IMG/VR virus record: IMGVR_UViG_3300037086_000398
Span: 4,362 to 68,361 of that record
Length of the DNA stretch: 64,000 nucleotides
Reading direction: 5' to 3' (one strand)
Source: a virus
Shown: piece after piece, positions 1-64,000 of the stretch
Layout of the letters: every line of letters begins with the position of its first letter
How positions within the stretch are numbered: the first letter of the stretch is position 1
Translations under genes and position numbers: made by a program
The notes under the pieces: model-generated
The model's input: the letters and a program-made list of their open reading frames with translations, nothing else
Told to the model about the DNA's origin: nothing
Databases searched by the model: none

Positions 1-2
1 CC

Positions 3-983
3 GCAGCTAGTTCTGTTCTTCCATTCACTGAACTTGGCTTCATTCATCATGACTGGATTGCTGACTCAAACTTCGAAAGCGTTATCTACACAATGAGGCT
101 CGGTGATTTCGGATTCGGAGCGAGTGCAAAACTCCTCTATGTTCCCTTCACTCACTACAACGATTGGGGACTTTCACTTGGAAATGGTTACTATAGTGAG
201 GGGGTCATCACCTTCAACACTTCATACAACTTTTTCTCCAACTACTATTTCTTTGGTCTTGCAGTCGGTTTGAACTCAAAGCTTGCTTATCGGTATGTTC
301 CTTCAAATATTGCTGAGGATCAGTCTACTATTGCTGGAGTTTTTGACATAGGACTTCTTACTCGATTCAATCTTTTCAAGTTCTATTACTCAACTGACAA
401 AAACTTTTCAATAGGTCTCACCGTGAAGAATCTTGGATTTACATCTCTTCAAGAGAATCTTCCAACAATGACCACTGTTGGTTTGGCCTATTCTCCAATC
501 AGACCATTGACTATTGATGTGGATCTCAACTTTCCATTCAGCTTTGACAATAGGTATCCAGCCATGTCTCCTTATTTTGCCATAGGAGCTAACGTCGAAA
601 TGGCAGAGTTTATTTCATTGCAGACTGGGTTTAGAGTGACGGGTGGAGACCCATTTGTTACTCTGGGAGCTTCTGTCAATATAGGCACACTCTCTATTGT
701 TGCCAACTATAATCTCAACCTAGCAAGCTCTGGGTTCGCCGATCAGTTCTCTGTAGAGGCCAAGTTTCAACTCGGTGATTTTGGAAGAGCAGTTGCTAAA
801 GTAAAAGCCGATGAACTTTATCTTGACGGTGTTGAAGCTTTCGCCAATGGAGATTTACTCAAGGCAATTCAGCTCTGGAATGAATGTCTAAGCACATGCC
901 CCAAGTATGATCCTGCAAGAAGCAATATAAAGGTAGCCCAGGATAGCATCAATCTGCAAGAGCAAATGAATCAGGAGTTTTAG
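3..983 (+). CDS. hypothetical protein, 5'-truncated at window edge; beta-strand-rich with C-terminal TPR-like helices
   Basis: Frame is open from nt 3 with no stop upstream of the listed Met at 93. Alternating hydrophobic/aromatic beta-like pattern. C-terminus 'ELYLDGVEAFANGDLLKAIQLWNECL' is TPR-like. Confidence 0.45.
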   Translation, partial: AASSVLPFTELGFIHHDWIADSNFESVIYTMRLGDFGFGASAKLLYVPFTHYNDWGLSLGNGYYSEGVITFNTSYNFFSNYYFFGLAVGLNSKLAYRYVPSNIAEDQSTIAGVFDIGLLTRFNLFKFYYSTDKNFSIGLTVKNLGFTSLQENLPTMTTVGLAYSPIRPLTIDVDLNFPFSFDNRYPAMSPYFAIGANVEMAEFISLQTGFRVTGGDPFVTLGASVNIGTLSIVANYNLNLASSGFADQFSVEAKFQLGDFGRAVAKVKADELYLDGVEAFANGDLLKAIQLWNECLSTCPKYDPARSNIKVAQDSINLQEQMNQEF

Positions 984-1210
984 TGTCTTATCATAGATTT
1001 ACTAAACTTCGGATGATTGGAGCGAGGTGTGGGAACTGCAAAAACTTCAATGCGAAAGAAAGTCTCTGTGAGAGAATCATCAATCCGGCAAACAAACAGA
1101 AAGATTTCGTTATTGCAGGGCCTACTGTGGAGTCTGAGCTCTGCATTTGGTGGGAGGATGATGGGTCGCTCTCAGGAAGCCAAAGTCCTTCTACTCGGTC
1201 CAACGTGTGA
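983..1210 (+). CDS. small Cys-containing protein, possible divergent SCR-family member
   Basis: 'IGARCGNCKNF...C...CIWWED' loosely resembles the family pattern; ATGA-coupled to the upstream gene. Confidence 0.35.
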   Translation: MSYHRFTKLRMIGARCGNCKNFNAKESLCERIINPANKQKDFVIAGPTVESELCIWWEDDGSLSGSQSPSTRSNV

Positions 1211-1463
1211 TAATTGCCTAAGAAGCCTTCCAGCACAGTTTCTCATTATAGATGCTAAAGACGAACAATGTTGTGGGCTTGTCATAGACGCCGGAACCGA
1301 ACCAAACTCCTATCTGATTCGCTATCACTTTCCTCCTGAGAAGAGTTGTGATCATTGGGAAGAAAAGAAGCAAGAGCTCTTTCGTCGCAAGAAGTTTCTT
1401 CGTATTAGAAAAGCTTTGCAAAAGCTATCAAACATTAAAGTTGGACAATGGATTGGAATGTGA
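1158..1463 (+). CDS. SCR-family small Cys4 protein
   Basis: 'AKVLLLGPTCDNC...CC...SCDHWEE'. Start chosen at the internal Met; the track ORF 1017-1463 has a longer N-terminus. Confidence 0.5.
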   Translation: MMGRSQEAKVLLLGPTCDNCLRSLPAQFLIIDAKDEQCCGLVIDAGTEPNSYLIRYHFPPEKSCDHWEEKKQELFRRKKFLRIRKALQKLSNIKVGQWIGM

Positions 1464-1639
1464 AAACATCACAAGCTGCTAAAAATCATCTTGAAGGAAA
1501 AACATGTAATACATGTCCAAACAACATCGACAATGTGTGCCGATTTGCCAGCAATAATCGACCACTTCCAAAGAAGAAAACTTGCAAAAACTGGGGACTA
1601 TGGACCATGATCTATATGGGTGGAAATAAGATTTTATGA
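1448..1639 (+). CDS. SCR-family small Cys4 protein
   Basis: 'AAKNHLEGKTCNTC..C...TCKNW'. Confidence 0.7.
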   Translation: MDWNVKTSQAAKNHLEGKTCNTCPNNIDNVCRFASNNRPLPKKKTCKNWGLWTMIYMGGNKIL

Positions 1640-1833
1640 CAGAGACAGAACTAGCAAAGGCATTTTTATCGGATCAGATTTGTGATACATGCAAAACTTT
1701 CAAAAACAAGGGAGCGTGCATGATTTTTACACCATACGGTCCAACTGGAACACTACTTTGGAAAAAAATGGAAGCCAGAGGAACATGTGAGCATTGGAGA
1801 GAAAAGGAGATTCGACCCGGTGATTTCGAATGA
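1636..1833 (+). CDS. SCR-family small Cys4 protein
   Basis: 'LAKAFLSDQICDTC..C...GTCEHW'; ATGA overlap with the previous gene. Confidence 0.7.
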   Translation: MTETELAKAFLSDQICDTCKTFKNKGACMIFTPYGPTGTLLWKKMEARGTCEHWREKEIRPGDFE

Positions 1834-2080
1834 TGTTGTAGCGAAAAATCTTCTCGAGGGCAAAAACTGTGACGCGTGTTGGCATGGAAACAGTCTGAAC
1901 AAGAACTGTAATCTCTTGCTTGATGTCGTCCATGAAAAGTGGCTGGACGAGATGAGGAAAAAGAGAGCAGCTGGAATAACATACGCAATCAATGACGACA
2001 ACGATTATGTATCTTTGATGAGAGATCGACCAGAAATCTATACTTGTAGACGATGGGAGAAAAATCATCCACATGTCTGA
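1787..2080 (+). CDS. SCR-family small Cys4 protein (start uncertain)
   Basis: 'VAKNLLEGKNCDAC..C...YTCRRW'. The only in-frame ATG is at 1787, overlapping the previous gene by 47 nt; an in-frame GTG lies at 1820. Confidence 0.55.
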   Translation: MSIGEKRRFDPVISNDVVAKNLLEGKNCDACWHGNSLNKNCNLLLDVVHEKWLDEMRKKRAAGITYAINDDNDYVSLMRDRPEIYTCRRWEKNHPHV

Positions 2081-2264
2081 TGATCAAATCGCTAAAAATC
2101 TATTGAGTGGCAAAGGATGCAACACTTGCAAGGTTAATAAACAGGACCGACATTGTTTCACTTGGTGGGGAGAGGCTATTGGATGGCAATGGGAAAGAAT
2201 GCATGAGAGTGGAACTTGCGATCAGTGGGCACTAAATGAAATAGATGTAGCATTCATCAGATGA
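2073..2264 (+). CDS. SCR-family small Cys4 protein
   Basis: 'IAKNLLSGKGCNTC..C...GTCDQW'. Confidence 0.7.
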   Translation: MSDDQIAKNLLSGKGCNTCKVNKQDRHCFTWWGEAIGWQWERMHESGTCDQWALNEIDVAFIR

Positions 2265-2389
2265 ATGAGATAACAGAGGCTAAACATCTTTTACTCAATC
2301 AGCTGTGTAAAACCTGTAAATGGTGTTCAGTGACGGAGCGGCCAGCGTGGGACATGAATGGTAATCCTTTTCGAGAAGTTGTATGTTAG
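2261..2389 (+). CDS. truncated SCR-family member (43 aa)
   Basis: 'MNEITEAKHLLLNQLCKTCKWC...' has the N-terminal helix and CxxC but lacks the C-terminal TCxxW; ATGA-coupled. Confidence 0.4.
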   Translation: MNEITEAKHLLLNQLCKTCKWCSVTERPAWDMNGNPFREVVC

Positions 2390-2478
2390 AAATGTGCGCG
2401 CGAATATCATATAATTGAGCATCAACAGATCTATAATCCAAACAAAATCACTATGATGAGAGTTGAACCTTTTGATTT

Positions 2479-2736
2479 TTGTCAATATTGGCAGGAGAAA
2501 AAATGAAAGAGAACGCACCCTATTTTACTGATATGGATCTTTCAGCAGATGTTTATGCTAAGCGACTCATTCTTGGAAAGATTTGTGAGAACTGCAGAAA
2601 TTGTTCAGTCAGCAGTCACTGGTCAAAATGGACACAACAAACCATGCACTCTTATTCTTGTGAACTTGACAAGAGAAAATCAAGAGGACAATCAGTCAGT
2701 CGTGAAGATACCTGCCATCATTGGAAACAACGATGA
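2479..2736 (+). CDS. SCR-family small Cys4 protein
   Basis: 'VYAKRLILGKICENCRNC...C...DTCHHW'; likely start at the Met at 2503. Confidence 0.6.
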   Translation: MSILAGEKMKENAPYFTDMDLSADVYAKRLILGKICENCRNCSVSSHWSKWTQQTMHSYSCELDKRKSRGQSVSREDTCHHWKQR

Positions 2737-2957
2737 TAGAAGAGCCAGCTACCCTGGCAAAACGTCTCCTCATTGGAAAATGTTGCATGTTTTGCAAACA
2801 TTGTATTTATCGAGAAGAACCTGTTCATGATCCAAAGACTAAAGAAGTTGTCCGAACTATTCTATGGAAATGCCATTGTAGATGGCCATCGTCGCCTGCC
2901 GATGTATTTCCAGTCGAGCCCGAATACTATTGCAATCATTTCGAACCAAGGTTATAA
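2721..2957 (+). CDS. SCR-family small Cys-rich protein
   Basis: 'LAKRLLIGKCCMFCKHC...CHC...C'. Confidence 0.55.
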   Translation: METTMIEEPATLAKRLLIGKCCMFCKHCIYREEPVHDPKTKEVVRTILWKCHCRWPSSPADVFPVEPEYYCNHFEPRL

Positions 2958-3079
2958 GCATATTTCATCACAAATGTATGCCGGTACACGTAAAACCGAT
3001 TCCATATAGAGTCATAGGATATCCTCGTTTCAGATTTTGGCTGCTCACTTTGTTTGGTGAGATTGATTTTGTCGATAGA

Positions 3080-3610
3080 ATGAAGGCAAAGATCGATGAA
3101 ATCAATAGAGCAGAAAAAACTGCTTGGATCGCAACAAAACCAAAAGTAGCTCCTAGACCACAAAGTCGCATGCCAGTTTTATTTCCTCAAGTGAATGGTC
3201 CAAACTCTTACTCTCGAGAAGAGATAGAGGAAATGTACCATAAGAATCGTATTTCTCCTGTTAATCCTGACGTGCAGATTCAGGAGTTAGGAAATGGCAG
3301 ACGTCTCATTAAAGTGGATGTTTCAAAGGGATCAAAAAAGAAGGTAAGTGAAAAACTTACTAAGATAAGGGATGATCTCAAAAGAGAAGCAGAAGATGAG
3401 CTCAAAAACGATTTGAGTGGAGTATATGATCAAGATTTGAATAGTCCAAAATTTCGAGCAACTCTAAATGAACAGTTGGCATTGGCTGGACTGAGGACGT
3501 TGCCAGACAATGTTATTACCAACAGAAGAAAACCGATAAAAAAGGAAGAGTTCCCACTTGACGGAATTGGAGATAGTAAATTCAGCAAAAAGCCTTCTAG
3601 AAGGACGTAG
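3080..3610 (+). CDS. hypothetical charged/helical protein
   Basis: ORF 2882-3610 with the first plausible Met at 3080 ('MKAKIDEINRAEK'); Lys/Glu-rich. Confidence 0.4.
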   Translation: MKAKIDEINRAEKTAWIATKPKVAPRPQSRMPVLFPQVNGPNSYSREEIEEMYHKNRISPVNPDVQIQELGNGRRLIKVDVSKGSKKKVSEKLTKIRDDLKREAEDELKNDLSGVYDQDLNSPKFRATLNEQLALAGLRTLPDNVITNRRKPIKKEEFPLDGIGDSKFSKKPSRRT

Positions 3611-3788
3611 TTGCATCAACTGTCTCTTCCAATTGGCATGGATTCCTCCTTTTCCTAATGATCCAGACTTTAGGTTCTGCACTAACTTCAAACTAAAAGA
3701 CAGACCTTCAGAAAATATTTGTGATAAATACATTTATGACGACCTTATATTAGAAAATGGTGAACGATTTCCACATCACTATGAATAA
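3558..3788 (+). CDS. SCR-family small Cys4 protein
   Basis: 'SAKSLLEGRSCINC..C...ICDKY'; overlaps the previous gene in the +1 frame. Confidence 0.6.
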   Translation: MTELEIVNSAKSLLEGRSCINCLFQLAWIPPFPNDPDFRFCTNFKLKDRPSENICDKYIYDDLILENGERFPHHYE

Positions 3789-3960
3789 AGAAATATGGGC
3801 CGCCCAAATAGCTAATGCTCTTCTCAGTGGTAGAACATGTGATGCATGTGCTTTTGGTGTTCATCTAGGAATTGGATCCTATTGTTCAAAGCAAGGAGAT
3901 CATTTCTACACAAAAGTGCCATATGGCAGGACTTGTAAAAAATGGACACTGTACAGATAG
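3781..3960 (+). CDS. SCR-family small Cys4 protein
   Basis: 'IANALLSGRTCDAC..C...RTCKKW'. Confidence 0.65.
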   Translation: MNKEIWAAQIANALLSGRTCDACAFGVHLGIGSYCSKQGDHFYTKVPYGRTCKKWTLYR

Positions 3961-4100
3961 CCAAGGCTCTTCTTGAAGGCAAGGGTTGTGATACATGTAA
4001 ACATGCTTATTACGACGTTTTAGGATTTCTCTGCAAACATCAAGGTCAATATGATTTTAGCAGACCAGATACTGGAACTTGCAAAGAGTGGGAAAGATGA
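3942..4100 (+). CDS. SCR-family small Cys4 protein (52 aa)
   Basis: 'IAKALLEGKGCDTC..C...GTCKEWER'; this is below the 60-aa ORF-track cutoff and was found by hand. Stop overlaps the next start (ATGA). Confidence 0.65.
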   Translation: MDTVQIAKALLEGKGCDTCKHAYYDVLGFLCKHQGQYDFSRPDTGTCKEWER

Positions 4101-4366
4101 AAACTAATGAGATAGCCAAAAGGCTTCTCGAAGAAAAAGGTTGCAAAGATTGTACCTATGCAATCAACTGTAATTTTCGTAAGAAAGACAAATCTCTTGT
4201 TACGTGTGAAAGATGGGTGAAGTTTAAAGAAGGGGTGTTCCCAATGGCCCCTGCAGAAGACAAGATCTACTATCAAAAACTAGTTTATAGGAATGGAGAT
4301 GGAAAAAGACAATCTAGACAAACTAGCAAAAAATCTCCTCGAAGAAAAGATTTGCCGAGTTTGTGA
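4097..4366 (+). CDS. SCR-family small Cys4 protein
   Basis: 'IAKRLLEEKGCKDC..C...VTCERW'. Confidence 0.6.
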   Translation: MKTNEIAKRLLEEKGCKDCTYAINCNFRKKDKSLVTCERWVKFKEGVFPMAPAEDKIYYQKLVYRNGDGKRQSRQTSKKSPRRKDLPSL

Positions 4367-4610
4367 AAACTCTCGAGGCAAACATTGTATCCTCAACACA
4401 AAAGAGAGTAGGTTTGCTTTTTCAGAAGAGGGCACGTGTGAACTGTGGAAAGAAAAAGATAAAATGACTCGGGACAGAATCAAAACTATGGGAGAGGAGG
4501 CAACTCTTTTGATGGATGTGGCTGATAAGATTTTGGAACAATATAAGAAGGAAGAAAAAGAAAGACAAAATGGACAATCAGATTTGGAAAGTAGCAAAAG
4601 AACTTCTTGA
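4293..4610 (+). CDS. SCR-family small Cys4 protein with charged C-terminal tail
   Basis: 'LAKNLLEEKICRVC..C...GTCELW' followed by a Lys/Glu-rich tail. Confidence 0.6.
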   Translation: MEMEKDNLDKLAKNLLEEKICRVCENSRGKHCILNTKESRFAFSEEGTCELWKEKDKMTRDRIKTMGEEATLLMDVADKILEQYKKEEKERQNGQSDLESSKRTS

Positions 4611-4878
4611 AGGAAAAATCGAAGTCACTTATGACGGCGCATATCCTAACTCATGTTCTGGTACTCTCACCATCACGATCAATGATCAGATCATTTATGA
4701 AAAGCATGGCTGTTGTCACTCAACCGGTAGTGTAAGCTTTACTCCAGACTGGGAAGAGATTGTCGATAGTAGTGGCAGTTTGATTTGGGATGATGCCGAC
4801 AAGGCTAATGACAGGGTCAGAGAAGCTGTCGAAAAGGTTCTCTCTGGAATCAATGTCTGCTGTGGAGGATGTGTTTAG
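4570..4878 (+). CDS. chimeric protein: SCR-family N-terminal helix joined to a different Cys-rich C-terminal domain
   Basis: 'MDNQIWKVAKELLEGK' is followed by 'YDGAYPNSCSG...HGCCHSTG...INVCCGGCV'. The family CxxC/TCxxW pattern is absent. Confidence 0.45.
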   Translation: MDNQIWKVAKELLEGKIEVTYDGAYPNSCSGTLTITINDQIIYEKHGCCHSTGSVSFTPDWEEIVDSSGSLIWDDADKANDRVREAVEKVLSGINVCCGGCV

Positions 4879-4907
4879 AGCGATGCGGTCAGGGCATATA
4901 ATCTATC

Positions 4908-5489
4908 ATGGACCGAATAGACTGCTACATGATTTTGGGCATATCATCTGAGGCTTCCGCCGAGGACATCAAGTCTGCCTATAGGCAGAAGGCTATTCAA
5001 TTCCATCCTGATCACAATCCCGATAAAGCAGCCACCGAGATGTTCAAGCGTCTCACAGAAGCCTACAATGCTTTGATGGGGGTGACTTCTGTAAAGAGGG
5101 AAACTTCTCAATCTCGTCCGACTCAGTCAAAATATGAATCATATGATGAAGAGAAGGAACAAGACTACGACTATGATGATGGTTGGGTGAAGGGGAAGAG
5201 GTGGAACCCCAATCAATCTTCTTCCAAAAAGAAACACTACGAGAAATACACTCAGCCCAATGAACCAACTGCCACCCTTGCATGCAAAGCCAGCGTGGGT
5301 TCTTTTCATCGAGATCTTTACAGAAACCGACTTCTGGCTCTGAGAGCCAATCTCAAGGATTTTGATCCAAAGGGAACGATGACTTGGGATGAAGATTGGC
5401 GAACTCTCATATCGTATTTTTCCATCAAGATCGTCACAAAAGAGAGTCTCTGTCGCGCTTTCGACAAAGTAATGAAGAGCTGGGTCTAG
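4908..5489 (+). CDS. J-domain protein (DnaJ-like co-chaperone, J domain only)
   Basis: 'DCYMILGISSEASAEDIKSAYRQKAIQFHPDHNP' contains the canonical HPD J-domain motif. Confidence 0.7.
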   Translation: MDRIDCYMILGISSEASAEDIKSAYRQKAIQFHPDHNPDKAATEMFKRLTEAYNALMGVTSVKRETSQSRPTQSKYESYDEEKEQDYDYDDGWVKGKRWNPNQSSSKKKHYEKYTQPNEPTATLACKASVGSFHRDLYRNRLLALRANLKDFDPKGTMTWDEDWRTLISYFSIKIVTKESLCRAFDKVMKSWV

Positions 5490-5532
5490 AGGGGCATTTT
5501 AGAGCAATTGCTCCAAAGCATATAATCTCTAT

Positions 5533-5835
5533 ATGGAAACAAACGAAGCAGTCGAGATGCTCCAATCCAAGATGAATGCTGGAGAAGGTGATCAGCGCGG
5601 AGACATGAAGCTTCCGATGCAAATAGGGGCTCTCAACCGCAGGAATCTCCGTTTCGCTCTTGAAAATCTGAAGGATGATATTGAGGCCGAGGATCTTGAG
5701 TGTTCCGTCTCGATCATAGAAAACAAAAGCCTGATCAGCTCTCTTTTCTGGGTCAAGCTTCACAATGCCACGGTGAGAGTGATGCTCGCCACTTCTCTTT
5801 CGATTGTCGATTTCGTTGATCGCTACAACAGCTAA
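5533..5835 (+). CDS. hypothetical protein
   Basis: ORF in the prevailing + orientation; an antisense ORF at 5434-5892 competes with it. Confidence 0.3.
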   Translation: METNEAVEMLQSKMNAGEGDQRGDMKLPMQIGALNRRNLRFALENLKDDIEAEDLECSVSIIENKSLISSLFWVKLHNATVRVMLATSLSIVDFVDRYNS

Positions 5836-5846
5836 AGGAGAAAATA

Positions 5847-6263
5847 ATGGGTTGGAAACAACAGATTCCTTGGGACAAGTATACTTGGGCAATGTATGCT
5901 GCGGGCGACAAAGATGGTCACTGGCAGATGTTCCGAGACGAGCCTCTTTGTGACGAGTGGAAGGGTTTTTGGTGGCATTCCATATTCGATCCGAAGACTG
6001 TCAACGAAGCCGATCTCACCGTCAAGATTCCATATACTGGTGACTGGAAGAACTCTCTGACCGTCCGTCCTGGAATGGAAGAGAAGCTCGGCAAGAAAAT
6101 CGCCAAAGCTCAAGCTGTTCGTGAGGCTGCAAGAGCCAAGGAAGATGCAGAGCAGAAGGCCATACTCAAGAGTGACGAGAAAGAGACTGTCACAAAGGTG
6201 GTCGATGCCTCGTTGGAACAGCCTCCCAAGCGGAAGCGTGGCCGACCTCGGAAGGTAAAGTAG
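5847..6263 (+). CDS. hypothetical protein with C-terminal AT-hook-like basic tail
   Basis: Trp-rich N-terminus; C-terminus '...PPKRKRGRPRKVK' has the GRP AT-hook motif. Confidence 0.45.
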   Translation: MGWKQQIPWDKYTWAMYAAGDKDGHWQMFRDEPLCDEWKGFWWHSIFDPKTVNEADLTVKIPYTGDWKNSLTVRPGMEEKLGKKIAKAQAVREAARAKEDAEQKAILKSDEKETVTKVVDASLEQPPKRKRGRPRKVK

Positions 6264-6273
6264 GGAGGGTCAG

Positions 6274-6480
6274 ATGAAACTCTTTTTGGCGGACATTTAC
6301 TACACAGAACGTTGGTATGAATCGAACGAGGAGAAGAAGCACCACGCCATCCATCTAGTCAAGGCTGAGAACGAAGACCAGGCGAAGGAAAAGGCTGAGC
6401 GCTTCATCGAAGCCAAGACCAGTGCGTATAGCGTCTACTACGACGTGGTCTCGTGTGTCGTCACGGAGACGATTGAGTGA
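6274..6480 (+). CDS. hypothetical protein
   Basis: 68-aa ORF in + orientation. Confidence 0.3.
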   Translation: MKLFLADIYYTERWYESNEEKKHHAIHLVKAENEDQAKEKAERFIEAKTSAYSVYYDVVSCVVTETIE

Positions 6481-6643
6481 TGTGGATGAAGACTCTCAAA
6501 GCTTGGATGGAACGCAGAAAGCAGAAGAAACAGAGTATTAAAGCTTTCAATGGGGTTCGTCAAGCCAGAGAGTTCAACGAAAAGCTTCTTGAGTTATCTC
6601 GGCAAGAACGAGAACGCTCAGAATATGAACAGTGATCATAATA

Positions 6644-6667
6644 GCCCCTCGAAAGAGGGGTTTTTTA
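6644..6667 (+). terminator. rho-independent terminator (CCCCTC-GAAA-GAGGGG family)
   Basis: Hairpin cccctc/gaaa/gagggg followed by TTTTTT. Confidence 0.7.
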
Positions 6668-6758
6668 TTTCTGCGGTGCAAGCATCTGCTTGCGGCATGA
6701 GCATATTTCATCACATAATAAGCTACCGTAAAGGTGCTAAAAGAAGAAGGAGTTAAGA

Positions 6759-6917
6759 ATGGCAACGAAGAAGATTACTGGAGTTTCCTACGAGTCCGCT
6801 CGCGAGATGTGGCGCGCGCGCCCGACGATCAATGGTCGCAGGGTGCATCTGGGCTACTTCACCTCGGAGCGCAAGGCCATCGCCGCCGTCCGCGCGGGCC
6901 TCACCAACACTCGCTAA
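6759..6917 (+). CDS. small AP2-domain DNA-binding protein (52 aa) on a GC-rich island
   Basis: 'GVSYESAREMWRARPTINGRRVHLGYFTSERKAIAAVRAGL' resembles the AP2 beta-sheet motif. GC content is far above the surrounding sequence, and terminators flank it on both sides. Confidence 0.5.
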   Translation: MATKKITGVSYESAREMWRARPTINGRRVHLGYFTSERKAIAAVRAGLTNTR

Positions 6918-6941
6918 TCGCAGCGAGTATCTTTCCTTCCA

Positions 6942-6971
6942 GGGCTGAGAGTTCCTCTCAGCCCTTTTTTG
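6942..6971 (+). terminator. rho-independent terminator
   Basis: Hairpin 'gggctgagag-ttcc-tctcagccc' followed by TTTTTT. Confidence 0.65.
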
Positions 6972-7011
6972 TCTAACGTGTATTTTTCCGGCAGGCATAT
7001 TTCATTCAGAG

Positions 7012-7236
7012 GTGAGTATGATCTTTCATCGACACAAATACGATAAGGTTCAGAACGATGGCTATCAATATTGCACTAAGTGTGGCAGAGCCATTCTCGC
7101 TCCATGCAATCACAAATGGAAACTCATCCATGACATCAAAATGGACGGGTGGGACCCCTCTGGTACGATGTGGATTTTCAAGAAAGTATATGAGTGTGAA
7201 ACGTGCCACGCCGTCAGAACTGAGACCATTGTGTGA
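7012..7236 (+). CDS. small zinc-ribbon protein
   Basis: 'CTKCGRA...CNHKW...CETCHAV' gives paired CxxC motifs. Confidence 0.45.
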   Translation: MSMIFHRHKYDKVQNDGYQYCTKCGRAILAPCNHKWKLIHDIKMDGWDPSGTMWIFKKVYECETCHAVRTETIV

Positions 7237-7418
7237 AAGACACTACACCAAGAAAACTCTTTGATATCTCTTGTTTCATTTCTGCTGGAGGTATTATAGC
7301 TCTCGGTGTGCTTACTATTATCTTCCATTTCTCCCTCTTCTATCTAGCAATTCCACTTGTACTTCCGGCAGTATTAGTAATGAGTATGGTTTTATACGCT
7401 TGGTTCAAATCAAGCTGA
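7233..7418 (+). CDS. small membrane protein
   Basis: Two hydrophobic helices; ATGA-coupled. Confidence 0.35.
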   Translation: MKDTTPRKLFDISCFISAGGIIALGVLTIIFHFSLFYLAIPLVLPAVLVMSMVLYAWFKSS

Positions 7419-7429
7419 AGGAGAGTGAT

Positions 7430-7714
7430 ATGTTGCTTACTACTATGGATGAAAAATTAAAGATTCAAAAGATCAAGGAGATCATTGATGATGGTGTTAT
7501 TTTTGCCTATGATGATAGGGCTGAAAGGATCTATGGAGTCATCACCGACAGAAGCAGTCACTATGATTTACATCCTCTCACTAAGTTGAGTATGCTTGTT
7601 GAAGAGCTCGAAGATTCACTTGAAAGAAATCATGATTCTCCAAGAGATTTTTTGAACGATTCAACAAGACGGCTACAGTTGATCAGAGAAGAACTAGAAA
7701 AACAGGGAGTATGA
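7430..7714 (+). CDS. hypothetical protein
   Basis: ORF 7271-7714 with an internal Met at 7430 after 'ggagagtgat'. Confidence 0.3.
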   Translation: MLLTTMDEKLKIQKIKEIIDDGVIFAYDDRAERIYGVITDRSSHYDLHPLTKLSMLVEELEDSLERNHDSPRDFLNDSTRRLQLIREELEKQGV

Positions 7715-7715
7715 A

Positions 7716-8081
7716 ATGAGTATGAAAGACATTGTTTTTGGGTCCTATAAGAGGTTGCAAGGATGGATTATTTTCTGTTGTGTCTTGTGTCTTCTTGTAG
7801 GATTTGTTTTTGGGCTTCTGTTTCCAATACCCAAAGTAGCCTTAGTTCCAAAAACAGCTCCAACGATCTTGGTGGAACAAACAGATGTTCCTTTCACTGT
7901 CGATTCGATAGGATTTTTTGATAGTTTCAATGCAGACGGCTGGAACCTTTCTCATTATAGAGACACTGAGAGATGGCGTATAATGGTATTTGTCAACGAC
8001 AATGTGACTATTCAGTATTCAGAGAAGTCATGGAATGCTTTGATAAAGGATTTGAAGGAGACAAAGTGGCCAGAAAGGTAA
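7716..8081 (+). CDS. membrane-anchored hypothetical protein
   Basis: N-terminal transmembrane helix 'WIIFCCVLCLLVGFVFGLLF'. Confidence 0.35.
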   Translation: MSMKDIVFGSYKRLQGWIIFCCVLCLLVGFVFGLLFPIPKVALVPKTAPTILVEQTDVPFTVDSIGFFDSFNADGWNLSHYRDTERWRIMVFVNDNVTIQYSEKSWNALIKDLKETKWPER

Positions 8082-9052
8082 TCTATCGAATAAAAATTGG
8101 ATCCGCCATGTATGGTCTGATGCATGCTGATTCTGACACAGATTACATGGAAGTATTCCTTCCGTCTCCTGAAGAGGTGCTTGGCCTTCATCCAATCGAC
8201 GAGGTAGACAATTCCACCAAGTCTTCTGGTTCTGAGACAAGGAACACCCCTGAAGATGTTGATGACAAGTCTTACTCTTATGCAAAGTATCTCCACATGT
8301 TGCTTGGAAACAACCCCAACATCGTTGAGACTATTTTCGCCAGAGACGACAATGTTCTCACTTCATCTGGAGACATTCAGGAACTTCTGATTCATCCTGA
8401 GAGAATCGTCTCCCAGAGAATCTCCAACAAGTTTTTTGGCTACGCCCTGTCTCAGAAGGCGAAGTTGAACGAGAAGTACAACCGGTATGAGTCGCTCAAA
8501 ACTGGTCTTGCTGAGATGGAAAAGATTTACGAACAGGCTCTTGGAAGACATTACGCCATTGACGAGATAGATTCAATTACTCTCAACAAGTTGCTAAAGT
8601 ACTACAAAAGTGGTCGTCAGCATGTGGAACGGTTCCACAAGGGACTCGACCTTGATATGATTCACGACCATGTGAAAAGTGAATTCGAGAACTATGGATG
8701 GAGAGTGAAGACCGATTCTTTCGAGAAGCTGCACTACGATCTGAAAAATGGATACCACACAATTCGTATCCTTGGCGAAGGAATCATCCTTCTAAAGACT
8801 GGTCACCTTGAGTATCCGATCTCTGGAAAACTTAGGGAAGACATTTTGGCCATTAGGGCTGGTACTGTCGAACTTGACCATCTTTACGAAATGTTCGATT
8901 CCTATAAAGTAGAATACGATAGGGCCGTCGAGGCCTGTACTCTTCGAAAGGATCCGGATTATGATTGGGCAAATAAGCTTCTTGTGGATGCTATGCAGCG
9001 CCACATTATAGATCAGACGGATGATGCTCTCATAAGAGCAATCAAACATTGA
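8030..9052 (+). CDS. predicted nucleotidyltransferase (Pol-beta superfamily, RlaP-like)
   Basis: 'IGSAMYGLMHADSDTDYMEVF' matches the hG[GS]x(9-13)DhD nucleotidyltransferase signature; start is approximate. Confidence 0.5.
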   Translation: MECFDKGFEGDKVARKVIYRIKIGSAMYGLMHADSDTDYMEVFLPSPEEVLGLHPIDEVDNSTKSSGSETRNTPEDVDDKSYSYAKYLHMLLGNNPNIVETIFARDDNVLTSSGDIQELLIHPERIVSQRISNKFFGYALSQKAKLNEKYNRYESLKTGLAEMEKIYEQALGRHYAIDEIDSITLNKLLKYYKSGRQHVERFHKGLDLDMIHDHVKSEFENYGWRVKTDSFEKLHYDLKNGYHTIRILGEGIILLKTGHLEYPISGKLREDILAIRAGTVELDHLYEMFDSYKVEYDRAVEACTLRKDPDYDWANKLLVDAMQRHIIDQTDDALIRAIKH

Positions 9053-9102
9053 AACAACGGCTCCTGAAAGGGAGCCGTTGTTATTTTGGCATATTTCTCT
9101 AT

Positions 9103-9615
9103 ATGAAAGAGCCACGAATAGCAGTATACCCTGGTAGTTTTGACCCTCCTACTCTGGGCCATTTATTGCTCATCTTAAAAGCGGCCAATATTTTCGACAA
9201 AGTCTATGTGATGATTGGTGTCAACCCTCAAAAACCAAATAATTTTCTCAGTCCAGAAATAAGAAAAGATCTTCTGGAAAAATCAATTTCTAGTTGTCTT
9301 CATGGTATACACAATATTGAGGTGGAAATTTATACCGGAGCCACTGTTCTCTTTTGTGTCGAGCACAGTGCCACCAACATTGTGCGTAGTTTTAGATCAG
9401 TGACCGACTTTGAGTATGAAAGATCTGTCGCCAGTGTCAATCTTAAACTTAAACCTGATATTCAAACGGTTTTTTTTCATCTTCCAGATGAAGCCAGTTG
9501 TATCAGTTCTTCAACAGTACGAGAGCTTTATAACCTAGGCCTATTGTACGATTTACGCAAGTTTGTCCCTGACGAAGTAGCTGAGCTGTTGATCAATAAA
9601 CACCATTCTAGTTAG
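9103..9615 (+). CDS. coaD: phosphopantetheine adenylyltransferase-like cytidylyltransferase (CoaD/PPAT family)
   Basis: 'IAVYPGSFDPPTLGHL' carries the (T/H)xGH nucleotidyltransferase motif; '...RSVTDFEYE...SSSTVRE' matches conserved PPAT motifs. Confidence 0.6.
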   Translation: MKEPRIAVYPGSFDPPTLGHLLLILKAANIFDKVYVMIGVNPQKPNNFLSPEIRKDLLEKSISSCLHGIHNIEVEIYTGATVLFCVEHSATNIVRSFRSVTDFEYERSVASVNLKLKPDIQTVFFHLPDEASCISSSTVRELYNLGLLYDLRKFVPDEVAELLINKHHSS

Positions 9616-9641
9616 GCATATTTTATACAGGAGGATCACGA

Positions 9642-9815
9642 ATGGACAATGACAGAATTGAGTGTCCGAACTGTCTCAGGGGACAGATGATGGAAGTCAA
9701 AGACAAAGATGACAAGTGGACCGAATACCAGTGCAGGAAATGTAGATCTCTGAAAGTTCTGATGAAACCTGATCCTGTCTGCATCACTTTTACCCGACAA
9801 ACACAAGGAGATTGA
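9642..9815 (+). CDS. small zinc-ribbon protein (57 aa)
   Basis: 'ECPNCLRG...CRKCRS'; RBS aggagg lies 7 nt upstream. Found by hand. Confidence 0.4.
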   Translation: MDNDRIECPNCLRGQMMEVKDKDDKWTEYQCRKCRSLKVLMKPDPVCITFTRQTQGD

Positions 9816-9816
9816 C

Positions 9817-10116
9817 ATGGCTCTAGATCTCGACAGCTATAAGCAAGGTCTTGAAACTGGCCTTAAGCAGGCACCCAAAACTATCGTAAGGACAACGAAG
9901 AAGAGTTGGTCGATTCCAACAGTTCTTTTCATCGTTTTTCTCATCCTAAAGCTCACCCACACCGTTGATTGGAGCTGGTGGATAATCACTCTTCCACTGT
10001 GGATAGGACCAGCTTTTGTAATCGGTGTGATGGCGGCCATTGGAGGAGTCATTCTCGCAATCCTAGCAGTTGTGGGAGTTATTGCCCTCATTGCGTGGAT
10101 TTTTGGTGGACGATGA
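9817..10116 (+). CDS. membrane protein
   Basis: Three predicted transmembrane helices. Confidence 0.4.
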   Translation: MALDLDSYKQGLETGLKQAPKTIVRTTKKSWSIPTVLFIVFLILKLTHTVDWSWWIITLPLWIGPAFVIGVMAAIGGVILAILAVVGVIALIAWIFGGR

Positions 10117-10117
10117 A

Positions 10118-10546
10118 ATGACAGATGATTTAGAAAAAAAGTTGGCCACGCATTTCAATTTCTTCAACTTCCTGAATCCAGAGTTCGGATTTGAGTGTGC
10201 AGACGGATGGTTTCAAATCATTTGGGATCTATGCGAAGATCTCGACAAAATGGAAAGAGAAAGGTGGGCTGCAATCCCTGCAGATGAGAAGGCCAAGATT
10301 TTTCTTGAAGGAGGAAATCCTGGCCTTCAAGTTATTCAAGTCAAAGAAAAGTTTGGAACTCTCAGATTCTATGTTGAAAACTCAGACGACAAGATGTACA
10401 AGAGGATAAGTGAAGCTGAAAAAGCTTCTGCTGTCACGTGTGAGGTTTGTGGAAAACCTGGAACATTGACTGGAAAATCATGGGTCAGAACAACTTGTCC
10501 AGAGCATACGAAGAAAGATAAAGATGTTGATACAAGTATTTCATGA
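10118..10546 (+). CDS. hypothetical protein with C-terminal Cys cluster
   Basis: 'TCEVCGKPG...TCPEH'. Confidence 0.35.
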   Translation: MTDDLEKKLATHFNFFNFLNPEFGFECADGWFQIIWDLCEDLDKMERERWAAIPADEKAKIFLEGGNPGLQVIQVKEKFGTLRFYVENSDDKMYKRISEAEKASAVTCEVCGKPGTLTGKSWVRTTCPEHTKKDKDVDTSIS

Positions 10547-10955
10547 TGTTGTAATGGATCATTCTCTCATATTCGAAATCAGACAGAAAGTAATTGATCC
10601 ACCAAAGCCTGAGGAAAAGAAAGAAGAACCAACGACACAGCCAGTGTCTCTAAAAAAGACACTTTGGAACAAGAAAGAGCGGCTTGAACAACAAGAAAAA
10701 GAAAGAGAAGAATCAGCTCGCAAGGCTTTAGAGCTTTTAGAGAACAAGCCCGCATCAACTCCACAATCTCCGAGAGAATATGGAGTTGAAATTCATTATT
10801 GGACCGACAAAGCTGGAACCAATTCTTCGAGTATATACAACCACCTAGACCGAACAAGGCCTACGGCCTTAGCGCATATTGACCATCTTACAAGGTTGAT
10901 CAACAAATACAATGCTGCAGAGAAAAGAAAACCAAAGCCAAAAGGAAAAAAGTAA
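10524..10955 (+). CDS. hypothetical protein, paralog A of a tandem pair
   Basis: N-terminus 'MLIQVFHDVVMDHSLIFEIRQK' is shared with the next gene. Confidence 0.4.
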   Translation: MLIQVFHDVVMDHSLIFEIRQKVIDPPKPEEKKEEPTTQPVSLKKTLWNKKERLEQQEKEREESARKALELLENKPASTPQSPREYGVEIHYWTDKAGTNSSSIYNHLDRTRPTALAHIDHLTRLINKYNAAEKRKPKPKGKK

Positions 10956-11248
10956 TGTTGGTACAAGTTTTTCACGACTATTGGATTGAACACAATCTCG
11001 TGATTGATGTTCATCTCAAAATCCTTGGAGAAGACAAACAAGCTCCCCTAAATGAGCACAGTGGTCAATCACCACACAGGTATGCTATTGAAGTCACTTA
11101 TTTTTCATCCCCAAATAAAAGTGTTAGAACACTAGTTCGCAGTTTTCCAGAACCAGAAGATTATCAGACTGTTGTAAAAGAACTAAATAAGATAGCTAGA
11201 AAGATAAACAGTCTAAAGAGAAAAGAAATCCAATCGGTTGAAAAATAA
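10955..11248 (+). CDS. hypothetical protein, paralog B of a tandem pair
   Basis: 'MLVQVFHDYWIEHNLVIDVHLK'. Confidence 0.4.
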   Translation: MLVQVFHDYWIEHNLVIDVHLKILGEDKQAPLNEHSGQSPHRYAIEVTYFSSPNKSVRTLVRSFPEPEDYQTVVKELNKIARKINSLKRKEIQSVEK

Positions 11249-11253
11249 CGCAT

Positions 11254-12360
11254 ATGACAAAAAGGGATTACTACGAAGTTTTAGGCATTGATAAAACAGC
11301 TTCTAAAGACGATATCAAAAAGGCCTATAGAAAATTAGCCCTCCAGTTCCATCCGGATAGAAACCAAGACAAACAAGCCGAAGAACAATTCAAAGAAGCC
11401 ACAGAGGCCTATGATATTCTCATGGATTCTGGCAAGCGGGCTCAATATGATCAATTTGGTTTTGGTGGATTGAATCAGAATGGATTCCGTCCAAATCCAC
11501 AAAACTATCGTGGATTTGAAGACATTTTTGGTGGCATGCCGTTTAATGATTTTTTCAATCGAGCATGGGGTGGAGAAAACCCATTTAACAGTTTCTTTGG
11601 TGGTGGAATCCCAAAACAGAATAGAGTTCTTGTTGGAGCTGATGCTCAATACCGTCTCAATTTCGAATTAAAAGACGTTCTTCACGAAAAGAAAATAGAG
11701 TTCGATTTTCCAAGAAAAGAGATTTGTGACACGTGTCATGGTAATGGAATAGCTTCAGACGGCAAAGAAACAATGTGTCCAGCGTGTGGTGGTAGAGGAC
11801 GTATCAGAACCAAACAACAAGGATTCTTTGTCATGGAAATGGGATGCCAGAGATGTGGTGGAACAGGTATGACCATTGACAAGCCTTGCCATACATGCAA
11901 GGGCGAGAAGTTAGTATTAAAAACAAAAACCGTCAAGATCAGGATTCCTTCAGGAATTAGTGATGGGGCAACTCTGAAGCTCAACGGTGAGGGACATCAG
12001 AGTCCAAATGGTGGCCCTTCTGGTGATTTATATATAACCGTAAAAGTAAAATCTCATCCTCACTTTAAGCGTCAGGGAAACTCTCTTCATTGCATTGCTG
12101 AGGTTCCATTTGTTCAAGCAATTTTAGGAGATACAATTCCATTGGTTTGGATAGATGATACAACATTGCTTATTGTTGTTCCTTCTAACACTAAAAATGG
12201 AGAAGTCATAAAAATACCCGGAAAGGGCATTGCTGGAGACACTCTCTTTATCAATGTCATAATCAAAATGCCTAAGACCCTGACAGACAGTCAGAAGCAG
12301 GCCATTAAATCACTGAATCTTGAAAAAGATGTCAGTATGCAGCTCAAGGAGATAAGCTGA
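11254..12360 (+). CDS. dnaJ: DnaJ (Hsp40) chaperone, full-length type I
   Basis: J domain with HPD ('LALQFHPDRN'), a Gly/Phe-rich linker, four CxxCxGxG zinc-finger repeats ('CDTCHGNG', 'CPACGGRG', 'CQRCGGTG', 'CHTCKGEK'), and a C-terminal domain. Confidence 0.85.
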   Translation: MTKRDYYEVLGIDKTASKDDIKKAYRKLALQFHPDRNQDKQAEEQFKEATEAYDILMDSGKRAQYDQFGFGGLNQNGFRPNPQNYRGFEDIFGGMPFNDFFNRAWGGENPFNSFFGGGIPKQNRVLVGADAQYRLNFELKDVLHEKKIEFDFPRKEICDTCHGNGIASDGKETMCPACGGRGRIRTKQQGFFVMEMGCQRCGGTGMTIDKPCHTCKGEKLVLKTKTVKIRIPSGISDGATLKLNGEGHQSPNGGPSGDLYITVKVKSHPHFKRQGNSLHCIAEVPFVQAILGDTIPLVWIDDTTLLIVVPSNTKNGEVIKIPGKGIAGDTLFINVIIKMPKTLTDSQKQAIKSLNLEKDVSMQLKEIS

Positions 12361-12833
12361 TGTGGTTACTATTGATTCTTATTTTTCTTTTCTTTGCGGC
12401 AGCCACTCTTTTGAAAGTTCTCAAGAATTTAAATTCGGTGGTTTTCTTTCTTGCTTTTATTCTTAGTTTGGGAACATTTTTCACTATAGGAACCTATAAT
12501 GTTAAGACGACAAGCAAGCTTCCATCCAAAGTTGATGAGATTCCAATCTATTTCATGAAAGATGTAAAAACTGATCGAGATCCATTTGTTATAGGAATTA
12601 AAGACATTTCAACAAATAGTTTTTATTTCTATCTCAAGGATGGTAATCTTCTCAGAAAAATGGACTTGAAGGTAGAAAATTTGAAGGTCGTCGATAAGGA
12701 TGTTTCGCCCATGTTAACCGCCATTTCAAAAACTGATGTTACGGGGTGGTTAAGTCTAGGATTGAGTGGATCGACCTCATATCAGATACGGCTTCCAGTT
12801 TCACTTGTTACTAAAGTGTCCCCTCAACAATAG
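12360..12833 (+). CDS. membrane-anchored hypothetical protein
   Basis: Two N-terminal transmembrane helices; ATGA-coupled to dnaJ. Confidence 0.4.
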   Translation: MWLLLILIFLFFAAATLLKVLKNLNSVVFFLAFILSLGTFFTIGTYNVKTTSKLPSKVDEIPIYFMKDVKTDRDPFVIGIKDISTNSFYFYLKDGNLLRKMDLKVENLKVVDKDVSPMLTAISKTDVTGWLSLGLSGSTSYQIRLPVSLVTKVSPQQ

Positions 12834-12959
12834 AATTAGGAAGCCTTCTCTCCTTGTTGCCTTTTTCCCATCTATCATTTACAAGGAGGGCAAGAACATC
12901 ATTCATTGTCTTATTTTCCCTCATTGCAACTATTTTCAGCTTTTTCCAAGTTTCCAAAT

Positions 12960-13267
12960 CAATTTGAACAGGTTTCCTAATTGCCATGTTTTCTCCTCTA
13001 CATAGAATTATGCCAAGTTTTGGATACTAGTATATTTGTTTTACAATTATTCAACTTTTTGAAATTGGATCATTATGATTCACATTATTAGACAAAATGA
13101 TACAGTGATCATTTTACTGTTCCAATAAGAAACTAGTTTCATGAAATAGCTTCAAAAGTGTATCAAAAAGAAACAAAGCAAAGAAGTGTCAAAAGGATGA
13201 CCAAATCAATTTTTTTCTAGAAAAGCAAAGTTATTATTGTAAACCAAAAATAAAGGAGGGCTATACA
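12960..13267 (+). promoter_or_regulatory. long AT-rich intergenic region, probable promoter region upstream of hsp20
   Basis: A ~300-nt non-coding stretch with TTGAAA/TTTACA-like hexamers and an RBS 'aaaggaggg' before the ATG at 13268. No promoter could be mapped precisely. Confidence 0.3.
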
Positions 13268-13666
13268 ATGTATCCTATGGAAAGACTTATGAGAGAGTTT
13301 CTAGGCGAAGGCCTTAATACAGCGCGCAAGTGGGCCTATCAATGTGGGGCCAAACCACTCCACACACATTGGGATGAGAAAGACGGTAGTTACATCGTAA
13401 GTTCAGAAGTACCAGGTCTTGAAAAGGACAGGGTGACGGTGACCTACAAGGACGATTACCTCACCGTCAAAGCTGACTATAGTACTGAGGATGAAGAGAA
13501 GTGTGAGTGTGGTTGCATGAGAACTGGGGAGTACTCCTTTAACGGCTATTTCCCTGGAATCGATGCTTCAAAAATCGACGCTCAGTTGAAAAACGGAATT
13601 CTCACAATCACTCTACCAAAGGGCGCTGAAGTTGCTGGTACCACCATCGACATAAAAAGCGAATAA
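13268..13666 (+). CDS. small heat shock protein (Hsp20/alpha-crystallin family)
   Basis: C-terminal alpha-crystallin-domain motif 'AQLKNGILTITLPK'; length 132 aa. Confidence 0.7.
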   Translation: MYPMERLMREFLGEGLNTARKWAYQCGAKPLHTHWDEKDGSYIVSSEVPGLEKDRVTVTYKDDYLTVKADYSTEDEEKCECGCMRTGEYSFNGYFPGIDASKIDAQLKNGILTITLPKGAEVAGTTIDIKSE

Positions 13667-13707
13667 CTCCACAAATTGGAGTTGGTCATTTCTTCCCTAA
13701 GAGAGAA

Positions 13708-13737
13708 GGAGACCTGGAAACAGGTCTCCTTTTTTTG
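13708..13737 (+). terminator. rho-independent terminator
   Basis: 'ggagacctg-gaaa-caggtctcc' followed by TTTTTTT. Confidence 0.75.
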
Positions 13738-13751
13738 TAAGATAAACTTAT

Positions 13752-14102
13752 ATGAATGATTTCATTATTGATATGAGCATGCATCTGACTGGAAAACTCT
13801 TTGTAGCTACTGAGAGTGGAAAAACCTCTATCCTTTGGGTATTGAAAGACGTCTATGATTTTCAACACAGCGCTGATCAGGATGCCCTTTTAGTTCATCT
13901 CTATTGTGATGAAAACATTATGACTGATAAACTTCACTACCTACAACTCAACAAAGTCATCACGTCTGATAGTTGGGACATTGTTGGATACGGTGACTTT
14001 GGATTTCAAGAATCAAACTTAGACCAAAAACGGCTGCTTATATCAACTATCTTCAATTCACTTGAAATAAGAGAAAATACAAAATGGAAGTTGGCGACGT
14101 AA
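13752..14102 (+). CDS. hypothetical protein
   Basis: 116-aa ORF. Confidence 0.35.
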   Translation: MNDFIIDMSMHLTGKLFVATESGKTSILWVLKDVYDFQHSADQDALLVHLYCDENIMTDKLHYLQLNKVITSDSWDIVGYGDFGFQESNLDQKRLLISTIFNSLEIRENTKWKLAT

Positions 14103-14332
14103 TTCTCTACATTGGAGCATGGGTTGTTGTTGAAGTGAGGGAGGGGGACGCTCGTGGTCTCTCTTTTGATGCGACTTGGAGCAAACCAGACCTCAACACC
14201 CTTCATATTCATGAGAGATGGATCGATCACGGTGCTGTTATGGCAGGAAAAAAACAGGGAGAAGAATATAGACACCAAGCAGTGTCCAGTATTTTTTTAG
14301 CTAAAAAGGTAACATTGGCTTGGTCGCAATAG
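14084..14332 (+). CDS. hypothetical protein
   Basis: 82-aa ORF. Confidence 0.3.
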   Translation: MEVGDVILYIGAWVVVEVREGDARGLSFDATWSKPDLNTLHIHERWIDHGAVMAGKKQGEEYRHQAVSSIFLAKKVTLAWSQ

Positions 14333-14847
14333 GGTCCTTACAGCATACTTCCTTAGAGAGGTATATGATGGGAGTGTCAATCTTTTTCATAGGGTTTGTT
14401 GGTCTAATTTCTAGTGGAACACTCATTTGTATGATCTACAGCCAGACAAAGGGTGAGAAAGAATTCAAATTCAAGCATTGGTTCGCGCTTTCAGTTTTTG
14501 TTGCATTTGTTGCTCTGATGATTGGAGTTAGCACTATGGAAACCGACATTAGCAAAATGTCGATCACACTCAGTGATAAAAAACTTTCAATTTCAGCAAA
14601 AGAAGCTGCGGACATTCAAGCAATGTGGAGAATTGGTTCTGAGATTCCTGGATACGATTTGATGGTCAGCGATGGAAAAGGGGGCCTTTCTCTTACCAAC
14701 TATCAGATTGACAAATTTTCTATTGAAGGCAATGATCTCTATATTCGTGAGATTGTCAAGAGAAGTCCGAGTGGATTCTTCAATTTCCGAAACACTAGGA
14801 CGGTACATTACCTCGTTCTTCCTGAAAGGGTTTTACCAAATAAATGA
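14320..14847 (+). CDS. membrane protein
   Basis: Two transmembrane helices near the N-terminus. Confidence 0.35.
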   Translation: MVAIGSLQHTSLERYMMGVSIFFIGFVGLISSGTLICMIYSQTKGEKEFKFKHWFALSVFVAFVALMIGVSTMETDISKMSITLSDKKLSISAKEAADIQAMWRIGSEIPGYDLMVSDGKGGLSLTNYQIDKFSIEGNDLYIREIVKRSPSGFFNFRNTRTVHYLVLPERVLPNK

Positions 14848-15458
14848 AGTTTCGAACAGGTTTTGTCAGCAATTCATCTGCCGCCTCATTCATAGTCAAA
14901 TTTACTACTTCTCTCAAGAAGAGTGAAGTTGCAAAAGCCATCAAAGTCTGTCACCAATGGATAGCGGACAATTGGGACAATGGTGCCCCAACAACTTTTT
15001 CATTTCCAAACAAGCAAGGCAAACAAATAATCTTTAAAAATCCACCACCTCTTCTTCGGAGAAAGCTCAAGAAGGTGGGAGATCACTATGAATGGTATGC
15101 TGACACTTCTATGTTTAATGATTGGCGCGACGTCTCAGAATGGCCATTCATCAGAATGATTTCTGAAGATAAATATCCTGGAATCAAATTGATTGAAATT
15201 GAACAAACTGAGGATGGCAACGATGGTGATATTCCTCGTATTGCAACATATGACCCTAGAACCTTTGAAACCGAATGGTATGAAGAGGAGCATTTCAAAA
15301 AGACCGAACGAGCAGAAAAGAAGAAGGAAGCTGAAAAAAGTCAAAAAAAGGTAGAAATTGAGTATCTCATCTATCTCTCTAATCTTGGTGTTATAGAGCT
15401 TACCGATGATCAAATTGTCCTCGTTGCCAAGCACCATCTCAAAAACGAAAAAGACTAA
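14844..15458 (+). CDS. hypothetical protein
   Basis: 204-aa ORF, ATGA-coupled, with a Lys/Glu-rich C-terminus. Confidence 0.4.
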   Translation: MKFRTGFVSNSSAASFIVKFTTSLKKSEVAKAIKVCHQWIADNWDNGAPTTFSFPNKQGKQIIFKNPPPLLRRKLKKVGDHYEWYADTSMFNDWRDVSEWPFIRMISEDKYPGIKLIEIEQTEDGNDGDIPRIATYDPRTFETEWYEEEHFKKTERAEKKKEAEKSQKKVEIEYLIYLSNLGVIELTDDQIVLVAKHHLKNEKD

Positions 15459-15519
15459 TCATTTCATCCATCCTACATAAAGATAACCTTGTAATTTAAA
15501 AGTTTTCTGGAGGCTGATA

Positions 15520-15924
15520 ATGAACACACAATTACTGAACGCTATCCACAGATATGCTGAGGACAGGGAAATCGACTATAAGGCTGCTCAATACATTGGA
15601 GAGCAGTTCGGTAAGAGATTCTCCTCCCAGGAAGAGCTTGTCGAGTGGAAACAACTTATTGACAGATACCTCAAGGCCTTTGAAACAAAGGATTTTGAAC
15701 TTATTGAAAGAGCCCTAGATGAAAAGAAGGCCAAGAAGGACGATGAAAAAGAGAAAGAGGAAGAGGAAGAGGAAGAAGAGGATGAGGATGAAGATGAAGA
15801 CGACGATGAGGACGACGAGGATTGGGATGAAGACGAAGACGAAGAAGCAGACGAAGAAGAGGATGAGGAAGAAGAGGAAGAGGAAGAAGAGCCTAAGGAT
15901 AAGAAGAAAAAAAAAGTAAAGTAG
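15520..15924 (+). CDS. highly acidic protein with poly-Glu/Asp tail
   Basis: A ~60-residue E/D run ending in KKKKKVK; RBS 'ggaggctgataATG'. Confidence 0.45.
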   Translation: MNTQLLNAIHRYAEDREIDYKAAQYIGEQFGKRFSSQEELVEWKQLIDRYLKAFETKDFELIERALDEKKAKKDDEKEKEEEEEEEEDEDEDEDDDEDDEDWDEDEDEEADEEEDEEEEEEEEEPKDKKKKKVK

Positions 15925-15935
15925 AAGAACAGGTG

Positions 15936-16076
15936 ATGGGTGCAAACAATATTCCAATGGCTAATTTTGGTAAGAAGAAATCATTCCATGCTGGAATCCC
16001 TATTGCTAAATTTGGTAAGAAAAAAGATGATCCAAATTCAAAATTGCATGCCAGCATTCCTGTTGCTGAATACTAA
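15936..16076 (+). CDS. small basic peptide with internal repeat (46 aa)
   Basis: 'ANFGKKKSFHAGIPIAKFGKKKDDPNSKLHASIPVAEY' repeats the unit (FGKKK...IP.A) three times. Found by hand. Confidence 0.3.
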   Translation: MGANNIPMANFGKKKSFHAGIPIAKFGKKKDDPNSKLHASIPVAEY

Positions 16077-16097
16077 GAATTAAGAAACAAATAGAAA

Positions 16098-16120
16098 CCG
16101 GCCACATGGCCGGTTTTTTT
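16098..16120 (+). terminator. rho-independent terminator
   Basis: 'ccggccacatggccgg' followed by TTTTTTT. Confidence 0.75.
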
Positions 16121-16201
16121 ATGCACCAAAAGAACATTTTGCTCATAGAGATGCTAAAGATAAAAGTATATTCACTTCTATAAGCTTGACAGGAGTCTGC
16201 T

Positions 16202-16714
16202 ATGGACGATTACAGAAAAGATTATCAAAAATGGGTAAAGGCTATTCCAAGTATTTTGGACGAACAAAAAAAGGAAAAGCCTAGTGTTAAAGACGACCTC
16301 GACGTCGAACTTGGAAAGCACAATGACAAGCTCGAGAAGCTAAAGCAAGACAAGCTCAACATGCTCATTAAGAGAAAGTATTACGAAAACGACGAGAGCA
16401 TCGAGGACGATAAGATGTTCCAATTCCACTTTAGGGACAAAGGTGAAGGCTATGAATTCACTATGCCTCTAAATATTCTCTTCGGTGAAAAGACACAAGA
16501 TTATTGTGCAAAATTCTGGGATGATTTCTTTGCACAGGCCGACATAAAGACCAGTTTCAAAGACAACATCAAAGCTGCTCTAGAGCAAACTGGTGGAATT
16601 CACCTCACTATGAAAATCAACAAGGGAATGAACAAGGAAGTTGGTGGACCAAAGGGAGAAGAGAGTGGTGAGCCAGTTCCTGACACTAATCCGAATGCAG
16701 AGGAACAAGAATGA
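16202..16714 (+). CDS. hypothetical protein
   Basis: 170-aa ORF. Confidence 0.4.
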   Translation: MDDYRKDYQKWVKAIPSILDEQKKEKPSVKDDLDVELGKHNDKLEKLKQDKLNMLIKRKYYENDESIEDDKMFQFHFRDKGEGYEFTMPLNILFGEKTQDYCAKFWDDFFAQADIKTSFKDNIKAALEQTGGIHLTMKINKGMNKEVGGPKGEESGEPVPDTNPNAEEQE

Positions 16715-17082
16715 ATTTAGACGAGCTTAAAAATAAGCTTGCGCAAGAACTCGACTTAGCAGATGATGAATTAGAAGATGATTCTGAAGAAGATGAGGAT
16801 GAGGAAGAAAAGCGCGGACCTGATGAAATTGATGCTCCAAAGAAAAAGGGGCTATATAGTGCCAGAAGGGCTGTAGAATACAGATCTACTGCTCGTAAGA
16901 CTAGGGGCAAGGTTTTCTATATGTACTATGATATAGACTACAAGGATCTAGCCGACTATATGACCCAAGAAGTTTCAGGCGTCACTTGGACCATACAAAA
17001 AGCTAGGAGGGTTTTCAGAGCAATTAGAAAATATATTGGCTTTAGTGATCCAAGACGCGATAAAAAGTCTTCTAATAAATAA
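16711..17082 (+). CDS. acidic hypothetical protein
   Basis: N-terminal D/E-rich stretch and a basic C-terminus. Confidence 0.4.
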   Translation: MNLDELKNKLAQELDLADDELEDDSEEDEDEEEKRGPDEIDAPKKKGLYSARRAVEYRSTARKTRGKVFYMYYDIDYKDLADYMTQEVSGVTWTIQKARRVFRAIRKYIGFSDPRRDKKSSNK

Positions 17083-17103
17083 GTAACCCGGAGAAAAAAA
17101 TTA

Positions 17104-19110
17104 ATGGAATTTCAATTCTTAGGTCTTACCGTCGGGACTGTTAAGAAAGAGCAAAATCTAAACCAAAAAAAAGCTGAAAAGATTCAGGATTACCTGAACC
17201 GTTTCAAAATCACTTCTAGAGATCTAGACAGTTCTGAAGCAAGAAAATACGCAGCAAATATGACTTCTCCTTGGCAGGGGTATTCCTGGGTTCAGGACAT
17301 CACTGATCTCACGAATAGCAGACCTGTCAGATATAGAGATTATAGAGAAATGTGTAGAGTTCCTGAACTCAATCAGGGACTCAATATTTACGCCGATAAT
17401 GCAACCCAATCAGACATTAACAACAATGTTCTTCAAATTGAATCAGACAACAACAAAGTAGTAGAAATACTCGAGCGACTTTTCTTTGAGAGACTCGACA
17501 TTAATGCCCAATTGTGGAATTGGACAAGAAATATGTGCAAACTGGGAGACGAATTTCTCGAAGTCGTACCAGATAATTTAGCAAAACCACGACATATTGT
17601 TGCAATTGAGAGGATTCGAAGACCAGAAAGATTGGAGAGAGTTGAGAAGGACGGCAATCTAGAAAAATTCACCTACACTTTTGATGAGGATGAATCACAT
17701 AAGAAGCAGGGTGATTTCCAACCATGGCAAGTGGTTCATCTCCTTATAGATGACGATGATTTGCATCCATATGGCCGCTCTATTTTTGAGGCTGGAAGAA
17801 AGACTTTCAAAAGATTGACATTAATGGAAGATGCGATGTTGATCTATCGCATTTCTAGAGCTCCAGAAAGAAGAGTGTTTTATATTGATGTTGGAAACCT
17901 TTCCACTAAGGATGCTAATCATTATGTTGAGCAGCTAAAGAGAACTTTCAAGAAGAAGGTCTATGTCAATCCAACTACTGGTGATGTTGATGAAAAAGCA
18001 AACCCATTAGCAGTTGATGAAGACTTTTTTGTTCCAGTGAGAGAAGGATCTACAGGAACAAGAATTGAAACTCTTCCAGCTGGTATGAATCTTGGAGAAA
18101 TTGATGACGTCAAATACTTCAAAGATCAAATCCTTCGAACAATGGGAATTCCATCTTCTTATTTGGGAACTGGTGAAGGTGGTGCAGGATGGGATCCAAA
18201 GAGTTATTTGTCGCATCAAGAAATTCAATTCTCAAGGACAGTTGAAAGAATTCAACGTCACTTGATAAAGGGTCTTGAGAAAGTAGCCATAGTAGAATTG
18301 GTGTTCAGTGGAATTGATGAATCTGAATTCAAGAATTTCAAAATTAAATTGACTCCTCCATCAAATGTAGATCAATTGATGGAAATTGAAGTTCGCAATC
18401 AACAATTTGCACTCATTCAATCAATCAAGGGAATCAGCCCTGATCTTCCTTTCCTCTCTGATGAGTGGATTTATAAGGAAGTGTTGGGATTCAATGATAA
18501 ACAAATCAACCAAATCAAATTGCAAATTCAAATGCAATTGCAGCTCTCTGCACAACTTAAGCAAATGTTTGGTGGGGAAGGGGCTGAAGGTGGTGGAGCT
18601 ATGGGTGGTGGAGGCGGAGCAGCAGGTGGAGTTCCTGGAGTTGCAGGTGGGCCAGAAATGGGTGGAGCTATGGGAGCAGAAGCGGGAGCTGGAGGGGCGG
18701 CTGGGGCTGAAGCAGGTGGAGGAGCAATGGGAGCTGGAGCGGCGGGAGCAGCACCAGGGGGAGCACCTCCGGCGGGTGGAGCACCCCCAGCACCAGGTGG
18801 TGGAGGTCTACAAGTCGCTAGCAGAGATATGGTGAGTTTTGATGGCGGAAAATGGTTGATGGAAAATAAGGGTGACGCAAAAAAACTATTGCAGTATATT
18901 TCATTATACGAAAAAGTAAATAAAGATAAATCTAATAAAAAGCACAGAGTTTATGAGGATAATTCGCTGACCCGAATGACCATTAAGGGTGAATTCAGGG
19001 GTCTATTAAAGGCAACCTCTATAACTAATGGCTCTCCCAAAACATTAAGCGAAGACACTTCTGAAGAAAATCAAAACACATCAAACAGTAATGCTGTACA
19101 GCAGCAGTAA
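17104..19110 (+). CDS. portal protein (T4 gp20-like by synteny) with Gly/Ala-rich low-complexity insert
   Basis: 668 aa, positioned immediately upstream of the protease/scaffold/gp23-like capsid block. Contains a ~90-aa GGAxGA low-complexity segment ('GGEGAEGGGAMGGGGGAAGG...'). Confidence 0.7.
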   Translation: MEFQFLGLTVGTVKKEQNLNQKKAEKIQDYLNRFKITSRDLDSSEARKYAANMTSPWQGYSWVQDITDLTNSRPVRYRDYREMCRVPELNQGLNIYADNATQSDINNNVLQIESDNNKVVEILERLFFERLDINAQLWNWTRNMCKLGDEFLEVVPDNLAKPRHIVAIERIRRPERLERVEKDGNLEKFTYTFDEDESHKKQGDFQPWQVVHLLIDDDDLHPYGRSIFEAGRKTFKRLTLMEDAMLIYRISRAPERRVFYIDVGNLSTKDANHYVEQLKRTFKKKVYVNPTTGDVDEKANPLAVDEDFFVPVREGSTGTRIETLPAGMNLGEIDDVKYFKDQILRTMGIPSSYLGTGEGGAGWDPKSYLSHQEIQFSRTVERIQRHLIKGLEKVAIVELVFSGIDESEFKNFKIKLTPPSNVDQLMEIEVRNQQFALIQSIKGISPDLPFLSDEWIYKEVLGFNDKQINQIKLQIQMQLQLSAQLKQMFGGEGAEGGGAMGGGGGAAGGVPGVAGGPEMGGAMGAEAGAGGAAGAEAGGGAMGAGAAGAAPGGAPPAGGAPPAPGGGGLQVASRDMVSFDGGKWLMENKGDAKKLLQYISLYEKVNKDKSNKKHRVYEDNSLTRMTIKGEFRGLLKATSITNGSPKTLSEDTSEENQNTSNSNAVQQQ

Positions 19111-19130
19111 TCTCCATCGGAGGGAGGAAT

Positions 19131-20456
19131 ATGCAATTAACCTACAATAAATTTAAGCAGGTGGTGGATCTTAGCAATCAGAAGTTGTTTGACAAAGTGG
19201 CTGAAGCGCTTGCTGTGTCTGATAACGCTGCACTTGTTGCAATGTATGATGACAAGCTAATGGTCTTGGATGAGCAGAACGAACAGCTGTACCTTTGCAA
19301 TTACACTTTGGAAAATGGAAAACTCGGAATGCACAATTTCGAGCCAGTAAGCCTTATCGAAAACGATTCTTCATACCTCGAAGAGGTTGTTGATAAGTAT
19401 TTCGATCTTGATGACGAGTCTCCAATTACCCTTGGTGAAATGTTGACTGGTTTCAATCTTAAGTTTAAGAATGAAAGCAAGCATGTTTTTACCGAAGCCG
19501 AAGATCTAAAGGCAAGAAAAGAAATGGAGTCTCCAAGAATCAGAGCAATTAAGAAGGCAAGAGAAGCCAGAGATATGTTTGCAGAGGAAATCCAGAATCT
19601 TTTGGAAGAGCCATTCATTCAGCATCTAACGATGAAGACCGATCAAGCACAGGACGCAATCGCTCCTGCACTTAATAAGGTTTCTTTTAAGCAGCCTTAT
19701 CCAATCTTTGTAAATCTTTGGGATCCAAACCCAGAGCCAGGACTAATCACTCTCAGAGACAACACTAATGTAATGGACGCAATGAAGAACGTTGCTAAGC
19801 ACTTGTCAGACAAGTGGAAGTCCGATGCATTCAGAGGAAAGTTTGAGAAGATGGTCAATCAGATTATCAGAACAGAGTCTGTTGAACTAGCACGCACACT
19901 AGTCCTTAATTTCTTGGATGAGAACAAGGAATTGTTTTTGCTCAAAGATTCACTCTTTGAGGAATTGATGGTAAAGACGTCATTGATGCTTGGTGAGACT
20001 GATACAGATTCAGTCCTCAAGATTTTCAAGAACATCATGGAAAGCAAGGAAGGAAGAATGATGAAGATTGGGTTCTTCAGAAAGAATAAGATTGATGAAT
20101 CCAAGCTTGCCGAAGTAAACGCTATTGTTGAGCAGGGCGAAGCTGCCCCAGCAGCCGATGCTGCCGCAACTCCTGCTGAACCAAGCAAGAAGGCCGGAAA
20201 TGATCTTGATACAGATGAAGTCAATAAGATCATCGACATTTTCAAGAAGATCAAGAAGAACCTAGAGGAAGATTCACCAGAAGCTTCCTACATTGACGGT
20301 TTGATCAGCGCTCTCGATTCTGCCAAAGTCAGCGGTATTGAGGATTCCAAGATGAAGGAAGTCATCGATTTCCTTTCTTCTGTTGGAAACTCAAAGAAAG
20401 GTGACAAGGGAGAAGCTGAAGCAACGCCTGACAAAGACAAAGAGGTAGAGCTCTAA
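19131..20456 (+). CDS. hypothetical head-module protein (441 aa) between portal and protease
   Basis: Sits inside the head morphogenesis block; helical and acidic with an Ala-rich linker; no motif recognised. Confidence 0.35.
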   Translation: MQLTYNKFKQVVDLSNQKLFDKVAEALAVSDNAALVAMYDDKLMVLDEQNEQLYLCNYTLENGKLGMHNFEPVSLIENDSSYLEEVVDKYFDLDDESPITLGEMLTGFNLKFKNESKHVFTEAEDLKARKEMESPRIRAIKKAREARDMFAEEIQNLLEEPFIQHLTMKTDQAQDAIAPALNKVSFKQPYPIFVNLWDPNPEPGLITLRDNTNVMDAMKNVAKHLSDKWKSDAFRGKFEKMVNQIIRTESVELARTLVLNFLDENKELFLLKDSLFEELMVKTSLMLGETDTDSVLKIFKNIMESKEGRMMKIGFFRKNKIDESKLAEVNAIVEQGEAAPAADAAATPAEPSKKAGNDLDTDEVNKIIDIFKKIKKNLEEDSPEASYIDGLISALDSAKVSGIEDSKMKEVIDFLSSVGNSKKGDKGEAEATPDKDKEVEL

Positions 20457-21364
20457 TGGATAACATGCTACAAGAGTTTAACGCTCTAAGCTACCAGTTA
20501 GAAGAACTCAACGAAGACGGACAACCAAAGAAGTTTCGTCTTAAGGGCGTTTTTCAGGCGGCCGACGTGCCCAACGGCAACAAAAGGATGTACCCGAGAG
20601 CAGTTCTCGAAAGCGCAATTACTGGCGTAAAGCCAATGGTAACAGAAAGAAGGATGCTTGGAGAGTTGGATCACCCAGCTGATGCCAAGATCCATTTAGA
20701 TAAAGTGTCACACATTGTGACAAAATTGGAAATGACAGCAGATGGAAAAGTATATGGTGAAGCTGAAGTTCTCCCAACCGCACCAGGAAGAATCCTTGAA
20801 TCCTTGCTGAAAAGCCAGGTGAAGCTTGGAATTTCCTCACGCGGATTTGGAAGCACAAAGGCAAACGATGCTGGACTTGATGAAGTTCAGAGCGATTACA
20901 AGATCGTGACATTCGACATTGTATCTGATCCATCAACACCTGGTGCATTTCCTTCAGCAGTGTATGAGGACAAGAAAGTAGAACAGAAAGAAGAAGAGAA
21001 GGAAGAAGAGCAAGAGCCCGAATATGTCGTGACTCTAGAGTCAGTTGTTGAAGAGATCCTCGATACTGGTGCTGAAGTCGTAAAAGAAAACAAAGAATTT
21101 GTTTGCACTGATGGAGAAGGAAACCGCTTCTACCTAGTAGAGGGCGAGAAAGATTCATACGGACATTTGAATTTTCACGTGTCCCATGATTTCCATCTCC
21201 TAATGAAGAGCGAGGATCGCAGAGAAGAGTTGGGAATCAATGACACCAACCTATCGCTTATAGAAGACGTATATGGCGATACTATCGCATCTAAGATTAG
21301 AAAATCACTTGCAAATCTTGGGTACGATGCACAGACATTGAACCGCAAGAAGGAGGACAAGTAA
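20456..21364 (+). CDS. prohead protease (T4 gp21-like / HK97-type prohead serine protease fold)
   Basis: 'FRLKGVF...NKRMYPRAVLE...GELDHP...VSHIVTKLEMTADGKVYGEAEVLPT...GISSRGFGS' resembles the prohead-protease signature pattern; lies between portal and scaffold. Confidence 0.65.
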   Translation: MDNMLQEFNALSYQLEELNEDGQPKKFRLKGVFQAADVPNGNKRMYPRAVLESAITGVKPMVTERRMLGELDHPADAKIHLDKVSHIVTKLEMTADGKVYGEAEVLPTAPGRILESLLKSQVKLGISSRGFGSTKANDAGLDEVQSDYKIVTFDIVSDPSTPGAFPSAVYEDKKVEQKEEEKEEEQEPEYVVTLESVVEEILDTGAEVVKENKEFVCTDGEGNRFYLVEGEKDSYGHLNFHVSHDFHLLMKSEDRREELGINDTNLSLIEDVYGDTIASKIRKSLANLGYDAQTLNRKKEDK

Positions 21365-22155
21365 TGACTCTTAAGGATATAAAGCTAACGGAAGAGCAAC
21401 AGCAGGAATTGAAAGACAAGCTCGATACTTGGAAGGTTGCAGAGAAGCAGAAAATCGAGGAAGAGCTCACCGAAAAATACGAACAAATGGAAGCTCAGCT
21501 CAAAGAAGAGTATGAGAACCTCGTTGAGGAAATCAAAGGCAATATGAAGAAAGTCTATGCCAAGAGATTTACCAAGGCCCTCAAGGAAATGTATGATGAG
21601 ATCAAGGCTGAAGTCATGGTCGAGTCATTGAATTCTCCTGAAGCTAAGGCTCTTGAGGAAATCAAGACAATCATATTCCCACTACTCAATGAAACCACAG
21701 CAAAGAGATACCGCGACGAATTTGCCAAGTTGGCCGAAATGTATGAGAACTCCATTGAAGAGAGCGAGCAGTTGAGAGGAGCTCACAGAAAGGCCCAGTT
21801 GCTTGGATCTTTGTCGGAAGACGTTCGCAAGGTAGTCGATAAGCTTCTTGGCGAAGGAACAGAAGAGGAGATCGTCGAGAGATTCGCTTCAATCAAGTCC
21901 GCGCTAAAGGAAGAAATGACTCCTAAGAAGAAGGTCGTCACAGAGGAAGAGACTGGTTCAACAGTTGATACCGAGACCGAAGAAGAGGAAGAGGAAGAAG
22001 AGGAAGAGGAGACCACGAGAGAAGAAGTGAGAGTTAGAAGGACAGTCTCTGAGCCAACTAGAGAAGAGGTCGAAGAGCCAAAGGACGCCGAATTCGAGAA
22101 GTATCTTAACGAGCAGCTAGTACTAGCTGGTATCAAGAGAAACAGAAAGAAATAA
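21364..22155 (+). CDS. scaffolding protein (gp22-like)
   Basis: Coiled-coil, highly charged, with a poly-Glu run; immediately upstream of the major capsid gene. Confidence 0.55.
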   Translation: MTLKDIKLTEEQQQELKDKLDTWKVAEKQKIEEELTEKYEQMEAQLKEEYENLVEEIKGNMKKVYAKRFTKALKEMYDEIKAEVMVESLNSPEAKALEEIKTIIFPLLNETTAKRYRDEFAKLAEMYENSIEESEQLRGAHRKAQLLGSLSEDVRKVVDKLLGEGTEEEIVERFASIKSALKEEMTPKKKVVTEEETGSTVDTETEEEEEEEEEEETTREEVRVRRTVSEPTREEVEEPKDAEFEKYLNEQLVLAGIKRNRKK

Positions 22156-22250
22156 ACCTACGGGTTTTTAAACGAAACGACGATCCATTTCCAACTATTT
22201 TGTCTGTACGTCTAGTTTAGACCAGGACAAAAATTTAGGGAGGTTATTTA

Positions 22251-23834
22251 ATGGACATTCAGAAAATGATGATGGAAGAAAGGGAGAAACTGCTAGTTAA
22301 GTGGCAGCCCTTCCTAGAGGGCATTGACAATGATTACATCGCTGGTAACACTGCACTGCTCCTCGAAAATGAGGCCCGCTATTTGGCGGAAGCCCCAACA
22401 CAAGCATCCGACGTTGTCGGTTTGCAAAAGATCATGTTGCCAATCGTAAGACGTGTATTCCCAAATCTTATTGCTAACAACTTGGTCTCAGTACAGCCAA
22501 TTGCTGCCCCAGCCGGAATTATCTTCTACTTGAGATACATCTTCGGAACCCAGAGACCAGGCGTTACGCCAACTGGTGTCGGTGATGAATTCTCTATGTA
22601 TGAGGATACAGCAGGACAGATGGCCGGATACAACCCATGGTATTCAACCGACGAAATCGGACCATACGTTGCCACAGGCGCGAACGTTGCAAACAACGGA
22701 ACAGTCGCCACCCCAGGAGCTGCCGCTCAGTATACTCAGTGGCCACTTGCTGGAAGCAGCGCGTTCTTCGGAACAATTGAAGAGTTGAATGCTGATGGCT
22801 CTGTAGCCGCAGTATTTTCTTTCTCTTTTGACGCCGGATACCCACTTCCTGGCTCAATCAGCCTTGGAAATTTCGGTAATCCATCCAACACAGGTCTTCC
22901 ACTAGCAGTGACTCAGAACAGTCAGTTGCCAGCTGGAACATATCCTGGGTACAACGTCAGACCAGCCGATAAGCTACAGGTTACAACCAATTATACCGTC
23001 TCTGTTGCAAACAACACTGGTATCGTTACAGTAACCAATGCTACCGGTGCTGCAGTTGCAGGTTTGAAGGTTTCAGCTTGGTACAAGACCAACTTGGAAT
23101 ATTCCACTGCAATCCCTGAGATGAAGATCACTATTTCTTCTATCCCAGTAGCAGTAAAGACCCGCAAGCTAAAGGCTATGTGGTCACAGGAATCTGAGCA
23201 AGACTTGAAGGCATATCACGGTCTTTCCGCTGATGCCGAATTGACTGCACTCGTTTCTAACGAAATGATTGCTGAAATCGACCGCGAAATCATCCAGAAG
23301 TGTCTCACAATTGCTCCAGCTACCTCAAGAATGACACACAACTATTCCGCATTTGCCGGAAACAACGTCACTGGAAACTTCCTTGATAGCCACTTGGCAA
23401 TCATGCAGAAGGTAACAGTCCTTTCAAATGAAATCTTCAGAAAGAGCAAGATTGGACCAGCCAACTGGATCGTAACTGGAACCAAGGTTGCATCATATAT
23501 CGAAGTATTGAAGGGATTCATTCCAAATCCAGTAACAGCATCTATGGGCATGAATATCGTAAAAGCAGGCACGTATGCCGGAAAATTCGATATTTATAAG
23601 GACCCAATGTTCCCAGATGATAAGATGTTGATGGGCCACAAGTCTCCAGCTTCTCCATTTGGAGCCGGGTTGGTTTACAGTCCTTATGTTACCAACTTGA
23701 CACCAGTCCTGGTTGGGCAAGATGACTTCAATCCACGCAGAGGATTCCTCGCGAGATATGGATTGACGCAAGTACCTTTTGGACAGTTGTTATATGGGGT
23801 TCTCTCCATTACCAATTTGCCAGGTGCATACTAA
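22251..23834 (+). CDS. major capsid protein, T4 gp23-like
   Basis: 527 aa. 'IVRRVFPNLIANNLVSVQPI' and 'QDLKAYHGLSADAELTALVSNEMIAEIDREI' closely resemble T4 gp23 segments recalled from memory; strong RBS 'agggagg'. Confidence 0.8.
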   Translation: MDIQKMMMEEREKLLVKWQPFLEGIDNDYIAGNTALLLENEARYLAEAPTQASDVVGLQKIMLPIVRRVFPNLIANNLVSVQPIAAPAGIIFYLRYIFGTQRPGVTPTGVGDEFSMYEDTAGQMAGYNPWYSTDEIGPYVATGANVANNGTVATPGAAAQYTQWPLAGSSAFFGTIEELNADGSVAAVFSFSFDAGYPLPGSISLGNFGNPSNTGLPLAVTQNSQLPAGTYPGYNVRPADKLQVTTNYTVSVANNTGIVTVTNATGAAVAGLKVSAWYKTNLEYSTAIPEMKITISSIPVAVKTRKLKAMWSQESEQDLKAYHGLSADAELTALVSNEMIAEIDREIIQKCLTIAPATSRMTHNYSAFAGNNVTGNFLDSHLAIMQKVTVLSNEIFRKSKIGPANWIVTGTKVASYIEVLKGFIPNPVTASMGMNIVKAGTYAGKFDIYKDPMFPDDKMLMGHKSPASPFGAGLVYSPYVTNLTPVLVGQDDFNPRRGFLARYGLTQVPFGQLLYGVLSITNLPGAY

Positions 23835-23856
23835 GAATTGAAGTTTTAGAAACTAT

Positions 23857-23886
23857 AGCCTCCCATTTCTGGGAGGCTTTTTTTGT
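23857..23886 (+). terminator. rho-independent terminator after the capsid gene
   Basis: 'agcctccc-atttct-gggaggct' followed by TTTTTTT. Confidence 0.75.
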
Positions 23887-23977
23887 CTTACAACCAAGAG
23901 CTGACCAAATGGAACATGAGTGAAGCCGTAATTAGCACAACACAGATTTCTATTGGACAGTTTGCATATATTCTTGT

Positions 23978-24928
23978 ATGAAAGAAATGAGAATTTGTTC
24001 TGTCTGCAAAAAACCAATAGAAAACCCTAGAGCGAAATATCATCCTGAATGCAGGTCTAAACGAGCACCTCGTGTTTTATTCACTTGTCCAATATGTGGA
24101 ACCGTAAAAGAGGTTCTCGCCAGCAAAGCCAAACATATGAAATACTGCAGTGATAACTGCAAGTACAAAATTTGTAATAAGAAAGAACATACTTTCAATA
24201 TTCCAAAAGAAGAAATCGAAAGATTGTATTTCGATGAAAAGAAATCTGTTCAAGAAATAGCCGAAGTCTATCACACTACAAAAACAACCATTTTCAAAAA
24301 ATTCAAACTCCATGGAATCAAAACAAGAAGTGTAAGTGAGGGACGCAGTGTTTTTCTTACTGAGCATCCTGATGAGAATCCCTTCAAAAGAGAAGATGTA
24401 AAAGAGAAAATAAGGCCTCATCTTTCAAAACCAGAAAATATAGCAAAGCGCCTAAAAGGAATCCAAAAATATTTCATTGAATTACCATTGACAGAAAGAG
24501 AAGAATGGATACAAAATATAAAAACTGGCATGCAAAATATGACGGATGAACAAAAACATCATGCCATGATTCGTCAAATGGAAACCAAACGAAGAAATGG
24601 AACCCTCAACTGCACTGGAATTGAGGATAGATTTGCAAAAATTCTAGATAAGCATAATATTCAATATGAACGGGAGTTCATTGTTCCAGAAGGAAACCGT
24701 CGATATCGATATGATTTCAGAATAGGAAAGCTTCTCTATGAGATCCAAGGAACTCATACTCATGCAGATCGCAGAGTTTATGGTCCTGACGACATCATAG
24801 AAACTGGCTTGAAAGGATGGAAGAAGAGACCTGCTAAAGAGATTTGGGAAGAGGATAGAAAAAAGAAGGAATACGCGGAGGGTTTCGGGTATCAAGTACA
24901 TCAAAAATGGGAGAAAGACATAAAATGA
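23978..24928 (+). CDS. putative homing-endonuclease-like protein (Cys4 zinc fingers, HTH, C-terminal PD-(D/E)xK-like nuclease domain)
   Basis: N-terminal 'CSVCKK...CPICG...CSDNCKYKIC'; an HTH-like 'SVQEIAEVYHTTKTTIFKKFKLHGI'; C-terminal 'FAKILDKHNIQYEREFIVPEGNRRYRYDFRI..LLYEIQG' resembles DUF559/Vsr-like nuclease cores. Confidence 0.4.
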   Translation: MKEMRICSVCKKPIENPRAKYHPECRSKRAPRVLFTCPICGTVKEVLASKAKHMKYCSDNCKYKICNKKEHTFNIPKEEIERLYFDEKKSVQEIAEVYHTTKTTIFKKFKLHGIKTRSVSEGRSVFLTEHPDENPFKREDVKEKIRPHLSKPENIAKRLKGIQKYFIELPLTEREEWIQNIKTGMQNMTDEQKHHAMIRQMETKRRNGTLNCTGIEDRFAKILDKHNIQYEREFIVPEGNRRYRYDFRIGKLLYEIQGTHTHADRRVYGPDDIIETGLKGWKKRPAKEIWEEDRKKKEYAEGFGYQVHQKWEKDIK

Positions 24929-25194
24929 TTAGAGGTGAATTTTACGAAATCTATGAGTTGTTTGAGCACTTTCCAATAAAGGCAGCTGTGAAGTTGTTTG
25001 AGGACAGCGCAGAGGAATGGTATAAAGTTACCACAGTAAATTGGACTCATGCCACGGAAAATGGTAGAACAAATCACAAGAAGGTTCATAGAAATGTTTA
25101 TCGATGGACGTTGGAGGAATTGATTGAATTTATTCGAGACACTGAAGAAGTGGCCGAAGATATCATTTCAATTGAGAAATGTGAGGCCTTATGA
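24907..25194 (+). CDS. hypothetical protein
   Basis: 95-aa ORF. Confidence 0.3.
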   Translation: MGERHKMIRGEFYEIYELFEHFPIKAAVKLFEDSAEEWYKVTTVNWTHATENGRTNHKKVHRNVYRWTLEELIEFIRDTEEVAEDIISIEKCEAL

Positions 25195-25418
25195 CCAATG
25201 TTAGAAAAGCCAAACTTCTTCTGCAGGGATGTGAATGTAAGAATTGTTTTTATTTTCAACAGGCGATAGTTGTCTTCAACTTTTTTTCTTCTGATATTGA
25301 AGAGTACAACCAAATCCTTCGAAAAAAGAAAACACATTGTGGAATTAGTGAGATCAATGGAAAACGATATTTGAGCAGAATTGGTCTTTGTCATGCATGG
25401 AAAAAGAGACTTAAGTAG
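25191..25418 (+). CDS. SCR-family small Cys protein (isolated copy)
   Basis: 'KAKLLLQGCECKNC...HCG...LCHAW'. Confidence 0.5.
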   Translation: MTNVRKAKLLLQGCECKNCFYFQQAIVVFNFFSSDIEEYNQILRKKKTHCGISEINGKRYLSRIGLCHAWKKRLK

Positions 25419-25437
25419 CAAGGCATATTTTCTTCAT

Positions 25438-25935
25438 ATGAAAGTTCAACTCAATGCAGATGATGTAAAAAAGTGTCACGATTTTGCCTACAGTAAGACT
25501 GAAAATCTGACTGACAATAGAGACAAGAAATTCCAAGACCATTTTGTGGGCAAAATGGCAGAAACTGCTGTTTATAGGCAATTTGGATCAGATCGCTGCA
25601 CTCCTCCAGATTACAATGTTCATAAAGCGAATTTCAATCCAGATCTTATTGCAACTTTGGATGGAAAAAATATTCCATTGGCTGTGAAGAGTCAAGAAAT
25701 CAAACAATCTGAAAGATGTGGTAGATTCTCAATCAGTTTCAATCCAAGTGATCCAATTATGAATCAGCCTGATGAAATGGTGGCTATTTGTCAAGTTGAT
25801 GAAAAAACTCATGAAGTTGAAATCTATCCTCTTGTAAAGATGGACAAAATACTTCCACATATCACAGACCCCAAAGCTCTTAGTATGAAAGGAAAAATTC
25901 GAGTCGCCTACGCTAGAGACATCTACCAAAAGTAA
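25438..25935 (+). CDS. hypothetical protein
   Basis: ORF 25381-25935 with a probable start at 25438. Confidence 0.35.
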   Translation: MKVQLNADDVKKCHDFAYSKTENLTDNRDKKFQDHFVGKMAETAVYRQFGSDRCTPPDYNVHKANFNPDLIATLDGKNIPLAVKSQEIKQSERCGRFSISFNPSDPIMNQPDEMVAICQVDEKTHEVEIYPLVKMDKILPHITDPKALSMKGKIRVAYARDIYQK

Positions 25936-25937
25936 GG

Positions 25938-25960
25938 GCCACCCATGGGTGGCTTTTTTT
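25938..25960 (+). terminator. rho-independent terminator
   Basis: 'gccacccatgggtggc' followed by TTTTTTT. Confidence 0.75.
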
Positions 25961-26006
25961 GTCTCTACTTCGTACCAGTTTCAAAGATAAATATAGGAGA
26001 AACTCT

Positions 26007-35372: not shown

Positions 35373-35817
35373 ATATCACTATATGAAGCTTGGACTAGAT
35401 GTTCATGGAGTGGTCGACAAGGATCCATCCCGTTTCATCAAACTGGCTCGAGAAGTGAGACGAGATGGGGGTGAAGTGATTCTCATCACTGGTCATCCCA
35501 TAGACGAACAACTCTATGAGGAACTGGCTGCTTGTGGATTTGATGAATATGATCAAATCGTTTCTGTCCAAGATGAGCTTGAGAAACTCGGCTATCCTGT
35601 CCTCTGTCTTGATAGACACGGTCGAAACCATTATGATGACACTGCATGGGCCTCATTCAAGGGAATCTTCTGCAAAGAACACGGTATCGATTTTCATATC
35701 GATGATACCGCTCACTACCTCGACTTTTTTGAGACTCCATGTGCTCTCTATAAGGATGGTAACTTCGTCATCTTTCCACACACCAGCAACGTCTCTCTAG
35801 ACGGCGTCAAGATCTGA
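35338..35817 (+). CDS. HAD-like hydrolase-fold protein (degenerate motif I), possible nucleotidase/phosphatase
   Basis: 'LGLDVHGVVD' with His in place of the second Asp of DxDG; '...ILITG...FHIDDTAHY' resemble HAD motifs II-IV. Weak. Confidence 0.3.
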   Translation: MKYAAGRFMRSIYHYMKLGLDVHGVVDKDPSRFIKLAREVRRDGGEVILITGHPIDEQLYEELAACGFDEYDQIVSVQDELEKLGYPVLCLDRHGRNHYDDTAWASFKGIFCKEHGIDFHIDDTAHYLDFFETPCALYKDGNFVIFPHTSNVSLDGVKI

Positions 35818-35822
35818 AAAAC

Positions 35823-36134
35823 ATGAAAGTGTATCTCGTGGCTGGCAACAACGCAAACAGTGGAATCAAGATTCAAACCATGCGGACCATATCCACTTTT
35901 GAACAAATTGCCTCTATCATTTTGGACCATTTTGAAAAGCACGGATCACGCTATCAAAATCTTGAGGAGTATGTCAAGAAAGACTATTTTCCATATCGAC
36001 GAATCTATGAGTTTGATATGGATGCGGATTCACCTCCTATCAAGCTTACAGGCGCGAGGATTTGGAAGAAGATGGTAACGATTGAATCTCTTGCTCCCAG
36101 GGTTGCAAAGGGTCTGCTTAAAACGCGAGCCTGA
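35823..36134 (+). CDS. hypothetical protein
   Basis: 103-aa ORF. Confidence 0.35.
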   Translation: MKVYLVAGNNANSGIKIQTMRTISTFEQIASIILDHFEKHGSRYQNLEEYVKKDYFPYRRIYEFDMDADSPPIKLTGARIWKKMVTIESLAPRVAKGLLKTRA

Positions 36135-36188
36135 TGCATATATCATTCCATATACGGGAAACATGAAAGACATGGAGATGGAGTAAAG

Positions 36189-36788
36189 ATGAAGAAGATG
36201 GAATCTGACGGCATTCTGGCAGGGGTTCTAGGAGCAGCAGTTTTCGTTGTCTTCTTCCTTGTCATTGACATTGGAATCGTTTTTTCTCTCCTTCTAGGAG
36301 CTGCCGCATTCATAGGAGGCTTCTTCCTTTTCGAACGAAAGAAACCAGCCGACATCGACAGGGAGAATGATCTCAAGCAGGCCATCGAAATTGGCGATAA
36401 GAACCTTCTCACTATCAAATCTTTGGAGAAGAGAATTCGAAAGGGTCTCGTAGTTTCCAAGGTCAAGGAGATTGACACTATTTTCGAAAGCATCCTTCTT
36501 GACATCAAGAAGGATCCAGCAAAGCTTCACAATTCCAAGCAGTTTCTCGACTATTACGTCCCATCCACTATTAAAATCCTCTCGAAGTACATCGATATTT
36601 CGTCACAGAATGTCAGCAGCACCAGCATCAAGGCGTCCTTGACGAAGGTGGAAGGAATGCTCGACACTATCAGAGACGCGTTTGATGCTCAGCATGCTCG
36701 TATTCTTTCGAATGATGTCATGGATCTCGATACCGAAATCAAAACTCTCGACCAGACTATCAACATGGATGGTCTTGGAAAAGAATGA
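36189..36788 (+). CDS. XpaC-like membrane protein (5-bromo-4-chloroindolyl phosphate hydrolysis protein family)
   Basis: 199 aa with an N-terminal double transmembrane segment and a helical C-terminal domain. Sits immediately upstream of a TelA-like gene, the same pairing as Bacillus yaaN/xpaC. Confidence 0.4.
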   Translation: MKKMESDGILAGVLGAAVFVVFFLVIDIGIVFSLLLGAAAFIGGFFLFERKKPADIDRENDLKQAIEIGDKNLLTIKSLEKRIRKGLVVSKVKEIDTIFESILLDIKKDPAKLHNSKQFLDYYVPSTIKILSKYIDISSQNVSSTSIKASLTKVEGMLDTIRDAFDAQHARILSNDVMDLDTEIKTLDQTINMDGLGKE

Positions 36789-36841
36789 TAGCCTCTTTTC
36801 GAAATAAAAGAGACGTAGCCCAAGATGAAAAGGAGAAAAGG

Positions 36842-37903
36842 ATGAGTGATTCTTCAACAGCACTGGCACCGGTAGATGTGAAAAGTTTATCGAAGCCCGA
36901 TCTTTCAAAGGCTTTGGATTTTGCCAAAGCAATCGACCCGGGAAACACCGGCAACTTGATCCAGTACGGCACTGGAGCACAGAGCAAAATTGCCAGCCTC
37001 GCCGACAACATGCTTACTCAGATCAGGACGAAGGATACGGGCGAGGTCGGAGAAGCTCTCACAGACTTGATGTTCAAGGTGAAGGATGTGGACGTCTCTG
37101 GTCTTACGAAGGACCACAAGGGTCTCTTCGCCAATCTGAAAAACAAGGTCGAACACTTCATGGCGAAGTACGAAAAGCTCGAAACCCAAATCGACCACAT
37201 CATCGACCAGCTCAATAAGAGCAAGATGCAGATGATCACCGACATCAACATGCTCGACCAACTCTACAAGCAGAACCTCGACTACATGCACGGTCTCGAT
37301 CTATACATCGCTGGTGGACAGCTCCGTCTCGAAGAGCTCAAGACCAAGCTTCTGCCCCAGATGCAGGAGAAGGCCAAGGCTTCTGGCACGCCTGAAGACG
37401 CACAGGAGCTCAGTGACTTCAACAACTTCATCTCCCAAGTGGAGAAGAAGCTCTATGATCTCAAGCTGAGCCGGATGATCTCCATCCAGACGGCTCCCCA
37501 GGTCAAGTTGATCCAGGGCGGAGATCAAGTTCTAGTCCAGAAGATTCAGAGCTCCATCATGACGACTATTCCTCTCTGGAAAAACCAGATCGTCATCGCC
37601 ATCTCTCTCTTCAGGCAGAAGAAAGCGTTGGGAGTTGAGAAGGCCGTCACAGACGCCACGAATGATCTTCTCAAGAAGAACTCCGAGCTTCTCCATCAGG
37701 GAACTGTCGAAGTTGCCAAGGAGAATGAGAGGGGCATTGTGGACATCGAGACTCTCGAGCAGACAAACTCTGATCTCATCGCAACGATCGAGGATTGTAT
37801 CCAGATTCAGGAAGAGGGAAAGCAGAAGAGAGCGGCTGCAGAACAGACTCTCATCCAGCTCGAAAGCGATCTCAAGGCGAAGCTCACAGCAGTTCGCAAC
37901 TAA
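36842..37903 (+). CDS. TelA-like toxic-anion-resistance protein
   Basis: '...IQYGTGAQSKIASLADNMLTQIRTKDTGEVGEALTDLM...' matches the TelA/KlaB pattern; ~355 aa coiled-coil; RBS 'aaggagaaaagg'. Confidence 0.55.
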   Translation: MSDSSTALAPVDVKSLSKPDLSKALDFAKAIDPGNTGNLIQYGTGAQSKIASLADNMLTQIRTKDTGEVGEALTDLMFKVKDVDVSGLTKDHKGLFANLKNKVEHFMAKYEKLETQIDHIIDQLNKSKMQMITDINMLDQLYKQNLDYMHGLDLYIAGGQLRLEELKTKLLPQMQEKAKASGTPEDAQELSDFNNFISQVEKKLYDLKLSRMISIQTAPQVKLIQGGDQVLVQKIQSSIMTTIPLWKNQIVIAISLFRQKKALGVEKAVTDATNDLLKKNSELLHQGTVEVAKENERGIVDIETLEQTNSDLIATIEDCIQIQEEGKQKRAAAEQTLIQLESDLKAKLTAVRN

Positions 37904-37958
37904 CAAAGGCATTTGCTTGGCTCTCATATATGAGAGCCAAGAGATTTATCCTAGGAGG

Positions 37959-39629
37959 ATGAAAATGAAGCGTGGTTTGATTGGTGGATTGATTATCGTA
38001 TTAGTCGTAGGTCTGGGACTTGGGTTCAAGTTCATTTTCATGAACAAACCGAACCCTTCTACCAACAGCACTACGGCACAGACAAGTGCGGCTGGACTCA
38101 CTTTCGCGAAGGCAGCTCCCGTTACTCTGCCTCCAGTTGGTGGATACAAGCTGGCAAGTGTGGATCTTGGGGATGGACCCGTTCCTCTCCTCACGATTCC
38201 TCTTGATACTTGGGGCGGATATGCCGCCATCTTTGCTGCAAACGGCGGATTGAAGCCAAACAAGGACAGTCTTTTTTACAAGAAGGGCCACTTCGCAGTT
38301 CAGATTGTCAGCGAAGAGAGCTCTGAGAAGCAGCTTCAGGGATATGCAAGCGGACAGTGGCCGATTATTTGGACCCAGATGGACGCAATGCCTCTGTTCC
38401 TCGACGCTTTCAAGGCTGATAAGCGTGTTTCGCCGAAGACTCTTTTGCTACTCGACTGGAGCGATGGTGGAGACGGAATTCTTTTCCGCAATACCATCAA
38501 ATCTGCCGCAGATCTGAAGGGAAAGATTGTTATCACTTCGAGCAATACTCCATTCAGCTTTATGCTGCTTTGGTATTTGGCTCAGAACGGCCTGACTGGA
38601 AACGACGTTAAGGTTGCTTGGATTGATGATGGTGATAAGGCCCTCAAAGAGTTCAAGAACAACAAAGATGTTGCAGCTTGGGTCAGCTGGACTCCCTACA
38701 TCAACGATGCTGCAGATTCGAGCTCACCGAACTATATTTCTGATGCACACTTGGTCATCTCCTCGAAGGATGCCAATCAGGTTATCGCTGACCTTCTTAT
38801 GGTCAGAAGTGATTTGCTTGCCGACAAACCTCAAATGATGCAGGATTTTGTCGAGGCAGTAATGGAAGGGACTCAACAGATCGGAACTCAGACCTTTAAC
38901 GATATGGCAACCTTCTACAAGGTAAAAGCCGGGGATGCAAAAGACATGCTCACTGATGTGCATATCGCAAACTTTCCTGAGAACAAGATGTTCTTCGATT
39001 CGAATAACTCTATCGGGGCCTACAAGGTGTTCTTGCTTTCTCAGGAATACTACAAGCAACTTGGTGCTCTGGGCGCAGATGCAAGCTATGGACCTGAGAG
39101 GGTTCTTGCTCCCAAGATCATTGCAGCACTCGATAAGAAGGGCATCTTCAACAATCAGAAAAACATGATGGTCAATTCTTTTAACAAGAAGGCCTCATTC
39201 GACATTTCTGATCTTGAGAACCAGAGAGTGGTTCTTACAAACAATGTTGATCTGTTCTTCGAAGCACAGAAACTCGACTTTGATGTCAACAGCTCCAGCC
39301 CTGATATCAAAAATAATATGGTCCTTCTCAGTAAGGTTGCTGAACAGACAAAGTTCCTTGCAACTACTGTTGTCAAGTTGGCTGGGTATCTCGATACCGC
39401 GAAGGTTGCCGATTTCAAGGCTCAGGGCAATCAACAGTTTATCGAGGCAAGCGCTCAGGCGAAGTTGATTTCCAAGAAGAGGGCCGAGTTTATCAAGTCG
39501 GTTCTCGTCAAGAACTTCAGCGTGGACCCTGATCGTATCTTCACTGAAGGAAAGGGATGGGACAACCCGATCTCGGATGACCCGAATAAGAACCGCCGAG
39601 TCGAAGTGCGCTTTATCTCTCTGGAGTAG
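37959..39629 (+). CDS. membrane-anchored protein with periplasmic substrate-binding-like domain and C-terminal OmpA-like domain
   Basis: N-terminal transmembrane 'LIGGLIIVLVVGLGLGF', a central SBP-like region, and a C-terminal 'TEGKGWDNPISDDPNKNRRVEVRFI' OmpA/MotB peptidoglycan-binding motif. RBS 'aggagg'. The track ORF starts at 37635 but overlaps the previous gene. Confidence 0.5.
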   Translation: MKMKRGLIGGLIIVLVVGLGLGFKFIFMNKPNPSTNSTTAQTSAAGLTFAKAAPVTLPPVGGYKLASVDLGDGPVPLLTIPLDTWGGYAAIFAANGGLKPNKDSLFYKKGHFAVQIVSEESSEKQLQGYASGQWPIIWTQMDAMPLFLDAFKADKRVSPKTLLLLDWSDGGDGILFRNTIKSAADLKGKIVITSSNTPFSFMLLWYLAQNGLTGNDVKVAWIDDGDKALKEFKNNKDVAAWVSWTPYINDAADSSSPNYISDAHLVISSKDANQVIADLLMVRSDLLADKPQMMQDFVEAVMEGTQQIGTQTFNDMATFYKVKAGDAKDMLTDVHIANFPENKMFFDSNNSIGAYKVFLLSQEYYKQLGALGADASYGPERVLAPKIIAALDKKGIFNNQKNMMVNSFNKKASFDISDLENQRVVLTNNVDLFFEAQKLDFDVNSSSPDIKNNMVLLSKVAEQTKFLATTVVKLAGYLDTAKVADFKAQGNQQFIEASAQAKLISKKRAEFIKSVLVKNFSVDPDRIFTEGKGWDNPISDDPNKNRRVEVRFISLE

Positions 39630-39637
39630 AAACAGTT

Positions 39638-40447
39638 ATGAAGAAAATACTGGTTCTATTGGCAGTTCTAACTATGTTGATTGGATGCGGAGAGCAAGTG
39701 CCCTCCGCATCTTCACCCAGTGCTCCAAAACATGAGTCACCGTTCGCAGGAACCCCAGGATATATCCTGAGGTTTGGAAGTGACTTCAAGACTGGAATGA
39801 ATTCAGTCGATGATTTTGGAATCTCTGTGGTTATTGCGATGGATGTGAGTGGATCAATGGCCGATCAACCCCAAAGTGGTGGAGAGCCTAAGTTCATTCA
39901 GGCGACCAAAGCTCTTGCCACGGTTGCAAGTTATATCGAAACTCTAGCTCAAAAACAAAAGGATTTGAAAATCCAAGTCTCAATCCTGAGATTCAACAAT
40001 CATGTTGAGGAAGTGCTCCCTCTGACTCTCTTGAATACTGCTGGTGTTATTAAGCTCAATAATGCGGTCAATCCCGGCAATTTCAGGCCCAATGGCGGAA
40101 CAGCAATTGGTGGAGCAATGCAGCTTGGTTCTGAGATTCTTGCTCAATCAGGAACTATCTTCAACTCTCTGATCATAGTAACTGATGGTGAAAACAACGT
40201 CAATCCTGATCCAGAGGACGTCATGAAGGCGATGTATAGCAACCGCAACAACATCACCAATGAAGATATGAAGATTACAACATCAAGCCAACTTGTTTCG
40301 TTTGTTGGATTTGATGTACAGTCGAAACAATTTGGTGAGTTCCACACTCTAGGTGCGAGAGTGACTTCAGCCAATAGTCAGGTGGAGATCGAAAATAGTC
40401 TTAAGGCATTCCTCGAAGCTGATATCACGAAACTCGAGGGCAGATAA
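39638..40447 (+). CDS. vWA-domain lipoprotein
   Basis: Signal peptide plus lipobox 'LIGC'. MIDAS motif 'VIAMDVSGSM' with '...TAIGGAM...IIVTDGENN'. Confidence 0.6.
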   Translation: MKKILVLLAVLTMLIGCGEQVPSASSPSAPKHESPFAGTPGYILRFGSDFKTGMNSVDDFGISVVIAMDVSGSMADQPQSGGEPKFIQATKALATVASYIETLAQKQKDLKIQVSILRFNNHVEEVLPLTLLNTAGVIKLNNAVNPGNFRPNGGTAIGGAMQLGSEILAQSGTIFNSLIIVTDGENNVNPDPEDVMKAMYSNRNNITNEDMKITTSSQLVSFVGFDVQSKQFGEFHTLGARVTSANSQVEIENSLKAFLEADITKLEGR

Positions 40448-40471
40448 TATCAGCTTCTTTTTCATGTGAAG

Positions 40472-40498
40472 AGCCCCTCGAAAGAGGGGCCTTTTTTC
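40472..40498 (+). terminator. rho-independent terminator (conserved family)
   Basis: 'gcccctc-gaaa-gaggggc' followed by TTTTTT. Confidence 0.75.
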
Positions 40499-40555
40499 AG
40501 AAAAATGTTCGGCCACGGGGCGCACTGACAAGCATATATCTTACAAAAGAATAAA

Positions 40556-40726
40556 ATGGCAAAGCCAAAATTCAAAAACAAAGAAGACATAGAGCGCTGG
40601 CAAGAATTGTGGAATCAATTATTACCCGAAATGAACAGGGCTAATCTAAACTTAGAAGAAAAAGAAGCTTTAGTAGTTCAACAATATTTTGTCAAAAAGT
40701 GGTCTGAAGAACATCCCGCAACTTAG
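40556..40726 (+). CDS. small hypothetical protein (56 aa) between two terminators
   Basis: 'MAKPKFKNKEDIERWQELWNQLLPEMNRANLNLEEKEALVVQQYFVKKWSEEHPAT'. Confidence 0.3.
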   Translation: MAKPKFKNKEDIERWQELWNQLLPEMNRANLNLEEKEALVVQQYFVKKWSEEHPAT

Positions 40727-40742
40727 CTTCAGATTATAAACT

Positions 40743-40766
40743 GCCCCTCAAAAGAGGGGCCTTTTG
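40743..40766 (+). terminator. hairpin of the conserved family (weak T-run)
   Basis: 'gcccctc-aaaa-gaggggc' followed by cTTTTgg. Confidence 0.45.
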
Positions 40767-40781
40767 GCATATGTCTTATAG

Positions 40782-41231
40782 ATGACCAGATACAAAAGAC
40801 TTTACTATCAAGCCGTATCTCTTCATGAAGCTGCCCATGCTTTCTATTGGGAAAAGGGCGGGTATAAGGTTGCAGAACTCTGCATGAGACAAATTTTCTA
40901 TTGCCAAACTGGTCCAAGAATTCTAACACCTCAAACCTATCTTCACTGTGTCAAGGGTATTTTGGCAGGCCCCGCCATCTCTATGATGAATGGAATTCCA
41001 ATTACTTATGAGTGGAATAAAAAGGATTTGAATCAGGCTAAAAAAATTATCTCTTTTTTCAGAAGAGACATGAACAAACGAGAACTCCAAACACATATTA
41101 TACGACTTACGAAGCAGCTCAACAATCAAATCAAAAATCATCATTTCAAAAAAATCGAACGATTGGCAGACATTTTGCTTGAGAGGAGATTTCTCACTGG
41201 AAGAGAGGTTCGAAAAATCCTCAAAGCATAG
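40782..41231 (+). CDS. putative zinc metallopeptidase-like protein (HExxH)
   Basis: 'SLHEAAHAFYW' gives a HExxH motif; otherwise unrecognised. Confidence 0.35.
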   Translation: MTRYKRLYYQAVSLHEAAHAFYWEKGGYKVAELCMRQIFYCQTGPRILTPQTYLHCVKGILAGPAISMMNGIPITYEWNKKDLNQAKKIISFFRRDMNKRELQTHIIRLTKQLNNQIKNHHFKKIERLADILLERRFLTGREVRKILKA

Positions 41232-41239
41232 TTTTTGAT

Positions 41240-41581
41240 ATGGAAGAATGGATCCATGTCAAAAAGCTCTCTCCTCATGACCAGTATGATTGGGTCAAGA
41301 TAGTGGCCATCATACGTAAGAATGACACTGGAGAAATCAGAGAATCTGAACACGACGCGATTATGGACGGCGAACAGCCACATATTTTTATTTGGGATGA
41401 AGGCAACTATTCTTGTGACTGTAATAGACAAATTTTCTTCTCCTCTGGAGATGAAGAGGATGAAACAGTCATGGAAGCAAAAGAACTCCTTGATGAAAAG
41501 AGAACCTGTTGTGGAGATGGAGCCTATTCTGTCAATCTCAAGAATCCAGTTACTGGAACCATTTTTTACAAAGAATTCTAA
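41240..41581 (+). CDS. hypothetical protein with Cys cluster
   Basis: 'YSCDCNRQ...TCCGDG'. Confidence 0.3.
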   Translation: MEEWIHVKKLSPHDQYDWVKIVAIIRKNDTGEIRESEHDAIMDGEQPHIFIWDEGNYSCDCNRQIFFSSGDEEDETVMEAKELLDEKRTCCGDGAYSVNLKNPVTGTIFYKEF

Positions 41582-41604
41582 CCCATCGAAAGAGGGGTTT
41601 TTTA
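41582..41604 (+). terminator. rho-independent terminator (conserved family, one mismatch)
   Basis: 'cccatc-gaaa-gagggg' followed by TTTTTT. Confidence 0.6.
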
Positions 41605-41620
41605 TTTGTAAGATAATCAT

Positions 41621-42022
41621 ATGTTCGAAAATCAGAGCATTAATCAGATTGCTAATTCTGCATATCGACGTCTGCGAACCGTTCTAGGAATGGCTAGTGC
41701 TGGAGCAAGTTGGTGGGCACGATGCCCCCAAGCAGATGTAATAAAAATGGCCCTTAACTATAGGGATTTTTTTTACAACGTTTTGTGGGATAAAAATCTG
41801 CCATTGAATTTCACATCACAAAGAGCCCATGCTATTGAAGATATGGCCCATGATGCAGCAATAGCTAAAATGAGAAGCCTACCAATTGTTCCAGAGCCCC
41901 TCGCCCTCCCTCCTCATGGAGGAGATGGTGATCCTCCTTTAAACAATACGACTTTGATGATTCGATTAAGTACTGTTGGTGAAGCATTCAAAAAAACTTG
42001 GTTGGACAATATAACAACATGA
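41621..42022 (+). CDS. hypothetical protein, tandem paralog A
   Basis: 'NSAYRRLRTVLGMA...YNVLWDKNLPLNFT' is shared with the next gene. Confidence 0.4.
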   Translation: MFENQSINQIANSAYRRLRTVLGMASAGASWWARCPQADVIKMALNYRDFFYNVLWDKNLPLNFTSQRAHAIEDMAHDAAIAKMRSLPIVPEPLALPPHGGDGDPPLNNTTLMIRLSTVGEAFKKTWLDNITT

Positions 42023-42360
42023 GCTTAGATACTGTTGCTAGATCAACCTATCTTCGATTAATCAATACTCTGATTACAGCCGCTCATACTATGGGTCCAT
42101 TAAATTCTAGAATAGAATTCGTATTGATGTCACAATTTGGGAGAGCGCGCAAAGATTACATTTATAATACTCTATTTGAGGCTCCTTTACCAAATGGCTT
42201 CACGATCGAGAAGGCAATTCGCGCAGAAAATTTAGCATTTGCAGCAGGAATTGGTAGAATCTATGAATTGAAATCACAAAAAAATATAAGTGTATATGAT
42301 AAAATGTCCGACATTACTATGACGTTCATCAATACTTGGGCCAAGGCGTTGGTCTCATGA
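41998..42360 (+). CDS. hypothetical protein, tandem paralog B
   Basis: 'RSTYLRLINTLITA...YNTLFEAPLPNGFT'. Confidence 0.4.
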   Translation: MVGQYNNMSLDTVARSTYLRLINTLITAAHTMGPLNSRIEFVLMSQFGRARKDYIYNTLFEAPLPNGFTIEKAIRAENLAFAAGIGRIYELKSQKNISVYDKMSDITMTFINTWAKALVS

Positions 42361-42368
42361 GAAAATAA

Positions 42369-42626
42369 ATGGAATATAGAGTCAAAAACATTCCAATTTT
42401 CAAACCAATCCATATCGGTGGTGATACCTCAGTCGCCTTTTATCGCGATTCAAACTTTAGCTATTTCATGTCTCTTATGCCAGATGGAAAAGCTGCAAGC
42501 CATGTTAGAGATAACGATCAGATAGTTAAATTTGATTGGCGGACATGGAGATCTCTTTTGAAAGGATCTCATGAGATTACCAAGTTCATTTTTGAAATTG
42601 AATGGCTTAAAATATTCAAAGCATAG
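42369..42626 (+). CDS. hypothetical protein
   Basis: 85-aa ORF. Confidence 0.3.
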   Translation: MEYRVKNIPIFKPIHIGGDTSVAFYRDSNFSYFMSLMPDGKAASHVRDNDQIVKFDWRTWRSLLKGSHEITKFIFEIEWLKIFKA

Positions 42627-42642
42627 TTCTAATAGGAAGACA

Positions 42643-43332
42643 ATGAAAGAAAACCTAGGCAATCCAAAAGATTTTGTTCATCTAACACTAGATGATTTTG
42701 TCAGTGGTGTAAATGAGGGGGTGCTCATTGATACGGTGACCTCTAAAGAGCTATTGGATCGCACGAGATTTAGGCCAGTTAGTTCAGAAAAAATTGTCAA
42801 TCCTAGAACTGATTTCAAAATCCAAGCCTATATAAAAACTCCTCATTTCGAAAATCAATTTGAAAAAAGATTCATCAAAGGTGAAGAACAAGTCAGTCAT
42901 AGAATGGGAAACACTCTCTTCAAAGATCTGCCTGATTGGAAACCGCTGACCCATGAAATCTTCAAAGAAAAGCTTTTGCTCGGAATTAATAAACTTATTA
43001 CGGATCATAAGCTCACACTTGGTGGCTATCACATCATCTCTCAATCTACTAGAATGGTTATTCCAGTAGCCAATGTTCAAGTCAAGGATGAAAACAAACG
43101 AGCTCTGATAATTTCCTCTATATTCCACACTGCAATGACAAATCTTGATGTCTTCAAATGGCACAATAGACCCTTTGACAGAAAACAGATTATAGTTGAG
43201 TATCGAGATTGGGACGCTTTTAAAGAATATGTCCAGAAAACGAATGTATACATGATTGAGGGCATCAATGTTGAGCTCTTTATCGAAGATGACGAAGTCT
43301 ATCCAAACACTCCCATCATTTTCGTAGAGTAG
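42643..43332 (+). CDS. hypothetical protein
   Basis: 229-aa ORF with the start at the Met after 'ggaagacaATG'. Confidence 0.35.
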   Translation: MKENLGNPKDFVHLTLDDFVSGVNEGVLIDTVTSKELLDRTRFRPVSSEKIVNPRTDFKIQAYIKTPHFENQFEKRFIKGEEQVSHRMGNTLFKDLPDWKPLTHEIFKEKLLLGINKLITDHKLTLGGYHIISQSTRMVIPVANVQVKDENKRALIISSIFHTAMTNLDVFKWHNRPFDRKQIIVEYRDWDAFKEYVQKTNVYMIEGINVELFIEDDEVYPNTPIIFVE

Positions 43333-43361
43333 CATATTTCACACTATACAAAAGGTGAGGT

Positions 43362-43859
43362 ATGGGAAGCTACGATAAAAACTCAAAAAGAACAAAACTT
43401 GGTGAAGATTCCGAAGAATGGTATCGTGCGCACAGAATCGAGAATGGTCTTCCAGAAGATTCAATTAAAAGACTAGATTCTTCTCATGATCAAGCTACTA
43501 GAGGTGATTTCGAAATAGATGGAGAGCCTGATAGAGAGGTCAAATCTGGACCGTGGATTGAAACAGGATGCTTAGATAAACATCGACTTGCTGATGAGAC
43601 TCAGGTGACCTATAACGTCCAAAGGGCAAAGCGAGATAAAAAAAAATTAGGTGAGATTCAAGTAAAGAAACTACGAAAATATCACAATGATCAATGTGAA
43701 AAACATGGTGGAGAAGACGTTCTGAAACAGAGAGTTGTCAATAATGGTTCTGATGACGAATGGTGCGGCGCAGCAGTTAAAGATTTTGGACCATATAGAT
43801 ACAAAATAGAAGAAGATGAACTATTTCTCAATATGGAGAAGGTAAGTGAAAAGATATAA
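43362..43859 (+). CDS. hypothetical protein
   Basis: 165-aa ORF with RBS 'aaggtgagg'. Confidence 0.35.
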   Translation: MGSYDKNSKRTKLGEDSEEWYRAHRIENGLPEDSIKRLDSSHDQATRGDFEIDGEPDREVKSGPWIETGCLDKHRLADETQVTYNVQRAKRDKKKLGEIQVKKLRKYHNDQCEKHGGEDVLKQRVVNNGSDDEWCGAAVKDFGPYRYKIEEDELFLNMEKVSEKI

Positions 43860-44159
43860 ATGATGAATTTCGAAAATATCAAACCAGGTGACATTTTTAA
43901 AACAATAACCCCAGGATTTGTTGGTAATGACACTGCATATCACTTAGTTAGGAGAGTTGATAGTAGTCGATTTTTAGTCTCTTCCCTTACATACGACCAT
44001 TTCAAAGAAAATTGGTATGATTGGGAGAGTCACTATTACAAATTCAACGACTTTGCTGATATGACTGAGAGACCAACAAAAAACAATGAAAGTGACGGCC
44101 TTGCAACTAAAAGCAATGAGAGAGCTTGGATTAAGTTCGTTTTTGGGCGTCCCACATGA
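43860..44159 (+). CDS. hypothetical protein
   Basis: 99-aa ORF. Confidence 0.3.
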   Translation: MMNFENIKPGDIFKTITPGFVGNDTAYHLVRRVDSSRFLVSSLTYDHFKENWYDWESHYYKFNDFADMTERPTKNNESDGLATKSNERAWIKFVFGRPT

Positions 44160-44377
44160 ATCAAAAAAGCAAAAAGAAAATGATTGTGGCAGAGGCCAAA
44201 CTTCTATTAGATCCACCAAAACCACCAGAAGAATCTCAATACTATCAATGGAACTATGGTTTTGATTCTTCTTCTACATCATGGGGATTCTATTCAAACG
44301 GATCCAACAAGTCGTCCAAGAACTCCCGTCAGGCATTTGCTTCAAGAAACAAAAAGAAATGGAAACCAGCATTTTAG
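44156..44377 (+). CDS. hypothetical basic protein
   Basis: 73-aa ORF, Lys/Ser-rich. Confidence 0.3.
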   Translation: MNQKSKKKMIVAEAKLLLDPPKPPEESQYYQWNYGFDSSSTSWGFYSNGSNKSSKNSRQAFASRNKKKWKPAF

Positions 44378-44418
44378 AGTCGATTTGAAGTGGTCTATAA
44401 TGATATAGGAGGAAAGCC

Positions 44419-44634
44419 ATGAAGACTTTCAACTATATCCTTGATAGCCTCTCTTTCGACAAAGTTGGAGCTCTTTATCGCTGCCTCTTGCAGGTGAAGG
44501 AGATCCATTACTTCAACTACAATACTGAGTCTCAGGTTCTCTGCCTCAGGTCTACTGGTGACCAGACTGAGTCTCTTGAGATTGCCGCTGAGATCGTTGG
44601 GTTTCAGATTCGCGGAATCGTGCCTGAAGCATAA
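44419..44634 (+). CDS. hypothetical protein
   Basis: 71-aa ORF with RBS 'aggagg'. Confidence 0.3.
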   Translation: MKTFNYILDSLSFDKVGALYRCLLQVKEIHYFNYNTESQVLCLRSTGDQTESLEIAAEIVGFQIRGIVPEA

Positions 44635-44659
44635 TTGAATGTATTAGGAGGAGAGCCAT

Positions 44660-44959
44660 ATGAAGATGGATGATGCTATGAAGGACAAGAAATCGATCTA
44701 CAAAGGTCAAGATCTTTCTGATAAACCAAAATCTGTGACTCATGCTCTCGCACCCTTAGTGGGTGAAATGGCGAAAATGACATTTGATGAGCTCAAACAG
44801 AAGTTCATTGATATCCTCAATTCCAAAGATGTTTCTGTAAGCAAAGAAAAGAAGCAGGGGTATTTTAATGACCTTGCAAAACAGAAAAATCTAGTTCAAC
44901 TCCAGAAGTTTATTTCCGGTATTGTTCTCAAAGGGAGCGGTGAAGGCGTCATAAAATAG
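44660..44959 (+). CDS. hypothetical protein
   Basis: 99-aa ORF with RBS 'aggagg'. Confidence 0.3.
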   Translation: MKMDDAMKDKKSIYKGQDLSDKPKSVTHALAPLVGEMAKMTFDELKQKFIDILNSKDVSVSKEKKQGYFNDLAKQKNLVQLQKFISGIVLKGSGEGVIK

Positions 44960-45244
44960 ATGATCAAGTGCCCTCAATGTGGCAATCATCTCAGATCTAT
45001 CAACTCTCAATGCAACCATTCCGGTTGTCAATATAATCATGAACAAGAACGCATTATCAAAATTCATAATCATGCCTTGGTAGCCAAAAATCTCCTTGAA
45101 AATAAAACGTGTGACGTCTGTATAGAATGCAGTGATAATGGTTGGGATGGGGCCATTTGTGGCGACAAAAACCAACTCTTTCCAAAAGAAAATACATGTG
45201 AAGATTGGAAGTTAAATCCGGAGCTTATAGATGACAATACATGA
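44960..45244 (+). CDS. zinc-ribbon + SCR-family domain fusion protein
   Basis: N-terminal 'CPQCGNH...CNHSGC' zinc ribbon followed by 'VAKNLLENKTCDVCIEC..C...NTCEDW'. Confidence 0.55.
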   Translation: MIKCPQCGNHLRSINSQCNHSGCQYNHEQERIIKIHNHALVAKNLLENKTCDVCIECSDNGWDGAICGDKNQLFPKENTCEDWKLNPELIDDNT

Positions 45245-45280
45245 AACAGATTGAAAATTCTCTTTCAAAGGTAAACAAAC

Positions 45281-45529
45281 ATGGGTGATACAATAACAGA
45301 CGAGATTTGCCACTCTTGTCACAAAAAGGTGTGGGTAAATTTAGGCAATTTTGAAGATTGTAGCGTCCAAGATTACGAAGGGTTTATTTGTCCCTATTGT
45401 GAGTGTGAGAACCATTTTGAAGGTATGGATGAAATGCACCAAGATATGGGTGATGATCCGGATGATTTCAATCTTACAAAAGGGTGGAAGACACCAAACG
45501 AAGCAGCTAGAATCGTTTTAGATTATTGA
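45281..45529 (+). CDS. Cys-rich small protein
   Basis: 'CHSCHKK...CPYCEC' zinc-ribbon-like. Confidence 0.35.
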   Translation: MGDTITDEICHSCHKKVWVNLGNFEDCSVQDYEGFICPYCECENHFEGMDEMHQDMGDDPDDFNLTKGWKTPNEAARIVLDY

Positions 45530-45990
45530 ATCCAATCTAATAAATTGAGCAAATATTCAGTATACTCTGTAATGAAATTCTTAATCTTAGTATCACCTTC
45601 AAAAATAGCCTTCAACCAAGCTCTTGGAGCTTTTCGATACTCATCTTTAGGATAGAAACCACTAATCATGTAATATGTTTCGACATGATAGTAGAGAATT
45701 CTAAAAACAGTGGCCAAATCACGATAGTCTTCAATGGTATCCCAGGACCACGTGTCGGGTTCAAGCTCTATCATATCGATAGATATTGGTTCTAATTGGC
45801 CTTCATCATAAAACATGAGATTTCTTTTGAGTCCTTTGAATTTGACCCAATCATCACCTCGAGCAGTATATTTTTCAGGTTCTAAGCACTCTACTGCGAT
45901 CATCCCATTGCCATATCTTTCTTTTGCAAAGACGTATTTCATATTCGTTATCTTTCTTAGTCCAGGTAAGATAATCTTATATGGCCACAA
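45523..45990 (-). CDS. hypothetical protein (minus strand)
   Basis: 155-aa ORF with no competing + ORF. Confidence 0.4.
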   Translation of the reverse strand: MWPYKIILPGLRKITNMKYVFAKERYGNGMIAVECLEPEKYTARGDDWVKFKGLKRNLMFYDEGQLEPISIDMIELEPDTWSWDTIEDYRDLATVFRILYYHVETYYMISGFYPKDEYRKAPRAWLKAIFEGDTKIKNFITEYTEYLLNLLDWIQ

Positions 45991-46259
45991 AGTATAAAGT
46001 TGGAGACATTATCTATTGGCAGAATCTGTCCTCGAATCATGCTTCTCTAGAAAAGATTATTGGAGTTGATGGAGATGGAGATTTTGGTGAATATGAATCA
46101 CTTTTCTTGATTAGCAACATTGGACAGGAAGGTGGAACACATTTTCCAGATTTGGGATCTCAGTGGGAAAGCGAGATCTTTTCAATCAGAAACAAAGACA
46201 TGTTTTTTCTTCACAAGGATCTGATCCAGTTTGTATTTACAAAAAAGCTTGTTTATTGA
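45981..46259 (+). CDS. hypothetical protein
   Basis: 92-aa ORF. Confidence 0.3.
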   Translation: MATKYKVGDIIYWQNLSSNHASLEKIIGVDGDGDFGEYESLFLISNIGQEGGTHFPDLGSQWESEIFSIRNKDMFFLHKDLIQFVFTKKLVY

Positions 46260-46664
46260 TTATTTCTTCTTGAAAACAATGTCCATATTGACATAGGCAT
46301 TGGCACCCTGCATCCCTTGTTCGGACCAATCGAGTGTAGCTAATCCAGCAGCTAATTGATTGATGCTCTTTTCAAATGTGTCGTCTGTATAGATGAATCC
46401 ATATTTCGCTTCTCTATACCCCTTCAAATAGATATTGACATTGCTTGGAACATGTTCTTCTTCGTCTTTATATGGAAACGTCACTTTTGTTATCTCGTAA
46501 GAGACAACCTGATCGTTTGTGCCCCAACAACCGTTCCCGTTCTTTCCAAAGGCTTGGACAATTTTACCAGGCATTCTGAAAGTGAATAAAAGGTAGTTGC
46601 AGAATTGAAGCGATAGCTTAGCGTTTGGATCGAAAAGTTTTCTGATTATGGTTCTTGGCTGCAT
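46260..46664 (-). CDS. hypothetical protein (minus strand)
   Basis: 134-aa ORF. Confidence 0.4.
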   Translation of the reverse strand: MQPRTIIRKLFDPNAKLSLQFCNYLLFTFRMPGKIVQAFGKNGNGCWGTNDQVVSYEITKVTFPYKDEEEHVPSNVNIYLKGYREAKYGFIYTDDTFEKSINQLAAGLATLDWSEQGMQGANAYVNMDIVFKKK

Positions 46665-46884
46665 ATAACCTTATCTTAGCATATTTCATTGTGTCATGAT
46701 ACAATACCGTGGAATAGGTTCTGGTTTCGACTACGCTTTTCATCTCATTCCAAGTATATCTATTGCCATCAGATATGATTGGGAACAGGGAGATGTGAGG
46801 CTTGTGGAATCAAGACATTTTGTCATCAATCTCGATTGGCTCATTTTCTCATGTCACATTGAACTTGGTGGTGAAAGGTAGATT

Positions 46885-47163
46885 ATGCAGTGCCCTCTTT
46901 GTGAAAGAATTGGTGATGATAGTATGTTCGAATGGCATCACTTCGAACCAATCGCTTCTAGAAGAAAAAATGATGAAAAGATTAAGTTATGCCGGCAATG
47001 TGGGGACCAAATCCATCTGCTCTTCGATAATACAGAGTTGAGAGTTCTTTATCAGAATCTCGATTCGTTGAAGAGCAGTGATAAAATGCAGAAATACACT
47101 AAGTGGATAAAGAACAAGCCACTCGAAAGCCACTTCACCACACAAGAAAAGAAGAGAAAATAG
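46885..47163 (+). CDS. HNH endonuclease (small homing-type)
   Basis: 'CPLCERIGDDSMFEWHHFEPIASRRKNDEKIKLCRQCGDQIH' gives the HNH layout C..C...E.HH..P......ND...LC..CH. Confidence 0.6.
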   Translation: MQCPLCERIGDDSMFEWHHFEPIASRRKNDEKIKLCRQCGDQIHLLFDNTELRVLYQNLDSLKSSDKMQKYTKWIKNKPLESHFTTQEKKRK

Positions 47164-47165
47164 AC

Positions 47166-47690
47166 TCAGTCATCTATATTCTCCAAAAGAGCTTTGGCAT
47201 AAGTAGCTTCAGTGAGGTAGACAGGATAAAAAGATCCCACGAACGATGGATAGTAGTCTCCAATATTTTCAGTTCCGAATTCGACCACTACCTTTGAAAT
47301 GAGTGGGTTGATCATGAGCAAAACATCAAAGTTTTCGTGTTCGTCGTCGGCCTTCTTTTCACAAACCACTTCAACCGGATCGAACACATTTTTCACTTCA
47401 CCATCAATGAAAATGTCTCCCATAGAGGATCGATAACCATCGTTTGGATCTTCGAAGACGGAGTAGATGATTCCATCGAGAATAAATCTGATGACGTTGG
47501 CTCTGTCAGTTCCAATGCCAAAAGCAGCTGGGACCTGGGCATAGTCGGTCTCAACACCAGTAAGAATATGGGTTCCAAGTAAATCATCAATTTTAACAGT
47601 CTTAATGTTGTCCATAACATATAAATTATGCATATTTGATTCAAATGAAACATATCTTCTATCACCGCAGTGACAATGATGGTAAGACAT
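47166..47690 (-). CDS. hypothetical protein (minus strand)
   Basis: 174-aa ORF. Confidence 0.4.
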   Translation of the reverse strand: MSYHHCHCGDRRYVSFESNMHNLYVMDNIKTVKIDDLLGTHILTGVETDYAQVPAAFGIGTDRANVIRFILDGIIYSVFEDPNDGYRSSMGDIFIDGEVKNVFDPVEVVCEKKADDEHENFDVLLMINPLISKVVVEFGTENIGDYYPSFVGSFYPVYLTEATYAKALLENIDD

Positions 47691-48544
47691 CTGGAGCCAT
47701 TATTAAATACGCCAATCCAGACAGCGTTCTGCACCCATATGAATACAACGACCCATTCCCATATGATCTCATCAAAGATGAAGATGAAATCATTTTTACA
47801 GATGCTGTTGCTCCATATCCTGAGCTTCTGAAAATCATCGACAAATATCATACCACTATTATTGATCATCACATCTCACTCATCAACTTTTTGAAAGATC
47901 ACCAACTCGATCCAGATGGTTATCGTAGAAATGATTATGTGGCAGCTTGTGAGCTTTGTTGGGAGTATTATTTCAAGACGAAGTTGCTCCCACAATCAAT
48001 CAAACTCATTTCAACTTATGATTGCTGGGACAATCGCAATAAAGAAAATTGGGACAACGTTGTTCTTCCTTTCCAATATGGATTGAGAAGATTCGGTATG
48101 GATCCTCTGAGCAATTGGCCATTTTGGCAGAATCTGCTCGACAAGATTGTAAATAATCCATCTGCAGATTTGGATTTTGTAGAAGAAAACATTTCTGCTG
48201 GTAAATCGATTTTGATCTATCAAACAAATGTCGCTGCAGAGATCATGCACACAAACTTTTTCGACGCTCAATTTGAAGGACTTCGCGCCCTTTGTTGCAA
48301 CACAAACATCAAGAACAATCAATTTTTTGCATCAAAGTGGGATGAGAGCAAATATGAATTGATGGTGGGATTTGATATCAGATCTGATCAGGCAATAAGA
48401 GTAAGTCTTTATACCACTAGAAATGATGTTGATGTCAGTAGGGTGGCTGGAAGATTTGGTGGCGGGGGTCACAAACAAGCTTCTGGATTTTTGGCAAAAA
48501 CATATCGCATCTTTAATGGTCAATTATTTTTTGTACATTTCTAG
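47636..48544 (+). CDS. DHH/DHHA1 family phosphoesterase (NrnA/RecJ-like)
   Basis: Motifs 'YHRSDNDGKTSGAII', 'IIDHH' and C-terminal 'GGGHKQASGF' (the DHHA1 GGGH motif). Confidence 0.65.
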   Translation: MIQMKHIFYHRSDNDGKTSGAIIKYANPDSVLHPYEYNDPFPYDLIKDEDEIIFTDAVAPYPELLKIIDKYHTTIIDHHISLINFLKDHQLDPDGYRRNDYVAACELCWEYYFKTKLLPQSIKLISTYDCWDNRNKENWDNVVLPFQYGLRRFGMDPLSNWPFWQNLLDKIVNNPSADLDFVEENISAGKSILIYQTNVAAEIMHTNFFDAQFEGLRALCCNTNIKNNQFFASKWDESKYELMVGFDIRSDQAIRVSLYTTRNDVDVSRVAGRFGGGGHKQASGFLAKTYRIFNGQLFFVHF

Positions 48545-48636
48545 AATCTTGCATATATTCTTACATACAACAACATAGAAAATACCAATACACATCCGTT
48601 CGCGAATAACGTGAAATGGAAAAAGGAGTAAATAAA

Positions 48637-49398
48637 ATGGCAGACAAGAATCTTTTGCATCAGCTTTTGGCTGTGAAGGCGGACCTTGAGAAAAAAGGTG
48701 AGTTGATTCTCGCAGAATCTATCACGACTTTCACCAAGAAGGCCGAACATTTCGATGGAGTGATGAAGGTATACGAGCCTAAGGAAGAGGCCGGAGAGCA
48801 GATTCCTCCAGAGACCAAGGAAATCGTGACCACAGTTTCCGATAAGATCAACTATACCAAAGAATCGGTTGTGAAGGCAATCGATGCTCGCATCAGTATG
48901 GAAGAGACCAACGCGTCCGGTTCCGTCAATGCAGAGCTGAAGGTTGGAGACAAGAGCTTCGGCACTTTCTCTGCCATTTCTCTCTTGGCGCTCGAAGAGT
49001 GGCTCGGCAAGGTCCGCGCGCTCTACAAAGACATTCCAACCCTTGATCCTACCAAGCATTGGGACTTGGATGCCTCTGCAGGAGCGAATCGTTACAAGAC
49101 TCCTGAAGAAATCAAGTTCCGCTCGATCAAGAAGAACGTGCCTATCACGTTGGCACCAGCCACAGACAAACACCCTGCGCAGGTTCAGCTTGCTCAGGAT
49201 GAGTTCCAAGTTGGTCAGTATAAGACGACCTATGCTTCTGGACGCATTTCCCCTTCTCAGAAGAGTGATTTGCTCCAGCGCATTGATGATTTGATTTTGG
49301 CTGTCAAGCAGGCGAAGGCAAAGGCCAATACTGCTGAGGTCAATCAGATCAAGGTTGGAGAGAGCATCTTCGACTTTGTCAATTCCGGTATTCTGTAA
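48637..49398 (+). CDS. hypothetical protein (GC-richer gene)
   Basis: RBS 'aaggag' before the ATG at 48637; ~48% GC. The long antisense ORF 48541-49485 is judged an artefact. Confidence 0.45.
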   Translation: MADKNLLHQLLAVKADLEKKGELILAESITTFTKKAEHFDGVMKVYEPKEEAGEQIPPETKEIVTTVSDKINYTKESVVKAIDARISMEETNASGSVNAELKVGDKSFGTFSAISLLALEEWLGKVRALYKDIPTLDPTKHWDLDASAGANRYKTPEEIKFRSIKKNVPITLAPATDKHPAQVQLAQDEFQVGQYKTTYASGRISPSQKSDLLQRIDDLILAVKQAKAKANTAEVNQIKVGESIFDFVNSGIL

Positions 49399-49406
49399 GC
49401 AATCAG

Positions 49407-49434
49407 GCGGCCTCACCGCACGCCGCCTTTTTGA
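49407..49434 (+). terminator. rho-independent terminator
   Basis: 'ggcggc-ctcaccgcac-gccgcc' followed by TTTTT. Confidence 0.65.
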
Positions 49435-49577
49435 AAAATGAGGTAGATTCAGAGTCAGATTTAGAGTCAGCGGAAAGGATAGCAACCCCCGGTTTCACGA
49501 TTCAGATTTTTGCCTCACCAGACTTACAAGTCTTTGAACGCGTTAGGATTTAGCGACTTTTGCAAACCTAACCCTAT

Positions 49578-49604
49578 GCGTTGGTTCGAATCCAACCCGA
49601 GCCT
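49578..49604 (+). tRNA. tRNA 3'-half-like element (T-arm + 3' acceptor strand)
   Basis: 'GTTGG-TTCGAAT-CCAAC' is a canonical T-arm. The following 'CCGAGCC' has no complementary 5' strand upstream, and no anticodon arm could be folded immediately 5' of it. Confidence 0.4.
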
Positions 49605-49633
49605 CTGAGCATTTTCCAAAGAGAGTGCTTTGT

Positions 49634-49658
49634 GGCTTGGTAGCTCAGTGGCAGAGCA
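49634..49658 (+). tRNA. tRNA 5'-half-like element (acceptor 5' strand + D-arm)
   Basis: 'GGCTTGG-TA-GCTC-AGTGGCA-GAGC-A' has a canonical D-arm. 'GGCTTGG' is complementary to the upstream 'CCGAGCC' with six Watson-Crick pairs and one G-U pair. No canonical anticodon arm follows directly. Confidence 0.4.
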
Positions 49659-49720
49659 AGGGGATAAGACTTAGGGCAAAAGGGCGACAATGGGTCCTAA
49701 TTCAGACAGAGCAACATATC

Positions 49721-49739
49721 GATTGTCTTGAAAACAATC
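49721..49739 (+). other. anticodon-arm-like hairpin with a UGA-type 7-nt loop
   Basis: 'gATTGT-CTTGAAA-ACAATc' has a 5-6 bp stem and a loop with T33 and A37 around TGA. No T-arm follows. Confidence 0.25.
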
Positions 49740-49801
49740 ACAAAAGCTTTGGGGTCCAACTAGGATAGCGTTGGGCCCCTTTTTTTGGGCCCAAGTTGGC
49801 A

Positions 49802-50137
49802 CTAGGAGGGATCTTTGTAGTATTTGCCTAAAACGTAGATGTAGCCATCCTTTAGAAGGGCTGATGGGGGTGGAAACTTATGACCATCTTTGTAATAGAT
49901 GAAATCTGAGAAAGATCCATCAGGATGCCACCACTTTTCTTCACCTTCTTCCTTTCCATTTATCATGACACCGTGAAACATTAATTGACCATTTGGCCAC
50001 CATTCCATATTTTCTCCATCATGACGGCCTTCCCCGAACCACACTTTGACATGATGTTTGCCCTTGCCCAAATAGAGAAAAACATTCTTTACCATCTGAC
50101 GACGATCTTTCATAAAATTATCTTGCAACCCTGGCAT
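49802..50137 (-). CDS. MORN/YwqK-like repeat protein (minus strand)
   Basis: Repeats 'G.W..WWPNGQL.FHG...NGKEEGEEKWWHPDGS'. Confidence 0.45.
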   Translation of the reverse strand: MPGLQDNFMKDRRQMVKNVFLYLGKGKHHVKVWFGEGRHDGENMEWWPNGQLMFHGVMINGKEEGEEKWWHPDGSFSDFIYYKDGHKFPPPSALLKDGYIYVLGKYYKDPS

Positions 50138-50148
50138 ATTTCTATCTG

Positions 50149-50334
50149 ATGGATTCAGTCAAAGAAGCTAAAAAACTATTATTGGAAGATTCTCACTCAT
50201 GTGACAACTGTGGACATCGCAATGGATACGCCTGTATGACTGTGATTGGAAACACTGTTGATGATGAACCTCTTCCTTCATCCAATATCTGTGGACGATG
50301 GATACAAGATGGACGTTGTGGGAGAAGAGGATGA
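50149..50334 (+). CDS. SCR-family small Cys4 protein
   Basis: 'EAKKLLLEDSHSCDNC..C...ICGRW'. Confidence 0.55.
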   Translation: MDSVKEAKKLLLEDSHSCDNCGHRNGYACMTVIGNTVDDEPLPSSNICGRWIQDGRCGRRG

Positions 50335-50597
50335 ATCCAATCCCAACAACCACCTATTGGATAGGACAAGAAGATATGCCACTATCCGAAGATCAAAAAG
50401 CCAAACTACTACTCTCTGGAAACTCTTGTGATAATTGTTATTTTGGTGGAAAAAGTGGTGGGTGTGGTTCAACAAAAAGAAAAGAACACTATGAAGTTCT
50501 TTCCAGTATGAAAAATAATGGACTTGTAATCAAATATCATAATTTGCCGCGAGCTGCGGATTTTATTTGTGGATGGTGGGAGGCAAATGATAAATAA
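50298..50597 (+). CDS. SCR-family small Cys4 protein
   Basis: 'KAKLLLSGNSCDNC..C...FICGWW'; likely start at the internal Met at 50376. Confidence 0.55.
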   Translation: MDTRWTLWEKRMNPIPTTTYWIGQEDMPLSEDQKAKLLLSGNSCDNCYFGGKSGGCGSTKRKEHYEVLSSMKNNGLVIKYHNLPRAADFICGWWEANDK

Positions 50598-50614
50598 AAT
50601 TCAGGAGAAAAAAA

Positions 50615-50872
50615 ATGAAGTATCGAAAAAAACCGGTCGTGATCGATGCCATTCTTTGGAATGGTGACAATTTGGATGAAATGAAGTCGTTGGGTGGAAG
50701 TAGAGAACTTAGAATTGGACCAAAGAAAAGCATCTTCATCCATACAATGGAAGGCATAATGGAGGGAAATGTTGGAGATTTTATCATCAAGGGTGTTAAG
50801 GGAGAACTTTATCCCTGTAAGCCCGATATTTTTGATGAAACATATGAGAAAGTAAATGATGGAATTACATAA
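50615..50872 (+). CDS. hypothetical protein
   Basis: 85-aa ORF; RBS 'aggag' upstream. Confidence 0.35.
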   Translation: MKYRKKPVVIDAILWNGDNLDEMKSLGGSRELRIGPKKSIFIHTMEGIMEGNVGDFIIKGVKGELYPCKPDIFDETYEKVNDGIT

Positions 50873-51182
50873 CACGCTCACCATTGGCCTTCATGCTCTA
50901 GAGCCCGTTTTCAACAAGATAGGCAATCTTAAATATGAGACCTATTGCTATGAGACAGTTCATGACCAGAGCATTTGGTTTAGTCTCACCTTCAAGCCAA
51001 ACATCACAGTCCATATCGAAGTATATGTAGATGATCCAGACCATATCGGTGAAAGGATCTTCTACACTCTCTATGAAGACAAGGTGATGTTGTCAAATGG
51101 TATGGGTGAGTTGGATGCGGTTATCACAGACATCAAAGATTCTCTGGAACATTTCACACTGTTGAGAACCGAAAGGAAGTAG
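50856..51182 (+). CDS. hypothetical protein
   Basis: 108-aa ORF. Confidence 0.35.
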   Translation: MMELHNTLTIGLHALEPVFNKIGNLKYETYCYETVHDQSIWFSLTFKPNITVHIEVYVDDPDHIGERIFYTLYEDKVMLSNGMGELDAVITDIKDSLEHFTLLRTERK

Positions 51183-51183
51183 C

Positions 51184-51510
51184 ATGGGAAAATATAGAAA
51201 AATGAGGGATAAACTCAACAAGTTGCTTGATAAGCAATTCAGTTTCATCAGCCGTAAAGACACGAGTTATTTCTTTATGGGAGTTCAAGCAATGAAGGAC
51301 GAACTTCAGGCTATCTTGAACGATTGGCCTGAAAAGATTGTTGAAGAAGACATGGATAAGAGTTTTGTGCATGAGAGACCAAGACCTAAGGGAAATCCAC
51401 CTATTGAAAGAATGATGAATCTTCGAGAAGGTCCTATTAGGAAGGGTGGAATCAACAATCTACCACGCACTCCTAGACCAAAGATTCGCCCAAGACCTCA
51501 AGGTAGATAG
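51184..51510 (+). CDS. hypothetical protein with basic Pro/Arg tail
   Basis: 108-aa ORF. Confidence 0.35.
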   Translation: MGKYRKMRDKLNKLLDKQFSFISRKDTSYFFMGVQAMKDELQAILNDWPEKIVEEDMDKSFVHERPRPKGNPPIERMMNLREGPIRKGGINNLPRTPRPKIRPRPQGR

Positions 51511-51548
51511 CATATATCTTTTTAGAAGAAAGAGAGGTAAGATGAACG

Positions 51549-52394
51549 ATGGCACCCAAAATTGATCTACTTATCATAGACCCACAGTTGGACTTTTGTA
51601 GCCCTACTGGTGCGCTCTCGGTGGTTGGAGCAGATGCAGATTGTGATCGTCTAGCGGCGATGATTGCTCGAGTTTCTGACCGCTTGAACGATATTCACGT
51701 CACGTTAGACACGCACCACTGGTTCGACATCGCCCATCCGTCTTTCTGGATCAGTGGAAAAGACAACAAATCCCATCCTGCACCCTTCACACTCATCACG
51801 GAAGATGATGTGAAGAATGGTGTCTGGAAGACGACGGTTCCAGCCTACCAGAACCGCCGCACCATGAAGGCCCATGGAATGGACCGTGATGGAGCTGAGG
51901 AATATGTCCACCAACTCACAGTCAACAACCGCTACGTTCTTTGCATCTGGCCGCCCCACTGTCTCATCGGAAGTGATGGTGCCAAAGTCATGCCGGTCGT
52001 GTGGAATGCTCTTAACAAATGGGAACAGGATCATGACACCGCATTCGTCGACTACGTCACCAAGGGTTCCAACTACTGGACTGAGCACTATAGTGCCATC
52101 ATGGCTGATGTACCTGATCCAGAGGATCCATCAACTCAGCTCAACACCAAGCTCATTGAAACCCTTCAGGAAGTCGATCTGATTGGTATCTCTGGTGAAG
52201 CCCTCTCACATTGTGTTGCGTCTACTATCACCGACATCGCCAATAATTTTGGTGAAGAGAACATCAAGAAGTTCGTTCTGATCGAAGACACTTCATCAAA
52301 TGTCACAGGGTTCGAGCAGCTTGGCATCGACTTCGTGAAAAACATGAAGGCTCGCGGAATGCAGACTGCCAAGGCCGATGACTTTCTGAGGTAA
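51549..52394 (+). CDS. isochorismatase-family hydrolase, nicotinamidase (PncA)-like
   Basis: 'DLLIIDPQLDFCSPTGALSVVGADA' is the isochorismatase/nicotinamidase N-terminal motif; a candidate catalytic Cys lies in '...ISGEALSHCVAST'. GC is roughly 49%. Confidence 0.6.
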   Translation: MAPKIDLLIIDPQLDFCSPTGALSVVGADADCDRLAAMIARVSDRLNDIHVTLDTHHWFDIAHPSFWISGKDNKSHPAPFTLITEDDVKNGVWKTTVPAYQNRRTMKAHGMDRDGAEEYVHQLTVNNRYVLCIWPPHCLIGSDGAKVMPVVWNALNKWEQDHDTAFVDYVTKGSNYWTEHYSAIMADVPDPEDPSTQLNTKLIETLQEVDLIGISGEALSHCVASTITDIANNFGEENIKKFVLIEDTSSNVTGFEQLGIDFVKNMKARGMQTAKADDFLR

Positions 52395-52405
52395 GGAGAA
52401 GAAGG

Positions 52406-53140
52406 ATGCCTATAATCAAAGAAGACCAGATCATGAAGGTGCCGGGAAGTGCATTCTCATTTTCGGCAATCAAGCCCGAACATCTTGAAGCAACAGAATA
52501 CACGTTGGTCACAGTGGTTATTGACGAGTCTGGAAGCATTAGTGGTTTCAAGGATGATCTTCTGAAAATGTTGAAGGAAGTCGTGAAAGCATGTCAAAAG
52601 AATCCAAGATCTGAAAACCTCATGCTCCGCCTCGTAACCTTCAACACAAGTCTCACTGAACAGCATGGATTCAAGTTGCTTGCAGACATTGACCCCAGTC
52701 AATATGCTGAATTCAATCCAGGCGGAGGAACAGCACTCTTTGATTCCACATTCGAAGCCATCGGCGCTACGGCGACCTATTCACAAAGCCTCACTGCAAG
52801 TGATTTCACAGTTAATGGGGCAGTTTATATCATCACTGATGGTGAAGACAATGCTTCTAAGTTTTCGGCCATGATGGTGAAAACTGCGGTTGATAAGACA
52901 AAGAATGCAGAAGTTATTGAAAGCCTCATCACCGTGCTCATCGGTCTCAACACCAATCAGTGTGGAGTATCTTTGAAGAGATACAAGGATGATGCTGATC
53001 TTACTCAATATATCGACATGGGCGACGTCACTCCAGGTAAGTTGGCGAAACTTGCAGGATTCATCAGCAAGAGTGTTTCAAGTCAGTCCCAGTCTCTTGG
53101 ATCTGGTGGGCCTTCTGCTCCAGTCGATCTTACCATCTAA
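52406..53140 (+). CDS. vWA-domain protein, TerY-like
   Basis: MIDAS 'VVIDESGSISGF' with '...GGGTALFDST...YIITDGEDN'; a cytoplasmic vWA of about 240 aa, as in TerY. Confidence 0.6.
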   Translation: MPIIKEDQIMKVPGSAFSFSAIKPEHLEATEYTLVTVVIDESGSISGFKDDLLKMLKEVVKACQKNPRSENLMLRLVTFNTSLTEQHGFKLLADIDPSQYAEFNPGGGTALFDSTFEAIGATATYSQSLTASDFTVNGAVYIITDGEDNASKFSAMMVKTAVDKTKNAEVIESLITVLIGLNTNQCGVSLKRYKDDADLTQYIDMGDVTPGKLAKLAGFISKSVSSQSQSLGSGGPSAPVDLTI

Positions 53141-53187
53141 TCAGACCCTCCGCTAAAAAGCGGTTGATGATAGGATCTGATTTTTTC
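53141..53187 (+). terminator. complex hairpin + T-run
   Basis: 'tcaga...ccgctaaaaagcgg...tctga' followed by TTTTTT. Confidence 0.4.
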
Positions 53188-53193
53188 ATATAA

Positions 53194-53219
53194 GGGGGCC
53201 GTCAAAAGCCCCCTTTTTG
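53194..53219 (+). terminator. rho-independent terminator
   Basis: 'gggggc-cgtcaaaa-gccccc' followed by TTTTT. Confidence 0.65.
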
Positions 53220-53364
53220 AAAAGAGGTGAATATGGTAGTGCCAGAAAAAGTTTACGAAACAGCAAAAAAGATGATTCTAATAAGCCGCATTCTTATGAT
53301 AGTTTGCGGCATTGTCATCTTAGGATGCATTGTAATGATTTTCATACCAAAGTAAGGAACGATA

Positions 53365-53835
53365 ATGGGAACTGAAATTGAAAGAAAGTTTCTCGTTAAA
53401 GGAAACTCCTACAGAAATGGAGTCAAGGCCAAGACATATCGTCAAGGCTATTTTTCGACTTCAATGAAGCACACTGTTCGAGTTAGAACTGTCAATATGA
53501 AGGGTTTCATTACTGTTAAGGGCAAGAAAACAGGAATTTCTCGTCTTGAATTTGAATATGAAATTCCATTTGCTGATGCAGAAGTCATGTTGGAATTGCT
53601 TTGTGAAAGACCACTAATTGAAAAGATTCGATATGTGCTTAAGTATAAGGCAATGACTTGGGAAATTGATGAATATTTTGGAGAAAATGCTGGACTTGTT
53701 GTAGCAGAGGTTGAACTCAAAAGTGAGAATCAACAAATTTTGTATCCTCCTTGGATTGGCAAAGAAGTCTCTGATGACAATCGATATGCAAATTCGAATC
53801 TCGTCAGAAATCCATATAGGCTGTGGAAGAAATGA
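53365..53835 (+). CDS. CYTH-domain protein (triphosphate tunnel metalloenzyme, CyaB/ThTPase-like)
   Basis: N-terminal 'EIERKFLV' is the CYTH signature; length about 155 aa. Confidence 0.55.
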   Translation: MGTEIERKFLVKGNSYRNGVKAKTYRQGYFSTSMKHTVRVRTVNMKGFITVKGKKTGISRLEFEYEIPFADAEVMLELLCERPLIEKIRYVLKYKAMTWEIDEYFGENAGLVVAEVELKSENQQILYPPWIGKEVSDDNRYANSNLVRNPYRLWKK

Positions 53836-54074
53836 AGAAACAAATTCAAATGGGTTCTCAAAAAATGTATGAGACTCCACCAGCCGGAGACATGAGATTT
53901 CTCAAGGACCACGATCAGATCTATGTCAACGTAAACGATCTCCTTGCAACAATGCATGGAGCTATTGAGTTGATGGATGTCTTGAATCCTGATGAATCTA
54001 AAATGCTTCACAGCTTCTCAGACATGCTTAGTGGAGTGTTACTCAATGAGGAAGAGGATGGAACAGAAAACTAA
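53823..54074 (+). CDS. hypothetical protein
   Basis: 83-aa ORF. Confidence 0.3.
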   Translation: MEEMKKQIQMGSQKMYETPPAGDMRFLKDHDQIYVNVNDLLATMHGAIELMDVLNPDESKMLHSFSDMLSGVLLNEEEDGTEN

Positions 54075-54357
54075 AGTCGAAGAATTCGAGAAAAAGCTAC
54101 GATTTGCTGCCAAGTCTATTGGAATAGAACATATAGAGTCTAACGCAGCAAATTGTGATGATGGTTCTATTCTTATTGAGGTTTATTGTGGCAAACAGGG
54201 ATCACCTGAGAGCAGGAGATTGGGATTTTCTTTCGAAGAGGACGGACATACTTTCTATTGGTATATCTCTAAGAAAAAACCTTTTTTCGTAGAAGATGGA
54301 CCCATGGAGGGACTAGACATAAAGGCTCTTCTGAAGCGCTTTTACAAGAAGGGGTAG
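53992..54357 (+). CDS. hypothetical protein
   Basis: 121-aa ORF; the true start may be an internal Met. Confidence 0.3.
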   Translation: MNLKCFTASQTCLVECYSMRKRMEQKTKVEEFEKKLRFAAKSIGIEHIESNAANCDDGSILIEVYCGKQGSPESRRLGFSFEEDGHTFYWYISKKKPFFVEDGPMEGLDIKALLKRFYKKG

Positions 54358-54359
54358 AA

Positions 54360-55187
54360 ATGCTACTTGATAGTTTTATGGGAATTGGAAAAACACACCA
54401 AGTCTGTGAAGACTATTCTCTAGTTGGAAAAATACCACTTCCATTTCTCATTGTAAGCGATGGTTGTTCTTCTTCGAAGAACACGGATATTGGGGCACGC
54501 CTTCTTGCTCTGACTGCCAAAAAGCAGCTTTATGCGGCTCTTGCATATGGTATTCTGCCTTATGATCCAGATACCTTTGGAAAAAAGCTCATAGAGATAG
54601 GAATCAATGTCGTCGATCAGCTTGGAGTAAATAGGAGTGCTCTCGACGCGACTCTTCTTCTTGGGTATCTTTACGAAGGGATGTTTAATTTTGCTTGTTT
54701 TGGCGATGGGGCCATTATCTTCAAATCTAAGAAGGGCAATGGATTTATTCAACTTTCTTATACACAGAACGCTCCCTATTATCTCACAGTCCATGGAGAT
54801 GAAAAGATTAGGACCCAGTGGTCAGAGGTGTATCCTAATAATGAACTCTTAGTAAGATCATATATGTTTGCTGATGGTGAAAACAGGGTGGAACAAGTTG
54901 GAGCGGAACCTCCTTATTATAGAGGGTTCATGTCGATTCAAGATCTTGAGATGTTTATGCTAGTTTCTGATGGTATCGGATCTTTTTGCAAAATCGCAGA
55001 TGGATCTATGGTTCCTGTTCAAGATGTCGTCAGTCGAATGCTTGAAATCAAAGTCAAAAATGGTGAGTATATCAAACGTCGCATGAAGAAAATGATTGAG
55101 GGTTTCGCTCGGGATGGAATCTATCCTCTCGACGATATATCAGTTGCCTCAGTAATTTTTGAGGAGAGCGACGATGACCAATTTTGA
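54360..55187 (+). CDS. PP2C-family Ser/Thr phosphatase-like protein
   Basis: PP2C-like motif series 'LIVSDGCSSS', 'ACFGDGAII', 'LVSDGIGSF'. Confidence 0.5.
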   Translation: MLLDSFMGIGKTHQVCEDYSLVGKIPLPFLIVSDGCSSSKNTDIGARLLALTAKKQLYAALAYGILPYDPDTFGKKLIEIGINVVDQLGVNRSALDATLLLGYLYEGMFNFACFGDGAIIFKSKKGNGFIQLSYTQNAPYYLTVHGDEKIRTQWSEVYPNNELLVRSYMFADGENRVEQVGAEPPYYRGFMSIQDLEMFMLVSDGIGSFCKIADGSMVPVQDVVSRMLEIKVKNGEYIKRRMKKMIEGFARDGIYPLDDISVASVIFEESDDDQF

Positions 55188-55500
55188 CATTTCGAAGTGT
55201 ACGTTCAACACTGAAAAAACAGATGATCCGAAGCTTGTTGTCTATCTCACATGGATGTGGAAGCCTGGTTACGATCCAAGCGGCCGAGGGTATTTTTCTC
55301 TTAGAGCCATTTCCCTTACAAAAGAACATGCTCGATACGCAAAAGAATCAGCAAAAATTGATTATCCGAATTGCAAGGTCCACGTGGAAGAAAGCATAGC
55401 AGAACATCTCTTTGGAGAAAGCTTCGGCAATTTTCATAGAGCTGATGGTGATGAGCCTCCTAATGGATGGGAGGGTGCTAATATCGAGGAAGAAGATTGA
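55159..55500 (+). CDS. hypothetical protein
   Basis: 113-aa ORF. Confidence 0.3.
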   Translation: MRRATMTNFDISKCTFNTEKTDDPKLVVYLTWMWKPGYDPSGRGYFSLRAISLTKEHARYAKESAKIDYPNCKVHVEESIAEHLFGESFGNFHRADGDEPPNGWEGANIEEED

Positions 55501-57173
55501 GCTCATTGACTGCGGTTTTTCAAACCAAAGAGACGAGACTCACCGACAAAAATTACCTTGGTGAAGGTGGAGAGGGCGTCATCTATCTAAAAGACGGACT
55601 CATCTATAAGATCTATCACGAGAAAAACGATATCATTACTGCACAAAAGCTTGCTGAATTGTCCGTTTTGAAAAGAATCAACATCATTACTCCACTTGGA
55701 CATGTGTATAACTCAAGGGGTTTGCCTATTGGCTACGCAATGAACTTCGTCCAAAATACTTCTCCTCTTGCAAGATTGTTCACAACCAGCTTCCGCAATC
55801 GCAACAACATCACTCCAGAAATGGCAACCAAACTTGTTGAGAAAATGGCTGAAACGATCCATTATATCCATCAAAATGGAATCATCATTGTGGATGGAAA
55901 TGAGTTCAACTATCTCGTCGATGGCACGACTTTCATAATCCCATATTTTATTGACGTAGATAGCTATCAGACAAAATCGTTTCCAGCTAAAGTGATTATG
56001 CCTTCAATTCGAGACTGGCAGTCTAAGATATTCTCTCCTCTTACAGATTGGTATAGTTTTGCGATCGTGGCTACTCAGATCTTTGTTGGTATTCACCCAT
56101 TCAAAGGAAACCATCCAAATTATCCTAAGAATGATTTGAAAGCCCGTCAATTGGCCAATGTCTCCATCTTCAACAAGGAAGTCAGTACTCCACCAGCAAC
56201 AAGGGACTATGGTCTTATTCCTTCAGAATATATGAATTGGTTTGTGGATGTTTTTGAGAAAGGAAAGAGGACTCCGCCACCAACAATCGTTGGTAAGATT
56301 ATCACCAAGGCTCAGCTTGTGATTGAGACGGGTAAGGATAAGTTTGTGATTGAAAAGATTTTCGATGCCGATTCCACAATCACTGGATGTGGTTGGACGT
56401 TTGGAAACAGAATTATGTTCAGTGAGAAAAGCTCTTACATCAATTCTCATAATAAGCCTCTTCCATCCAAGAGTGCTGGAGTCATTTACTTCGACAATAC
56501 TGCCTATCTCATTGATGTGAAGAAAGGCAAACTACTTGTCAGCAATTACAACAATGGACAGGTTTTAAGTGACTCTATTATTGCAGACCGTAAGCTCATC
56601 GTTGACAACAGAATCTATGTCATTAATGACGACAAGTTGATGGAAATCAAGTTTAAGGGAATCAGTGGAAAAATTTTCATCACAACTGGAAACGTATGGA
56701 GCATCCTTCCAAACTCCACCCATGTGTTTCGTGAAATCATCTACTCAGACGTTCTTGGAAAACCCTATTTCTATATCCCCTTCAAGGAAGATGCATGTTC
56801 GATCGTTCAGATTCCTGAACTCGTGAAGCATAAAATAATTGATGCCAAATATGAAAATGGGATCTGCATATTGCTCACATTCGTCAAAAATCTCTACAAT
56901 AGAGTAGTGATCAAGTTCAATCCAGACTTCCAAACATATGCCTTCGAAATGGAATCAGACGTCATTCCATCTGGAATCAACTTCGTCTCTCTTCCAAACA
57001 ACATCTATATGCATTACACTGGAGAAGGAGAGGTTGTGATTGGAAGCAGATTTAAACCAGAAAAGAAGATCTTCTCAGACATCAAGTTTGACAATGACAT
57101 CACCCTCTGCCACAATGGACTCGAGGTTTATTACTACTCAGAAAATACCCTCTACAAAATCAAGGTGAAATGA
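55497..57173 (+). CDS. Ser/Thr protein kinase-like protein
   Basis: Glycine loop 'LGEGGEGVIY', Lys in 'IYKIYHE', a catalytic-loop-like 'IHQNGIIIVDGNEFNYLV', and a DFG-like 'FIDVDSY', followed by a long C-terminal beta-rich region. Confidence 0.5.
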   Translation: MSSLTAVFQTKETRLTDKNYLGEGGEGVIYLKDGLIYKIYHEKNDIITAQKLAELSVLKRINIITPLGHVYNSRGLPIGYAMNFVQNTSPLARLFTTSFRNRNNITPEMATKLVEKMAETIHYIHQNGIIIVDGNEFNYLVDGTTFIIPYFIDVDSYQTKSFPAKVIMPSIRDWQSKIFSPLTDWYSFAIVATQIFVGIHPFKGNHPNYPKNDLKARQLANVSIFNKEVSTPPATRDYGLIPSEYMNWFVDVFEKGKRTPPPTIVGKIITKAQLVIETGKDKFVIEKIFDADSTITGCGWTFGNRIMFSEKSSYINSHNKPLPSKSAGVIYFDNTAYLIDVKKGKLLVSNYNNGQVLSDSIIADRKLIVDNRIYVINDDKLMEIKFKGISGKIFITTGNVWSILPNSTHVFREIIYSDVLGKPYFYIPFKEDACSIVQIPELVKHKIIDAKYENGICILLTFVKNLYNRVVIKFNPDFQTYAFEMESDVIPSGINFVSLPNNIYMHYTGEGEVVIGSRFKPEKKIFSDIKFDNDITLCHNGLEVYYYSENTLYKIKVK

Positions 57174-57370
57174 TGGAAGAGTGGGAAAGAGCGAAGTTTC
57201 TTCTTTTAGGTGGTAAGGAGTCCTCCGTCTATTACCACTGCTATTGTTTACACTGCAAACAGGTCGTGCATAGTTCTCTATCGAAGGAAGAAGAGATGAA
57301 GGTGGTGGACAGTCTCAAAAGACAGTGTCCAAGATGTCACAGTCCCAGAAGCATCGTAGTCAGTAATTAA
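57170..57370 (+). CDS. divergent SCR-like small Cys protein
   Basis: 'ERAKFLLLGGKE...CYCLHC...CPRCH'. Confidence 0.4.
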   Translation: MMEEWERAKFLLLGGKESSVYYHCYCLHCKQVVHSSLSKEEEMKVVDSLKRQCPRCHSPRSIVVSN

Positions 57371-57371
57371 G

Positions 57372-57572
57372 ATGGAAATCTGGAAACAGGCTAAAGAACT
57401 TCTCGCTCCAACACAAGAAAGAACTAGGGGATATTATGTTGAATGTAAGCCTTGTGGATTGGGTGTGGTAACAAGCACAATACAACGAGCAGACGAAATA
57501 GTTGGACAACACCAAGACTGTTCAAGTTGCAGAGGCGCTGGAGCGGTCACAATTTCAAAACTAAAGGAGTAG
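57372..57572 (+). CDS. divergent SCR-like small Cys protein
   Basis: 'KQAKELLAP...CKPCG...CSSCRG'. Confidence 0.4.
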   Translation: MEIWKQAKELLAPTQERTRGYYVECKPCGLGVVTSTIQRADEIVGQHQDCSSCRGAGAVTISKLKE

Positions 57573-57575
57573 AAG

Positions 57576-57815
57576 ATGCATACTATGGAGATGAAGAGTG
57601 GAGTGCGGTTTCATCACAATGGAGACTATTCTGGAGAAGTATATATTGTGGCTCCAAATGTAGATGATGATGAAATTGGAGAAGTCAAGGTCGATTTTGA
57701 GGATATCAAGGCCTTTGTGGCTGAATACCTCAGAGATCAGATGATCGAAAAAATTGAACGGGCCAAGACTGATGAAATACTGGCTGTTACCAAACACATC
57801 TTCAAAAATGCATAG
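57576..57815 (+). CDS. hypothetical protein
   Basis: 79-aa ORF with RBS 'aaggag'. Confidence 0.3.
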   Translation: MHTMEMKSGVRFHHNGDYSGEVYIVAPNVDDDEIGEVKVDFEDIKAFVAEYLRDQMIEKIERAKTDEILAVTKHIFKNA

Positions 57816-58104
57816 TCTTCGAGAGCTCTTCGGCAGAGCCATTGGTGAAATTTGGTTCCGTAAGGGCCCAAGGAATGGATGGTATTTTTACTACAAGTTC
57901 CATACCGCCGATACTGTGATTGATGGAGTCGAATTTCTATATGGCACCGCAAATGAAGATGCTTCAGAGTTTGGTCGATTCGATTTTATTACTCTTGCAA
58001 CATTCGAGCAAATGACTGGATGGGAAGAGGTGGTCGATAAGAAAACTCTGGAAAATCTCATAGCAGTCGAAGCTAAAAAGATGATAGAAATCTCGATGCC
58101 ATAA
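57754..58104 (+). CDS. hypothetical protein
   Basis: 116-aa ORF; the start may be an internal Met. Confidence 0.3.
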   Translation: MNGPRLMKYWLLPNTSSKMHSLRELFGRAIGEIWFRKGPRNGWYFYYKFHTADTVIDGVEFLYGTANEDASEFGRFDFITLATFEQMTGWEEVVDKKTLENLIAVEAKKMIEISMP

Positions 58105-58139
58105 AGATCAACTCCATCGAGTTCTCGTAAGATAATCTC

Positions 58140-58496
58140 ATGGATGATGAGAAAAAAGAATCTGAAAAATGGATGCGAGACTTTGCGAAGAAGATGATTC
58201 ATGGTCTTGGACTTATTACTCTTAATAAAGTAAGATTTCTCGACAAATATTCTGGAGCAGAGGCTTGGGTAGCATTTTACGGTAATGGCAACTACACAGT
58301 CACCATTGCTGATGAATTCGACGCAATATTTGTAGAAGCATTCCCTACACAGAATCACAATCAAGATGAAGTTCCTGGATGGATTGGAAGTGTGCAAGAG
58401 TGGAGGAAGATAGTGAGATCCAGCGAATTCAGAAGGGTTTGGCTAAAACATGTACTTACGGGGTATTGGGAAGTTTATAGAGTTGAACGAAAGTGA
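58140..58496 (+). CDS. hypothetical protein
   Basis: 118-aa ORF. Confidence 0.3.
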   Translation: MDDEKKESEKWMRDFAKKMIHGLGLITLNKVRFLDKYSGAEAWVAFYGNGNYTVTIADEFDAIFVEAFPTQNHNQDEVPGWIGSVQEWRKIVRSSEFRRVWLKHVLTGYWEVYRVERK

Positions 58497-58502
58497 AAAC
58501 CA

Positions 58503-58524
58503 CCCCTCGAAAGAGGGGTTTTTA
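58503..58524 (+). terminator. rho-independent terminator (conserved family)
   Basis: 'cccctc-gaaa-gagggg' followed by TTTTT. Confidence 0.7.
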
Positions 58525-58815
58525 TTTCTTTCCAACTACTGTGGGAATTCCATTTTTATCTGTTTTTGACCACTCTATCTTGAAGTCATTTAAACGGGCT
58601 ATGAGATTCAATGATTGTAGCGCTGCCGTAACATCATCTGGAGATAAGCGAGAAGGGTCTTCTTTTCCTCTACTAATTAGATATGCTAAGGAATCATACG
58701 CGTGCTTCAATTGTAGCTGTGTATATCTGTAATTTGTGTCATCAAAATTTGGATTTTTTATTCTTGGATCGCTCAAGTATTCCTCAAGAGCACGGAAAAA
58801 TGACTTTAGCTCCAT
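58522..58815 (-). CDS. hypothetical protein (minus strand)
   Basis: 97-aa ORF in a region with no convincing + ORF. Confidence 0.35.
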   Translation of the reverse strand: MELKSFFRALEEYLSDPRIKNPNFDDTNYRYTQLQLKHAYDSLAYLISRGKEDPSRLSPDDVTAALQSLNLIARLNDFKIEWSKTDKNGIPTVVGKK

Positions 58816-58878
58816 TTTCGCCTTTCTCCTCTATATTGATTATCTTATATCAGTGTTACTCAGAGCATAGGTTTATTT

Positions 58879-59115
58879 ATGAAGACTAGGATTTACTACA
58901 ACAAAAAAAATGGAAGCTACTTCAGCTATCAACCTAAAAGAGGAAACTGTGCCCTTCTCATCCTTTCTAAAGGAGCGGTTCGAGCCTCTGTTGATTTTGG
59001 CGGCAGGGCGTATTTCAAAGAGCTTTTGAAAACGAGTGTTTTGGTAACAGACGACAAAGCAAAACTGGCTAAACTGCTATTGCAAGGAGTGGATTGGCGT
59101 TGTCTAATTGATTGA
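58879..59115 (+). CDS. hypothetical protein
   Basis: 78-aa ORF. Confidence 0.3.
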   Translation: MKTRIYYNKKNGSYFSYQPKRGNCALLILSKGAVRASVDFGGRAYFKELLKTSVLVTDDKAKLAKLLLQGVDWRCLID

Positions 59116-59144
59116 GGCATAATTCTAATGTTCAGGAACACAAT

Positions 59145-60107
59145 ATGAAACTTGAAGACATAGGATTCTATACACTCTCTGATGCTCGAGCCGCTTCTTC
59201 AAGTGAATTCTCACCTCTTTCGAGGTGTGAGTTGATCCTTACCGACAGGTGCAACTTCAAGTGCCCATATTGCAGGGGTGTGAAGGAAGAATACCACGGT
59301 GACATGCCGAAGGAGAGAGCTTTTGAGATTGTGGAGTCTTGGGTTTCTCATGGCTTGAAGAACATCCGTTTCTCTGGTGGAGAGCCGACTTATTACAAGT
59401 ATTTGATGGATCTCGTGTTGATCGCTCGAAGAAGCTGTGAGCACATTGCCATCTCCACCAACGGAACTGCTCCGATCGAAATGTATGAATCTCTCATAAA
59501 ATATGGAGTCAATGACTTCTCTATCTCACTTGATGCCTGTTGTTCTTCAACAGCGGAGACTATGAGCGGAGGAGTTGCAGACTTCGATGAGATCTGCAAT
59601 ACGATCATGGAACTCAGCCACAAGACATATGTCACAGTTGGAGTAGTTCTCACACCGGACAACATCAAGGAGACTGGTGAGATTATCAAGCTTGCCGACT
59701 TTTTGGGAGGGAGTGATGTTCGAATCATTCCGGCAGCACAGTGGAAAGTAGGACTCGAACTGTTTGAGATTGATAAGAAGATTCTCGATAGGTATCCGAT
59801 CCTCGAGTATCGATACAACAATCTCAAAAATGGAATCTCTGTCAGAGGTCTCTCTGAGAGTGACAACCACGGATGTCCGCTCGTGCTGGACGATATGGCC
59901 GTGATCGGAGACGACCACTATCCATGTGTCATCTATCTCAGAGAACAGGGAAAGCCGATTGGCAAGTTCTCTGATATCTCTCAGGTCAGAGCCGAAAGGG
60001 CCAATTGGTTTGAATCCCACGATGTCTATGAGGACCCGATTTGTAGAAGCTCTTGTCTTGACGTATGCCGTGACTATGGGAACAAATGGAGGGAGTTACA
60101 CGGATAA
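59145..60107 (+). CDS. radical SAM enzyme with SPASM/twitch-like C-terminal Cys cluster
   Basis: 'ILTDRCNFKCPYCRG' is CxxxCxxC; 'RFSGGEPT' is the GGE motif; C-terminal 'CPLVLDDMAVIGDDHYPC...CRSSCLDVC' fits Cx10Gx5C...Cx3Cx3C. Lies directly upstream of the second SCR array. Confidence 0.6.
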   Translation: MKLEDIGFYTLSDARAASSSEFSPLSRCELILTDRCNFKCPYCRGVKEEYHGDMPKERAFEIVESWVSHGLKNIRFSGGEPTYYKYLMDLVLIARRSCEHIAISTNGTAPIEMYESLIKYGVNDFSISLDACCSSTAETMSGGVADFDEICNTIMELSHKTYVTVGVVLTPDNIKETGEIIKLADFLGGSDVRIIPAAQWKVGLELFEIDKKILDRYPILEYRYNNLKNGISVRGLSESDNHGCPLVLDDMAVIGDDHYPCVIYLREQGKPIGKFSDISQVRAERANWFESHDVYEDPICRSSCLDVCRDYGNKWRELHG

Positions 60108-60144
60108 GCTTTAGAGTAAGTGTCCGATGTGATAAAATCATACT

Positions 60145-60699
60145 ATGCTGAAAGAGCTCGTTTTCAAAGCATATTCCTTCGCAGAACTCAAACACAAGGA
60201 TCAGACACGCAAATACTCTGGCATCCCCTATTTCACCCACCCCAAGGCCGTTGCACGTATTCTCGAAGCGCTTGTCAAGGACCCTGAAATCGTCGCCTGT
60301 GGCCTACTTCACGATGTCGTGGAGGACTCGGGAACTCTCATTCAAGAAATCAAAGACAACTTTGGAGACCGAGTGGCTTCCATTGTTGATGAACTCACCA
60401 ACAAAAAGGAAGAGCGTGGAATCATGAAGAAGAGAGACTATCTCTTCCAAAAGATTCGTAAAATTTCTTCCGATGCTCTTACTGTTAAACTAGCCGATCG
60501 CCTTCACAACATCGAATTTCTTGAAAGAGACCTTGGTGGAAAAGAAGCTAAACAGTTCATCTGCTACTATTACGAAGAAACTCGCTATGTGTTTGGAACT
60601 CTCATCGACGACAGAGAATTGAATGAGGTCCAGAAGGTTCTGTTGAAAAACATTGACGCTGTTCTCGACTTCCTCAAACTAATGCACAATCTAGACTAG
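60145..60699 (+). CDS. HD-domain (p)ppGpp hydrolase, SpoT/Mesh1-like small alarmone hydrolase
   Basis: 'YFTHPKAVARIL...IVACGLLHDVVED' and 'KLADRLHN' match RelA/SpoT HD-domain motifs; 184 aa with no synthetase domain. Confidence 0.65.
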   Translation: MLKELVFKAYSFAELKHKDQTRKYSGIPYFTHPKAVARILEALVKDPEIVACGLLHDVVEDSGTLIQEIKDNFGDRVASIVDELTNKKEERGIMKKRDYLFQKIRKISSDALTVKLADRLHNIEFLERDLGGKEAKQFICYYYEETRYVFGTLIDDRELNEVQKVLLKNIDAVLDFLKLMHNLD

Positions 60700-60707
60700 A
60701 GAAATAA

Positions 60708-60899
60708 GTGAGAAAAAGATCAACGGACTTACAAGCTAAGGATCTTCTCTTAGAGAGAAACTGTTGGACTTGTTCGCACAGAGCAAGAGGCAACAACCCA
60801 AGTATTTTCTTTATTTGCCATGAGCCAAGACGATGGGGATTTCCTCTGGCAAAAGATTTGATGTGTAGTCGATGGCGTAAGCAACATCAAATTATTTAG
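60708..60899 (+). CDS. SCR-family small Cys4 protein
   Basis: 'QAKDLLLERNCWTC..C...MCSRW'. Confidence 0.5.
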   Translation: MRKRSTDLQAKDLLLERNCWTCSHRARGNNPSIFFICHEPRRWGFPLAKDLMCSRWRKQHQII

Positions 60900-61269
60900 A
60901 GTTAGAGATAAGAATAGGTGAGAAAAGCTGTCGAACAAGTGCCTTTTGAGCCACATACTTATCATCGTAGAGACTGGATGGTTCAACACCCCATTCATCC
61001 AAATCCTCTTTCGAATTGACAAGTTCTATCTTTTCAGACGTTTCCCACTGGTCACTGCCCCAGGCTGCTGTTGGTGAATAGTAAAGATAATACCAAAAAT
61101 TTGGTACAAATCGTATCTGTTTGTTTATTTCTCCACGACCAAATAACACCACTTGTCTGATGCCATTTCTGTCTAGAACCATTGCACAGTATTTCATTAG
61201 TAGTTCCAGCTTCTTGGATCTGTAAAAAGAATCGAAATCACCTCTCGCCCATATTTTTCCATTATCCAA
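60892..61269 (-). CDS. hypothetical protein (minus strand), possibly the C-terminal part of a frameshifted gene that begins with 61197-61901
   Basis: Two overlapping minus-strand ORFs in different frames. Confidence 0.3.
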   Translation of the reverse strand: MDNGKIWARGDFDSFYRSKKLELLMKYCAMVLDRNGIRQVVLFGRGEINKQIRFVPNFWYYLYYSPTAAWGSDQWETSEKIELVNSKEDLDEWGVEPSSLYDDKYVAQKALVRQLFSPILISNSK

Positions 61270-61901
61270 TGATTTACTTTTGGATTGACGGGATATTTGT
61301 CGAGAAGATCTTTAAGGCATTTGACAATCATTCCCTTGACGTTTCCCTTATGATAATCTTCTGTAGTTTCAAGATCGCCCTTCTCTTCCATGCGCTTGAC
61401 ATCTCTATAAATAGATCTGAGTCCTGATAAGCCCCATTCGTCTTTCTTTTTAATTTCTTGTAGGAATGATTCAGTTGTTGGATACTTAAAACTAGCTTCA
61501 TAAGCATCGCCCCAATGGCGAGCATAAGAGCTGTTCCACCAGAGATGAACTTGTTTTTTGGAAAGTGTCTTTTTCAAAGCTTTGTAGAGTATGCTCTCAA
61601 GCCTTGCAGGAATCTTGAAATTCAATCCATATCCAGACGATTCATATCGTGATATTGGACGGTCGTATGGGTCTTTTGATAGCTCAGTATAAAAATAGAC
61701 GCCATACTTGTTTTTGCCACTTTTTAACCAGGGGTATTTTTTGAAAGTGGAGAAAGAGACACCTAGCTCTCCAAGAGGCCACTGCAATTCATCCTTGTAG
61801 GCTGGTTGAGTGTTTGCCAACCATTCTTTTATCAACTGTTGTTTGGTGAGAGGGGTTTCTATTGGGGTGTTGATGGCTTGAGCCATCTCATCAATCATCA
61901 T
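61197..61901 (-). CDS. hypothetical protein (minus strand)
   Basis: 234-aa ORF with no competing + ORF. Confidence 0.4.
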   Translation of the reverse strand: MMIDEMAQAINTPIETPLTKQQLIKEWLANTQPAYKDELQWPLGELGVSFSTFKKYPWLKSGKNKYGVYFYTELSKDPYDRPISRYESSGYGLNFKIPARLESILYKALKKTLSKKQVHLWWNSSYARHWGDAYEASFKYPTTESFLQEIKKKDEWGLSGLRSIYRDVKRMEEKGDLETTEDYHKGNVKGMIVKCLKDLLDKYPVNPKVNHWIMEKYGREVISILFTDPRSWNY

Positions 61902-61953
61902 AAGGTTATCTTGCTTTCTCTTGGCATATTTGAATATGGAGAAGAACTATAAA

Positions 61954-62134
61954 GATGCGAGTTGATCAAGAAGCCAAAAAATTGCTCTTGAGAGGCATTT
62001 TCCCTGAGGGAGCGTTGTGTCCAAAGTGTCTTCATCAACTCGCCAAACATCATATGGGAAGAACCAGTTATGATGAACCGAACAGTAAAATTATCCATCT
62101 TTGCAGTTATTGTGGGGAGGTGTATCATGAGTGA
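61954..62134 (+). pseudogene. SCR-family member interrupted by a 1-nt frameshift in an A7 run
   Basis: The ATG frame gives 'MRVDQEAKK' and then stops after the A7 run at 61975-61981. The +1 frame continues as 'LLLRGIFPEGALCPKCLHQLAKHH...CSYCGEVYHE'. With six A's the join would be the family consensus 'EAKKLLLRG'. Confidence 0.4.
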
Positions 62135-62306
62135 GAAACATCCACATAAAAATCTAGAAGGACCTACTTGTGACAACTGCTACTACGGTAGGGGAGTTCA
62201 TTGCTTCTACGATGTAGTAGAAGAACCACAGCCAAAGGAGAATACTTGTGACTATTGGACAGACCCTCTCGATCCCAACTTGCGCAAGATGTCTTCTAGA
62301 GGGTAA
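62127..62306 (+). CDS. SCR-family small Cys4 protein
   Basis: 'HKNLEGPTCDNC..C...NTCDYW'. Confidence 0.55.
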   Translation: MSEKHPHKNLEGPTCDNCYYGRGVHCFYDVVEEPQPKENTCDYWTDPLDPNLRKMSSRG

Positions 62307-62424
62307 AAGTTGTTGGACCTGCAGAAGAAGAGAGGGTGGTTCCTGTCGCTTGAGATACGACAGTGGAGATTGGACTCTGCCAGAGGAGTACACTTGCGAA
62401 TACTGGCAGTATAGTAATCGATAG
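62248..62424 (+). CDS. SCR-family member without an ATG start (candidate GTG start)
   Basis: 'CARCLLEGKSCWTC...C...YTCEYW' overlaps the previous gene by ~60 nt in the +1 frame. No in-frame ATG; an in-frame GTG lies at 62248. Confidence 0.35.
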   Translation: MTIGQTLSIPTCARCLLEGKSCWTCRRREGGSCRLRYDSGDWTLPEEYTCEYWQYSNR

Positions 62425-62433
62425 GAGAAACCA

Positions 62434-62862
62434 ATGGGCGTTGATGTCATTGCTAAAAACCTCTTAGAGGGCAAAACATGTGAAGGTTGTGGGTATTGCG
62501 GGAGAGGTGAGGACGGTTGGTTTTGCAAGGCCAACAAGAAAAAGCCAGAAGAAAATACATGTGTAAATTGGGATTCATTTGAGACTGTTATTAAGCAGGA
62601 AGCTGAAAAAGAGGAAACTAGACGAAAATCAATTCCTAGTCCTTATAGTCCATATAAAGGAATTCCATGGAAGAAAGAAAAAGAACAGTATCCATGGAAA
62701 AAATATGATGAAGAAATTGAAAGTGGTAAAATCACTTGGGAAGAAGAGGATGGAAACTCCAAATTAGAGAAATACTCCAATACCATAGAAAAGTATTTGA
62801 AGAAACTCCATGAAAATATCGAATACACCCAAAGCGAATATAAAAAGTTCAAAAGAAATTGA
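62434..62862 (+). CDS. SCR-family protein with Lys/Glu-rich C-terminal extension
   Basis: 'IAKNLLEGKTCEGCGYC..C...NTCVNW' followed by an 85-aa charged tail; RBS 'aggagaaacc'. Confidence 0.6.
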   Translation: MGVDVIAKNLLEGKTCEGCGYCGRGEDGWFCKANKKKPEENTCVNWDSFETVIKQEAEKEETRRKSIPSPYSPYKGIPWKKEKEQYPWKKYDEEIESGKITWEEEDGNSKLEKYSNTIEKYLKKLHENIEYTQSEYKKFKRN

Positions 62863-63052
62863 GGCAGAGATTGCTAAAAATCTTCTTTTAGGACAGACTT
62901 GTGAGAAGTGCTTTTCCTACATGGAGGTTGGTAGCAAGAAAGGGTGCTCATTGAAGAGAAATGGAAAGCTTATAAGGAGTAAAGACAACACATGCGAAGA
63001 ATTTTTAATGGATATGGGAATTGAATTCGGAAATTTCGAATCTGATAGCTAA
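62810..63052 (+). CDS. SCR-family small Cys4 protein
   Basis: 'IAKNLLLGQTCEKC..C...NTCEEF'; overlaps the previous gene's 3' end. Confidence 0.5.
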   Translation: MKISNTPKANIKSSKEIEAEIAKNLLLGQTCEKCFSYMEVGSKKGCSLKRNGKLIRSKDNTCEEFLMDMGIEFGNFESDS

Positions 63053-63209
63053 AAATCTTCTCCTAGGTAAAACGTGCAACAAATGCAGGTTCTTAACTAC
63101 GAATGAGCATGATGGAACTAGGTGTATGAAACATCATTCTTTATCGAACAACACTTGTGAAATGTTTGATAGGATATTCCCAGATGAAATCGAAGACAGA
63201 CGAAGATAA
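63021..63209 (+). CDS. SCR-family small Cys4 protein
   Basis: 'IAKNLLLGKTCNKC..C...NTCEMF'. Confidence 0.6.
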   Translation: MNSEISNLIAKNLLLGKTCNKCRFLTTNEHDGTRCMKHHSLSNNTCEMFDRIFPDEIEDRRR

Positions 63210-63369
63210 AATCGCTAAAAACCTTCTTATGGGATACAAGTGTTTCGATTGCACATATTGGGCAATGGACGGCATGATGGGATTTTGTGAACTTGATTCA
63301 AAAAGATTTTTACCACACATGTGTGAAATCTTCAAGCATAGGAATCTAAATGGCCATGAAATTGTCTGA
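63157..63369 (+). CDS. SCR-family small Cys4 protein
   Basis: 'IAKNLLMGYKCFDC..C...HMCEIF'. Confidence 0.55.
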   Translation: MKCLIGYSQMKSKTDEDKIAKNLLMGYKCFDCTYWAMDGMMGFCELDSKRFLPHMCEIFKHRNLNGHEIV

Positions 63370-63523
63370 AAGCCAAAAAGCCAAGATGCTTTTGTTGGGA
63401 CATGGGTGTCTCGATTGTTATCATCGTAAAAGTGATGGCTACATTGGATGGTGTAGTGTTGATTACACCAGAGATGAATATGATCCTCACAATGGATTTT
63501 GTATAGATTGGAAGAAGGATTAA
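63350..63523 (+). CDS. SCR-family small Cys4 protein (57 aa)
   Basis: 'KAKMLLLGHGCLDC..C...GFCIDW'; found by hand. Confidence 0.55.
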   Translation: MAMKLSESQKAKMLLLGHGCLDCYHRKSDGYIGWCSVDYTRDEYDPHNGFCIDWKKD

Positions 63524-63709
63524 ATGAATCTCTTCACCGAAGATGAAATAGCCAAAACACTTCTTTTAGGATATACTTGCTTCAATTGTTGTATGTATTC
63601 GGGTGATATGAAGCAGGGTTGGTGCTATGTCAACACGAGATATCCTGCGGCCGATTCATTTTGTGAGAAGTTTGTGAAGAGTGGGTCAAATGAAACAATC
63701 CTTTTCTGA
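63524..63709 (+). CDS. SCR-family small Cys4 protein
   Basis: 'IAKTLLLGYTCFNCC..C...SFCEKF'. Confidence 0.6.
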   Translation: MNLFTEDEIAKTLLLGYTCFNCCMYSGDMKQGWCYVNTRYPAADSFCEKFVKSGSNETILF

Positions 63710-63956
63710 CAACGAACACGCAAAAAGACTCCTCATGGGAGAAAGCTGTTGGAGTTGTCAATATTGCATTAGAGGAAGTTTCAAACCAAAAGATTGGATG
63801 TGTCGTAATCATCAGAAATCAGATATATTAAGAGAAGAACCAAATCTAGATTGTCCTAAGGAATTGATTTGTGATTTTTATTTACGATCTGGTTCAAGTC
63901 CTATGGGCGTCACGCGACATATTCAAAAAATGGCCAAGAAATATGAGAAAAGATGA
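63681..63956 (+). CDS. SCR-family small Cys protein
   Basis: 'HAKRLLMGESCWSCQYC..C...C..LICDFY'. Confidence 0.55.
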   Translation: MGQMKQSFSDNEHAKRLLMGESCWSCQYCIRGSFKPKDWMCRNHQKSDILREEPNLDCPKELICDFYLRSGSSPMGVTRHIQKMAKKYEKR

Positions 63957-64000
63957 GTTTGCCAAAATGCTTCTCGAGGGCACAACCTGTATCGATTGTT
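63943..64000 (+). CDS. SCR-family member, 3'-truncated at window edge
   Basis: 'MRKDEFAKMLLEGTTCIDC...'. Confidence 0.45.
   Translation, partial: MRKDEFAKMLLEGTTCIDC

Follow-up and report, generated by a model that had tools for sequence, protein, structure and literature searches.

Several described proteins and gene families offer partial parallels to the small Cys-rich phage genes analysed here. Four Cys residues hold a cubane cluster in HiPIP (PF01355) and in the HiPIP-like small subunits, beta and gamma, of benzylsuccinate synthase, and the gp21-type cleavage motif of T4 is (L/I)xE. The internal proteins of T-even phages form a highly diverse set whose only common feature is a conserved capsid targeting sequence, or CTS (PMC3012670), while the Gol region of T4 gp23 binds EF-Tu and is the trigger of the Lit abortive-infection protease (PMC3014915). 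Bacillus phage G carries an expansion of about 35 zinc-ribbon copies, for which transcription-factor or DNA-binding roles have been proposed (Iyer et al. 2021, PMC7824862). The family described below likewise consists of tens of paralogs of a small Cys-based, putatively metal-binding protein of unassigned role in a giant phage, although its CxxC + C + C arrangement differs from the two CxxC knuckles of the phage G zinc ribbon, and its phage belongs to another, T4-like lineage.

All six frames of the window (the whole 64,000-nt stretch of viral DNA analysed) were searched with a profile made from 12 copies of this Cys4 family. The search returned 28 firm members (E ≤ 5.5e-4), all on the + strand, and nothing on the − strand or in the remaining frames reached E < 0.2; about five marginal or derived copies come in addition. 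Array A (1017-4610) contains 13 of the firm members and array B (60708 to beyond 64000) 11, and four are isolated. The initial annotation had proposed a paralog array of about 15 copies at approximately 1.0-4.9 kb, which agrees with the 13 firm matches plus two marginal ends (983-1210 and 4516-4878). Its estimate of more than 35 copies in the genome compares with 28 firm and about five marginal copies in the window, which covers part of that genome. A second array claimed from 60.7 kb was recovered as the 11 matches running from 60708 to the window end, where the last gene is cut. As for the isolated copies, those at 25191, 44960, 50149 and 50298 were found, but those at 57170 and 57372 went undetected by the family HMM. 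The genes are as follows.

983..1210, + strand: divergent first member, CGNC-x9-C-x27-CIWW, without the AKxLL helix; HMM E 0.17
1161..1463, + strand: array A member, domain from 1161, possible ORF start at 1017; HMM E 1.4e-5 (segment 1017-1460)
1448..1639, + strand: array A member, 63 aa; HMM E 2.8e-20 (segment 1439-1636)
1636..1833, + strand: array A member, 65 aa, joined to the preceding gene by an ATGA junction; HMM E 7.8e-19 (segment 1630-1830)
1820..2080, + strand: array A member starting at either 1787 or 1820, with a long, 45-aa loop 2; HMM E 1.9e-9 (segment 1724-2077)
2073..2264, + strand: array A member, 63 aa; HMM E 1.3e-20 (segment 2022-2261)
2261..2389, + strand: short, possibly truncated member of 42 aa, stopping with the fourth Cys; HMM E 1.9e-5, match confined to the N-terminal half (segment 2240-2386)
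2503..2736, + strand: array A member; HMM E 2.4e-8 (segment 2476-2733)
2733..2957, + strand: array A member, long loop 1, additional Cys residues; HMM E 2.7e-5 (segment 2706-2954)
3558..3788, + strand: array A member, C-terminal motif ICDKY; HMM E 2.6e-6 (segment 3540-3785)
3781..3960, + strand: array A member; HMM E 5.8e-19 (segment 3754-3957)
3942..4100, + strand: array A member P0001, 52 aa, first AlphaFold target; HMM E 3e-21 (segment 3939-4097)
4097..4366, + strand: array A member with C-terminal tail; HMM E 2.1e-14 (segment 4061-4363)
4299..4610, + strand: array A member with 50-aa helical tail; HMM E 3.5e-17 (segment 4284-4607)
4570..4878, + strand: handle-like N-terminus VAKELLEGK on another Cys-rich body; HMM E 0.18, helix only (segment 4516-4878)
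25191..25418, + strand: isolated divergent member, downstream of capsid genes; HMM E 5.5e-4
44960..45244, + strand: isolated member behind an extra N-terminal CxxC segment; HMM E 5.9e-20, residues 37-86
50149..50334, + strand: isolated member; HMM E 1.4e-16
50298..50597, + strand: isolated member, long loop 2; HMM E 2e-5
57170-57370 and 57372-57572, + strand: two small genes, handle-like N-terminus and CxxC...CxxC ribbon, possible derived relatives; family HMM silent
60708..60899, + strand: array B first member; HMM E 8.2e-5
61955..64000, + strand: array B, 11 chained genes, the last cut by the window end; starts at 61955, 62127, 62248, 62434, 62810, 63021, 63184, 63350, 63524, 63690 and 63943; HMM E 2.7e-20 to 9e-3
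61955-62134, + strand: the first of these chained genes, additional to the 11 firm array B matches; HMM E 0.009

The layout first described for these genes holds across members: an N-terminal amphipathic helix (I-A-K-x-L-L), CxxC, loop 1 (5-25 residues), Cys, loop 2 (10-45 residues) and (T)CxxW. A7, L11 and the four Cys residues are invariant, and conservation reaches 90% or more at K8, L10, T46 and W50. Asn occupies its helix position in 9 of 27 window copies, the helix being less uniform there than in the homolog set. The proposed ATGA junctions and gene overlaps were also present, the former at 1636, 2261, 2733 and 4097 in array A and the latter spanning 8-76 nt between neighbouring array genes; an unrelated ORF (2882-3610) interrupts array A. 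A promoter-like site (2387-2415) lies upstream of member 2503..2736, and a scan of the window gave weak sigma-70-like sites only, with the T4 late-promoter motif absent.

That this is not a described family, as had been suggested, is consistent with the searches: no Pfam, PHROG or NCBIfam model matched the Cys4 domain, the motif was not found in the literature searched, and tblastn of a consensus-like member gave no match at E ≤ 1 in 50,697 GenBank phage records (in which the inclusion of phage G is unchecked). In metagenomes, an HMM search found 862 cluster representatives at E ≤ 1e-3, and a word-seeded search, biased towards AKNLL words, found 117 homologs; among 185,579 species genomes there was one motif match. 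Homologs are nearly all 50-110 aa long, with the domain starting within the first 10 residues in 188/205. Judged by these searches, the Cys4 mini-proteins are a previously undescribed, phage-restricted family. The window also encodes a T4-type portal, a Peptidase_S77 prohead protease and Gp23; T4 gp13 is encoded on the 732-kb contig of a relative, and another homologous locus (L011) lies near genes for T4 glucosyltransferase, dCMP deaminase and Tad6. By this gene content, the source is a distant T4-like giant phage.

The first AlphaFold model, of P0001, was of low confidence (pLDDT 68.6). A model of the array B member at 62434-62601 (pLDDT 84.3, pTM 0.57) contained a helix at residues 3-11, a beta-hairpin at 22-31 and a second helix at 49-55. 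The fold check suggested at the outset thus yielded a compact single domain but not a Zn-ribbon or treble-clef neighbour; no structural neighbours of this confident model were found, so that the fold gives no functional lead. As modelled, the N-terminal helix, the four Cys residues and the C-terminal aromatic residue together make up the constant core of a single, compact predicted domain. We infer that the Cys4 centre binds a structural metal, either Zn(II) or a [4Fe-4S] cluster, the latter being considered because the spacing and context of the Cys ligands are like those of HiPIP.

The members might even be HiPIP-like [4Fe-4S] proteins, acting as redox or Fe-S accessory subunits that serve, for example, the two radical SAM enzymes encoded in the window, although we regard this as doubtful. 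The spacing CxxC-x(5-25)-C-x(10-22)-C-x2-W fits HiPIP, and when the profile was compared with 177,635 PDB sequences, HiPIPs made up five of the ten top matches, with all four Cys aligned (E 0.015-0.9). Using hhalign, a verified HiPIP alignment scored 22.4 (P 4e-4, probability 34%), compared with a mean of 13.0 (sd 1.8, maximum 18.4) for 100 column-shuffled controls that kept Cys spacing and segment composition. However, all the HiPIP sequence scores fall short of significance thresholds, the first structural model had low confidence (pLDDT 68.6), the fold evidence failed to replicate, the Pfam HiPIP model matched none of 123 members, there is no Tat or signal peptide, and electron transfer alone would hardly explain 30-60 specialised paralogs.

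For both arrays, the 732-kb relative has positional orthologs that are collinear and in the same order (L002/L008 for array B). Identity is 81% for 983..1210, whose ortholog occupies the same position, 71% for 1161..1463 (L006 5749-6189), 53% for 1448..1639, 54% for 1820..2080, 54% for 2733..2957 (loop lengths kept), 65% for 4299..4610 (P0011 in the 732-kb phage), 76% for 4570..4878 and 63% for 60708..60899. The counterpart segment of 2261..2389 in L006 is longer, and 57170-57370 and 57372-57572 have orthologs in L008. Loops are 53-57% identical between orthologs, where their lengths are conserved, versus 13-17% between paralogs; the term "hypervariable" therefore applies between paralogs but not between orthologs, which argues against ongoing diversification. 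The suggested test of per-site constraint gave pN values of 0.14-0.34 against pS values of 0.44-0.96, with pN below pS in all 13 ortholog pairs, as for a real, constrained protein family. The median ortholog identity was 56%, against 60% for other small genes, a non-significant difference (p = 0.3). The copies stem from old tandem duplication, and purifying selection has since preserved each of them, loops included, in at least two diverged giant phages of the T4-like type; the paralogs are old, specialised genes rather than a diversifying cassette.

The conserved N-terminus (the handle) had been described as conserved at the DNA level and joined to a hypervariable body, which raised the idea of diversification at the DNA level (by cassette switching, a DGR or a recombination hot spot) through this 40-nt element. 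Repeats of 41 nt are detectable at the handle, but they are only 60-80% identical, a level that amino-acid conservation predicts, and synonymous sites vary freely (Ala codons GCC/GCT/GCA/GCG 8/10/6/1; up to six codons at Leu positions). Conservation is therefore at the protein level, and the helix itself is modelled inside the compact domain rather than as a separate handle. The search found no long near-identical repeats, template/variable repeat pairs or inverted repeats, and in a relative with saturated synonymous sites the positional orthologs keep their order and are conserved. Such a system is hardly credible here.

The family resembles prochlorosins and SCIFF/ranthipeptides in its many tandem small genes with a conserved N-terminus and a variable Cys-containing part, and RiPP families also in the radical SAM gene beside one array. 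The members would then be precursors with a helix leader and a Cys-rich core, matured by the MoaA/PqqE/SPASM-like enzyme encoded at 59112-60107, 600 nt upstream of array B. This gene order is repeated in the 732-kb relative, and over its full length the enzyme weakly resembles the ranthipeptide maturase PapB (E 1.5e-9, well short of the family cutoff). However, its family is very large: 3373 homologs reach E ≤ 1e-10, and many unrelated contigs encode a version with about 55% identity. Within 10 kb of two distant radical SAM loci (L009, L010) there is no Cys4 gene, and most arrays (array A, L006, L011, L014 and L018) lack a neighbouring radical SAM gene. Because the enzyme's homologues in other phages lack Cys4 neighbours, and the link with the enzyme is not conserved, a role as RiPPs is not supported. 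In the 732-kb phage, enzyme and array lie apart, with 5 kb of Clp and CDF genes between them; the enzyme has 41 residues ahead of its core, too few for an RRE domain; and the putative leader sits inside the predicted folded domain, where, unlike in RiPP families, both TCxW and the N-terminal helix belong to the conserved core. We consider RiPP precursors very unlikely.

Tails of at least 30 aa occur in 48/205 members, and 27 of these 48 are fragments of the major capsid protein; the capsid-derived tails (13% of members, found outside the window) include the Gol region. One type (t1), present in 11 members, aligns with 57% identity to residues 60-96 of the capsid protein of this phage, which, by our alignment to T4 gp23, we take to be the most conserved gp23 segment, the Gol region. 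None of the window's own copies carries it. Unlike in T4, the segment here follows a Cys4 domain in a small protein that is not a capsid protein, and any link to EF-Tu or Lit is putative.

These fragments on many homologs, together with the portal, protease and Gp23 genes, would suit packaged internal (ejection) proteins, in which the helix would resemble the T4 CTS and be cut by a gp21-type protease (which has a counterpart in the window) at L-L-E|G, and the bodies would be injected along with the DNA as anti-restriction proteins like T4 IPI*. The handle LLE|G fits (L/I)xE, and handle-like N-termini also occur on other bodies (4570, 57170, 57372, 61955). As with IPI, IPII and IPIII, these are T4-type phages in which a short conserved N-terminus is followed by diversity, with variation between relatives (PMC3012670). 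On the other hand, the putative P1 residue is Glu in only 58 of 120 members (48%; otherwise Leu in 29, Ala in 10 and Ile in 6), the helix is predicted to be a structural part of the folded domain, and the handle HMM does not match the propeptide of the capsid protein itself. What varies here are the loops of a single homologous domain, whereas the T4 bodies are unrelated, and the arrays sit among accessory genes outside the head module. Packaging of this kind is thus improbable.

Nucleic-acid binding is common among small Cys4 domains, and with the phage G zinc-ribbon expansion as a parallel (PMC7824862), the members could be sequence-specific DNA-binding or transcription factors. Their pI values, however, range from 4.7 to 10.4 (median 6.5) with a median net charge of 0, many members being acidic, which indicates diverse surfaces rather than a uniform DNA-binding charge. 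No known DNA-binding fold was recovered, and no similar GenBank phage protein was found by tblastn, so that we give this role little credence.

Our preferred reading, to which we assign a probability of roughly 45%, is that the arrays encode phage-specific, single-domain metal-knot proteins of about 50 residues that form a repertoire of putative binding modules. It is the conservation of each copy's own loops in the 732-kb phage that gives the set this look, and the binding role is inferred from the architecture and the pattern of evolution. Around the constant core, two loops and the C-terminal tail are free to differ, and the metal, Zn(II) or [4Fe-4S], would stabilise a very small protein enough to display variable surfaces, so that each paralog might be a small module with its own partner, a host or phage protein. 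In some members outside the window, the module is fused to peptides copied from the major capsid protein, which fits a logic of module plus binding peptide. Made in the cytoplasm from phage accessory gene blocks, the proteins would serve host takeover, anti-defence or assembly control as a set of modulators or inhibitors; a role as diversified effectors is putative, and is our best functional guess.

Small genes on the + strand formed a chain between 983 and 4878 in an ORF listing and in pattern scans, and shared a common layout, i.e., a short N-terminal helix (the handle; consensus x-I-A-K-N-L-L-E-G-K), CxxC, loop 1, a third Cys, loop 2 and (T)CxxW/F/Y. When a profile built from 12 copies was run against every stop-free segment in all six frames, 28 family matches were obtained at E ≤ 5.5e-4, all on the + strand, and nothing comparable was found in the other frames of the window. 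The tandem array with one shared Cys4 layout and the second array from 60.7 kb, both proposed in the initial annotation, were recovered as follows.

Members of the Cys4 family and related genes in the window
1017-4610, + strand: array A, 13 profile matches
60708 to window end, + strand: array B, 11 profile matches
25191, 44960, 50149 and 50298, + strand: isolated family members, 4 profile matches
983-1210, + strand: Cys pattern present, helix absent
4516-4878, + strand: helix present, on a different body
61955-62134, 57170-57370 and 57372-57572, + strand: handle-like N-terminus, then a CxxC...CxxC ribbon; marginal or derived
2882-3610: ORF unrelated to the family, splitting array A

The four isolated members had been annotated as such, whereas two further copies claimed at 57170 and 57372 are only marginal or derived. 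The ATGA overlaps described between chained genes are present at 1636, 2261, 2733 and 4097, the other junctions being overlaps of 8-76 nt. In firm members loop 1 has 5-25 residues (typically 7-12) and loop 2 has 10-45 (typically 11-16). An ORF at 58879-59115, 77% conserved in the 732-kb relative (a giant T4-like phage carrying both arrays), ends in the handle-like 'AKLAKLLLQGVDWRC' exactly at the start of a radical SAM gene, and may be a remnant of a family member.

The stretch of about 40 nt encoding the handle had been described as conserved at the DNA level, but it is only 60-80% identical among copies. Its synonymous positions vary freely, with Ala encoded by four codons and Leu positions by as many as six, and the conservation therefore lies at the protein level. 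AlphaFold models were made with a 123-sequence alignment; that of 62434-62601 was good (pLDDT 84.3, pTM 0.57) and that of 3942-4100 modest (pLDDT 68.6). Both placed a helix at residues 3-11, followed by the CxxC turn and a β-hairpin ending at the third Cys, and because the helix block has a pLDDT of 80-90 it is modeled as part of the Cys4 domain. Conservation is complete or nearly so at A, K, L and L of the helix, at all four Cys, at the Thr that precedes the last Cys and at the Trp three positions beyond that Cys. With the helix modeled inside the domain, the earlier picture of a handle joined to a hypervariable body is not supported; we read the predicted protein as a constant core that bears two variable loops, rather than as a tag plus cargo.

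The 732-kb relative (a 732,019-bp JGI contig, 3300082197|Ga0673036_0000002) allowed the age of the copies to be assessed. One of its loci (L006) is syntenic with window 1-15 kb, array A included, and two others (L002 and L008) with window 50-64 kb, array B included; both arrays are collinear, gene by gene, in the two phages. Identity between positional orthologs was 70% for the helix, 57% for loop 1, 53% for loop 2 and 78% for the C-terminal motif, with loop lengths kept, whereas the corresponding values for paralogs were 46%, 13%, 17% and 40%. Thus, the hypervariability that had been claimed exists between paralogs (loops 13-17%), but not between orthologs (loops 53-57%). Median ortholog identity was 56% versus 60% for other small genes of the same regions, which is not significantly lower (p = 0.3); enzymes, at 76-84%, lay above the Cys4 members. 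Because synonymous sites are saturated between the two phages (pS up to 0.96), we report only that pN (0.14-0.34) was below pS (0.44-0.96) in all 13 ortholog pairs, and not dN/dS proper, the measure that had been proposed. As judged from these substitution patterns, the Cys4 genes are translated and constrained, and long diverged, each with its own loops kept. The comparisons show the copies to be products of old tandem duplication, each under purifying selection with private loops.

The cassette-switching pattern also suggested for these genes finds no counterpart here, since long repeats and inverted repeats were not found in the window and the orthologs are collinear with their loops kept. 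Template/variable repeat pairs of near identity and recombination repeats at the flanks were likewise absent; the repeats seen were 41 nt long and 60-80% identical, and nothing in the sequence suggests ongoing hypermutation or cassette exchange.

A RiPP-precursor pattern, with a conserved leader and variable core, had been raised as well, and the window holds two radical SAM genes.

Radical SAM genes of the window
59112-60107: radical SAM gene just upstream of array B, with an HD hydrolase; MoaA/PqqE/SPASM-like group
34059-35372, - strand: second radical SAM gene

The enzyme next to array B falls below every NCBIfam cutoff. Its radical SAM core begins at residue 42, and no PqqD or RRE domain was matched. 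Its family, found in phages and MAGs, is very widespread and highly conserved, with 3373 homologs at E ≤ 1e-10, typically about 55% identical and on many unrelated contigs. When related loci were sought with this protein among viral and metagenome contigs, none was found; two radical SAM loci of other phages (L009 and L010) had no Cys4 gene within 10 kb, and array A and the arrays in L006, L011, L014 and L018 have no radical SAM neighbor. In the 732-kb relative, a Clp_N/ClpB/cation-efflux block of about 5 kb (L008 11675-16529), absent in the window, parts the HD and radical SAM genes from array B. Because the homologs are widespread, two of their loci lack Cys4 genes and other arrays lack radical SAM genes, we rejected a maturase link, for which neither conserved co-localization nor an RRE was found, and the RiPP reading is not supported.

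The window comes from a distantly T4-like phage, in which the T4-type prohead protease, portal and Gp23 occur together.

T4-type structural genes of the window
17104-19110: Portal_T4
20456-21364: Peptidase_S77 prohead protease
22251-23834: Gp23 capsid protein

Against GenBank phages, the capsid protein reaches no more than 31-40% identity. The window also encodes RlaP and a SpoT-like HD hydrolase, and no tRNAs were found in it. A likeness of the handle to the N-termini of T4 gp23 and gp24 was dropped as evidence, and the handle as a copy of a capsid propeptide was discarded when a handle HMM gave no match to the capsid protein N-terminus. Among T-even internal proteins, a capsid targeting sequence (CTS) is the sole shared feature (PMC3012670). 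By analogy, the Cys4 proteins might be T4-type internal proteins with a CTS cleaved by a gp21-type protease, such as that encoded at 20456-21364 (Peptidase_S77). We regard this as a minor alternative: the putative cleavage Glu occurs in only 58 of 120 members, the others having Leu, Ala, Ile, Ser or Gln, and the helix is structural in the AlphaFold model. Moreover, nearly all carriers of the handle share one Cys4 domain, not unrelated bodies, with only four small genes placing a handle-like N-terminus on another body.

The four-Cys pattern of HiPIPs, C-x2-C-x(~13-16)-C-x(~13)-C-x2-[WFY], occurs in every firm member, with the loop lengths given above. Structure prediction yielded a compact domain (pLDDT 84.3). 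The Cys ligands are spaced as in HiPIPs rather than as in two-knuckle zinc ribbons, a fold for which a test had been proposed. A HiPIP-like [4Fe-4S] center is accordingly one candidate. HiPIPs provided five of the ten best matches in a PDB profile search, with all four Cys aligned, but at E-values of only 0.015-0.9. When the family was compared by hhalign with a HiPIP alignment (verified against PDB), the score of 22.4 (P = 4e-4) exceeded those of all 100 column-shuffled controls (mean 13.0, maximum 18.4), in which columns were permuted while Cys spacing and segment composition were kept; the probability, however, was only 34%. PF01355, the Pfam HiPIP model, matched none of the 123 aligned members, and Foldseek found no structural neighbor of the Cys4 model. 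The HiPIP resemblance thus exceeds what Cys spacing by itself would give, although we do not consider it established; Zn(Cys)4 and [4Fe-4S] centers are both possible. To our knowledge, HiPIP-like proteins have not previously been reported from phages, and a full-text literature search for 'HiPIP-like' with 'phage' found nothing. A cytochrome c555 trimer among the PDB matches was set aside, as it covered only the helix and CxxC, was inflated by three repeats, and had no His after CxxC.

The family had been thought undescribed, and this has been borne out. No Pfam, PHROGs or NCBIfam entry matched the domain when 10 window members and the 123 aligned members were scanned; Tcell_CD4_C matches in 19 members (best E 0.005) reflect a short KTCxC-type motif and were treated as spurious. 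A consensus-like member had no tblastn match at E ≤ 1 in 50,697 GenBank phage records, window 1-20000 had no megablast match among phages, and the Cys4 motif was not found in a literature search. A search of the literature on HiPIP-like phage proteins and similar expansions turned up only a note on a zinc-ribbon expansion in phage G, a phage that the collection searched by tblastn may or may not include. A degenerate motif scan gave one 3.9-kb MAG contig among 185,579 species genomes, three IMG/VR contigs and a handful of metagenome contigs, again with arrays (7 copies in 3 kb); a word-seeded search gave 117 homologs, and when 1.84 billion representatives were searched in full with the HMM, 862 matched at E ≤ 1e-3. 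Nearly all are of 50-110 residues with the Cys4 domain N-terminal. A 114-kb JGI contig and a 22-kb Logan contig both encode the exact 52-residue product of 3942-4100. These searches show the Cys4 mini-domains to be a large, phage-restricted, undescribed family.

Several features of the surrounding genome were recorded. A phage chaperone set, syntenic in the relative, comprises a J-domain protein (4908-5489, right after array A), DnaJ (11254-12360) and HSP20 (13268-13666); with these genes near array A, and Cation_efflux beside array B in the relative, a functional link to metal or chaperone handling was considered. Three Cys4 genes directly follow a Peptidase_C39-like gene (L007 8931-9479 of the relative). 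A UPF0164 homolog at 93-983, represented by a full 401-residue gene at L001 3217-4422, belongs to an uncharacterized family of Treponema outer-membrane proteins, a clue that the host is possibly a spirochaete. An 845-residue protein (30722-33259) has major-vault-protein shoulder, vault repeat and SPFH/Band 7 domains. A tellurite-resistance-like block (36189-40447) encodes XpaC-like (Halogen_Hydrol), TelA, OmpA/NMT1-domain and VWA proteins, and a signaling-type set kept in the relative (53365-57173) includes CYTH, a PP2C phosphatase and a 558-residue protein-kinase-like gene. The promoter-like motif TTTAGAG-N16-(C)ATATAAT occurs on the + strand at 4874-4902, 5498-5526 and 44373-44401, with a variant at 7956-7984; a related site, TAGAAA-N17-TATAAT, lies at 2387-2415 in the sole gap inside array A. 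The T4 late promoter motif TATAAATA is practically absent, with one + strand copy in 64 kb, and we therefore assign no expression-timing class to the Cys4 genes. Strong hairpin terminators, all ending in TTTTTTTGTCT, follow the capsid gene and two other genes (~23860-23890, ~25940-25965 and ~30600).

Outside the window, 48 of 205 family proteins carry tails of at least 30 residues, and 27 of these tails (on ~13% of members) are pieces of the major capsid protein; no such tail occurs on the window's own copies. One type (t1), 'LLPIVRxxFPxLIAxxIVSVQP..IFYLKY', is found on 11 proteins, including P0019, P0020, P0121, P0122, P0126, P0143 and P0164. Residues 59-95 of P0126 align to residues 60-96 of the window capsid protein with 57% identity and the same residue numbering, so that the Cys4 domain stands in place of the capsid propeptide. 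By alignment to T4 gp23, we take this segment to be the Gol region. The Gol region of T4 gp23 binds EF-Tu and triggers the Lit protease (PMC3014915). The other type (t2), 'KxRKLxVxWxxES...', occurs on 16 proteins, including P0006, P0008, P0051, P0062, P0077, P0095, P0132 and P0182, and corresponds to capsid residues ~288-340, a strand and the start of the spine helix. Genes for the tailed proteins are placed within these same arrays, surrounded by early-type genes (L003, L007, L011, L012 and L014), and not next to the capsid gene.

With a structural metal center, variable surfaces would be displayed on a domain of only some 45 residues, and the Cys4 proteins would therefore most plausibly be small binders or modulators that differ in their partners and together form a repertoire. 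A more specific reading, to which we give only about one chance in eight, is that a clade of T4-like megaphages invented a HiPIP-like [4Fe-4S] (or Zn) mini-scaffold, with 30-60 specialized paralogs per genome. In two conserved subfamilies the scaffold would carry copies of the capsid-protein segments that are most conserved, one being the Gol/EF-Tu-binding region and the other the P-domain strand plus the beginning of the spine helix. These copies would be molecular mimics, intercepting host capsid sensors of the Lit or CapRel type or tuning EF-Tu or capsid assembly, while the tail-less paralogs of the window would direct their loops at different targets in the host.

The small proteins of giant phages are mostly without annotation; here a set of them falls into a single coherent family of no fewer than 862 sequence clusters, which can occupy 10% of a 64-kb genome stretch. 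The capsid-fragment fusions hint at an unexplored link between small accessory proteins and a conserved capsid segment sensed by bacterial immunity. If the metal is a [4Fe-4S] cluster, HiPIP-like proteins would exist in phages, massively expanded. Should the copies be stable binders stapled by metal, each with its own conserved surface, they would represent a ready-made catalogue of phage effectors, as well as a natural scaffold for binders that is compact, at about 45 residues.

Follow-up and report, generated by a model that had tools for sequence, protein, structure and literature searches.

Two short genes in the genome of a large T4-like phage use codons that are foreign to the rest of that genome. 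One encodes a protein of 52 amino acids (aa) that consists of an AP2-type domain; the other, here called ORF2, encodes a basic protein of 137 aa with a conserved Cys-His-Cys-Cys domain. We analysed both in a window of 64,000 nucleotides (nt), by which we mean the whole stretch of viral DNA under study. We conclude that the two are probably accessory genes of the moron type, acquired horizontally and placed in intergenic gaps of variable regions of the phage genome. In this explanation the genes would still show, in their excess of GC, the codon usage of a donor with roughly 60% GC or higher, amelioration being as yet incomplete.

The window comes from a large T4-like phage with a Gp20-type portal and a Gp23-type capsid; its lifestyle is presumably lytic. 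A DnaJ, a radical-SAM protein and others are likewise encoded. Three genes are needed for the comparisons below:

Positions 17104-19110: Gp20-type portal gene
Positions 22251-23834: Gp23-type major capsid protein gene
Positions 30722-33259: vault-like gene; its product, of 845 aa, combines major-vault-protein shoulder and SPFH domains

Genes of the uncultured huge phages LR756500/501 show about 45% identity to the vault-like protein. No cultured phage appears to be close at the DNA level: a megablast search with positions 5500-8500 of the window found no match among GenBank phages. The window contains no recognizable tRNA, no match to an Rfam family and no paralogue of either short gene.

The GC content of the window is 41.5%, and not the 36% that a first-pass annotation had assigned to the backbone. 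The same annotation had picked out the AP2 gene and ORF2 as lying far above the backbone in GC, and so they do, at 63% and 59%. It had proposed windowed GC and codon adaptation as checks, and both bear the observation out. Only three stretches of the window exceed a GC of 0.58 over 150 nt: the AP2 gene, ORF2 and positions 18541-18881. GC at third codon positions (GC3) is about 0.80 in the AP2 gene and about 0.84 in ORF2, compared with 0.37±0.09 in the 115 other ORFs. These values (z = 4.5 and 5.0, respectively) are the top two among all 117 ORFs. When codon adaptation is scored against the backbone (backbone-CAI), the AP2 gene ranks lowest of the window's ORFs and ORF2 third lowest. Seven of the eight arginines in the AP2 protein are written CGC, a codon that accounts for 11% of backbone arginines, the share of AGA being 45%. 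ORF2 writes 22 of its 23 lysines with AAG and also prefers GCC, GTC and CCG. The codons favoured by the two genes are the rare ones of the backbone.

Could amino-acid composition explain these values? The third GC-rich stretch serves as a control within the same window and allows foreignness at the codon level to be separated from amino-acid composition. Positions 18541-18881 lie within the portal gene and encode a Gly/Ala/Pro linker whose GC at first and second codon positions is 0.7-0.95. Because GC3 in this linker is only 0.23, amino-acid composition alone does not give a GC3 signal like that of the short genes. The linker has its GC raised by its amino acids and retains the native choice of codons; the AP2 gene and ORF2 show the reverse. 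Their composition is foreign at the codon level. Lysine makes up 17% of ORF2, which is atypical for a protein from a high-GC genome, so that any figure for the GC of the donor is approximate.

Each gene is overlapped by a longer ORF on the opposite strand:

Positions 6753-6998, minus strand: antisense ORF over the AP2 gene, 81 aa
Positions 30132-30635, minus strand: antisense ORF over ORF2, 167 aa

The lengths of these ORFs favour a reading, allowed for in the first-pass annotation, in which a GC-rich stretch yields the AP2 and ORF2 frames as artefacts, non-coding or antisense. The GC of the codon positions fits the plus frames and not the antisense frames, which show a mirror-image pattern (GC1 0.67-0.77, GC3 0.51). 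Homologues and conservation at the protein level were found for the plus frames alone, and none for the antisense ORFs. An artefact is excluded because each gene has a Shine-Dalgarno sequence and an ATG, because of the codon pattern, the dN/dS of AP2 and the protein family of ORF2, and because nothing matched in Rfam; we assign it a negligible probability. The AP2 gene and ORF2 are real plus-strand genes, and it is the antisense ORFs that are artefacts.

A word-indexed protein search returned two orthologues of the AP2 protein, with 92% and 88% identity, on the short metagenomic contigs L001 and L002. The AP2 gene and its surroundings are laid out as follows:

Positions 6643-6662, plus strand: common hairpin and T-run that ends an upstream 52-aa gene (6477-6635); left border of the AP2 unit
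Positions 6701-6708, plus strand: promoter-like motif GCATATTT upstream of AP2, conserved in L001 and L002
Positions 6747-6752, plus strand: Shine-Dalgarno sequence (AAGGAG) of AP2, separated from the ATG by 6 nt; L001 and L002 share it
Positions 6759-6917, plus strand: AP2 mini-gene, 52 aa, ATG start
Positions 6941-6965, plus strand: AP2's own terminator, AGGGCTGAGAG-TTC-CTCTCAGCCCT, an 11-bp stem with T-run, -20 kcal/mol
Positions 6995-7002, plus strand: motif GCATATTT for the next gene (7012/7018-7236), a putative transcription restart

The AP2 protein is strongly basic (pI 11.6) and has neither a cysteine nor a nuclease domain. Its assignment to the AP2 type in the first-pass annotation is borne out by several searches. 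The match to the Pfam AP2 family (PF00847) has E = 1.8e-5 and 25.4 bits, below the gathering score of 33.3, and the two orthologues likewise fall under this cutoff at 26.0 and 27.8 bits. PHROG 99 and five more HNH-endonuclease PHROG families match the protein through their AP2 segment, the best with E = 1e-9. With hhalign its counterpart in the HNH_3+AP2 endonuclease from Salmonella phage f18SE is the stretch of residues 107-154 (E = 2e-6; 38% identity over 47 residues). Searches with tblastn against GenBank phages gave weak matches to HNH endonucleases only; a PDB sequence search found no match, and scans of IMG/VR with the AP2 alignment, a 74-aa neighbour and an RlaP-like gene found nothing. 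The AP2 fold has a beta-sheet of three strands packed on one helix; the AlphaFold model of the window protein, built from only three sequences, is unreliable (pLDDT 57).

AP2 modules of this kind are normally fused to HNH homing endonucleases. The window protein resembles the endonucleases of f18SE and PHROG 99 in the aligned module and differs from them in being that 52-aa DNA-binding module alone, without the HNH nuclease domain. Judged from its sequence, it is a free-standing AP2 module. Its most likely role is to bind specific DNA sequences as a regulator or repressor. The lack of a nuclease domain rules out a homing endonuclease. We also considered the CasPR proteins, anti-CRISPR repressors in which a CapR domain is joined to AP2 (bioRxiv 10.64898/2026.02.23.707548). 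These too are phage-encoded AP2-domain proteins, and sequence-specific DNA binding is plausible for the window protein as well. The window protein is ruled out as a CasPR: it has no cysteine and hence no CapR zinc-finger domain, is much smaller, belongs to another phage group and shows no link to cas genes.

ORF2 lies some distance downstream, immediately before the vault-like gene:

Positions 30073-30092, plus strand: common hairpin that ends gene 29729-30064; left copy of the 21-nt repeat flanking ORF2
Positions 30099-30127, plus strand: sigma-70-like promoter candidate for ORF2, TTTAGA-17-TAGAAT with TG (extended -10), by consensus match only
Positions 30138-30143, plus strand: Shine-Dalgarno sequence (GGAGGT) of ORF2, with 6 nt between it and the ATG
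Positions 30150-30563, plus strand: ORF2, 137 aa, ATG start
Positions 30582-30605, plus strand: common hairpin that ends ORF2; right copy of the 21-nt repeat
Positions 30670-30677, plus strand: motif GCATATTT of the vault-like gene, with a similar leader in the relative L028

The ORF2 protein, also strongly basic (pI 10.2), had been described as histone-H1-like. This likeness is confined to its last 40 or so residues. Residues 98-137 form a tail that contains 8 K, 8 A, 10 V and 5 P, carries a net charge of +5 and is predicted to be disordered. It recalls the Lys/Ala/Pro-rich H1-like DNA-binding tails of bacteria and eukaryotes, although it is much shorter and less basic than the tails of H1. 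Tails similar to it occur in the family members P0021, P0026, P0006 and P0009. A linker histone H1 is rejected as an identity for the whole protein: there is no Pfam hit, no winged-helix globular domain and a different predicted fold, and in place of an H1 domain stands an unrelated conserved one of about 85 aa (residues ~9-97). In the alignment of relatives C60, H63, C86 and C89 are invariant, and the domain can be summarized by the motif NG-AG...TG...QAG...C-x2-H...P-x2-W-C-x2-C. AlphaFold is confident over most of it, with pLDDT 81-97 in blocks of 10 residues. The four invariant residues are a putative zinc site, and the protein most likely binds nucleic acid.

What is the source of this protein? 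Searched with phmmer against 1.84 billion representative proteins, ORF2 gave 37 matches at E ≤ 1e-3, with 29-43% identity; no donor closer than 39% identity was found in that set. A profile search with the family collected at least 250 proteins, all annotated as 'hypothetical'. Relatives with a named organism come from Burkholderia, Burkholderiaceae and Sulfuritalea. The domain matched no family in Pfam or NCBIfam, no annotated PHROG family and no PDB sequence; tblastn found no match among GenBank phages, and the word-indexed protein search returned only ORF2 itself. These comparisons place ORF2 in an uncharacterised family whose members are small proteins of mobile elements. The GC of a family member and of the DNA around it can be compared at the following loci:

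L102: gene GC 0.64, flank GC 0.61
L105: gene GC 0.46, flank GC 0.44
L106: gene GC 0.69, flank GC 0.67
L108: gene GC 0.60, flank GC 0.55
ORF2 in the window: gene GC 0.59, window average 0.415

Relatives elsewhere track the GC of their own backbone, whereas ORF2 departs from that of the phage. The first-pass annotation had suggested a comparison of ORF2 with high-GC bacteria, and family members are indeed native in genomes of 61-67% GC, Burkholderia contigs among them.

Both genes are set off from their neighbours by hairpins. The common hairpin, CCCCTCGAAAGAGGGG (CCCCTC-GAAA-GAGGGG), occurs in the window in six exact copies and two with one mismatch, along with one weaker match with two mismatches; none is expected by chance. 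The eight copies lie 0-26 nt past a stop codon or between convergent genes, are followed by a T-run and have predicted energies of -14 to -19 kcal/mol. The copy at 6643-6662 (-14.6 kcal/mol, z = -3.7) is conserved in L001 and L002. Others stand after the vault-like gene and after a VWA-domain gene, and a native gene of 56 aa (40556-40726, 36% GC) is bracketed by common hairpins as well. The hairpin is the standard rho-independent terminator of the phage and not as the end of a transposon-like unit.

This bears on two earlier proposals. It had been claimed that each GC-rich gene sits between two copies of the common hairpin. ORF2 does, lying between perfect 21-nt direct repeats of the hairpin 511 nt apart. 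The AP2 gene has the common hairpin on its upstream side only, with the stem-loop at 6645-6660; the downstream terminator at 6941-6965 differs in sequence and is unique in the window. In L001 the stem at this site carries paired changes that preserve the pairing (CTGAGAG/CTCTCAG versus CTGGGG/CCCCAG). It had also been proposed that the hairpins are insertion hot spots or the ends of small mobile units. The second idea is not supported: these are generic intrinsic terminators that follow native genes and bracket a native mini-gene of 36% GC. The evidence for the first consists of one indel edge and one mosaic junction (described below).

A second repeated element, GCATATWT, has 18 plus-strand copies and a single one on the minus strand, with an expectation of 3.4. 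Copies stand upstream of AP2, of the gene that comes next and of the vault-like gene. The distance from it to an evident downstream start codon is about 12-58 nt, and it is probably a lineage-specific promoter element. After five of the eight hairpins there is a motif of this type, exact or with one mismatch, at a spacing of 4-68 nt; after three it is absent. Because L028 has a similar leader before its vault-like gene, ORF2 can be placed upstream of a native promoter. We also considered the sequence CTACCGT, common to the regions upstream of the AP2 and vault-like genes, as an operator; it was dropped because the 7-mer is seen five times in the window and is likely there by chance.

Since each has a putative promoter and a terminator of its own, the AP2 gene and ORF2 can be described as self-contained promoter-gene-terminator units. 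Each GC-rich ORF would form a transcription unit of one gene, set between the genes of a variable region. The terminator of the upstream gene is followed by an element that resembles a promoter and by a strong ribosome-binding site; after the ORF come an intrinsic terminator and the next native promoter.

How old are these acquisitions? The first-pass annotation had postulated recent transfer from a high-GC donor. The foreign codon composition agrees with such a donor, but for the AP2 gene 'recent' is not supported. Synteny of the AP2 unit extends over the window, L001 and L002, with a dS of 0.22-0.49 across these three lineages, and the unit is present in all three close relatives available. 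Nor are the copies backbone-like in composition: in all three lineages the gene has 60-63% GC, with GC3 of 0.69-0.79 and flanks of about 0.44. Pairs of orthologues have a dN/dS of 0.14-0.16, and the gene is kept under purifying selection.

The presence or absence of the cassettes in related phages, which that annotation had proposed to compare, gives a different picture for ORF2. ORF2, its neighbours and the hairpin are absent from about 98 loci with a vault-like gene; a metagenome scan with the vault-like protein gave 80 loci, none of which has them. The loci include relatives whose vault-like proteins are 85%, 79% and 71% identical to that of the window; there other genes abut the vault-like gene across spacers of 13-60 nt. 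Because the flanking genes differ as well, these loci are not isogenic empty sites, and none was found among the relatives. The comparison supports ORF2 as a lineage-specific acquisition, with a putative donor at about 60% GC or above.

Two features of L002 touch on mobility. Genes 6274-6635, present in the window and in L001, are missing from L002, and one end of this indel falls precisely on the 5' edge of the hairpin at 6643-6662; this hairpin marks the indel edge because in L002 it lies directly 3' of a 138-aa gene. Within AP2, L002 is 92% identical to L001 and only 82% identical to the window, and once the AP2 stop codon is passed it becomes 100% identical to the window. This switch in identity therefore indicates a recombination junction next to the terminator at 6941-6965, just on its 5' side. 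One indel edge and one mosaic junction make for comparative evidence of mobility that is thin but suggestive.

Did the hairpins themselves bring these genes in? In the hyperplastic regions of T4-type phages, promoter-early stem-loops (PeSLs) mediate the shuffling of small ORFs (PMC2839356, PMC4122927). Applied here, a hairpin and its adjacent promoter would be a substrate for homologous recombination that inserts, deletes or swaps small ORFs, and this would be how the GC-rich genes came in and how they move. This phage too is T4-like and has repeated G/C-tract stem-loop terminators by promoters, flanking small ORFan genes in variable regions. The stem is of the polyC/polyG type seen in PeSLs (PMC2839356), the direct repeat that brackets ORF2 is perfect over 21 nt, GCATATWT-type motifs follow most of the hairpins, and the indel edge and the junction in L002 both fall at such elements. 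On the other hand, identity between hairpin copies extends over only about 21 nt, and the hairpin 3' of AP2 is unrelated to the common one. A PeSL is a fixed composite that includes an early promoter of sigma-70 consensus and an AT-rich upstream element; here the promoter motif stands at such varied distances from the hairpin that there is no fixed composite element, and GCATATWT mismatches the sigma-70 consensus. The hairpin is missing in relatives whose vault-like gene is 71-85% identical, neither an excision product nor an empty site was observed, and the comparative support comes to a single indel and a single junction. We regard PeSL-type mobility as possible but less likely than not.

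A high GC3 could also arise without any transfer, through selection on codon usage or mRNA properties in native, highly expressed genes. Moderately raised values are found elsewhere in the window, in gene 6274-6480 (0.71), the vault-like gene (0.48) and the major capsid gene (0.46), and the initial 30-60 nt of the AP2 gene and ORF2 are backbone-like in GC. Yet core genes that are presumably highly expressed stay far below 0.8 (portal 0.32, capsid 0.46), the AP2 gene and ORF2 use the very codons that the backbone uses least, ORF2 is lineage-specific, and its relatives in genomes of 61-67% GC share its high GC3. Selection on native genes is a quite improbable explanation. For the AP2 gene there is the further idea that it is a functionless remnant left by the decay of an HNH-AP2 homing endonuclease. 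Its closest non-orthologous relatives are modules inside HNH endonucleases, and it lies at a recombination junction, a frequent position for nuclease genes (PMC10448857). A remnant is hard to reconcile with a dN/dS of about 0.15 across three lineages, or with the conservation of promoter motif, Shine-Dalgarno sequence and terminator, the last by paired changes in the stem. There is no trace of an HNH domain: the intergenic flanks are only about 100 nt long, and no HNH-like ORF was found nearby. We consider a remnant very improbable.

Moron-type acquisition is the reading we prefer. A moron is recognized by its own promoter and terminator, a deviant GC content and variable presence (PMC2920897; the concept of Hendrix and Juhala). 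The AP2 gene and ORF2 are single genes of deviant composition between phage genes, each with a terminator and promoter of its own by prediction. ORF2 is lineage-specific; the AP2 gene, present in all three close relatives, gives no sign of variable presence. They differ from the classic cases in their setting, here a large and presumably lytic T4-like phage: the definition of a moron goes back to temperate lambdoid phages, and expression from the prophage is frequent. The classic sign of a moron is a relative in which the flanking genes are adjacent, whereas the relatives without ORF2 differ in their flanking genes too.

Acquisition of this type is an ordinary and well-known route by which phages gain extra genes, and the two genes leave the current understanding of phage genome mosaicism unchanged. 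They illustrate cleanly how a large T4-like phage from the environment captures genes. As a minimal module of 52 aa, the AP2 protein bears on how AP2 domains may leave homing endonucleases to become regulators. The newest element is the ORF2 family, with its unannotated Cys-His-Cys-Cys domain and at least 250 members on mobile elements. A bolder proposal would make this a new and widespread family of small zinc-binding proteins of mobile elements with a role in anti-defence or host takeover, and would have the T4-like clade capture such genes from high-GC donors by way of its terminator hairpins, as PeSLs do; we find this proposal doubtful.

Members of the ORF2 family turn up in varied surroundings. 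One lies in a prophage-like region on a contig of 61% GC and another on a phage-like contig of 44% GC, and some are found inside arrays of small phage genes. On a Burkholderia contig, a member stands beside ArdA, topoisomerase, NinX-like and UDG-like genes, a set of the mobile-element type.

The common intrinsic-terminator hairpin that brackets ORF2, the GC-rich 137-aa gene, also encloses a gene of native composition.

40556-40726: 56-aa gene, 36% GC, within 40474-40759 and flanked by two copies of the ORF2-type hairpin

Between these two hairpins the GCATATAT motif is present. The architecture matches that of ORF2, minus the foreign composition.

Around AP2, the 52-aa DNA-binding module at 6759-6917, GC is raised across the entire region 5500-7000. 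Two small genes at 6274-6635, encoding 68 and 52 aa, are found in the window and in L001, a short metagenomic contig with an AP2 orthologue; both are missing from a second such contig, L002 (1-140 of that contig). The 68-aa gene, which matches phrog_11654, a family of unknown function, has the third-highest third-codon-position GC (GC3) in the window, at 0.71. Comparison of L002 with 6759-7700 reveals a sharp mosaic junction: identity is 100% 3' of the AP2 stop codon, whereas it is only about 82% in AP2 itself and upstream.

In a low-complexity segment of the portal gene, GC3 is 0.23 despite very high GC at the first and second codon positions.

18541-18881: Gly/Ala/Pro low-complexity insert within the Gp20-type portal protein (gene 17104-19110), about 95 aa long

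The ORF2 homologue P0063 lies on a Burkholderia-type contig, L106, in a cluster (1329-7435) that also holds a topoisomerase, DUF6876, a NinX-like gene, an ArdA antirestriction gene and a UDG-like gene. This gene set is of the mobile-element type.

About 7 kb 3' of the capsid gene of this T4-like phage, and within the same plus-strand gene run, lies a gene resembling the major vault protein.

30722-33259, plus strand: major-vault-protein-like gene, 845 aa, with MVP_shoulder (Pfam, E = 4.7e-25), Vault_3 and Band_7/SPFH domains

More than 130 related loci were found, from metagenomes, IMG/VR and the huge phages LR756500/501. A literature search on vault proteins in huge phages gave no relevant paper.

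The motif GCATATWT shows a strong strand bias in the window, with 18 sites on the plus strand (3.4 expected) against a single one on the minus strand.

2958, 6701, 6995, 9616, 23964, 30670, 43332, 46679, 51510, 61924, plus strand: example GCATATWT sites

Where a downstream start codon is evident, it lies about 12-58 nt from the motif, and similar CATATAT/GCATATA strings are found 5' of genes in the relatives L004 and L028. GCATATWT is probably a lineage-specific promoter element.

Seven accessory genes form a set that is unusual for a phage, ranging from a J-domain protein to an RlaP-type nucleotidyltransferase.

4908-5489: J-domain protein
11254-12360: full-length DnaJ
55497-57173: Ser/Thr-kinase-like protein
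34059-35372, minus strand: radical-SAM protein
36785-37903: TelA-like protein
37635-39629: OmpA/NMT1-domain protein
7973-9052: RlaP-type nucleotidyltransferase

There is also a run of consecutive small ORFs at 3942-4878. They may encode small Cys-containing paralogues, arranged in tandem.

3942-4100, 4079-4366, 4293-4610, 4516-4878: small ORFs

In translation, these ORFs have in common an N-terminal motif like IAK.LLE.KGC..C.

Follow-up and report, generated by a model that had tools for sequence, protein, structure and literature searches.

The window analysed here, a 64,000-nucleotide stretch of viral DNA, encodes four accessory enzymes, probably functional and independent of each other, that belong neither to one operon nor to one pathway. 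These are a Pol-beta-type nucleotidyltransferase of the RlaP family, a phosphopantetheine adenylyltransferase (CoaD), a stand-alone DHH/DHHA1 phosphoesterase and a MESH1/SpoT-type small alarmone hydrolase (SAH). Their ORFs share the plus strand and lie 38–51 kb apart with a structural module between them, with the exception of RlaP and CoaD, which are immediate neighbours. The initial annotation had located the genes correctly; they are real and full length, and their database matches are far beyond chance. All four kinds of enzyme have already been catalogued in jumbo or giant phages or in viromes, and in this respect the finding is mostly ordinary.

The source of the window is a very large tailed phage of a spirochaete (Spirochaetota). 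Genes for a portal, a prohead protease and a major head protein, which are marks of a tailed phage, are located at 17.1–23.8 kb, and the four genes are embedded in more than 60 kb of densely packed, same-strand phage-type genes including this capsid module. The same gene order is present in two independent assemblies and in one diverged relative, a syntenic contig of 732 kb which is 73–84% identical to the window. No INPHARED phage was matched by megablast with 5 kb of the window, and scanning IMG/VR with CoaD or RlaP as single proteins did not reveal any close relative.

The RlaP gene occupies positions 8066..9052 of the plus strand and codes for 328 amino acids. The longest ORF spans 7973–9052, and its 359-residue translation has no exact match among the records because gene callers placed the start at the GTG at 8066 on an identical Logan contig. 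The start given earlier, 8030, falls inside the gene region and is slightly off the called one. The protein matches Pfam PF10127 with 57.1 bits (cut-off 23, E 2.8e-15) and, over its full length, the phrog_388 'nucleotidyltransferase' family (E 4.8e-55); homologous sequences form 3,976 clusters. The RlaP family needs a Pol-beta signature with three strictly conserved catalytic aspartates (PMC12776372), and the catalytic residues G12-S13...D24-x-D26...D66 show no variation in an alignment of 50 sequences that includes the query. The AF2 model (pLDDT 94.1) predicts a nucleotidyltransferase domain at the N-terminus, then a C-terminal helical domain, and a terminal helix that folds back. Sequence and profile searches of the PDB for a RlaP structure returned only spurious matches, to streptokinase and ribosomal protein L22, and Foldseek matches of the model are weak, the best being KNTase/ANT-type minimal nucleotidyltransferases (E about 3e-3). 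Identity as a CD-NTase (cGAS/DncV-like) was considered and rejected, with no match by PADLOC and no CD-NTase among the top Foldseek matches. Judged by its sequence, the protein is a RlaP-family enzyme, with a predicted role in RNA-end or tRNA repair, and not the nucleotide-signalling enzyme for which it had been taken.

Like PfRlaP and PaRlaP of Pseudomonas and NrdC.11 of T4, the window protein scores above the PF10127 gathering threshold and carries the GS...DxD...D signature. The predicted layout, with two domains and a terminal helix, would correspond to that of the known members, which are common among large phages. However, the window RlaP is too divergent for a sequence match to any solved structure. 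Characterised RlaP enzymes add one or two NMPs onto the 3'-OH of RNA in a Mn2+-dependent reaction, by which over-trimmed tRNA regains aminoacylation (PMC12776372). It seems plausible that the window enzyme would likewise restore tRNAs which have been cut and trimmed by host ribotoxins, leading to their religation or recharging. Characterised members of the family reside inside RtcB operons, whereas the window RlaP has no adjacent RNA ligase or RtcB and is followed downstream by coaD. Within the 64 kb, neither Pfam searches nor tblastn with more than 60 viral representatives identified a gene for RNA ligase, RtcB, CCA-adding enzyme, PNK or Thg1, and RNA ligase and RtcB were also not found in the sampled regions of relatives. 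RlaP is therefore without a visible repair partner in the window, which covers 64 kb of a genome of at least 114 kb.

The SAH gene (60145..60699, plus strand, 184 amino acids) encodes a single HD_4 domain (PF13328, 73.6 bits, cut-off 27.2) with no synthetase domain. It aligns only to residues 1–123 of the 687-residue TIGR00691 spoT_relA model, which represent the N-terminal hydrolase part, and its best PDB match is human MESH1 (3nr1, E 5.2e-20) over the full length of the protein (residues 7–168). Residues H32, H56-D57, E60, D118 and N122 are invariant and D61 is nearly so among 24 homologues; they align with the MESH1 motifs inHP, llHDtvED and klaDklyN. The HD protein is a predicted MESH1-type small alarmone hydrolase, in agreement with its earlier description as a SpoT/Mesh1-type HD hydrolase. 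With a length of about 180 residues, an HD_4 domain and complete H/HD/ED/D/N motifs, it resembles MESH1, ATfaRel, bacterial SAHs and PaSpo of Salmonella phage SSU5, sharing with the latter that it is encoded by a phage. Since no toxSAS gene lies next to it, the window SAH is not an antitoxin module.

It has been published that MESH1 and ATfaRel restore the aminoacylation of tRNA pyrophosphorylated by FaRel2, and that the phage SAH PaSpo strips FaRel2-type pyrophosphate from tRNA. CapRel has been reported in Spirochaetes, to which the host belongs. The window SAH would remove 3'-pyrophosphate groups, and its likely substrates are (p)ppGpp or (p)ppApp and the CCA ends of tRNA pyrophosphorylated by toxSAS or CapRel, of which the tRNA ends are probably the more important for a phage. 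By acting at tRNA 3' ends, the SAH may be grouped functionally with RlaP as an enzyme of tRNA 3'-end healing, despite the gap of 51 kb between the two genes.

Viral neighbourhoods lend substance to this grouping. A scan with a 13-sequence RlaP alignment provided a set of 80 RlaP loci from IMG/VR, in which the neighbours include CCA-adding enzyme (25), Rnl ligase (8), RtcB (6–8), PNK-like kinase (8) and Thg1 (5); at least one repair partner is found within 6 kb of RlaP in 44 of the 80. SAH genes are present within 10 kb of RlaP in seven loci, six of them at a distance of about 2 kb or less and on the same strand, and contiguous cassettes take the form SAH-CCA-RlaP (locus L024), SAH-Rnl-RlaP (L079) and SAH-RlaP (L067). 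The density of SAH genes is 17 per Mb up to 2.5 kb from RlaP versus 0–3.6 per Mb farther away, and reciprocally the density of repair genes drops from 24 to 5 per Mb away from SAH. The linkage is confined to a minority, about 9% of the RlaP loci and 12.5% of the SAH loci, and the counts are small; in the window phage, the gene beside the SAH encodes a radical SAM enzyme and not a repair enzyme. A literature search within one searchable library found no link between an alarmone hydrolase and a CCA-adding enzyme in phages.

We tentatively raise the possibility, whose chance we would put somewhat below even, that phage SAHs partly belong to cassettes for tRNA 3'-end repair (SAH-CCA-RlaP, SAH-RNA ligase-RlaP and SAH-RtcB), their chief job being to remove the 3'-pyrophosphate after attack by toxSAS or CapRel so that a CCA-adding enzyme or RlaP can rebuild the end, and that the unlinked RlaP and SAH of the window cooperate in this manner. 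The initial annotation had suggested that the HD protein could blunt the stringent response. Its hydrolase family is in keeping with such a role; however, given the SAH-CCA/Rnl-RlaP cassettes and the published activity on tRNA, repair of tRNA 3' ends against toxSAS is at least as favoured.

The DHH gene is located at 47645..48544 of the plus strand and codes for 299 amino acids (the ORF spans 47636–48544). The protein matches the phrog_4771 'DHH phosphoesterase' family (E 5.5e-34) and contains motifs I–IV (DxD, D, DHH, D) as well as the DHHA1 motif GGGH. Residues H10, D13-x-D15, D56, D77-H78-H79, D129 and G276-G-G-H279 are invariant in 47 homologues, which bears out the earlier assignment to the DHH/DHHA1 family. 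The AF2 model (pLDDT 96.8) predicts a two-domain DHH plus DHHA1 fold, for which Foldseek finds TM1595, Borrelia DhhP, Vibrio PggH, NrnA and PAP phosphatase with a probability of 1.0 and E values of 1e-10 to 1e-12, the TM-scores being only 0.4–0.5 owing to the hinge between the domains; GdpP is a further structural neighbour. The superfamily motifs, the predicted fold and the length of about 300 residues are thus shared with NrnA, NrnB (COG2404), TM1595, DhhP and PggH. In contrast, the sequence is only 12–17% identical to characterised or solved members and scores below the Pfam gathering thresholds (DHH 21.0 bits versus 28.1, DHHA1 21.0 versus 25.9). The NrnA equivalog model NF053633 gives 23.7 bits, far below its cut-off of 350, and hence the protein does not qualify as an orthologue of NrnA. 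Its subfamily, which has at least 417 relatives in IMG/VR, is distinct in being abundant in uncultured viruses and rare in isolated phages (8 records). No dominant neighbour and no defence-related pattern is seen in the neighbourhoods of this subfamily, where genes for replication, nucleotide metabolism and RNA ligase are present. The protein is a putative phosphodiesterase with a stand-alone DHH/DHHA1 architecture and belongs to a subfamily rich in viral members. It would use two metals, as enzymes of the NrnA/NrnB/DhhP/PggH type do, and our guess for its substrate is short oligoribonucleotides, dinucleotides (pApA, pGpG) or pAp, whose degradation may serve nucleotide recycling and the clearance of RNA fragments.

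Iyer et al. 2021 (PMC7824862) have proposed that the HD-alarmone and DHH enzymes of jumbo phages counter host nucleotide signals. Following this idea, and in line with the toolkit of the initial annotation, the four genes could form one anti-signalling set. In it, the SAH would lower host (p)ppGpp and so block the stringent response, the DHH protein would destroy cyclic di- or oligonucleotide messengers on which CBASS, Thoeris or type III CRISPR systems rely, and the nucleotidyltransferase and phosphopantetheine adenylyltransferase would help to manipulate nucleotides or cofactors. The SAH has all the catalytic residues of a (p)ppGpp hydrolase and resembles the hydrolase domains of MESH1 and Rel, the DHH/DHHA1 family includes phosphodiesterases of c-di-AMP, pApA and pGpG and a cOA-degrading nuclease (PMC7824862), and GdpP, PggH and DhhP are among the structural neighbours of the DHH protein. 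We nevertheless consider such a toolkit rather unlikely. The nucleotidyltransferase belongs to an RNA-end family, PADLOC matched none of the four proteins, and viral SAH genes cluster with tRNA-repair genes and not with other anti-signalling genes. The neighbourhoods of the DHH subfamily show no pattern of defence. The spacing of the genes with the capsid module between them, the conserved hairpin at the RlaP-CoaD junction and the rarity of that junction (both described below) also speak against a single toolkit. The VWA-PP2C-kinase block, considered as a TerY-P defence triad, had no PADLOC support.

The four enzymes are better described as independent accessory genes, and for the SAH this description has to be weighed against its immediate surroundings. 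In contrast to the known SAHs, it adjoins a radical SAM gene (59145..60107, plus strand, 320 amino acids from the ATG; the ORF starts at the TTG at 59112), which lies directly upstream on the same strand with a gap of 37 nt. The 732 kb relative has retained both genes side by side, and in an unrelated contig (L037) the adjacency is loose, a 50%-identical radical SAM gene being located about 2 kb from an SAH. The two proteins might thus form a two-step pathway for a modified (guanine) nucleotide, in which case the HD protein would not be a hydrolase of alarmones or tRNA. The radical SAM protein (PF04055, 85.4 bits) is most similar to the GTP-using MoaA, its best NCBIfam match at 79 bits, and weakly similar to viperins. 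However, the MoaA score is far below the cut-off and the likeness reflects the generic radical SAM core; identification as a viperin was rejected on the same grounds, as MoaA and SkfB score better than viperin and all are below their cut-offs. An HD gene is absent within 6 kb of the 50%-identical homologues in two megaphages (735 kb and 485 kb), a radical SAM gene of the window type is found near none of 80 viral SAH genes, and it is missing beside a 51%-identical relative of the SAH. A dedicated pathway of the two proteins is therefore improbable.

The coaD gene (9103..9615, plus strand, 170 amino acids) starts at a conserved ATG at 9103; the ORF spans 9049–9615, and use of the TTG at 9049 would lengthen the protein. 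It exceeds the cut-off of the NCBIfam equivalog model TIGR01510 (142.5 bits versus 103.3) and stays far below those of NadD/NMNAT models (16–31 bits versus 112–403), and all 34 of its PDB matches are phosphopantetheine adenylyltransferases (best E 1.5e-28). The T/HxGH motif is kept, together with the counterparts of E. coli H18, K42, R88, R91, D95, Y98, E99, N106 and S128–130 (ISSS). This outcome agrees with the PDB alignments. Residues Y9, G11, F13-D14-P15, G19-H20, K44, R95, R98, D102, E106 and S135–136 are invariant in 18 sequences. The assignment as a phosphopantetheine adenylyltransferase made in the initial annotation is thereby upheld.

CoaD shares its equivalog score, key residues, length and fold family with the bacterial enzymes (E. 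coli 1b6t, T. maritima 1vlh), with 37% identity to the former. Its nearest non-phage homologues are housekeeping coaD genes with 42–45% identity. The gene has already been reported as a viral auxiliary metabolic gene (PMC11097641), and among viruses coaD occurs mainly on contigs or genomes of 170–735 kb. The window phage thus resembles other jumbo phages with coaD (Caulobacter Bertelyvirus, Brevundimonas phages, Lak phages and the 735 kb LR756501) in having a very large genome, whereas its CoaD is only 29–41% identical to those of other phages, and with closer matches among cellular genes it represents an independent lineage. The top 'phage' matches, Microcystis phage MaAM05 and Acinetobacter phage MD-2021a, were discarded as bacterial DNA. 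No CoaE or other pathway gene is seen near the window coaD, and no other gene of the CoA pathway or for an ACP was found in the window. CoaD is probably a captured cellular enzyme which would convert 4'-phosphopantetheine and ATP to dephospho-CoA, and by which the phage may boost or de-regulate the supply of CoA during infection. It would be an auxiliary metabolic gene of a kind that huge phages typically carry.

Between the stop codon of RlaP and the start of coaD lies a terminator-like hairpin (9053..9087, plus strand) with a 13-bp stem and a GAAA loop, followed by AUUUU. Its folding energy is -24.5 kcal/mol (z -5.8), none of 200 shuffled sequences folds as well, and an equivalent hairpin with a T run is conserved in a 73% relative (L002). 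The consensus terminator scanner missed it because the T run has only four T. RlaP and CoaD could still be imagined as a functional pair, for example if CoaD supplied dephospho-CoA to cap RNA, or adenylylated RNA or phosphate ends, and those RNAs were also substrates of RlaP. The window and the 732 kb relative both have the two genes as same-strand neighbours, RlaP is found within 5 kb in three of 61 viral CoaD loci, a CoaD-like gene lies 2 kb from an RNA ligase in Caulobacter phage BL47 and near Pth in Brevundimonas phage Kikimora, and another is inside a DHH-Rnl-CCA-RtcB cluster (L131/L133). Against this stand the conserved hairpin between the genes, the equivalog score of CoaD with every residue of the phosphopantetheine and ATP sites kept, and the neighbourhoods: the adjacency recurs only in the close relative, and CoaD lies within 10 kb of RlaP at none of the other 80 viral loci. 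Linkage of CoaD to tRNA-repair genes, at first apparent in 18 of the 61 loci, was rejected, as the density of repair genes does not decay with growing distance (34, 27, 9.5 and 30.5 per Mb); such a pattern is expected from co-residence in gene-rich huge phages. A general pairing of RlaP with CoaD was rejected on these two observations, and a functional pair in the window phage is very improbable.

All four genes are under strong purifying selection. Compared with the 73–84% identical relative, dN/dS is 0.04 for RlaP, 0.07 for SAH and 0.10 for both CoaD and DHH (pN 0.10–0.17 versus pS 0.66–0.73), values which are approximate because synonymous sites are close to saturation. Several 'phage' coaD records in the databases are bacterial DNA, but the extended phage context, the agreement of two independent assemblies and a diverged relative in gene order, and the low dN/dS make it hardly credible that the four genes are eroded copies, or bacterial sequence joined to a phage contig by an assembly error; their catalytic residues are also intact.

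Relabelling the nucleotidyltransferase as an RNA-repair enzyme, and recognising its pairing with the phosphopantetheine adenylyltransferase as an accident of one lineage, avoids the false inference of an operon. The huge phages of Spirochaetota, with a relative on a contig of 732 kb, are an under-sampled group and of interest in themselves. Beyond this group, the recurrence of SAH-RlaP-CCA/ligase cassettes on unrelated viral contigs provides a testable genomic argument that phage SAHs may serve to defeat toxSAS/CapRel immunity by an action at tRNA ends.

All four genes named in the initial annotation are present in the window: the nucleotidyltransferase (NTase) ORF at 7973–9052, the CoaD (phosphopantetheine adenylyltransferase, PPAT) ORF from 9049, the DHH phosphoesterase gene at 47645–48544 and the HD gene at 60145–60699. 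They were compared by dN/dS with their orthologues on a syntenic metagenomic contig of the JGI collection (3300082197 Ga0673036_0000002; the 732 kb relative). Non-synonymous divergence is 0.10–0.17 against synonymous divergence of 0.66–0.73, giving ratios of about 0.04 (NTase), 0.10 (CoaD), 0.10 (DHH) and 0.07 (HD), which are approximate as synonymous sites are near saturation. The four genes are not remnants. The interpretation given in the initial annotation is supported in part, as neither its grouping into one toolkit nor its pairing of NTase with PPAT proved to be a functional unit. The genes are scattered around the capsid module, which follows the NTase and CoaD genes (8–9.6 kb), with DHH at 47.6 kb and HD at 60.1 kb. 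The NTase stop codon is followed, ahead of the CoaD ATG, by a hairpin (9053–9087; 13-bp GC-rich stem followed by AUUUU; dG −24.5 kcal/mol, z −5.8), which the 732 kb relative also has, followed there by a longer run of T. It is unlisted by a consensus terminator scanner, the T run being only 4 T. Because a conserved hairpin and U run separate stop and ATG, translation of the two genes is uncoupled, and at least in part they probably belong to separate transcription units.

The NTase most likely starts at GTG 8066 (328 aa), since gene callers picked this codon on an identical Logan contig. It belongs to the RlaP family (PF10127, 57 bits, cut-off 23; phrog_388, E 4.8e-55 over the full length), which comprises 3,976 clusters at 50% identity and includes T4 NrdC.11. 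G12-S13, D24-x-D26 and D66 are invariant in 50 members, query included. In the AlphaFold model (pLDDT 94.1) an NTase domain, a helical domain and a terminal helix can be seen, apparently the arrangement published for RlaP. Structural matches to the model in the PDB are confined to weak KNTase/ANT-type NTases and include no enzyme of the cGAS/DncV type, and a PADLOC scan of the protein gave no match. Enzymes of the RlaP family extend RNA 3′-OH ends by one or two NMPs, prefer nicked-tRNA mimics and rescue aminoacylation of tRNA missing one nucleotide (PMC12776372). RNA ligase, RtcB, CCA-adding enzyme, PNK and Thg1 were all not found in the window and the sampled parts of its relatives.

Neighbourhoods were analysed in IMG/VR loci with flanks of up to 10 kb, anchored on relatives of RlaP (80 loci), DHH (80), the HD protein (a small alarmone hydrolase, SAH; 80) and CoaD (61). 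Recurrent neighbours within 6 kb of RlaP were typed by clustering, after which representatives of the clusters were scanned with Pfam. In 44 of 80 loci RlaP has one or more classical repair partners: a CCA-adding enzyme in 25 (at a median of 714 bp), an RNA ligase of the Rnl type carrying a tRNA-binding OB domain in 8, a PNK-like kinase in 8, RtcB in 6–8 and Thg1 in 5. CoaD was found in none of the 80, even within the full flanks. An HD_4 SAH lies within 6 kb of RlaP in 5–7 loci; in six loci of diverse lineages the two genes share a strand about 2 kb or less apart, including the contiguous cassettes SAH-CCA-RlaP (L024), SAH-Rnl-RlaP (L079) and SAH-RlaP (L067). In L061 the RtcB gene beside a viral RlaP (5674–7905) is itself split by an intein (Intein_splicing, E 1.8e-19).

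Densities were expressed as hits per Mb, normalised to the amount of DNA that fell into each bin of distance (0–2.5, 2.5–5, 5–7.5 and 7.5–10 kb). Repair genes around RlaP fall from 125 to 46, 43 and 22, and SAH genes around RlaP from 17 to 0, 3.3 and 3.6. The corresponding values for repair genes are 24, 10, 12.5 and 5 around SAH, and 25, 15, 7 and 11 around DHH. A linkage of CoaD to repair genes is rejected, as their density around it (34, 27, 9.5 and 30.5) shows no decay over distance and so reflects co-residence in gene-rich huge genomes. INPHARED, where 175 SAH records occur over 2.3 Gb, served as the baseline for a crude Poisson estimate: seven SAH genes around RlaP within 1.42 Mb give P ~3.5e-11, or ~8e-5 with a tenfold higher baseline, values which are optimistic given non-independent lineages. 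The SAH-repair linkage is confined to about one-tenth of lineages.

The HD protein consists of a single HD_4 domain, matches human MESH1 along its entire length (E 5.2e-20) and conserves H32, H56-D57, E60-D61, D118 and N122. It is possible that it acts as a plain (p)ppGpp or (p)ppApp hydrolase. As a defence against phage, the toxSAS toxins FaRel2, PhRel2 and CapRel pyrophosphorylate tRNA 3′-CCA ends; such tRNA regains its capacity for aminoacylation through the SAHs MESH1 and ATfaRel, and PaSpo, the SAH of Salmonella phage SSU5, strips the pyrophosphorylation and neutralises the toxins. CapRel is present in Spirochaetes. Since these published activities are joined by the SAH-RlaP/CCA/ligase cassettes of other viruses, we favour a role in tRNA 3′-end healing, conceptually alongside RlaP. 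The conserved neighbour of SAH in this phage is a MoaA/SkfB-like radical SAM enzyme (59112–60107) with a C-terminal CxxxCxxxC cluster. Its 50%-identical homologues occur in uncultured megaphages of 735 kb and 485 kb (L019, L020), with no adjacent HD gene, and in IMG/VR contig L037, near RlaP and SAH.

The DHH protein scores under Pfam gathering thresholds, and is a member of a coherent family of ~290-aa proteins that invariably carry the full set of DHH-superfamily motifs as well as GGGH of DHHA1. Its model (pLDDT 96.8) matches TM1595, Borrelia DhhP, PggH, NrnA and PAP phosphatase with Foldseek probability 1.0, although it is only 12–17% identical to them. It is best read as a predicted nanoRNase/dinucleotide/pAp-type phosphodiesterase. 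The 80 DHH loci show no dominant partner gene; the most frequent neighbours, judged by eye, are DnaB-like, ligase-like, Rnl-type and ThyX-like proteins. Two IMG/VR loci (L131, L133) hold, at positions ~10–15 kb, a compact cluster in which DHH is accompanied by Rnl RNA ligase at a distance of 599 bp, CCA-adding enzyme at 2.1 kb, a CoaD-like transferase with the HIGH motif (31% identical) at 3.1 kb and RtcB at 4.3 kb, and in L040 RlaP is followed by DHH with Thg1 directly after. Directly 3′ of the DHH gene lies a DUF7873 protein gene (48616–49398, E 1.1e-68), whose position is kept in the 732 kb relative; a longer antisense ORF overlapping it (48541–49485) is probably spurious.

CoaD starts at ATG 9103 (170 aa), the form on record for an identical protein and for the 73% relative (L002). 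It scores 142.5 bits against the TIGR01510 equivalog (cut-off 103.3) and far under the cut-offs of NadD/NMNAT models, and its PDB matches are all PPATs. Counterparts are present of all the E. coli PPAT residues H18, K42, R88, R91, D95, Y98, E99, N106 and S128–130, in agreement with the PDB alignments. The nearest non-phage homologues (42–45% identical) are housekeeping coaD genes with lpxA/fabZ-type, sigma-factor and dapB genes as neighbours, and viral copies are mostly in genomes or contigs of 170–735 kb. Virome auxiliary metabolic genes are reported to include coaD (PMC11097641). The protein is best read as a captured PPAT that would serve as an auxiliary metabolic gene. CoaD neighbours vary among genuine CoaD phages: an oppositely oriented RNA ligase gene at 2 kb in Caulobacter BL47, Pth in Brevundimonas Kikimora, and a second cytidylyltransferase with NAMPT in Myxococcus Mx1. 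Two further database records labelled as phage and carrying coaD proved to be bacterial DNA, namely Microcystis phage MaAM05 (L003, MW495066.1; rplA, rplK, nusG, secE and tRNA in the region) and Acinetobacter phage MD-2021a (L004, CAKLQF020000022.1; coaD of the contig just outside a prophage integrase).

The window comes from a tailed phage, with PHROG head family matches for portal (17104–19110, E 2e-82), prohead protease (20456–21364, E 1.6e-50) and major head protein (22251–23834, E 9.6e-74), the last followed directly 3′ by an HNH-endonuclease-like ORF (23978–24928). Genes are densely packed, mainly on the + strand, GC is ~41% and no tRNA genes are present in the window. The phage carries its own chaperones, all kept in the relative: a J-domain protein (4908–5489), a full DnaJ with J, CXXCXGXG and C-terminal domains (11254–12360) and HSP20 (13268–13666). 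A block at 52406–57173, also kept in the 732 kb relative, encodes a weak VWA protein, a CYTH domain (53365–53835, E 7.8e-15; PDB 3typ and 2fbl, ~1e-17), a PP2C phosphatase (54360–55187) and a Ser/Thr kinase (55497–57173); its VWA, PP2C and kinase genes resemble a TerY-P-type signalling triad, and PADLOC gave no match to the block. CYTH is a further nucleotide/triphosphate enzyme, absent from the initial annotation. An 845-aa protein (30722–33259) with a major-vault-protein shoulder (E 4.7e-25), a Vault_3 repeat and SPFH/Band_7 matches is unusual in a phage. A second radical SAM protein, encoded on the minus strand (34059–35372), is followed in order by an XpaC/Halogen_Hydrol protein (36189–36788, E 1.3e-30), a protein of 664 aa that has OmpA and NMT1-like parts (37635–39629) and a VWA protein (39638–40447).

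The host is very likely a spirochaete, because all 72 cellular relatives found for a UPF0164 (PF03687) outer-membrane-type protein (93–983, truncated; comparison loci L001, 676–1881, and L009, 583–1827) are in Spirochaetota/Treponema genomes, at identities of up to 52%. L009/L010 (on contigs of 302 kb, 26.5 kb and longer) represent a more remote phage of the same clade, with UPF0164 and MORN repeats; at 8001–15068 they hold SAH (51% identical), DNA ligase, DHH/DHHA1 (33% identical) and PTH2 peptidyl-tRNA hydrolase within 7 kb, and the SAH region is without a radical SAM partner. The 732 kb relative is 73–85% identical to the window and syntenic over at least 85 kb (L002, L008, L018; contig positions 508–593 kb), with ClpB-like and cation-efflux genes downstream of SAH. 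It is one metagenomic contig of 732,019 bp, which, if viral in its entirety, would be on a par with the largest phage genomes known (735 kb); alternatively, it could be a chromosome with a prophage.

Each of the four genes belongs to an already known kind. RlaP (with RNA ligases), HD-alarmone and DHH phosphodiesterases have been described as jumbo-phage adaptations (Iyer et al. 2021, PMC7824862), and phage SAHs are already known experimentally. For the SAH-RlaP-CCA/ligase cassette of other viruses no description was found in the searchable literature. The recurrence of this cassette in those viruses is an outcome that is only mildly novel.

Follow-up and report, generated by a model that had tools for sequence, protein, structure and literature searches.

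A pncA-vWA-PP2C-kinase cassette in a huge phage and its possible role in NAD+ salvage

Why should a huge T4-like phage carry, in one + strand block (51549-57173 of the 64,000-nucleotide stretch analysed here, the window), genes for a nicotinamidase-like hydrolase, a vWA protein, a CYTH enzyme, a protein phosphatase and a protein kinase? A sequence-only reading of this DNA had seen in the vWA, phosphatase and kinase genes the TerY-P triad of stress-response and anti-phage systems, joined by the hydrolase and CYTH protein as enzymes of nucleotide or NAD metabolism. All five domain calls, and the arrangement in one + strand block, are reproduced by Pfam and NCBIfam profile searches; an independent gene caller finds the same gene set on an identical Logan contig, three small ORFs accompanying the five domain-bearing genes. 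The block consists of closely spaced or overlapping genes and has no predicted + strand terminator within it. The elevated GC content (~48-50%) ascribed to the block turns out to be that of its first gene, for the nicotinamidase (49.9%), and weakly of its second, for the vWA protein (44.9%); the other genes range from 37 to 43%, and the block as a whole is at 42.0% vs 41.5% for the window.

The first gene (51549-52394, +) encodes a PncA-type nicotinamidase of 281 aa, a cysteine hydrolase of isochorismatase-like fold. Its family scores are below threshold (NCBIfam nicotinamidase/pyrazinamidase PRK11609, E 1.3e-9, 38.2 bits vs a cut-off of 174; Pfam Isochorismatase, E 0.012, 16.2 bits vs a cut-off of 27), which by sequence places the phage PncA in a divergent subfamily. 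The family profile, searched against the PDB, finds nicotinamidases and cysteine hydrolases exclusively; the best matches are all nicotinamidases, headed by yeast Pnc1 (2h0r, E 1.2e-15). Neither the catalytic triad D11/K172/C222 nor the metal site D54/H56/H137 varies among 29 relatives. In the alignment to yeast Pnc1 (2h0r), K172 and C222 fall on the KG and CV motifs, and D54/H56/H137 on the DwH (D-x-H) and WPvHC (WPxHC) motifs. The counterparts of these last three in Pnc1, D51/H53/H94, we take to be the Zn ligands, and to bind the pyridine nitrogen. The phage protein is longer than the matching solved nicotinamidases (180-235 aa), and an internal stretch, roughly residues 64-118, is unaligned to them. 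We predict that it converts nicotinamide to nicotinate.

The vWA gene (52406-53140, +) starts 11 nt past the nicotinamidase stop and encodes a stand-alone protein of 244 aa, matched by Pfam VWA below cut-off (E 3.9e-4) and by phrog_7371 (E 7e-14). Its AF2 model (pLDDT 88.7) has the vWA fold; the top Foldseek matches, vWA and integrin I domains, speak for the generic fold only. The MIDAS, already described as intact, is kept across the family (D40-x-S-x-S44, T109, D145), in which D40, S44, T109, D145, G146, S221, S223 and S228 are invariant; also conserved is a Ser-rich C-terminal segment, FxSxSxSSQSQxLGxGG, which lies in the last helix of the model (residues 210-233). Several relatives bear the JGI annotation 'YegL', presumably the COG whose vWA domain is classed as TerY-type. 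Pfam detects no TerY_C domain in the phage protein, and a tblastn search with it of 72,556 plasmids gave no match to a TerY-annotated feature at E <= 0.01.

The triad call had been staked on the phosphatase and kinase ORFs having their catalytic residues, and on family alignments these are intact. The PP2C (PPM) phosphatase (54360-55187, +; 275 aa) scores above the Pfam PP2C_2 cut-off (E 3.8e-8, 33.6 bits vs 24), 30 relatives share without change the metal-binding aspartates of its ED, DG, GDG, DG and DD/DN motifs (D18, D34-G35, G115-D116-G117, D204-G205 and D258-D259), and in the PDB the profile of the family weakly matches bacterial Ser/Thr phosphatases; it is predicted to be active. The kinase gene (55497-57173, +; 558 aa) encodes an N-terminal Hanks-type Ser/Thr kinase domain (55497-56279), just under the Pfam Pkinase cut-off (E 1.4e-6, 28.3 bits vs 31.7), and a C-terminal seven-bladed beta-propeller (56280-57173), a putative sensor or substrate-docking domain. 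The Gly-rich loop, the VAIK Lys, the alpha-C Glu, the catalytic Asp and Asn, the DFG-type Asp and the subdomain IX Asp are all in place: G24, G25, G27, K38, H125, D133, N138, D153, T159 and D184 do not vary across 24 kinase sequences, conservation of E54 and W185 is at least 90%, and the alignment shows the D-W-[FY]-S-F motif typical of protein kinases. To judge from conserved residues, then, the vWA, PP2C and kinase proteins appear catalytically competent.

We compared 166 related loci: 80 from bacterial or archaeal genome assemblies, 80 from IMG/VR and six others. The unit conserved among them is, in order, pncA-vWA-PP2C-kinase. Within the limits that 8-kb flanks and possible mis-binning of MAGs set on counts of completeness, the cassette is complete in 71 of the 77 viral and 34 of the 45 genome loci that have at least 5 kb of upstream flank, and complete cassettes are in canonical order in 41/42 genome-assembly and 67/72 viral loci. 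The vWA gene almost always directly follows pncA, and in more than 100 loci the vWA, PP2C and kinase genes share one strand and one order. The arrangement is far beyond chance; its order recurs in more than 100 loci of other genomes. The nicotinamidase, previously viewed as an add-on to the triad, is instead the best conserved of the four proteins and the one that makes sense of the cassette's context. We found no published description of such a cassette in the literature searched.

These four families recur in this one order in at least six bacterial phyla and in phages of many lineages, and the cassette is present on more than 70 phage contigs that are large, T4-like or huge. Where it is rearranged (L090, L102, L109, L155), PncA-vWA and PP2C-kinase shift as pairs. 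In Variovorax megaplasmids the PncA-vWA pair lies beside a Nudix regulator and NAD kinase, without the kinase pair, and in four Armatimonadota loci an ADP-ribosylglycohydrolase (ARH) takes the place of the PP2C. Phage loci often have unrelated genes inserted among the cassette members, and viral loci span a median of 5.1 kb, vs 4.3 kb for genome loci. A neighbour-joining tree of the kinases implies at least 11 phage-to-bacterium switches, the distribution being patchy. In Desulfonema a transposase adjoins the cassette.

What surrounds the cassette is the NAD+/ADP-ribose economy, with whose genes it is statistically associated. Pfam-confirmed neighbours include NrtR, NAPRTase (PncB), NAD synthase (NadE) and a NadD-like adenylyltransferase, as well as NADAR, ARH (an occasional neighbour only), PARG, Tpt1 and the NAD-dependent ligase LigA; at least one of NrtR, PncB, NadE, NadD and NADAR is present in the flanks of 31 of 42 genome and 42 of 72 viral complete cassettes, neighbour counts that flank length and mis-binning likewise limit. 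In four phages (L125, L137, L145, L161) salvage genes sit between members of the cassette, as PncA-vWA-PncB-(NadE)-PP2C-NadD-kinase, and in large sulfur bacteria kinase-only loci are followed by NrtR. No Ter, restriction or DNA-processing family is found among the recurrent neighbours of the 166 loci, and no ART or sirtuin family among the annotated recurrent neighbour clusters. Within the phage window itself neither pncB nor nadE was found, and the only NadD-like gene encodes a distant CTP_transf_like protein (9049-9615), 42 kb from the cassette.

The explanation that suits these observations best, and to which we would give an even chance, is that the phage block is a copy of a four-gene cassette belonging to the NAD+/ADP-ribose economy, not a Ter system, and that it acts as a phosphorylation-gated nicotinamidase module of NAD+ salvage with which the phage sustains or rebuilds NAD+. 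We infer a substrate, a phosphorylation target, a signal and a benefit to the phage as follows. Nicotinamide, the product of NAD+-cleaving enzymes, would be deamidated by PncA to nicotinate, which would enter the Preiss-Handler route (PncB, NadD, NadE) to NAD+, enzymes that in many relatives are encoded by the phage. The vWA protein would be the partner of PncA, as scaffold, chaperone or regulator acting through its MIDAS site; kinase and PP2C would form an on/off switch on the vWA protein or PncA, with the invariant Ser-rich C-terminal helix of the former as candidate phosphosite; and the beta-propeller would sense the trigger or dock the substrate. A huge phage might thus keep or rebuild the NAD+ pool during infection, including after NAD+-depleting host immunity.

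Several observations strain this scheme. Since in the window no pncB or nadE was found, and only a distant NadD-like gene, the phage would rely for the rest of the route on genes outside it, or on the host. The Ser-rich helix is less convincing as phospho-acceptor because it is equally conserved in Variovorax, where no kinase is adjacent, and the replacement of PP2C by ARH in Armatimonadota suggests that in some cases the reversible mark may be something other than phosphate. Removal of nicotinamide could, moreover, free NADases from inhibition by their product and so help them, which would run contrary to any benefit for the phage; this counts against salvage.

The nearest bacterial precedent for salvage is the NrtR-regulated Preiss-Handler operon, nrtR-pncA-pncB-nadD-nadE (Rodionov et al. 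2008, PMC2330246). The likeness lies in a PncA with full catalytic and metal-site residues and in relatives whose NrtR, PncB, NadD and NadE flanks match the operon types of that paper; the difference is that the operons listed there have no vWA, PP2C or kinase genes, that the phage window lacks the rest of the pathway next to pncA, and that the phage PncA is longer.

More boldly, the cassette might be a fourth kind of NAD+ reconstitution module beside the phage pathways NARP1-3, one that is based on PncA and gated by a signal; this we regard as possible but on the whole doubtful. Propeller kinase, PP2C and vWA adaptor would sense the cleavage of NAD+ through ADP-ribose, nicotinamide or a modified protein, and would then turn on the recycling of nicotinamide. 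If so, this would be the first control of NAD+ salvage by Ser/Thr phosphorylation, one common to several bacterial phyla and used by huge phages to withstand NAD+-depleting immunity. The NARP enzyme families themselves have no match among the ORFs scanned for domains and are absent from the cassette, the nearest being the CTP_transf_like protein at 9049-9615. The enzymes of NARP2 are reportedly Nampt and Nmnat. Phage reconstitution of NAD+ is established as a counter-defence. According to the abstracts, NARP2 converts nicotinamide through NMN, NARP3 uses PnuC and NadR, and NARP1 recycles ADP-ribose by means of Adps and Namat (PMC12774641); as described there, and unlike the cassette, none of the three employs PncA or a kinase/phosphatase/vWA switch. 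Jumbo phages with Preiss-Handler clusters (pncB-nadD-nadE) are also documented, in a paper whose text, when searched, does not contain the word 'kinase' (PMC11662467). With these systems the cassette shares carriage by large phages having NAD+ biosynthesis genes and the rationale of rebuilding NAD+ against NAD+-depleting immunity.

The same enzymes would serve another end if the purpose were destruction of nicotinamide for its own sake, in an NAD+/ADP-ribose signalling or conflict module whose regulated removal of nicotinamide would release sirtuins, ADP-ribosyltransferases or NADases from product inhibition, thereby tuning ADP-ribosylation in stress or infection. That sirtuins and NAD+ glycohydrolases are inhibited by their product nicotinamide is well established and counts for this alternative, as do the neighbouring ADP-ribose-removing enzymes ARH, PARG and NADAR, Tpt1 and the ADP-ribose sensor NrtR, the ability of ARH to occupy the PP2C slot, and the occurrence of PncA without PncB in the flanks, in this window and in many phage loci. 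We nevertheless consider it unlikely: PncB, NadE or NadD is adjacent or interleaved in many loci, which fits a flux to NAD+, and ADP-ribosyltransferases and sirtuins are missing from the annotated recurrent neighbour clusters.

There remains the TerY-P proposal. The TerY-P (TerY-phosphorylation) triad is said to have been described by Anantharaman, Iyer and Aravind in 2012, and is also a component of Type II/III-A CoCoNuT systems. The phage block shares its architecture, co-encoding a stand-alone MIDAS vWA protein, a PP2C and a Hanks kinase with an extra C-terminal domain, and to that extent the sequence-only reading stands; its assignment to the family finds no support. PADLOC models, which in version 2.0.0 presumably include those for TerY-P, gave no match at E <= 10 to the vWA and PP2C proteins of the window and of one related locus (L021), and only weak ones, to the defence kinases PD-T4-6 and mad6, for the kinase. 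By the definition in PMC11090510, the TerY-P kinase ends in a zinc ribbon (classical) or an OB fold (the defence version of Gao 2020), whereas the phage kinase has neither, ending in its beta-propeller; the nicotinamidase is fixed upstream of the vWA gene; and the place that ter, McrBC, helicase or nuclease genes have as partners of TerY-P is taken by PncA and by genes of NAD+ salvage or ADP-ribose. The propeller and the lack of a PADLOC match, of a plasmid TerY match and of Ter neighbours together speak against membership.

Defence could still be the function, with the triad of a stand-alone antiviral or superinfection-exclusion system of TerY-P type sensing a competing phage and the nicotinamidase, with CYTH, as effector or accessory. 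TerY-P-like modules of this architecture are reported to act against phages by themselves (Gao 2020, cited in PMC11090510), and the faint resemblance of the kinase to PD-T4-6 and mad6, the patchy distribution with its 11 or more phage-to-bacterium switches and the Desulfonema transposase are in keeping with this. So is the proposal of Iyer et al. 2022 (PMC9503650) that neighbourhoods containing NrtR, ARH, NADAR and vWA proteins are conflict systems: these ARG-centric systems, NrtR/WYL-regulated and with vWA chaperones, are predicted there to counter viral ADP-ribosylation, and bring together, as the cassette loci do, a Nudix-HTH (NrtR-like) regulator, ADP-ribosylglycohydrolase, NADAR, phosphatases and vWA proteins. 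In those systems, however, the ARG enzyme is the core and has rhodanese-type phosphatases and nuclease effectors around it, whereas ARH is only occasional in cassette loci; a text search of the paper finds no PncA, isochorismatase or PP2C, and its section 3.8 describes no kinase. Nor is a nicotinamidase an obvious toxic effector, and the neighbours of the cassette are biosynthetic salvage enzymes, not nucleases or other effectors. With the poor PADLOC matches, the missing zinc ribbon or OB fold and carriage by so many large phages also against it, defence, or a decoy function, seems improbable to us and is less well supported than a role in NAD+ salvage.

That the genes are functionally unrelated neighbours, kinase and phosphatase reprogramming host proteins in the manner of other phage kinases while nicotinamidase and CYTH are independent auxiliary metabolic genes, would accord with the frequent insertions and longer span of phage loci and with the clearly independent insertion of CYTH, but is very improbable, since the four families keep one order in at least six bacterial phyla and in phages of many lineages, and the sub-pairs travel together when rearranged.

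The CYTH / triphosphate-tunnel metalloenzyme (53365-53835, +; 156 aa) is identified by Pfam CYTH (E 7.8e-15, 55.6 bits vs a cut-off of 23.2) and phrog_6660 (E 6.7e-21), has the N-terminal ExExK motif as EIERK at residues 4-8, and in the PDB best matches 3typ and 2fbl (NE1496), with E ~1e-17. Among the 166 loci it is found in the cassette of this phage and its 732-kb relative L006 only; it is thus a lineage-specific insertion and not a member of the conserved cassette. The hydrolase, the other metabolic partner ascribed to the triad, is indeed NAD-related. The three small ORFs, too, are lineage-specific additions. The ORF bridging phosphatase and kinase (55174-55500, +; 108 aa as called, on the Logan contig also) has no detectable domain, and no homologue among the fetched loci. 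That at 53832-54074 (+), whose start overlaps the CYTH stop, is called at 80 aa on the Logan contig and begins at GTG 53823 in the ORF list; Pfam and PHROG-type family searches give no match, and its one homologue among the fetched loci is in L006. The third (54046-54357, +; 103 aa as called, again on the Logan contig too) has no domain or family match; its start is possibly at 54058, where the ATG is preceded by a Shine-Dalgarno-like GAGGAAGAGG.

The five domains that the sequence-only reading had placed on the + strand at 51549-57173 are upheld: open reading frames and family searches agree, and the same ORFs were recovered by an independent gene caller on an identical 10-kb Logan contig, reached via an identical vWA protein. 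The hydrolase matches nicotinamidase/pyrazinamidase (NCBIfam E 1.3e-9), and the remaining families were found at E-values of 3.9e-4 (VWA), 7.8e-15 (CYTH), 3.8e-8 (PP2C_2) and 1.4e-6 (Pkinase). Three of the five domain scores fall under curated cut-offs, and each call was therefore tested at family level. When the PDB was searched with a profile of 29 hydrolase relatives, every match was a nicotinamidase or cysteine hydrolase, among them yeast Pnc1 (2h0r, E 1.2e-15); its Asp-Lys-Cys triad (D11, K172, C222) is invariant in the 29 relatives, as are D54, H56 and H137, which align to the Pnc1 motifs carrying the Zn ligands of that enzyme. PDB searches with the vWA and kinase family profiles gave no match, so fold-level evidence was taken instead: the vWA fold is confidently modelled (pLDDT 88.7). 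The MIDAS motif is intact, as had been claimed, with D40-x-S-x-S44, T109 and D145 all retained; the phosphatase has all the PP2C metal-binding aspartates; and the kinase keeps its Gly-loop, K38, E54, D133, N138, D153 and a D-W-[FY]-S-F segment. Loss of catalytic residues, named beforehand as the finding that would count against these calls, was not seen in kinase or phosphatase. An 'IDVD' motif had raised the possibility of a small-molecule kinase, which we rejected because the D-W-[FY]-S-F...HPF segment, characteristic of protein kinases, is conserved.

The CYTH protein retains an ExExK motif and is similar to 2fbl (NE1496) and 3typ; we rejected it as a core member of the cassette, since it is confined to the lineage of the window, neither it nor the small ORFs being seen outside this phage and its 732-kb relative. 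The elevated GC proposed for the block (~48-50%) holds for the first gene, at 49.9%, but not for the block, at 42.0% vs 41.5% for the window; the second gene is at 44.9% and the others at 37-43%. The block is followed by a tandem pair of ORFs, each of 66 aa and with a zinc-ribbon-like CxxC...CxxC pattern (57170-57370 and 57372-57572), the first beginning on the kinase stop codon; both were left uncalled by the Logan gene caller. They are curious in that classical TerY-P kinases have a fused zinc ribbon.

Public homologues number more than 1,200 for the vWA protein and more than 450 for the kinase (full-length). Loci were fetched around kinase homologues, 80 each from IMG/VR and from bacterial or archaeal genome assemblies, with six more from other look-ups, and all their ORFs were searched with profiles of the four cassette families. 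Where at least 5 kb of upstream sequence was available, all four genes were present in 71 of 77 viral and 34 of 45 genome-assembly loci; complete cassettes were in canonical order, PncA-vWA-PP2C-kinase, in 67/72 and 41/42 cases respectively, with median spans of 5.1 and 4.3 kb. Rearranged cassettes keep two pairs together, PncA-vWA and PP2C-kinase (loci L090, L102, L109 and L155). No fewer than 70 phage contigs of large or huge size carry the cassette, as do bacteria of several phyla: it is complete on a 6.6-Mb contig of the cultured Desulfonema ishimotonii, lies on complete Capsulimonadaceae chromosomes, and occurs in Pyrinomonadaceae, Blastocatellia, Armatimonadota, Spirochaetota, Myxococcota and gammaproteobacteria. 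In a neighbour-joining tree of the kinase the bacterial clades are taxonomically coherent, with at least 11 phage-to-bacterium switches, some of which may be phage contigs mis-binned into MAGs.

Partial forms are also found. Variovorax megaplasmids have PncA-vWA only; on plasmid 2 of the cultured betaproteobacterium Variovorax sp. SRS16 (NZ_LR594667; locus L167, 6128-10803) this pair, without PP2C or kinase, reads Nudix regulator <> PncA-like cysteine hydrolase - vWA with the same Ser-rich tail - 207-aa hypothetical protein with an 'HD' dipeptide - nucleoside deoxyribosyltransferase-like protein - NAD kinase, with a macro-domain gene nearby. Conversely, the propeller kinase stands without PncA, vWA or PP2C in eight loci, from large sulfur bacteria (Beggiatoa, Thiomargarita and other Thiotrichales-type assemblies: L004, L010, L015, L016, L017, L018, L022) and one Desulfobacterales genome (L024); an NrtR-like gene lies immediately 3' of the kinase in L016, L017 and L022.

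Neighbours of the cassette were identified by clustering adjoining ORFs in 8-kb flanks and scanning cluster representatives against Pfam. Profile searches counted NrtR (Nudix plus NrtR winged helix) at 51 loci, nicotinate phosphoribosyltransferase PncB at 47, NAD synthetase NadE at 22, NADAR at 18 and NadD-like adenylyltransferase at 15; cluster sizes give ADP-ribosylglycohydrolase (ARH) at 10 loci, Tpt1/KptA at 8, NAD-dependent DNA ligase at 6, all viral, and microbial PARG at 5. At least one of NrtR, PncB, NadE, NadD and NADAR lies in the 8-kb flanks of 31 of 42 complete cassettes in genomes and 42 of 72 in viruses. Layouts typical of these loci are PncB-NadE-PncA-vWA-PP2C-kinase-NrtR in a Spirochaetota locus (L028), NrtR-Tpt1-PncA-vWA-PP2C-kinase in Acidobacteriota, PncA-vWA-PP2C-kinase-PncB in Capsulimonadaceae and, interleaved, PncA-vWA-PncB-NadE-PP2C-NadD-kinase in several phages (L125, L137, L145). 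Among neighbours of the fetched loci, none of the Ter, McrBC, helicase or nuclease families recurred. Four Armatimonadota loci have ARH in the PP2C slot between the vWA and kinase genes (L054 2140-3255, L061 6849-7946, L077 1698-2771, L079 1759-2832), with NADAR in two of the four, which hints that the module may in some cases handle a reversible mark other than phosphate. Directly after the kinase, 15 Acidobacteriota/Myxococcota loci, all from genome assemblies, encode a protein of ~740 aa (L053 2685-4907 and 14 others) in which a SAM-methyltransferase domain at the N-terminus precedes a long unassigned region.

The sequence-only reading had identified the vWA, PP2C and kinase genes as a TerY-P triad. 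Two accounts (PMC11090510, PMC4978471) describe TerY-P as a TerY-like vWA protein and a PP2C together with a Ser/Thr kinase that is fused to a zinc ribbon or, in a defence-active variant, to an OB fold; they link it to tellurite resistance and to systems that restrict or process DNA. The cassette has the same three-protein architecture, and this part of the claim stands; family membership is not supported. Its kinase is fused to a beta-propeller rather than a zinc ribbon or OB fold, a nicotinamidase is invariantly upstream, its neighbours are NAD+ salvage and ADP-ribose genes instead of tellurite or restriction systems, and its sequences differ too: PADLOC at E <= 0.01 and at E <= 10 matched neither TerY-P nor any other system, giving weak kinase similarity only, and tblastn found no similarity between plasmid TerY and the cassette vWA protein. 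The cassette should not be filed within the TerY-P family; we regard it as a TerY-P-like triad put to use in NAD+ metabolism that, by analogy, would work as TerY-P does, with the vWA protein under a kinase/phosphatase pair.

Identities, residue conservation and associations are what the analysis shows; all functional steps are inferred, most likely with the cassette gating the nicotinamidase step of NAD+ salvage by phosphorylation. PncA would convert nicotinamide to nicotinate, feeding the Preiss-Handler route; the vWA protein, which is genetically inseparable from it, would act as its partner via the MIDAS site; and the kinase and PP2C would control which state the system is in, the beta-propeller being a putative sensor or docking domain. 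Candidate phospho-acceptors are S221, S223 and S228 in the vWA protein's last helix, which is Ser-rich and invariant, and S250 of PncA; an invariant T159 in the activation segment suggests that the kinase autophosphorylates. The phage would benefit by maintaining or rebuilding NAD+. Jumbo phages carrying NAD+ synthesis clusters offer a precedent (PMC11662467), as do the phage counter-defence pathways NARP1-3. Against this mechanism, the remaining pathway genes are absent from the window, where pncB, nadE, nrtR and NADAR were sought without a match, and Variovorax conserves the Ser-rich helix with no adjacent kinase. Removal of nicotinamide could equally serve to tune NAD+-consuming enzymes, a reading we rank second; a defence role ranks third.

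A major branch of bacterial antiviral immunity works by depleting NAD+, and the phage pathways that restore it are under very active study. To these a phosphorylation-gated salvage step would add a nicotinamidase-based entry and a regulatory layer of kinase, phosphatase and vWA protein wired into NAD+ metabolism, neither described in the literature searched. Full-text searches, outside which many subscription papers lie, gave no account of a PncA-vWA-PP2C-kinase cassette; they covered work on the NrtR regulon, jumbo-phage NAD+, viral NAD+/ADP-ribose systems, vWA conflict systems and phage G, whose paper lists a PncA-like gene of unknown role. vWA/PP2C/kinase triads would also be modular switches, reused beyond the Ter and restriction contexts in which they were defined, and D. 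ishimotonii (full cassette) and Variovorax sp. SRS16 (PncA-vWA pair) are cultured entry points for experiment.

Two structural genes of the window are T4-like, the portal gene at 17104-19110 (Portal_T4 E 6e-86) and a major capsid gene of Gp23 type at 22251-23834 (E 1e-70), and the closest relatives of capsid and kinase are uncultured huge phages of 462-595 kb; the cassette therefore resides in a large, distantly T4-like phage genome. The 732-kb metagenomic contig L006 (Ga0673036_0000002) encodes a kinase 84% identical and shares the local order of genes. No nucleotide-level match to the block came from a megablast against 50,697 GenBank phages; at protein level its matches there are confined to uncultured huge phages, three in number (LR756511, LR745208, LR756500), and a single 6.5-kb fragment, with no cultured phage among them. 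No tRNAs were found in the window, and promoter and terminator scans gave signal no higher than shuffled expectation.

Several other genes of the window deserve mention. An RlaP-type nucleotidyltransferase (7973-9052) is followed by a cytidylyltransferase-like protein (9049-9615), the sole other candidate NAD+ gene, which weakly resembles the NadD-like genes adjoining the cassette in other phages (weak match at 9115-9213). A radical SAM enzyme (59112-60107) precedes an HD_4 protein, a RelA/SpoT-type HD hydrolase (60145-60699); the pair, possibly linked to nucleotide or alarmone metabolism, also lies ~3 kb downstream of the cassette in L006. Directly after an OmpA-C/NMT1-like protein of 664 aa (37635-39629) is a second, unrelated VWA protein (39638-40447, VWA E 1.2e-11). 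An 845-aa protein (30722-33259) combines major-vault-protein shoulder, vault repeat and SPFH/Band 7 domains, unusual for a phage, and two DnaJ-domain proteins, one a full DnaJ with zinc-finger centre, and a DHH/DHHA1 phosphoesterase (4908-5489, 11254-12360, 47636-48544) are typical huge-phage auxiliary genes.
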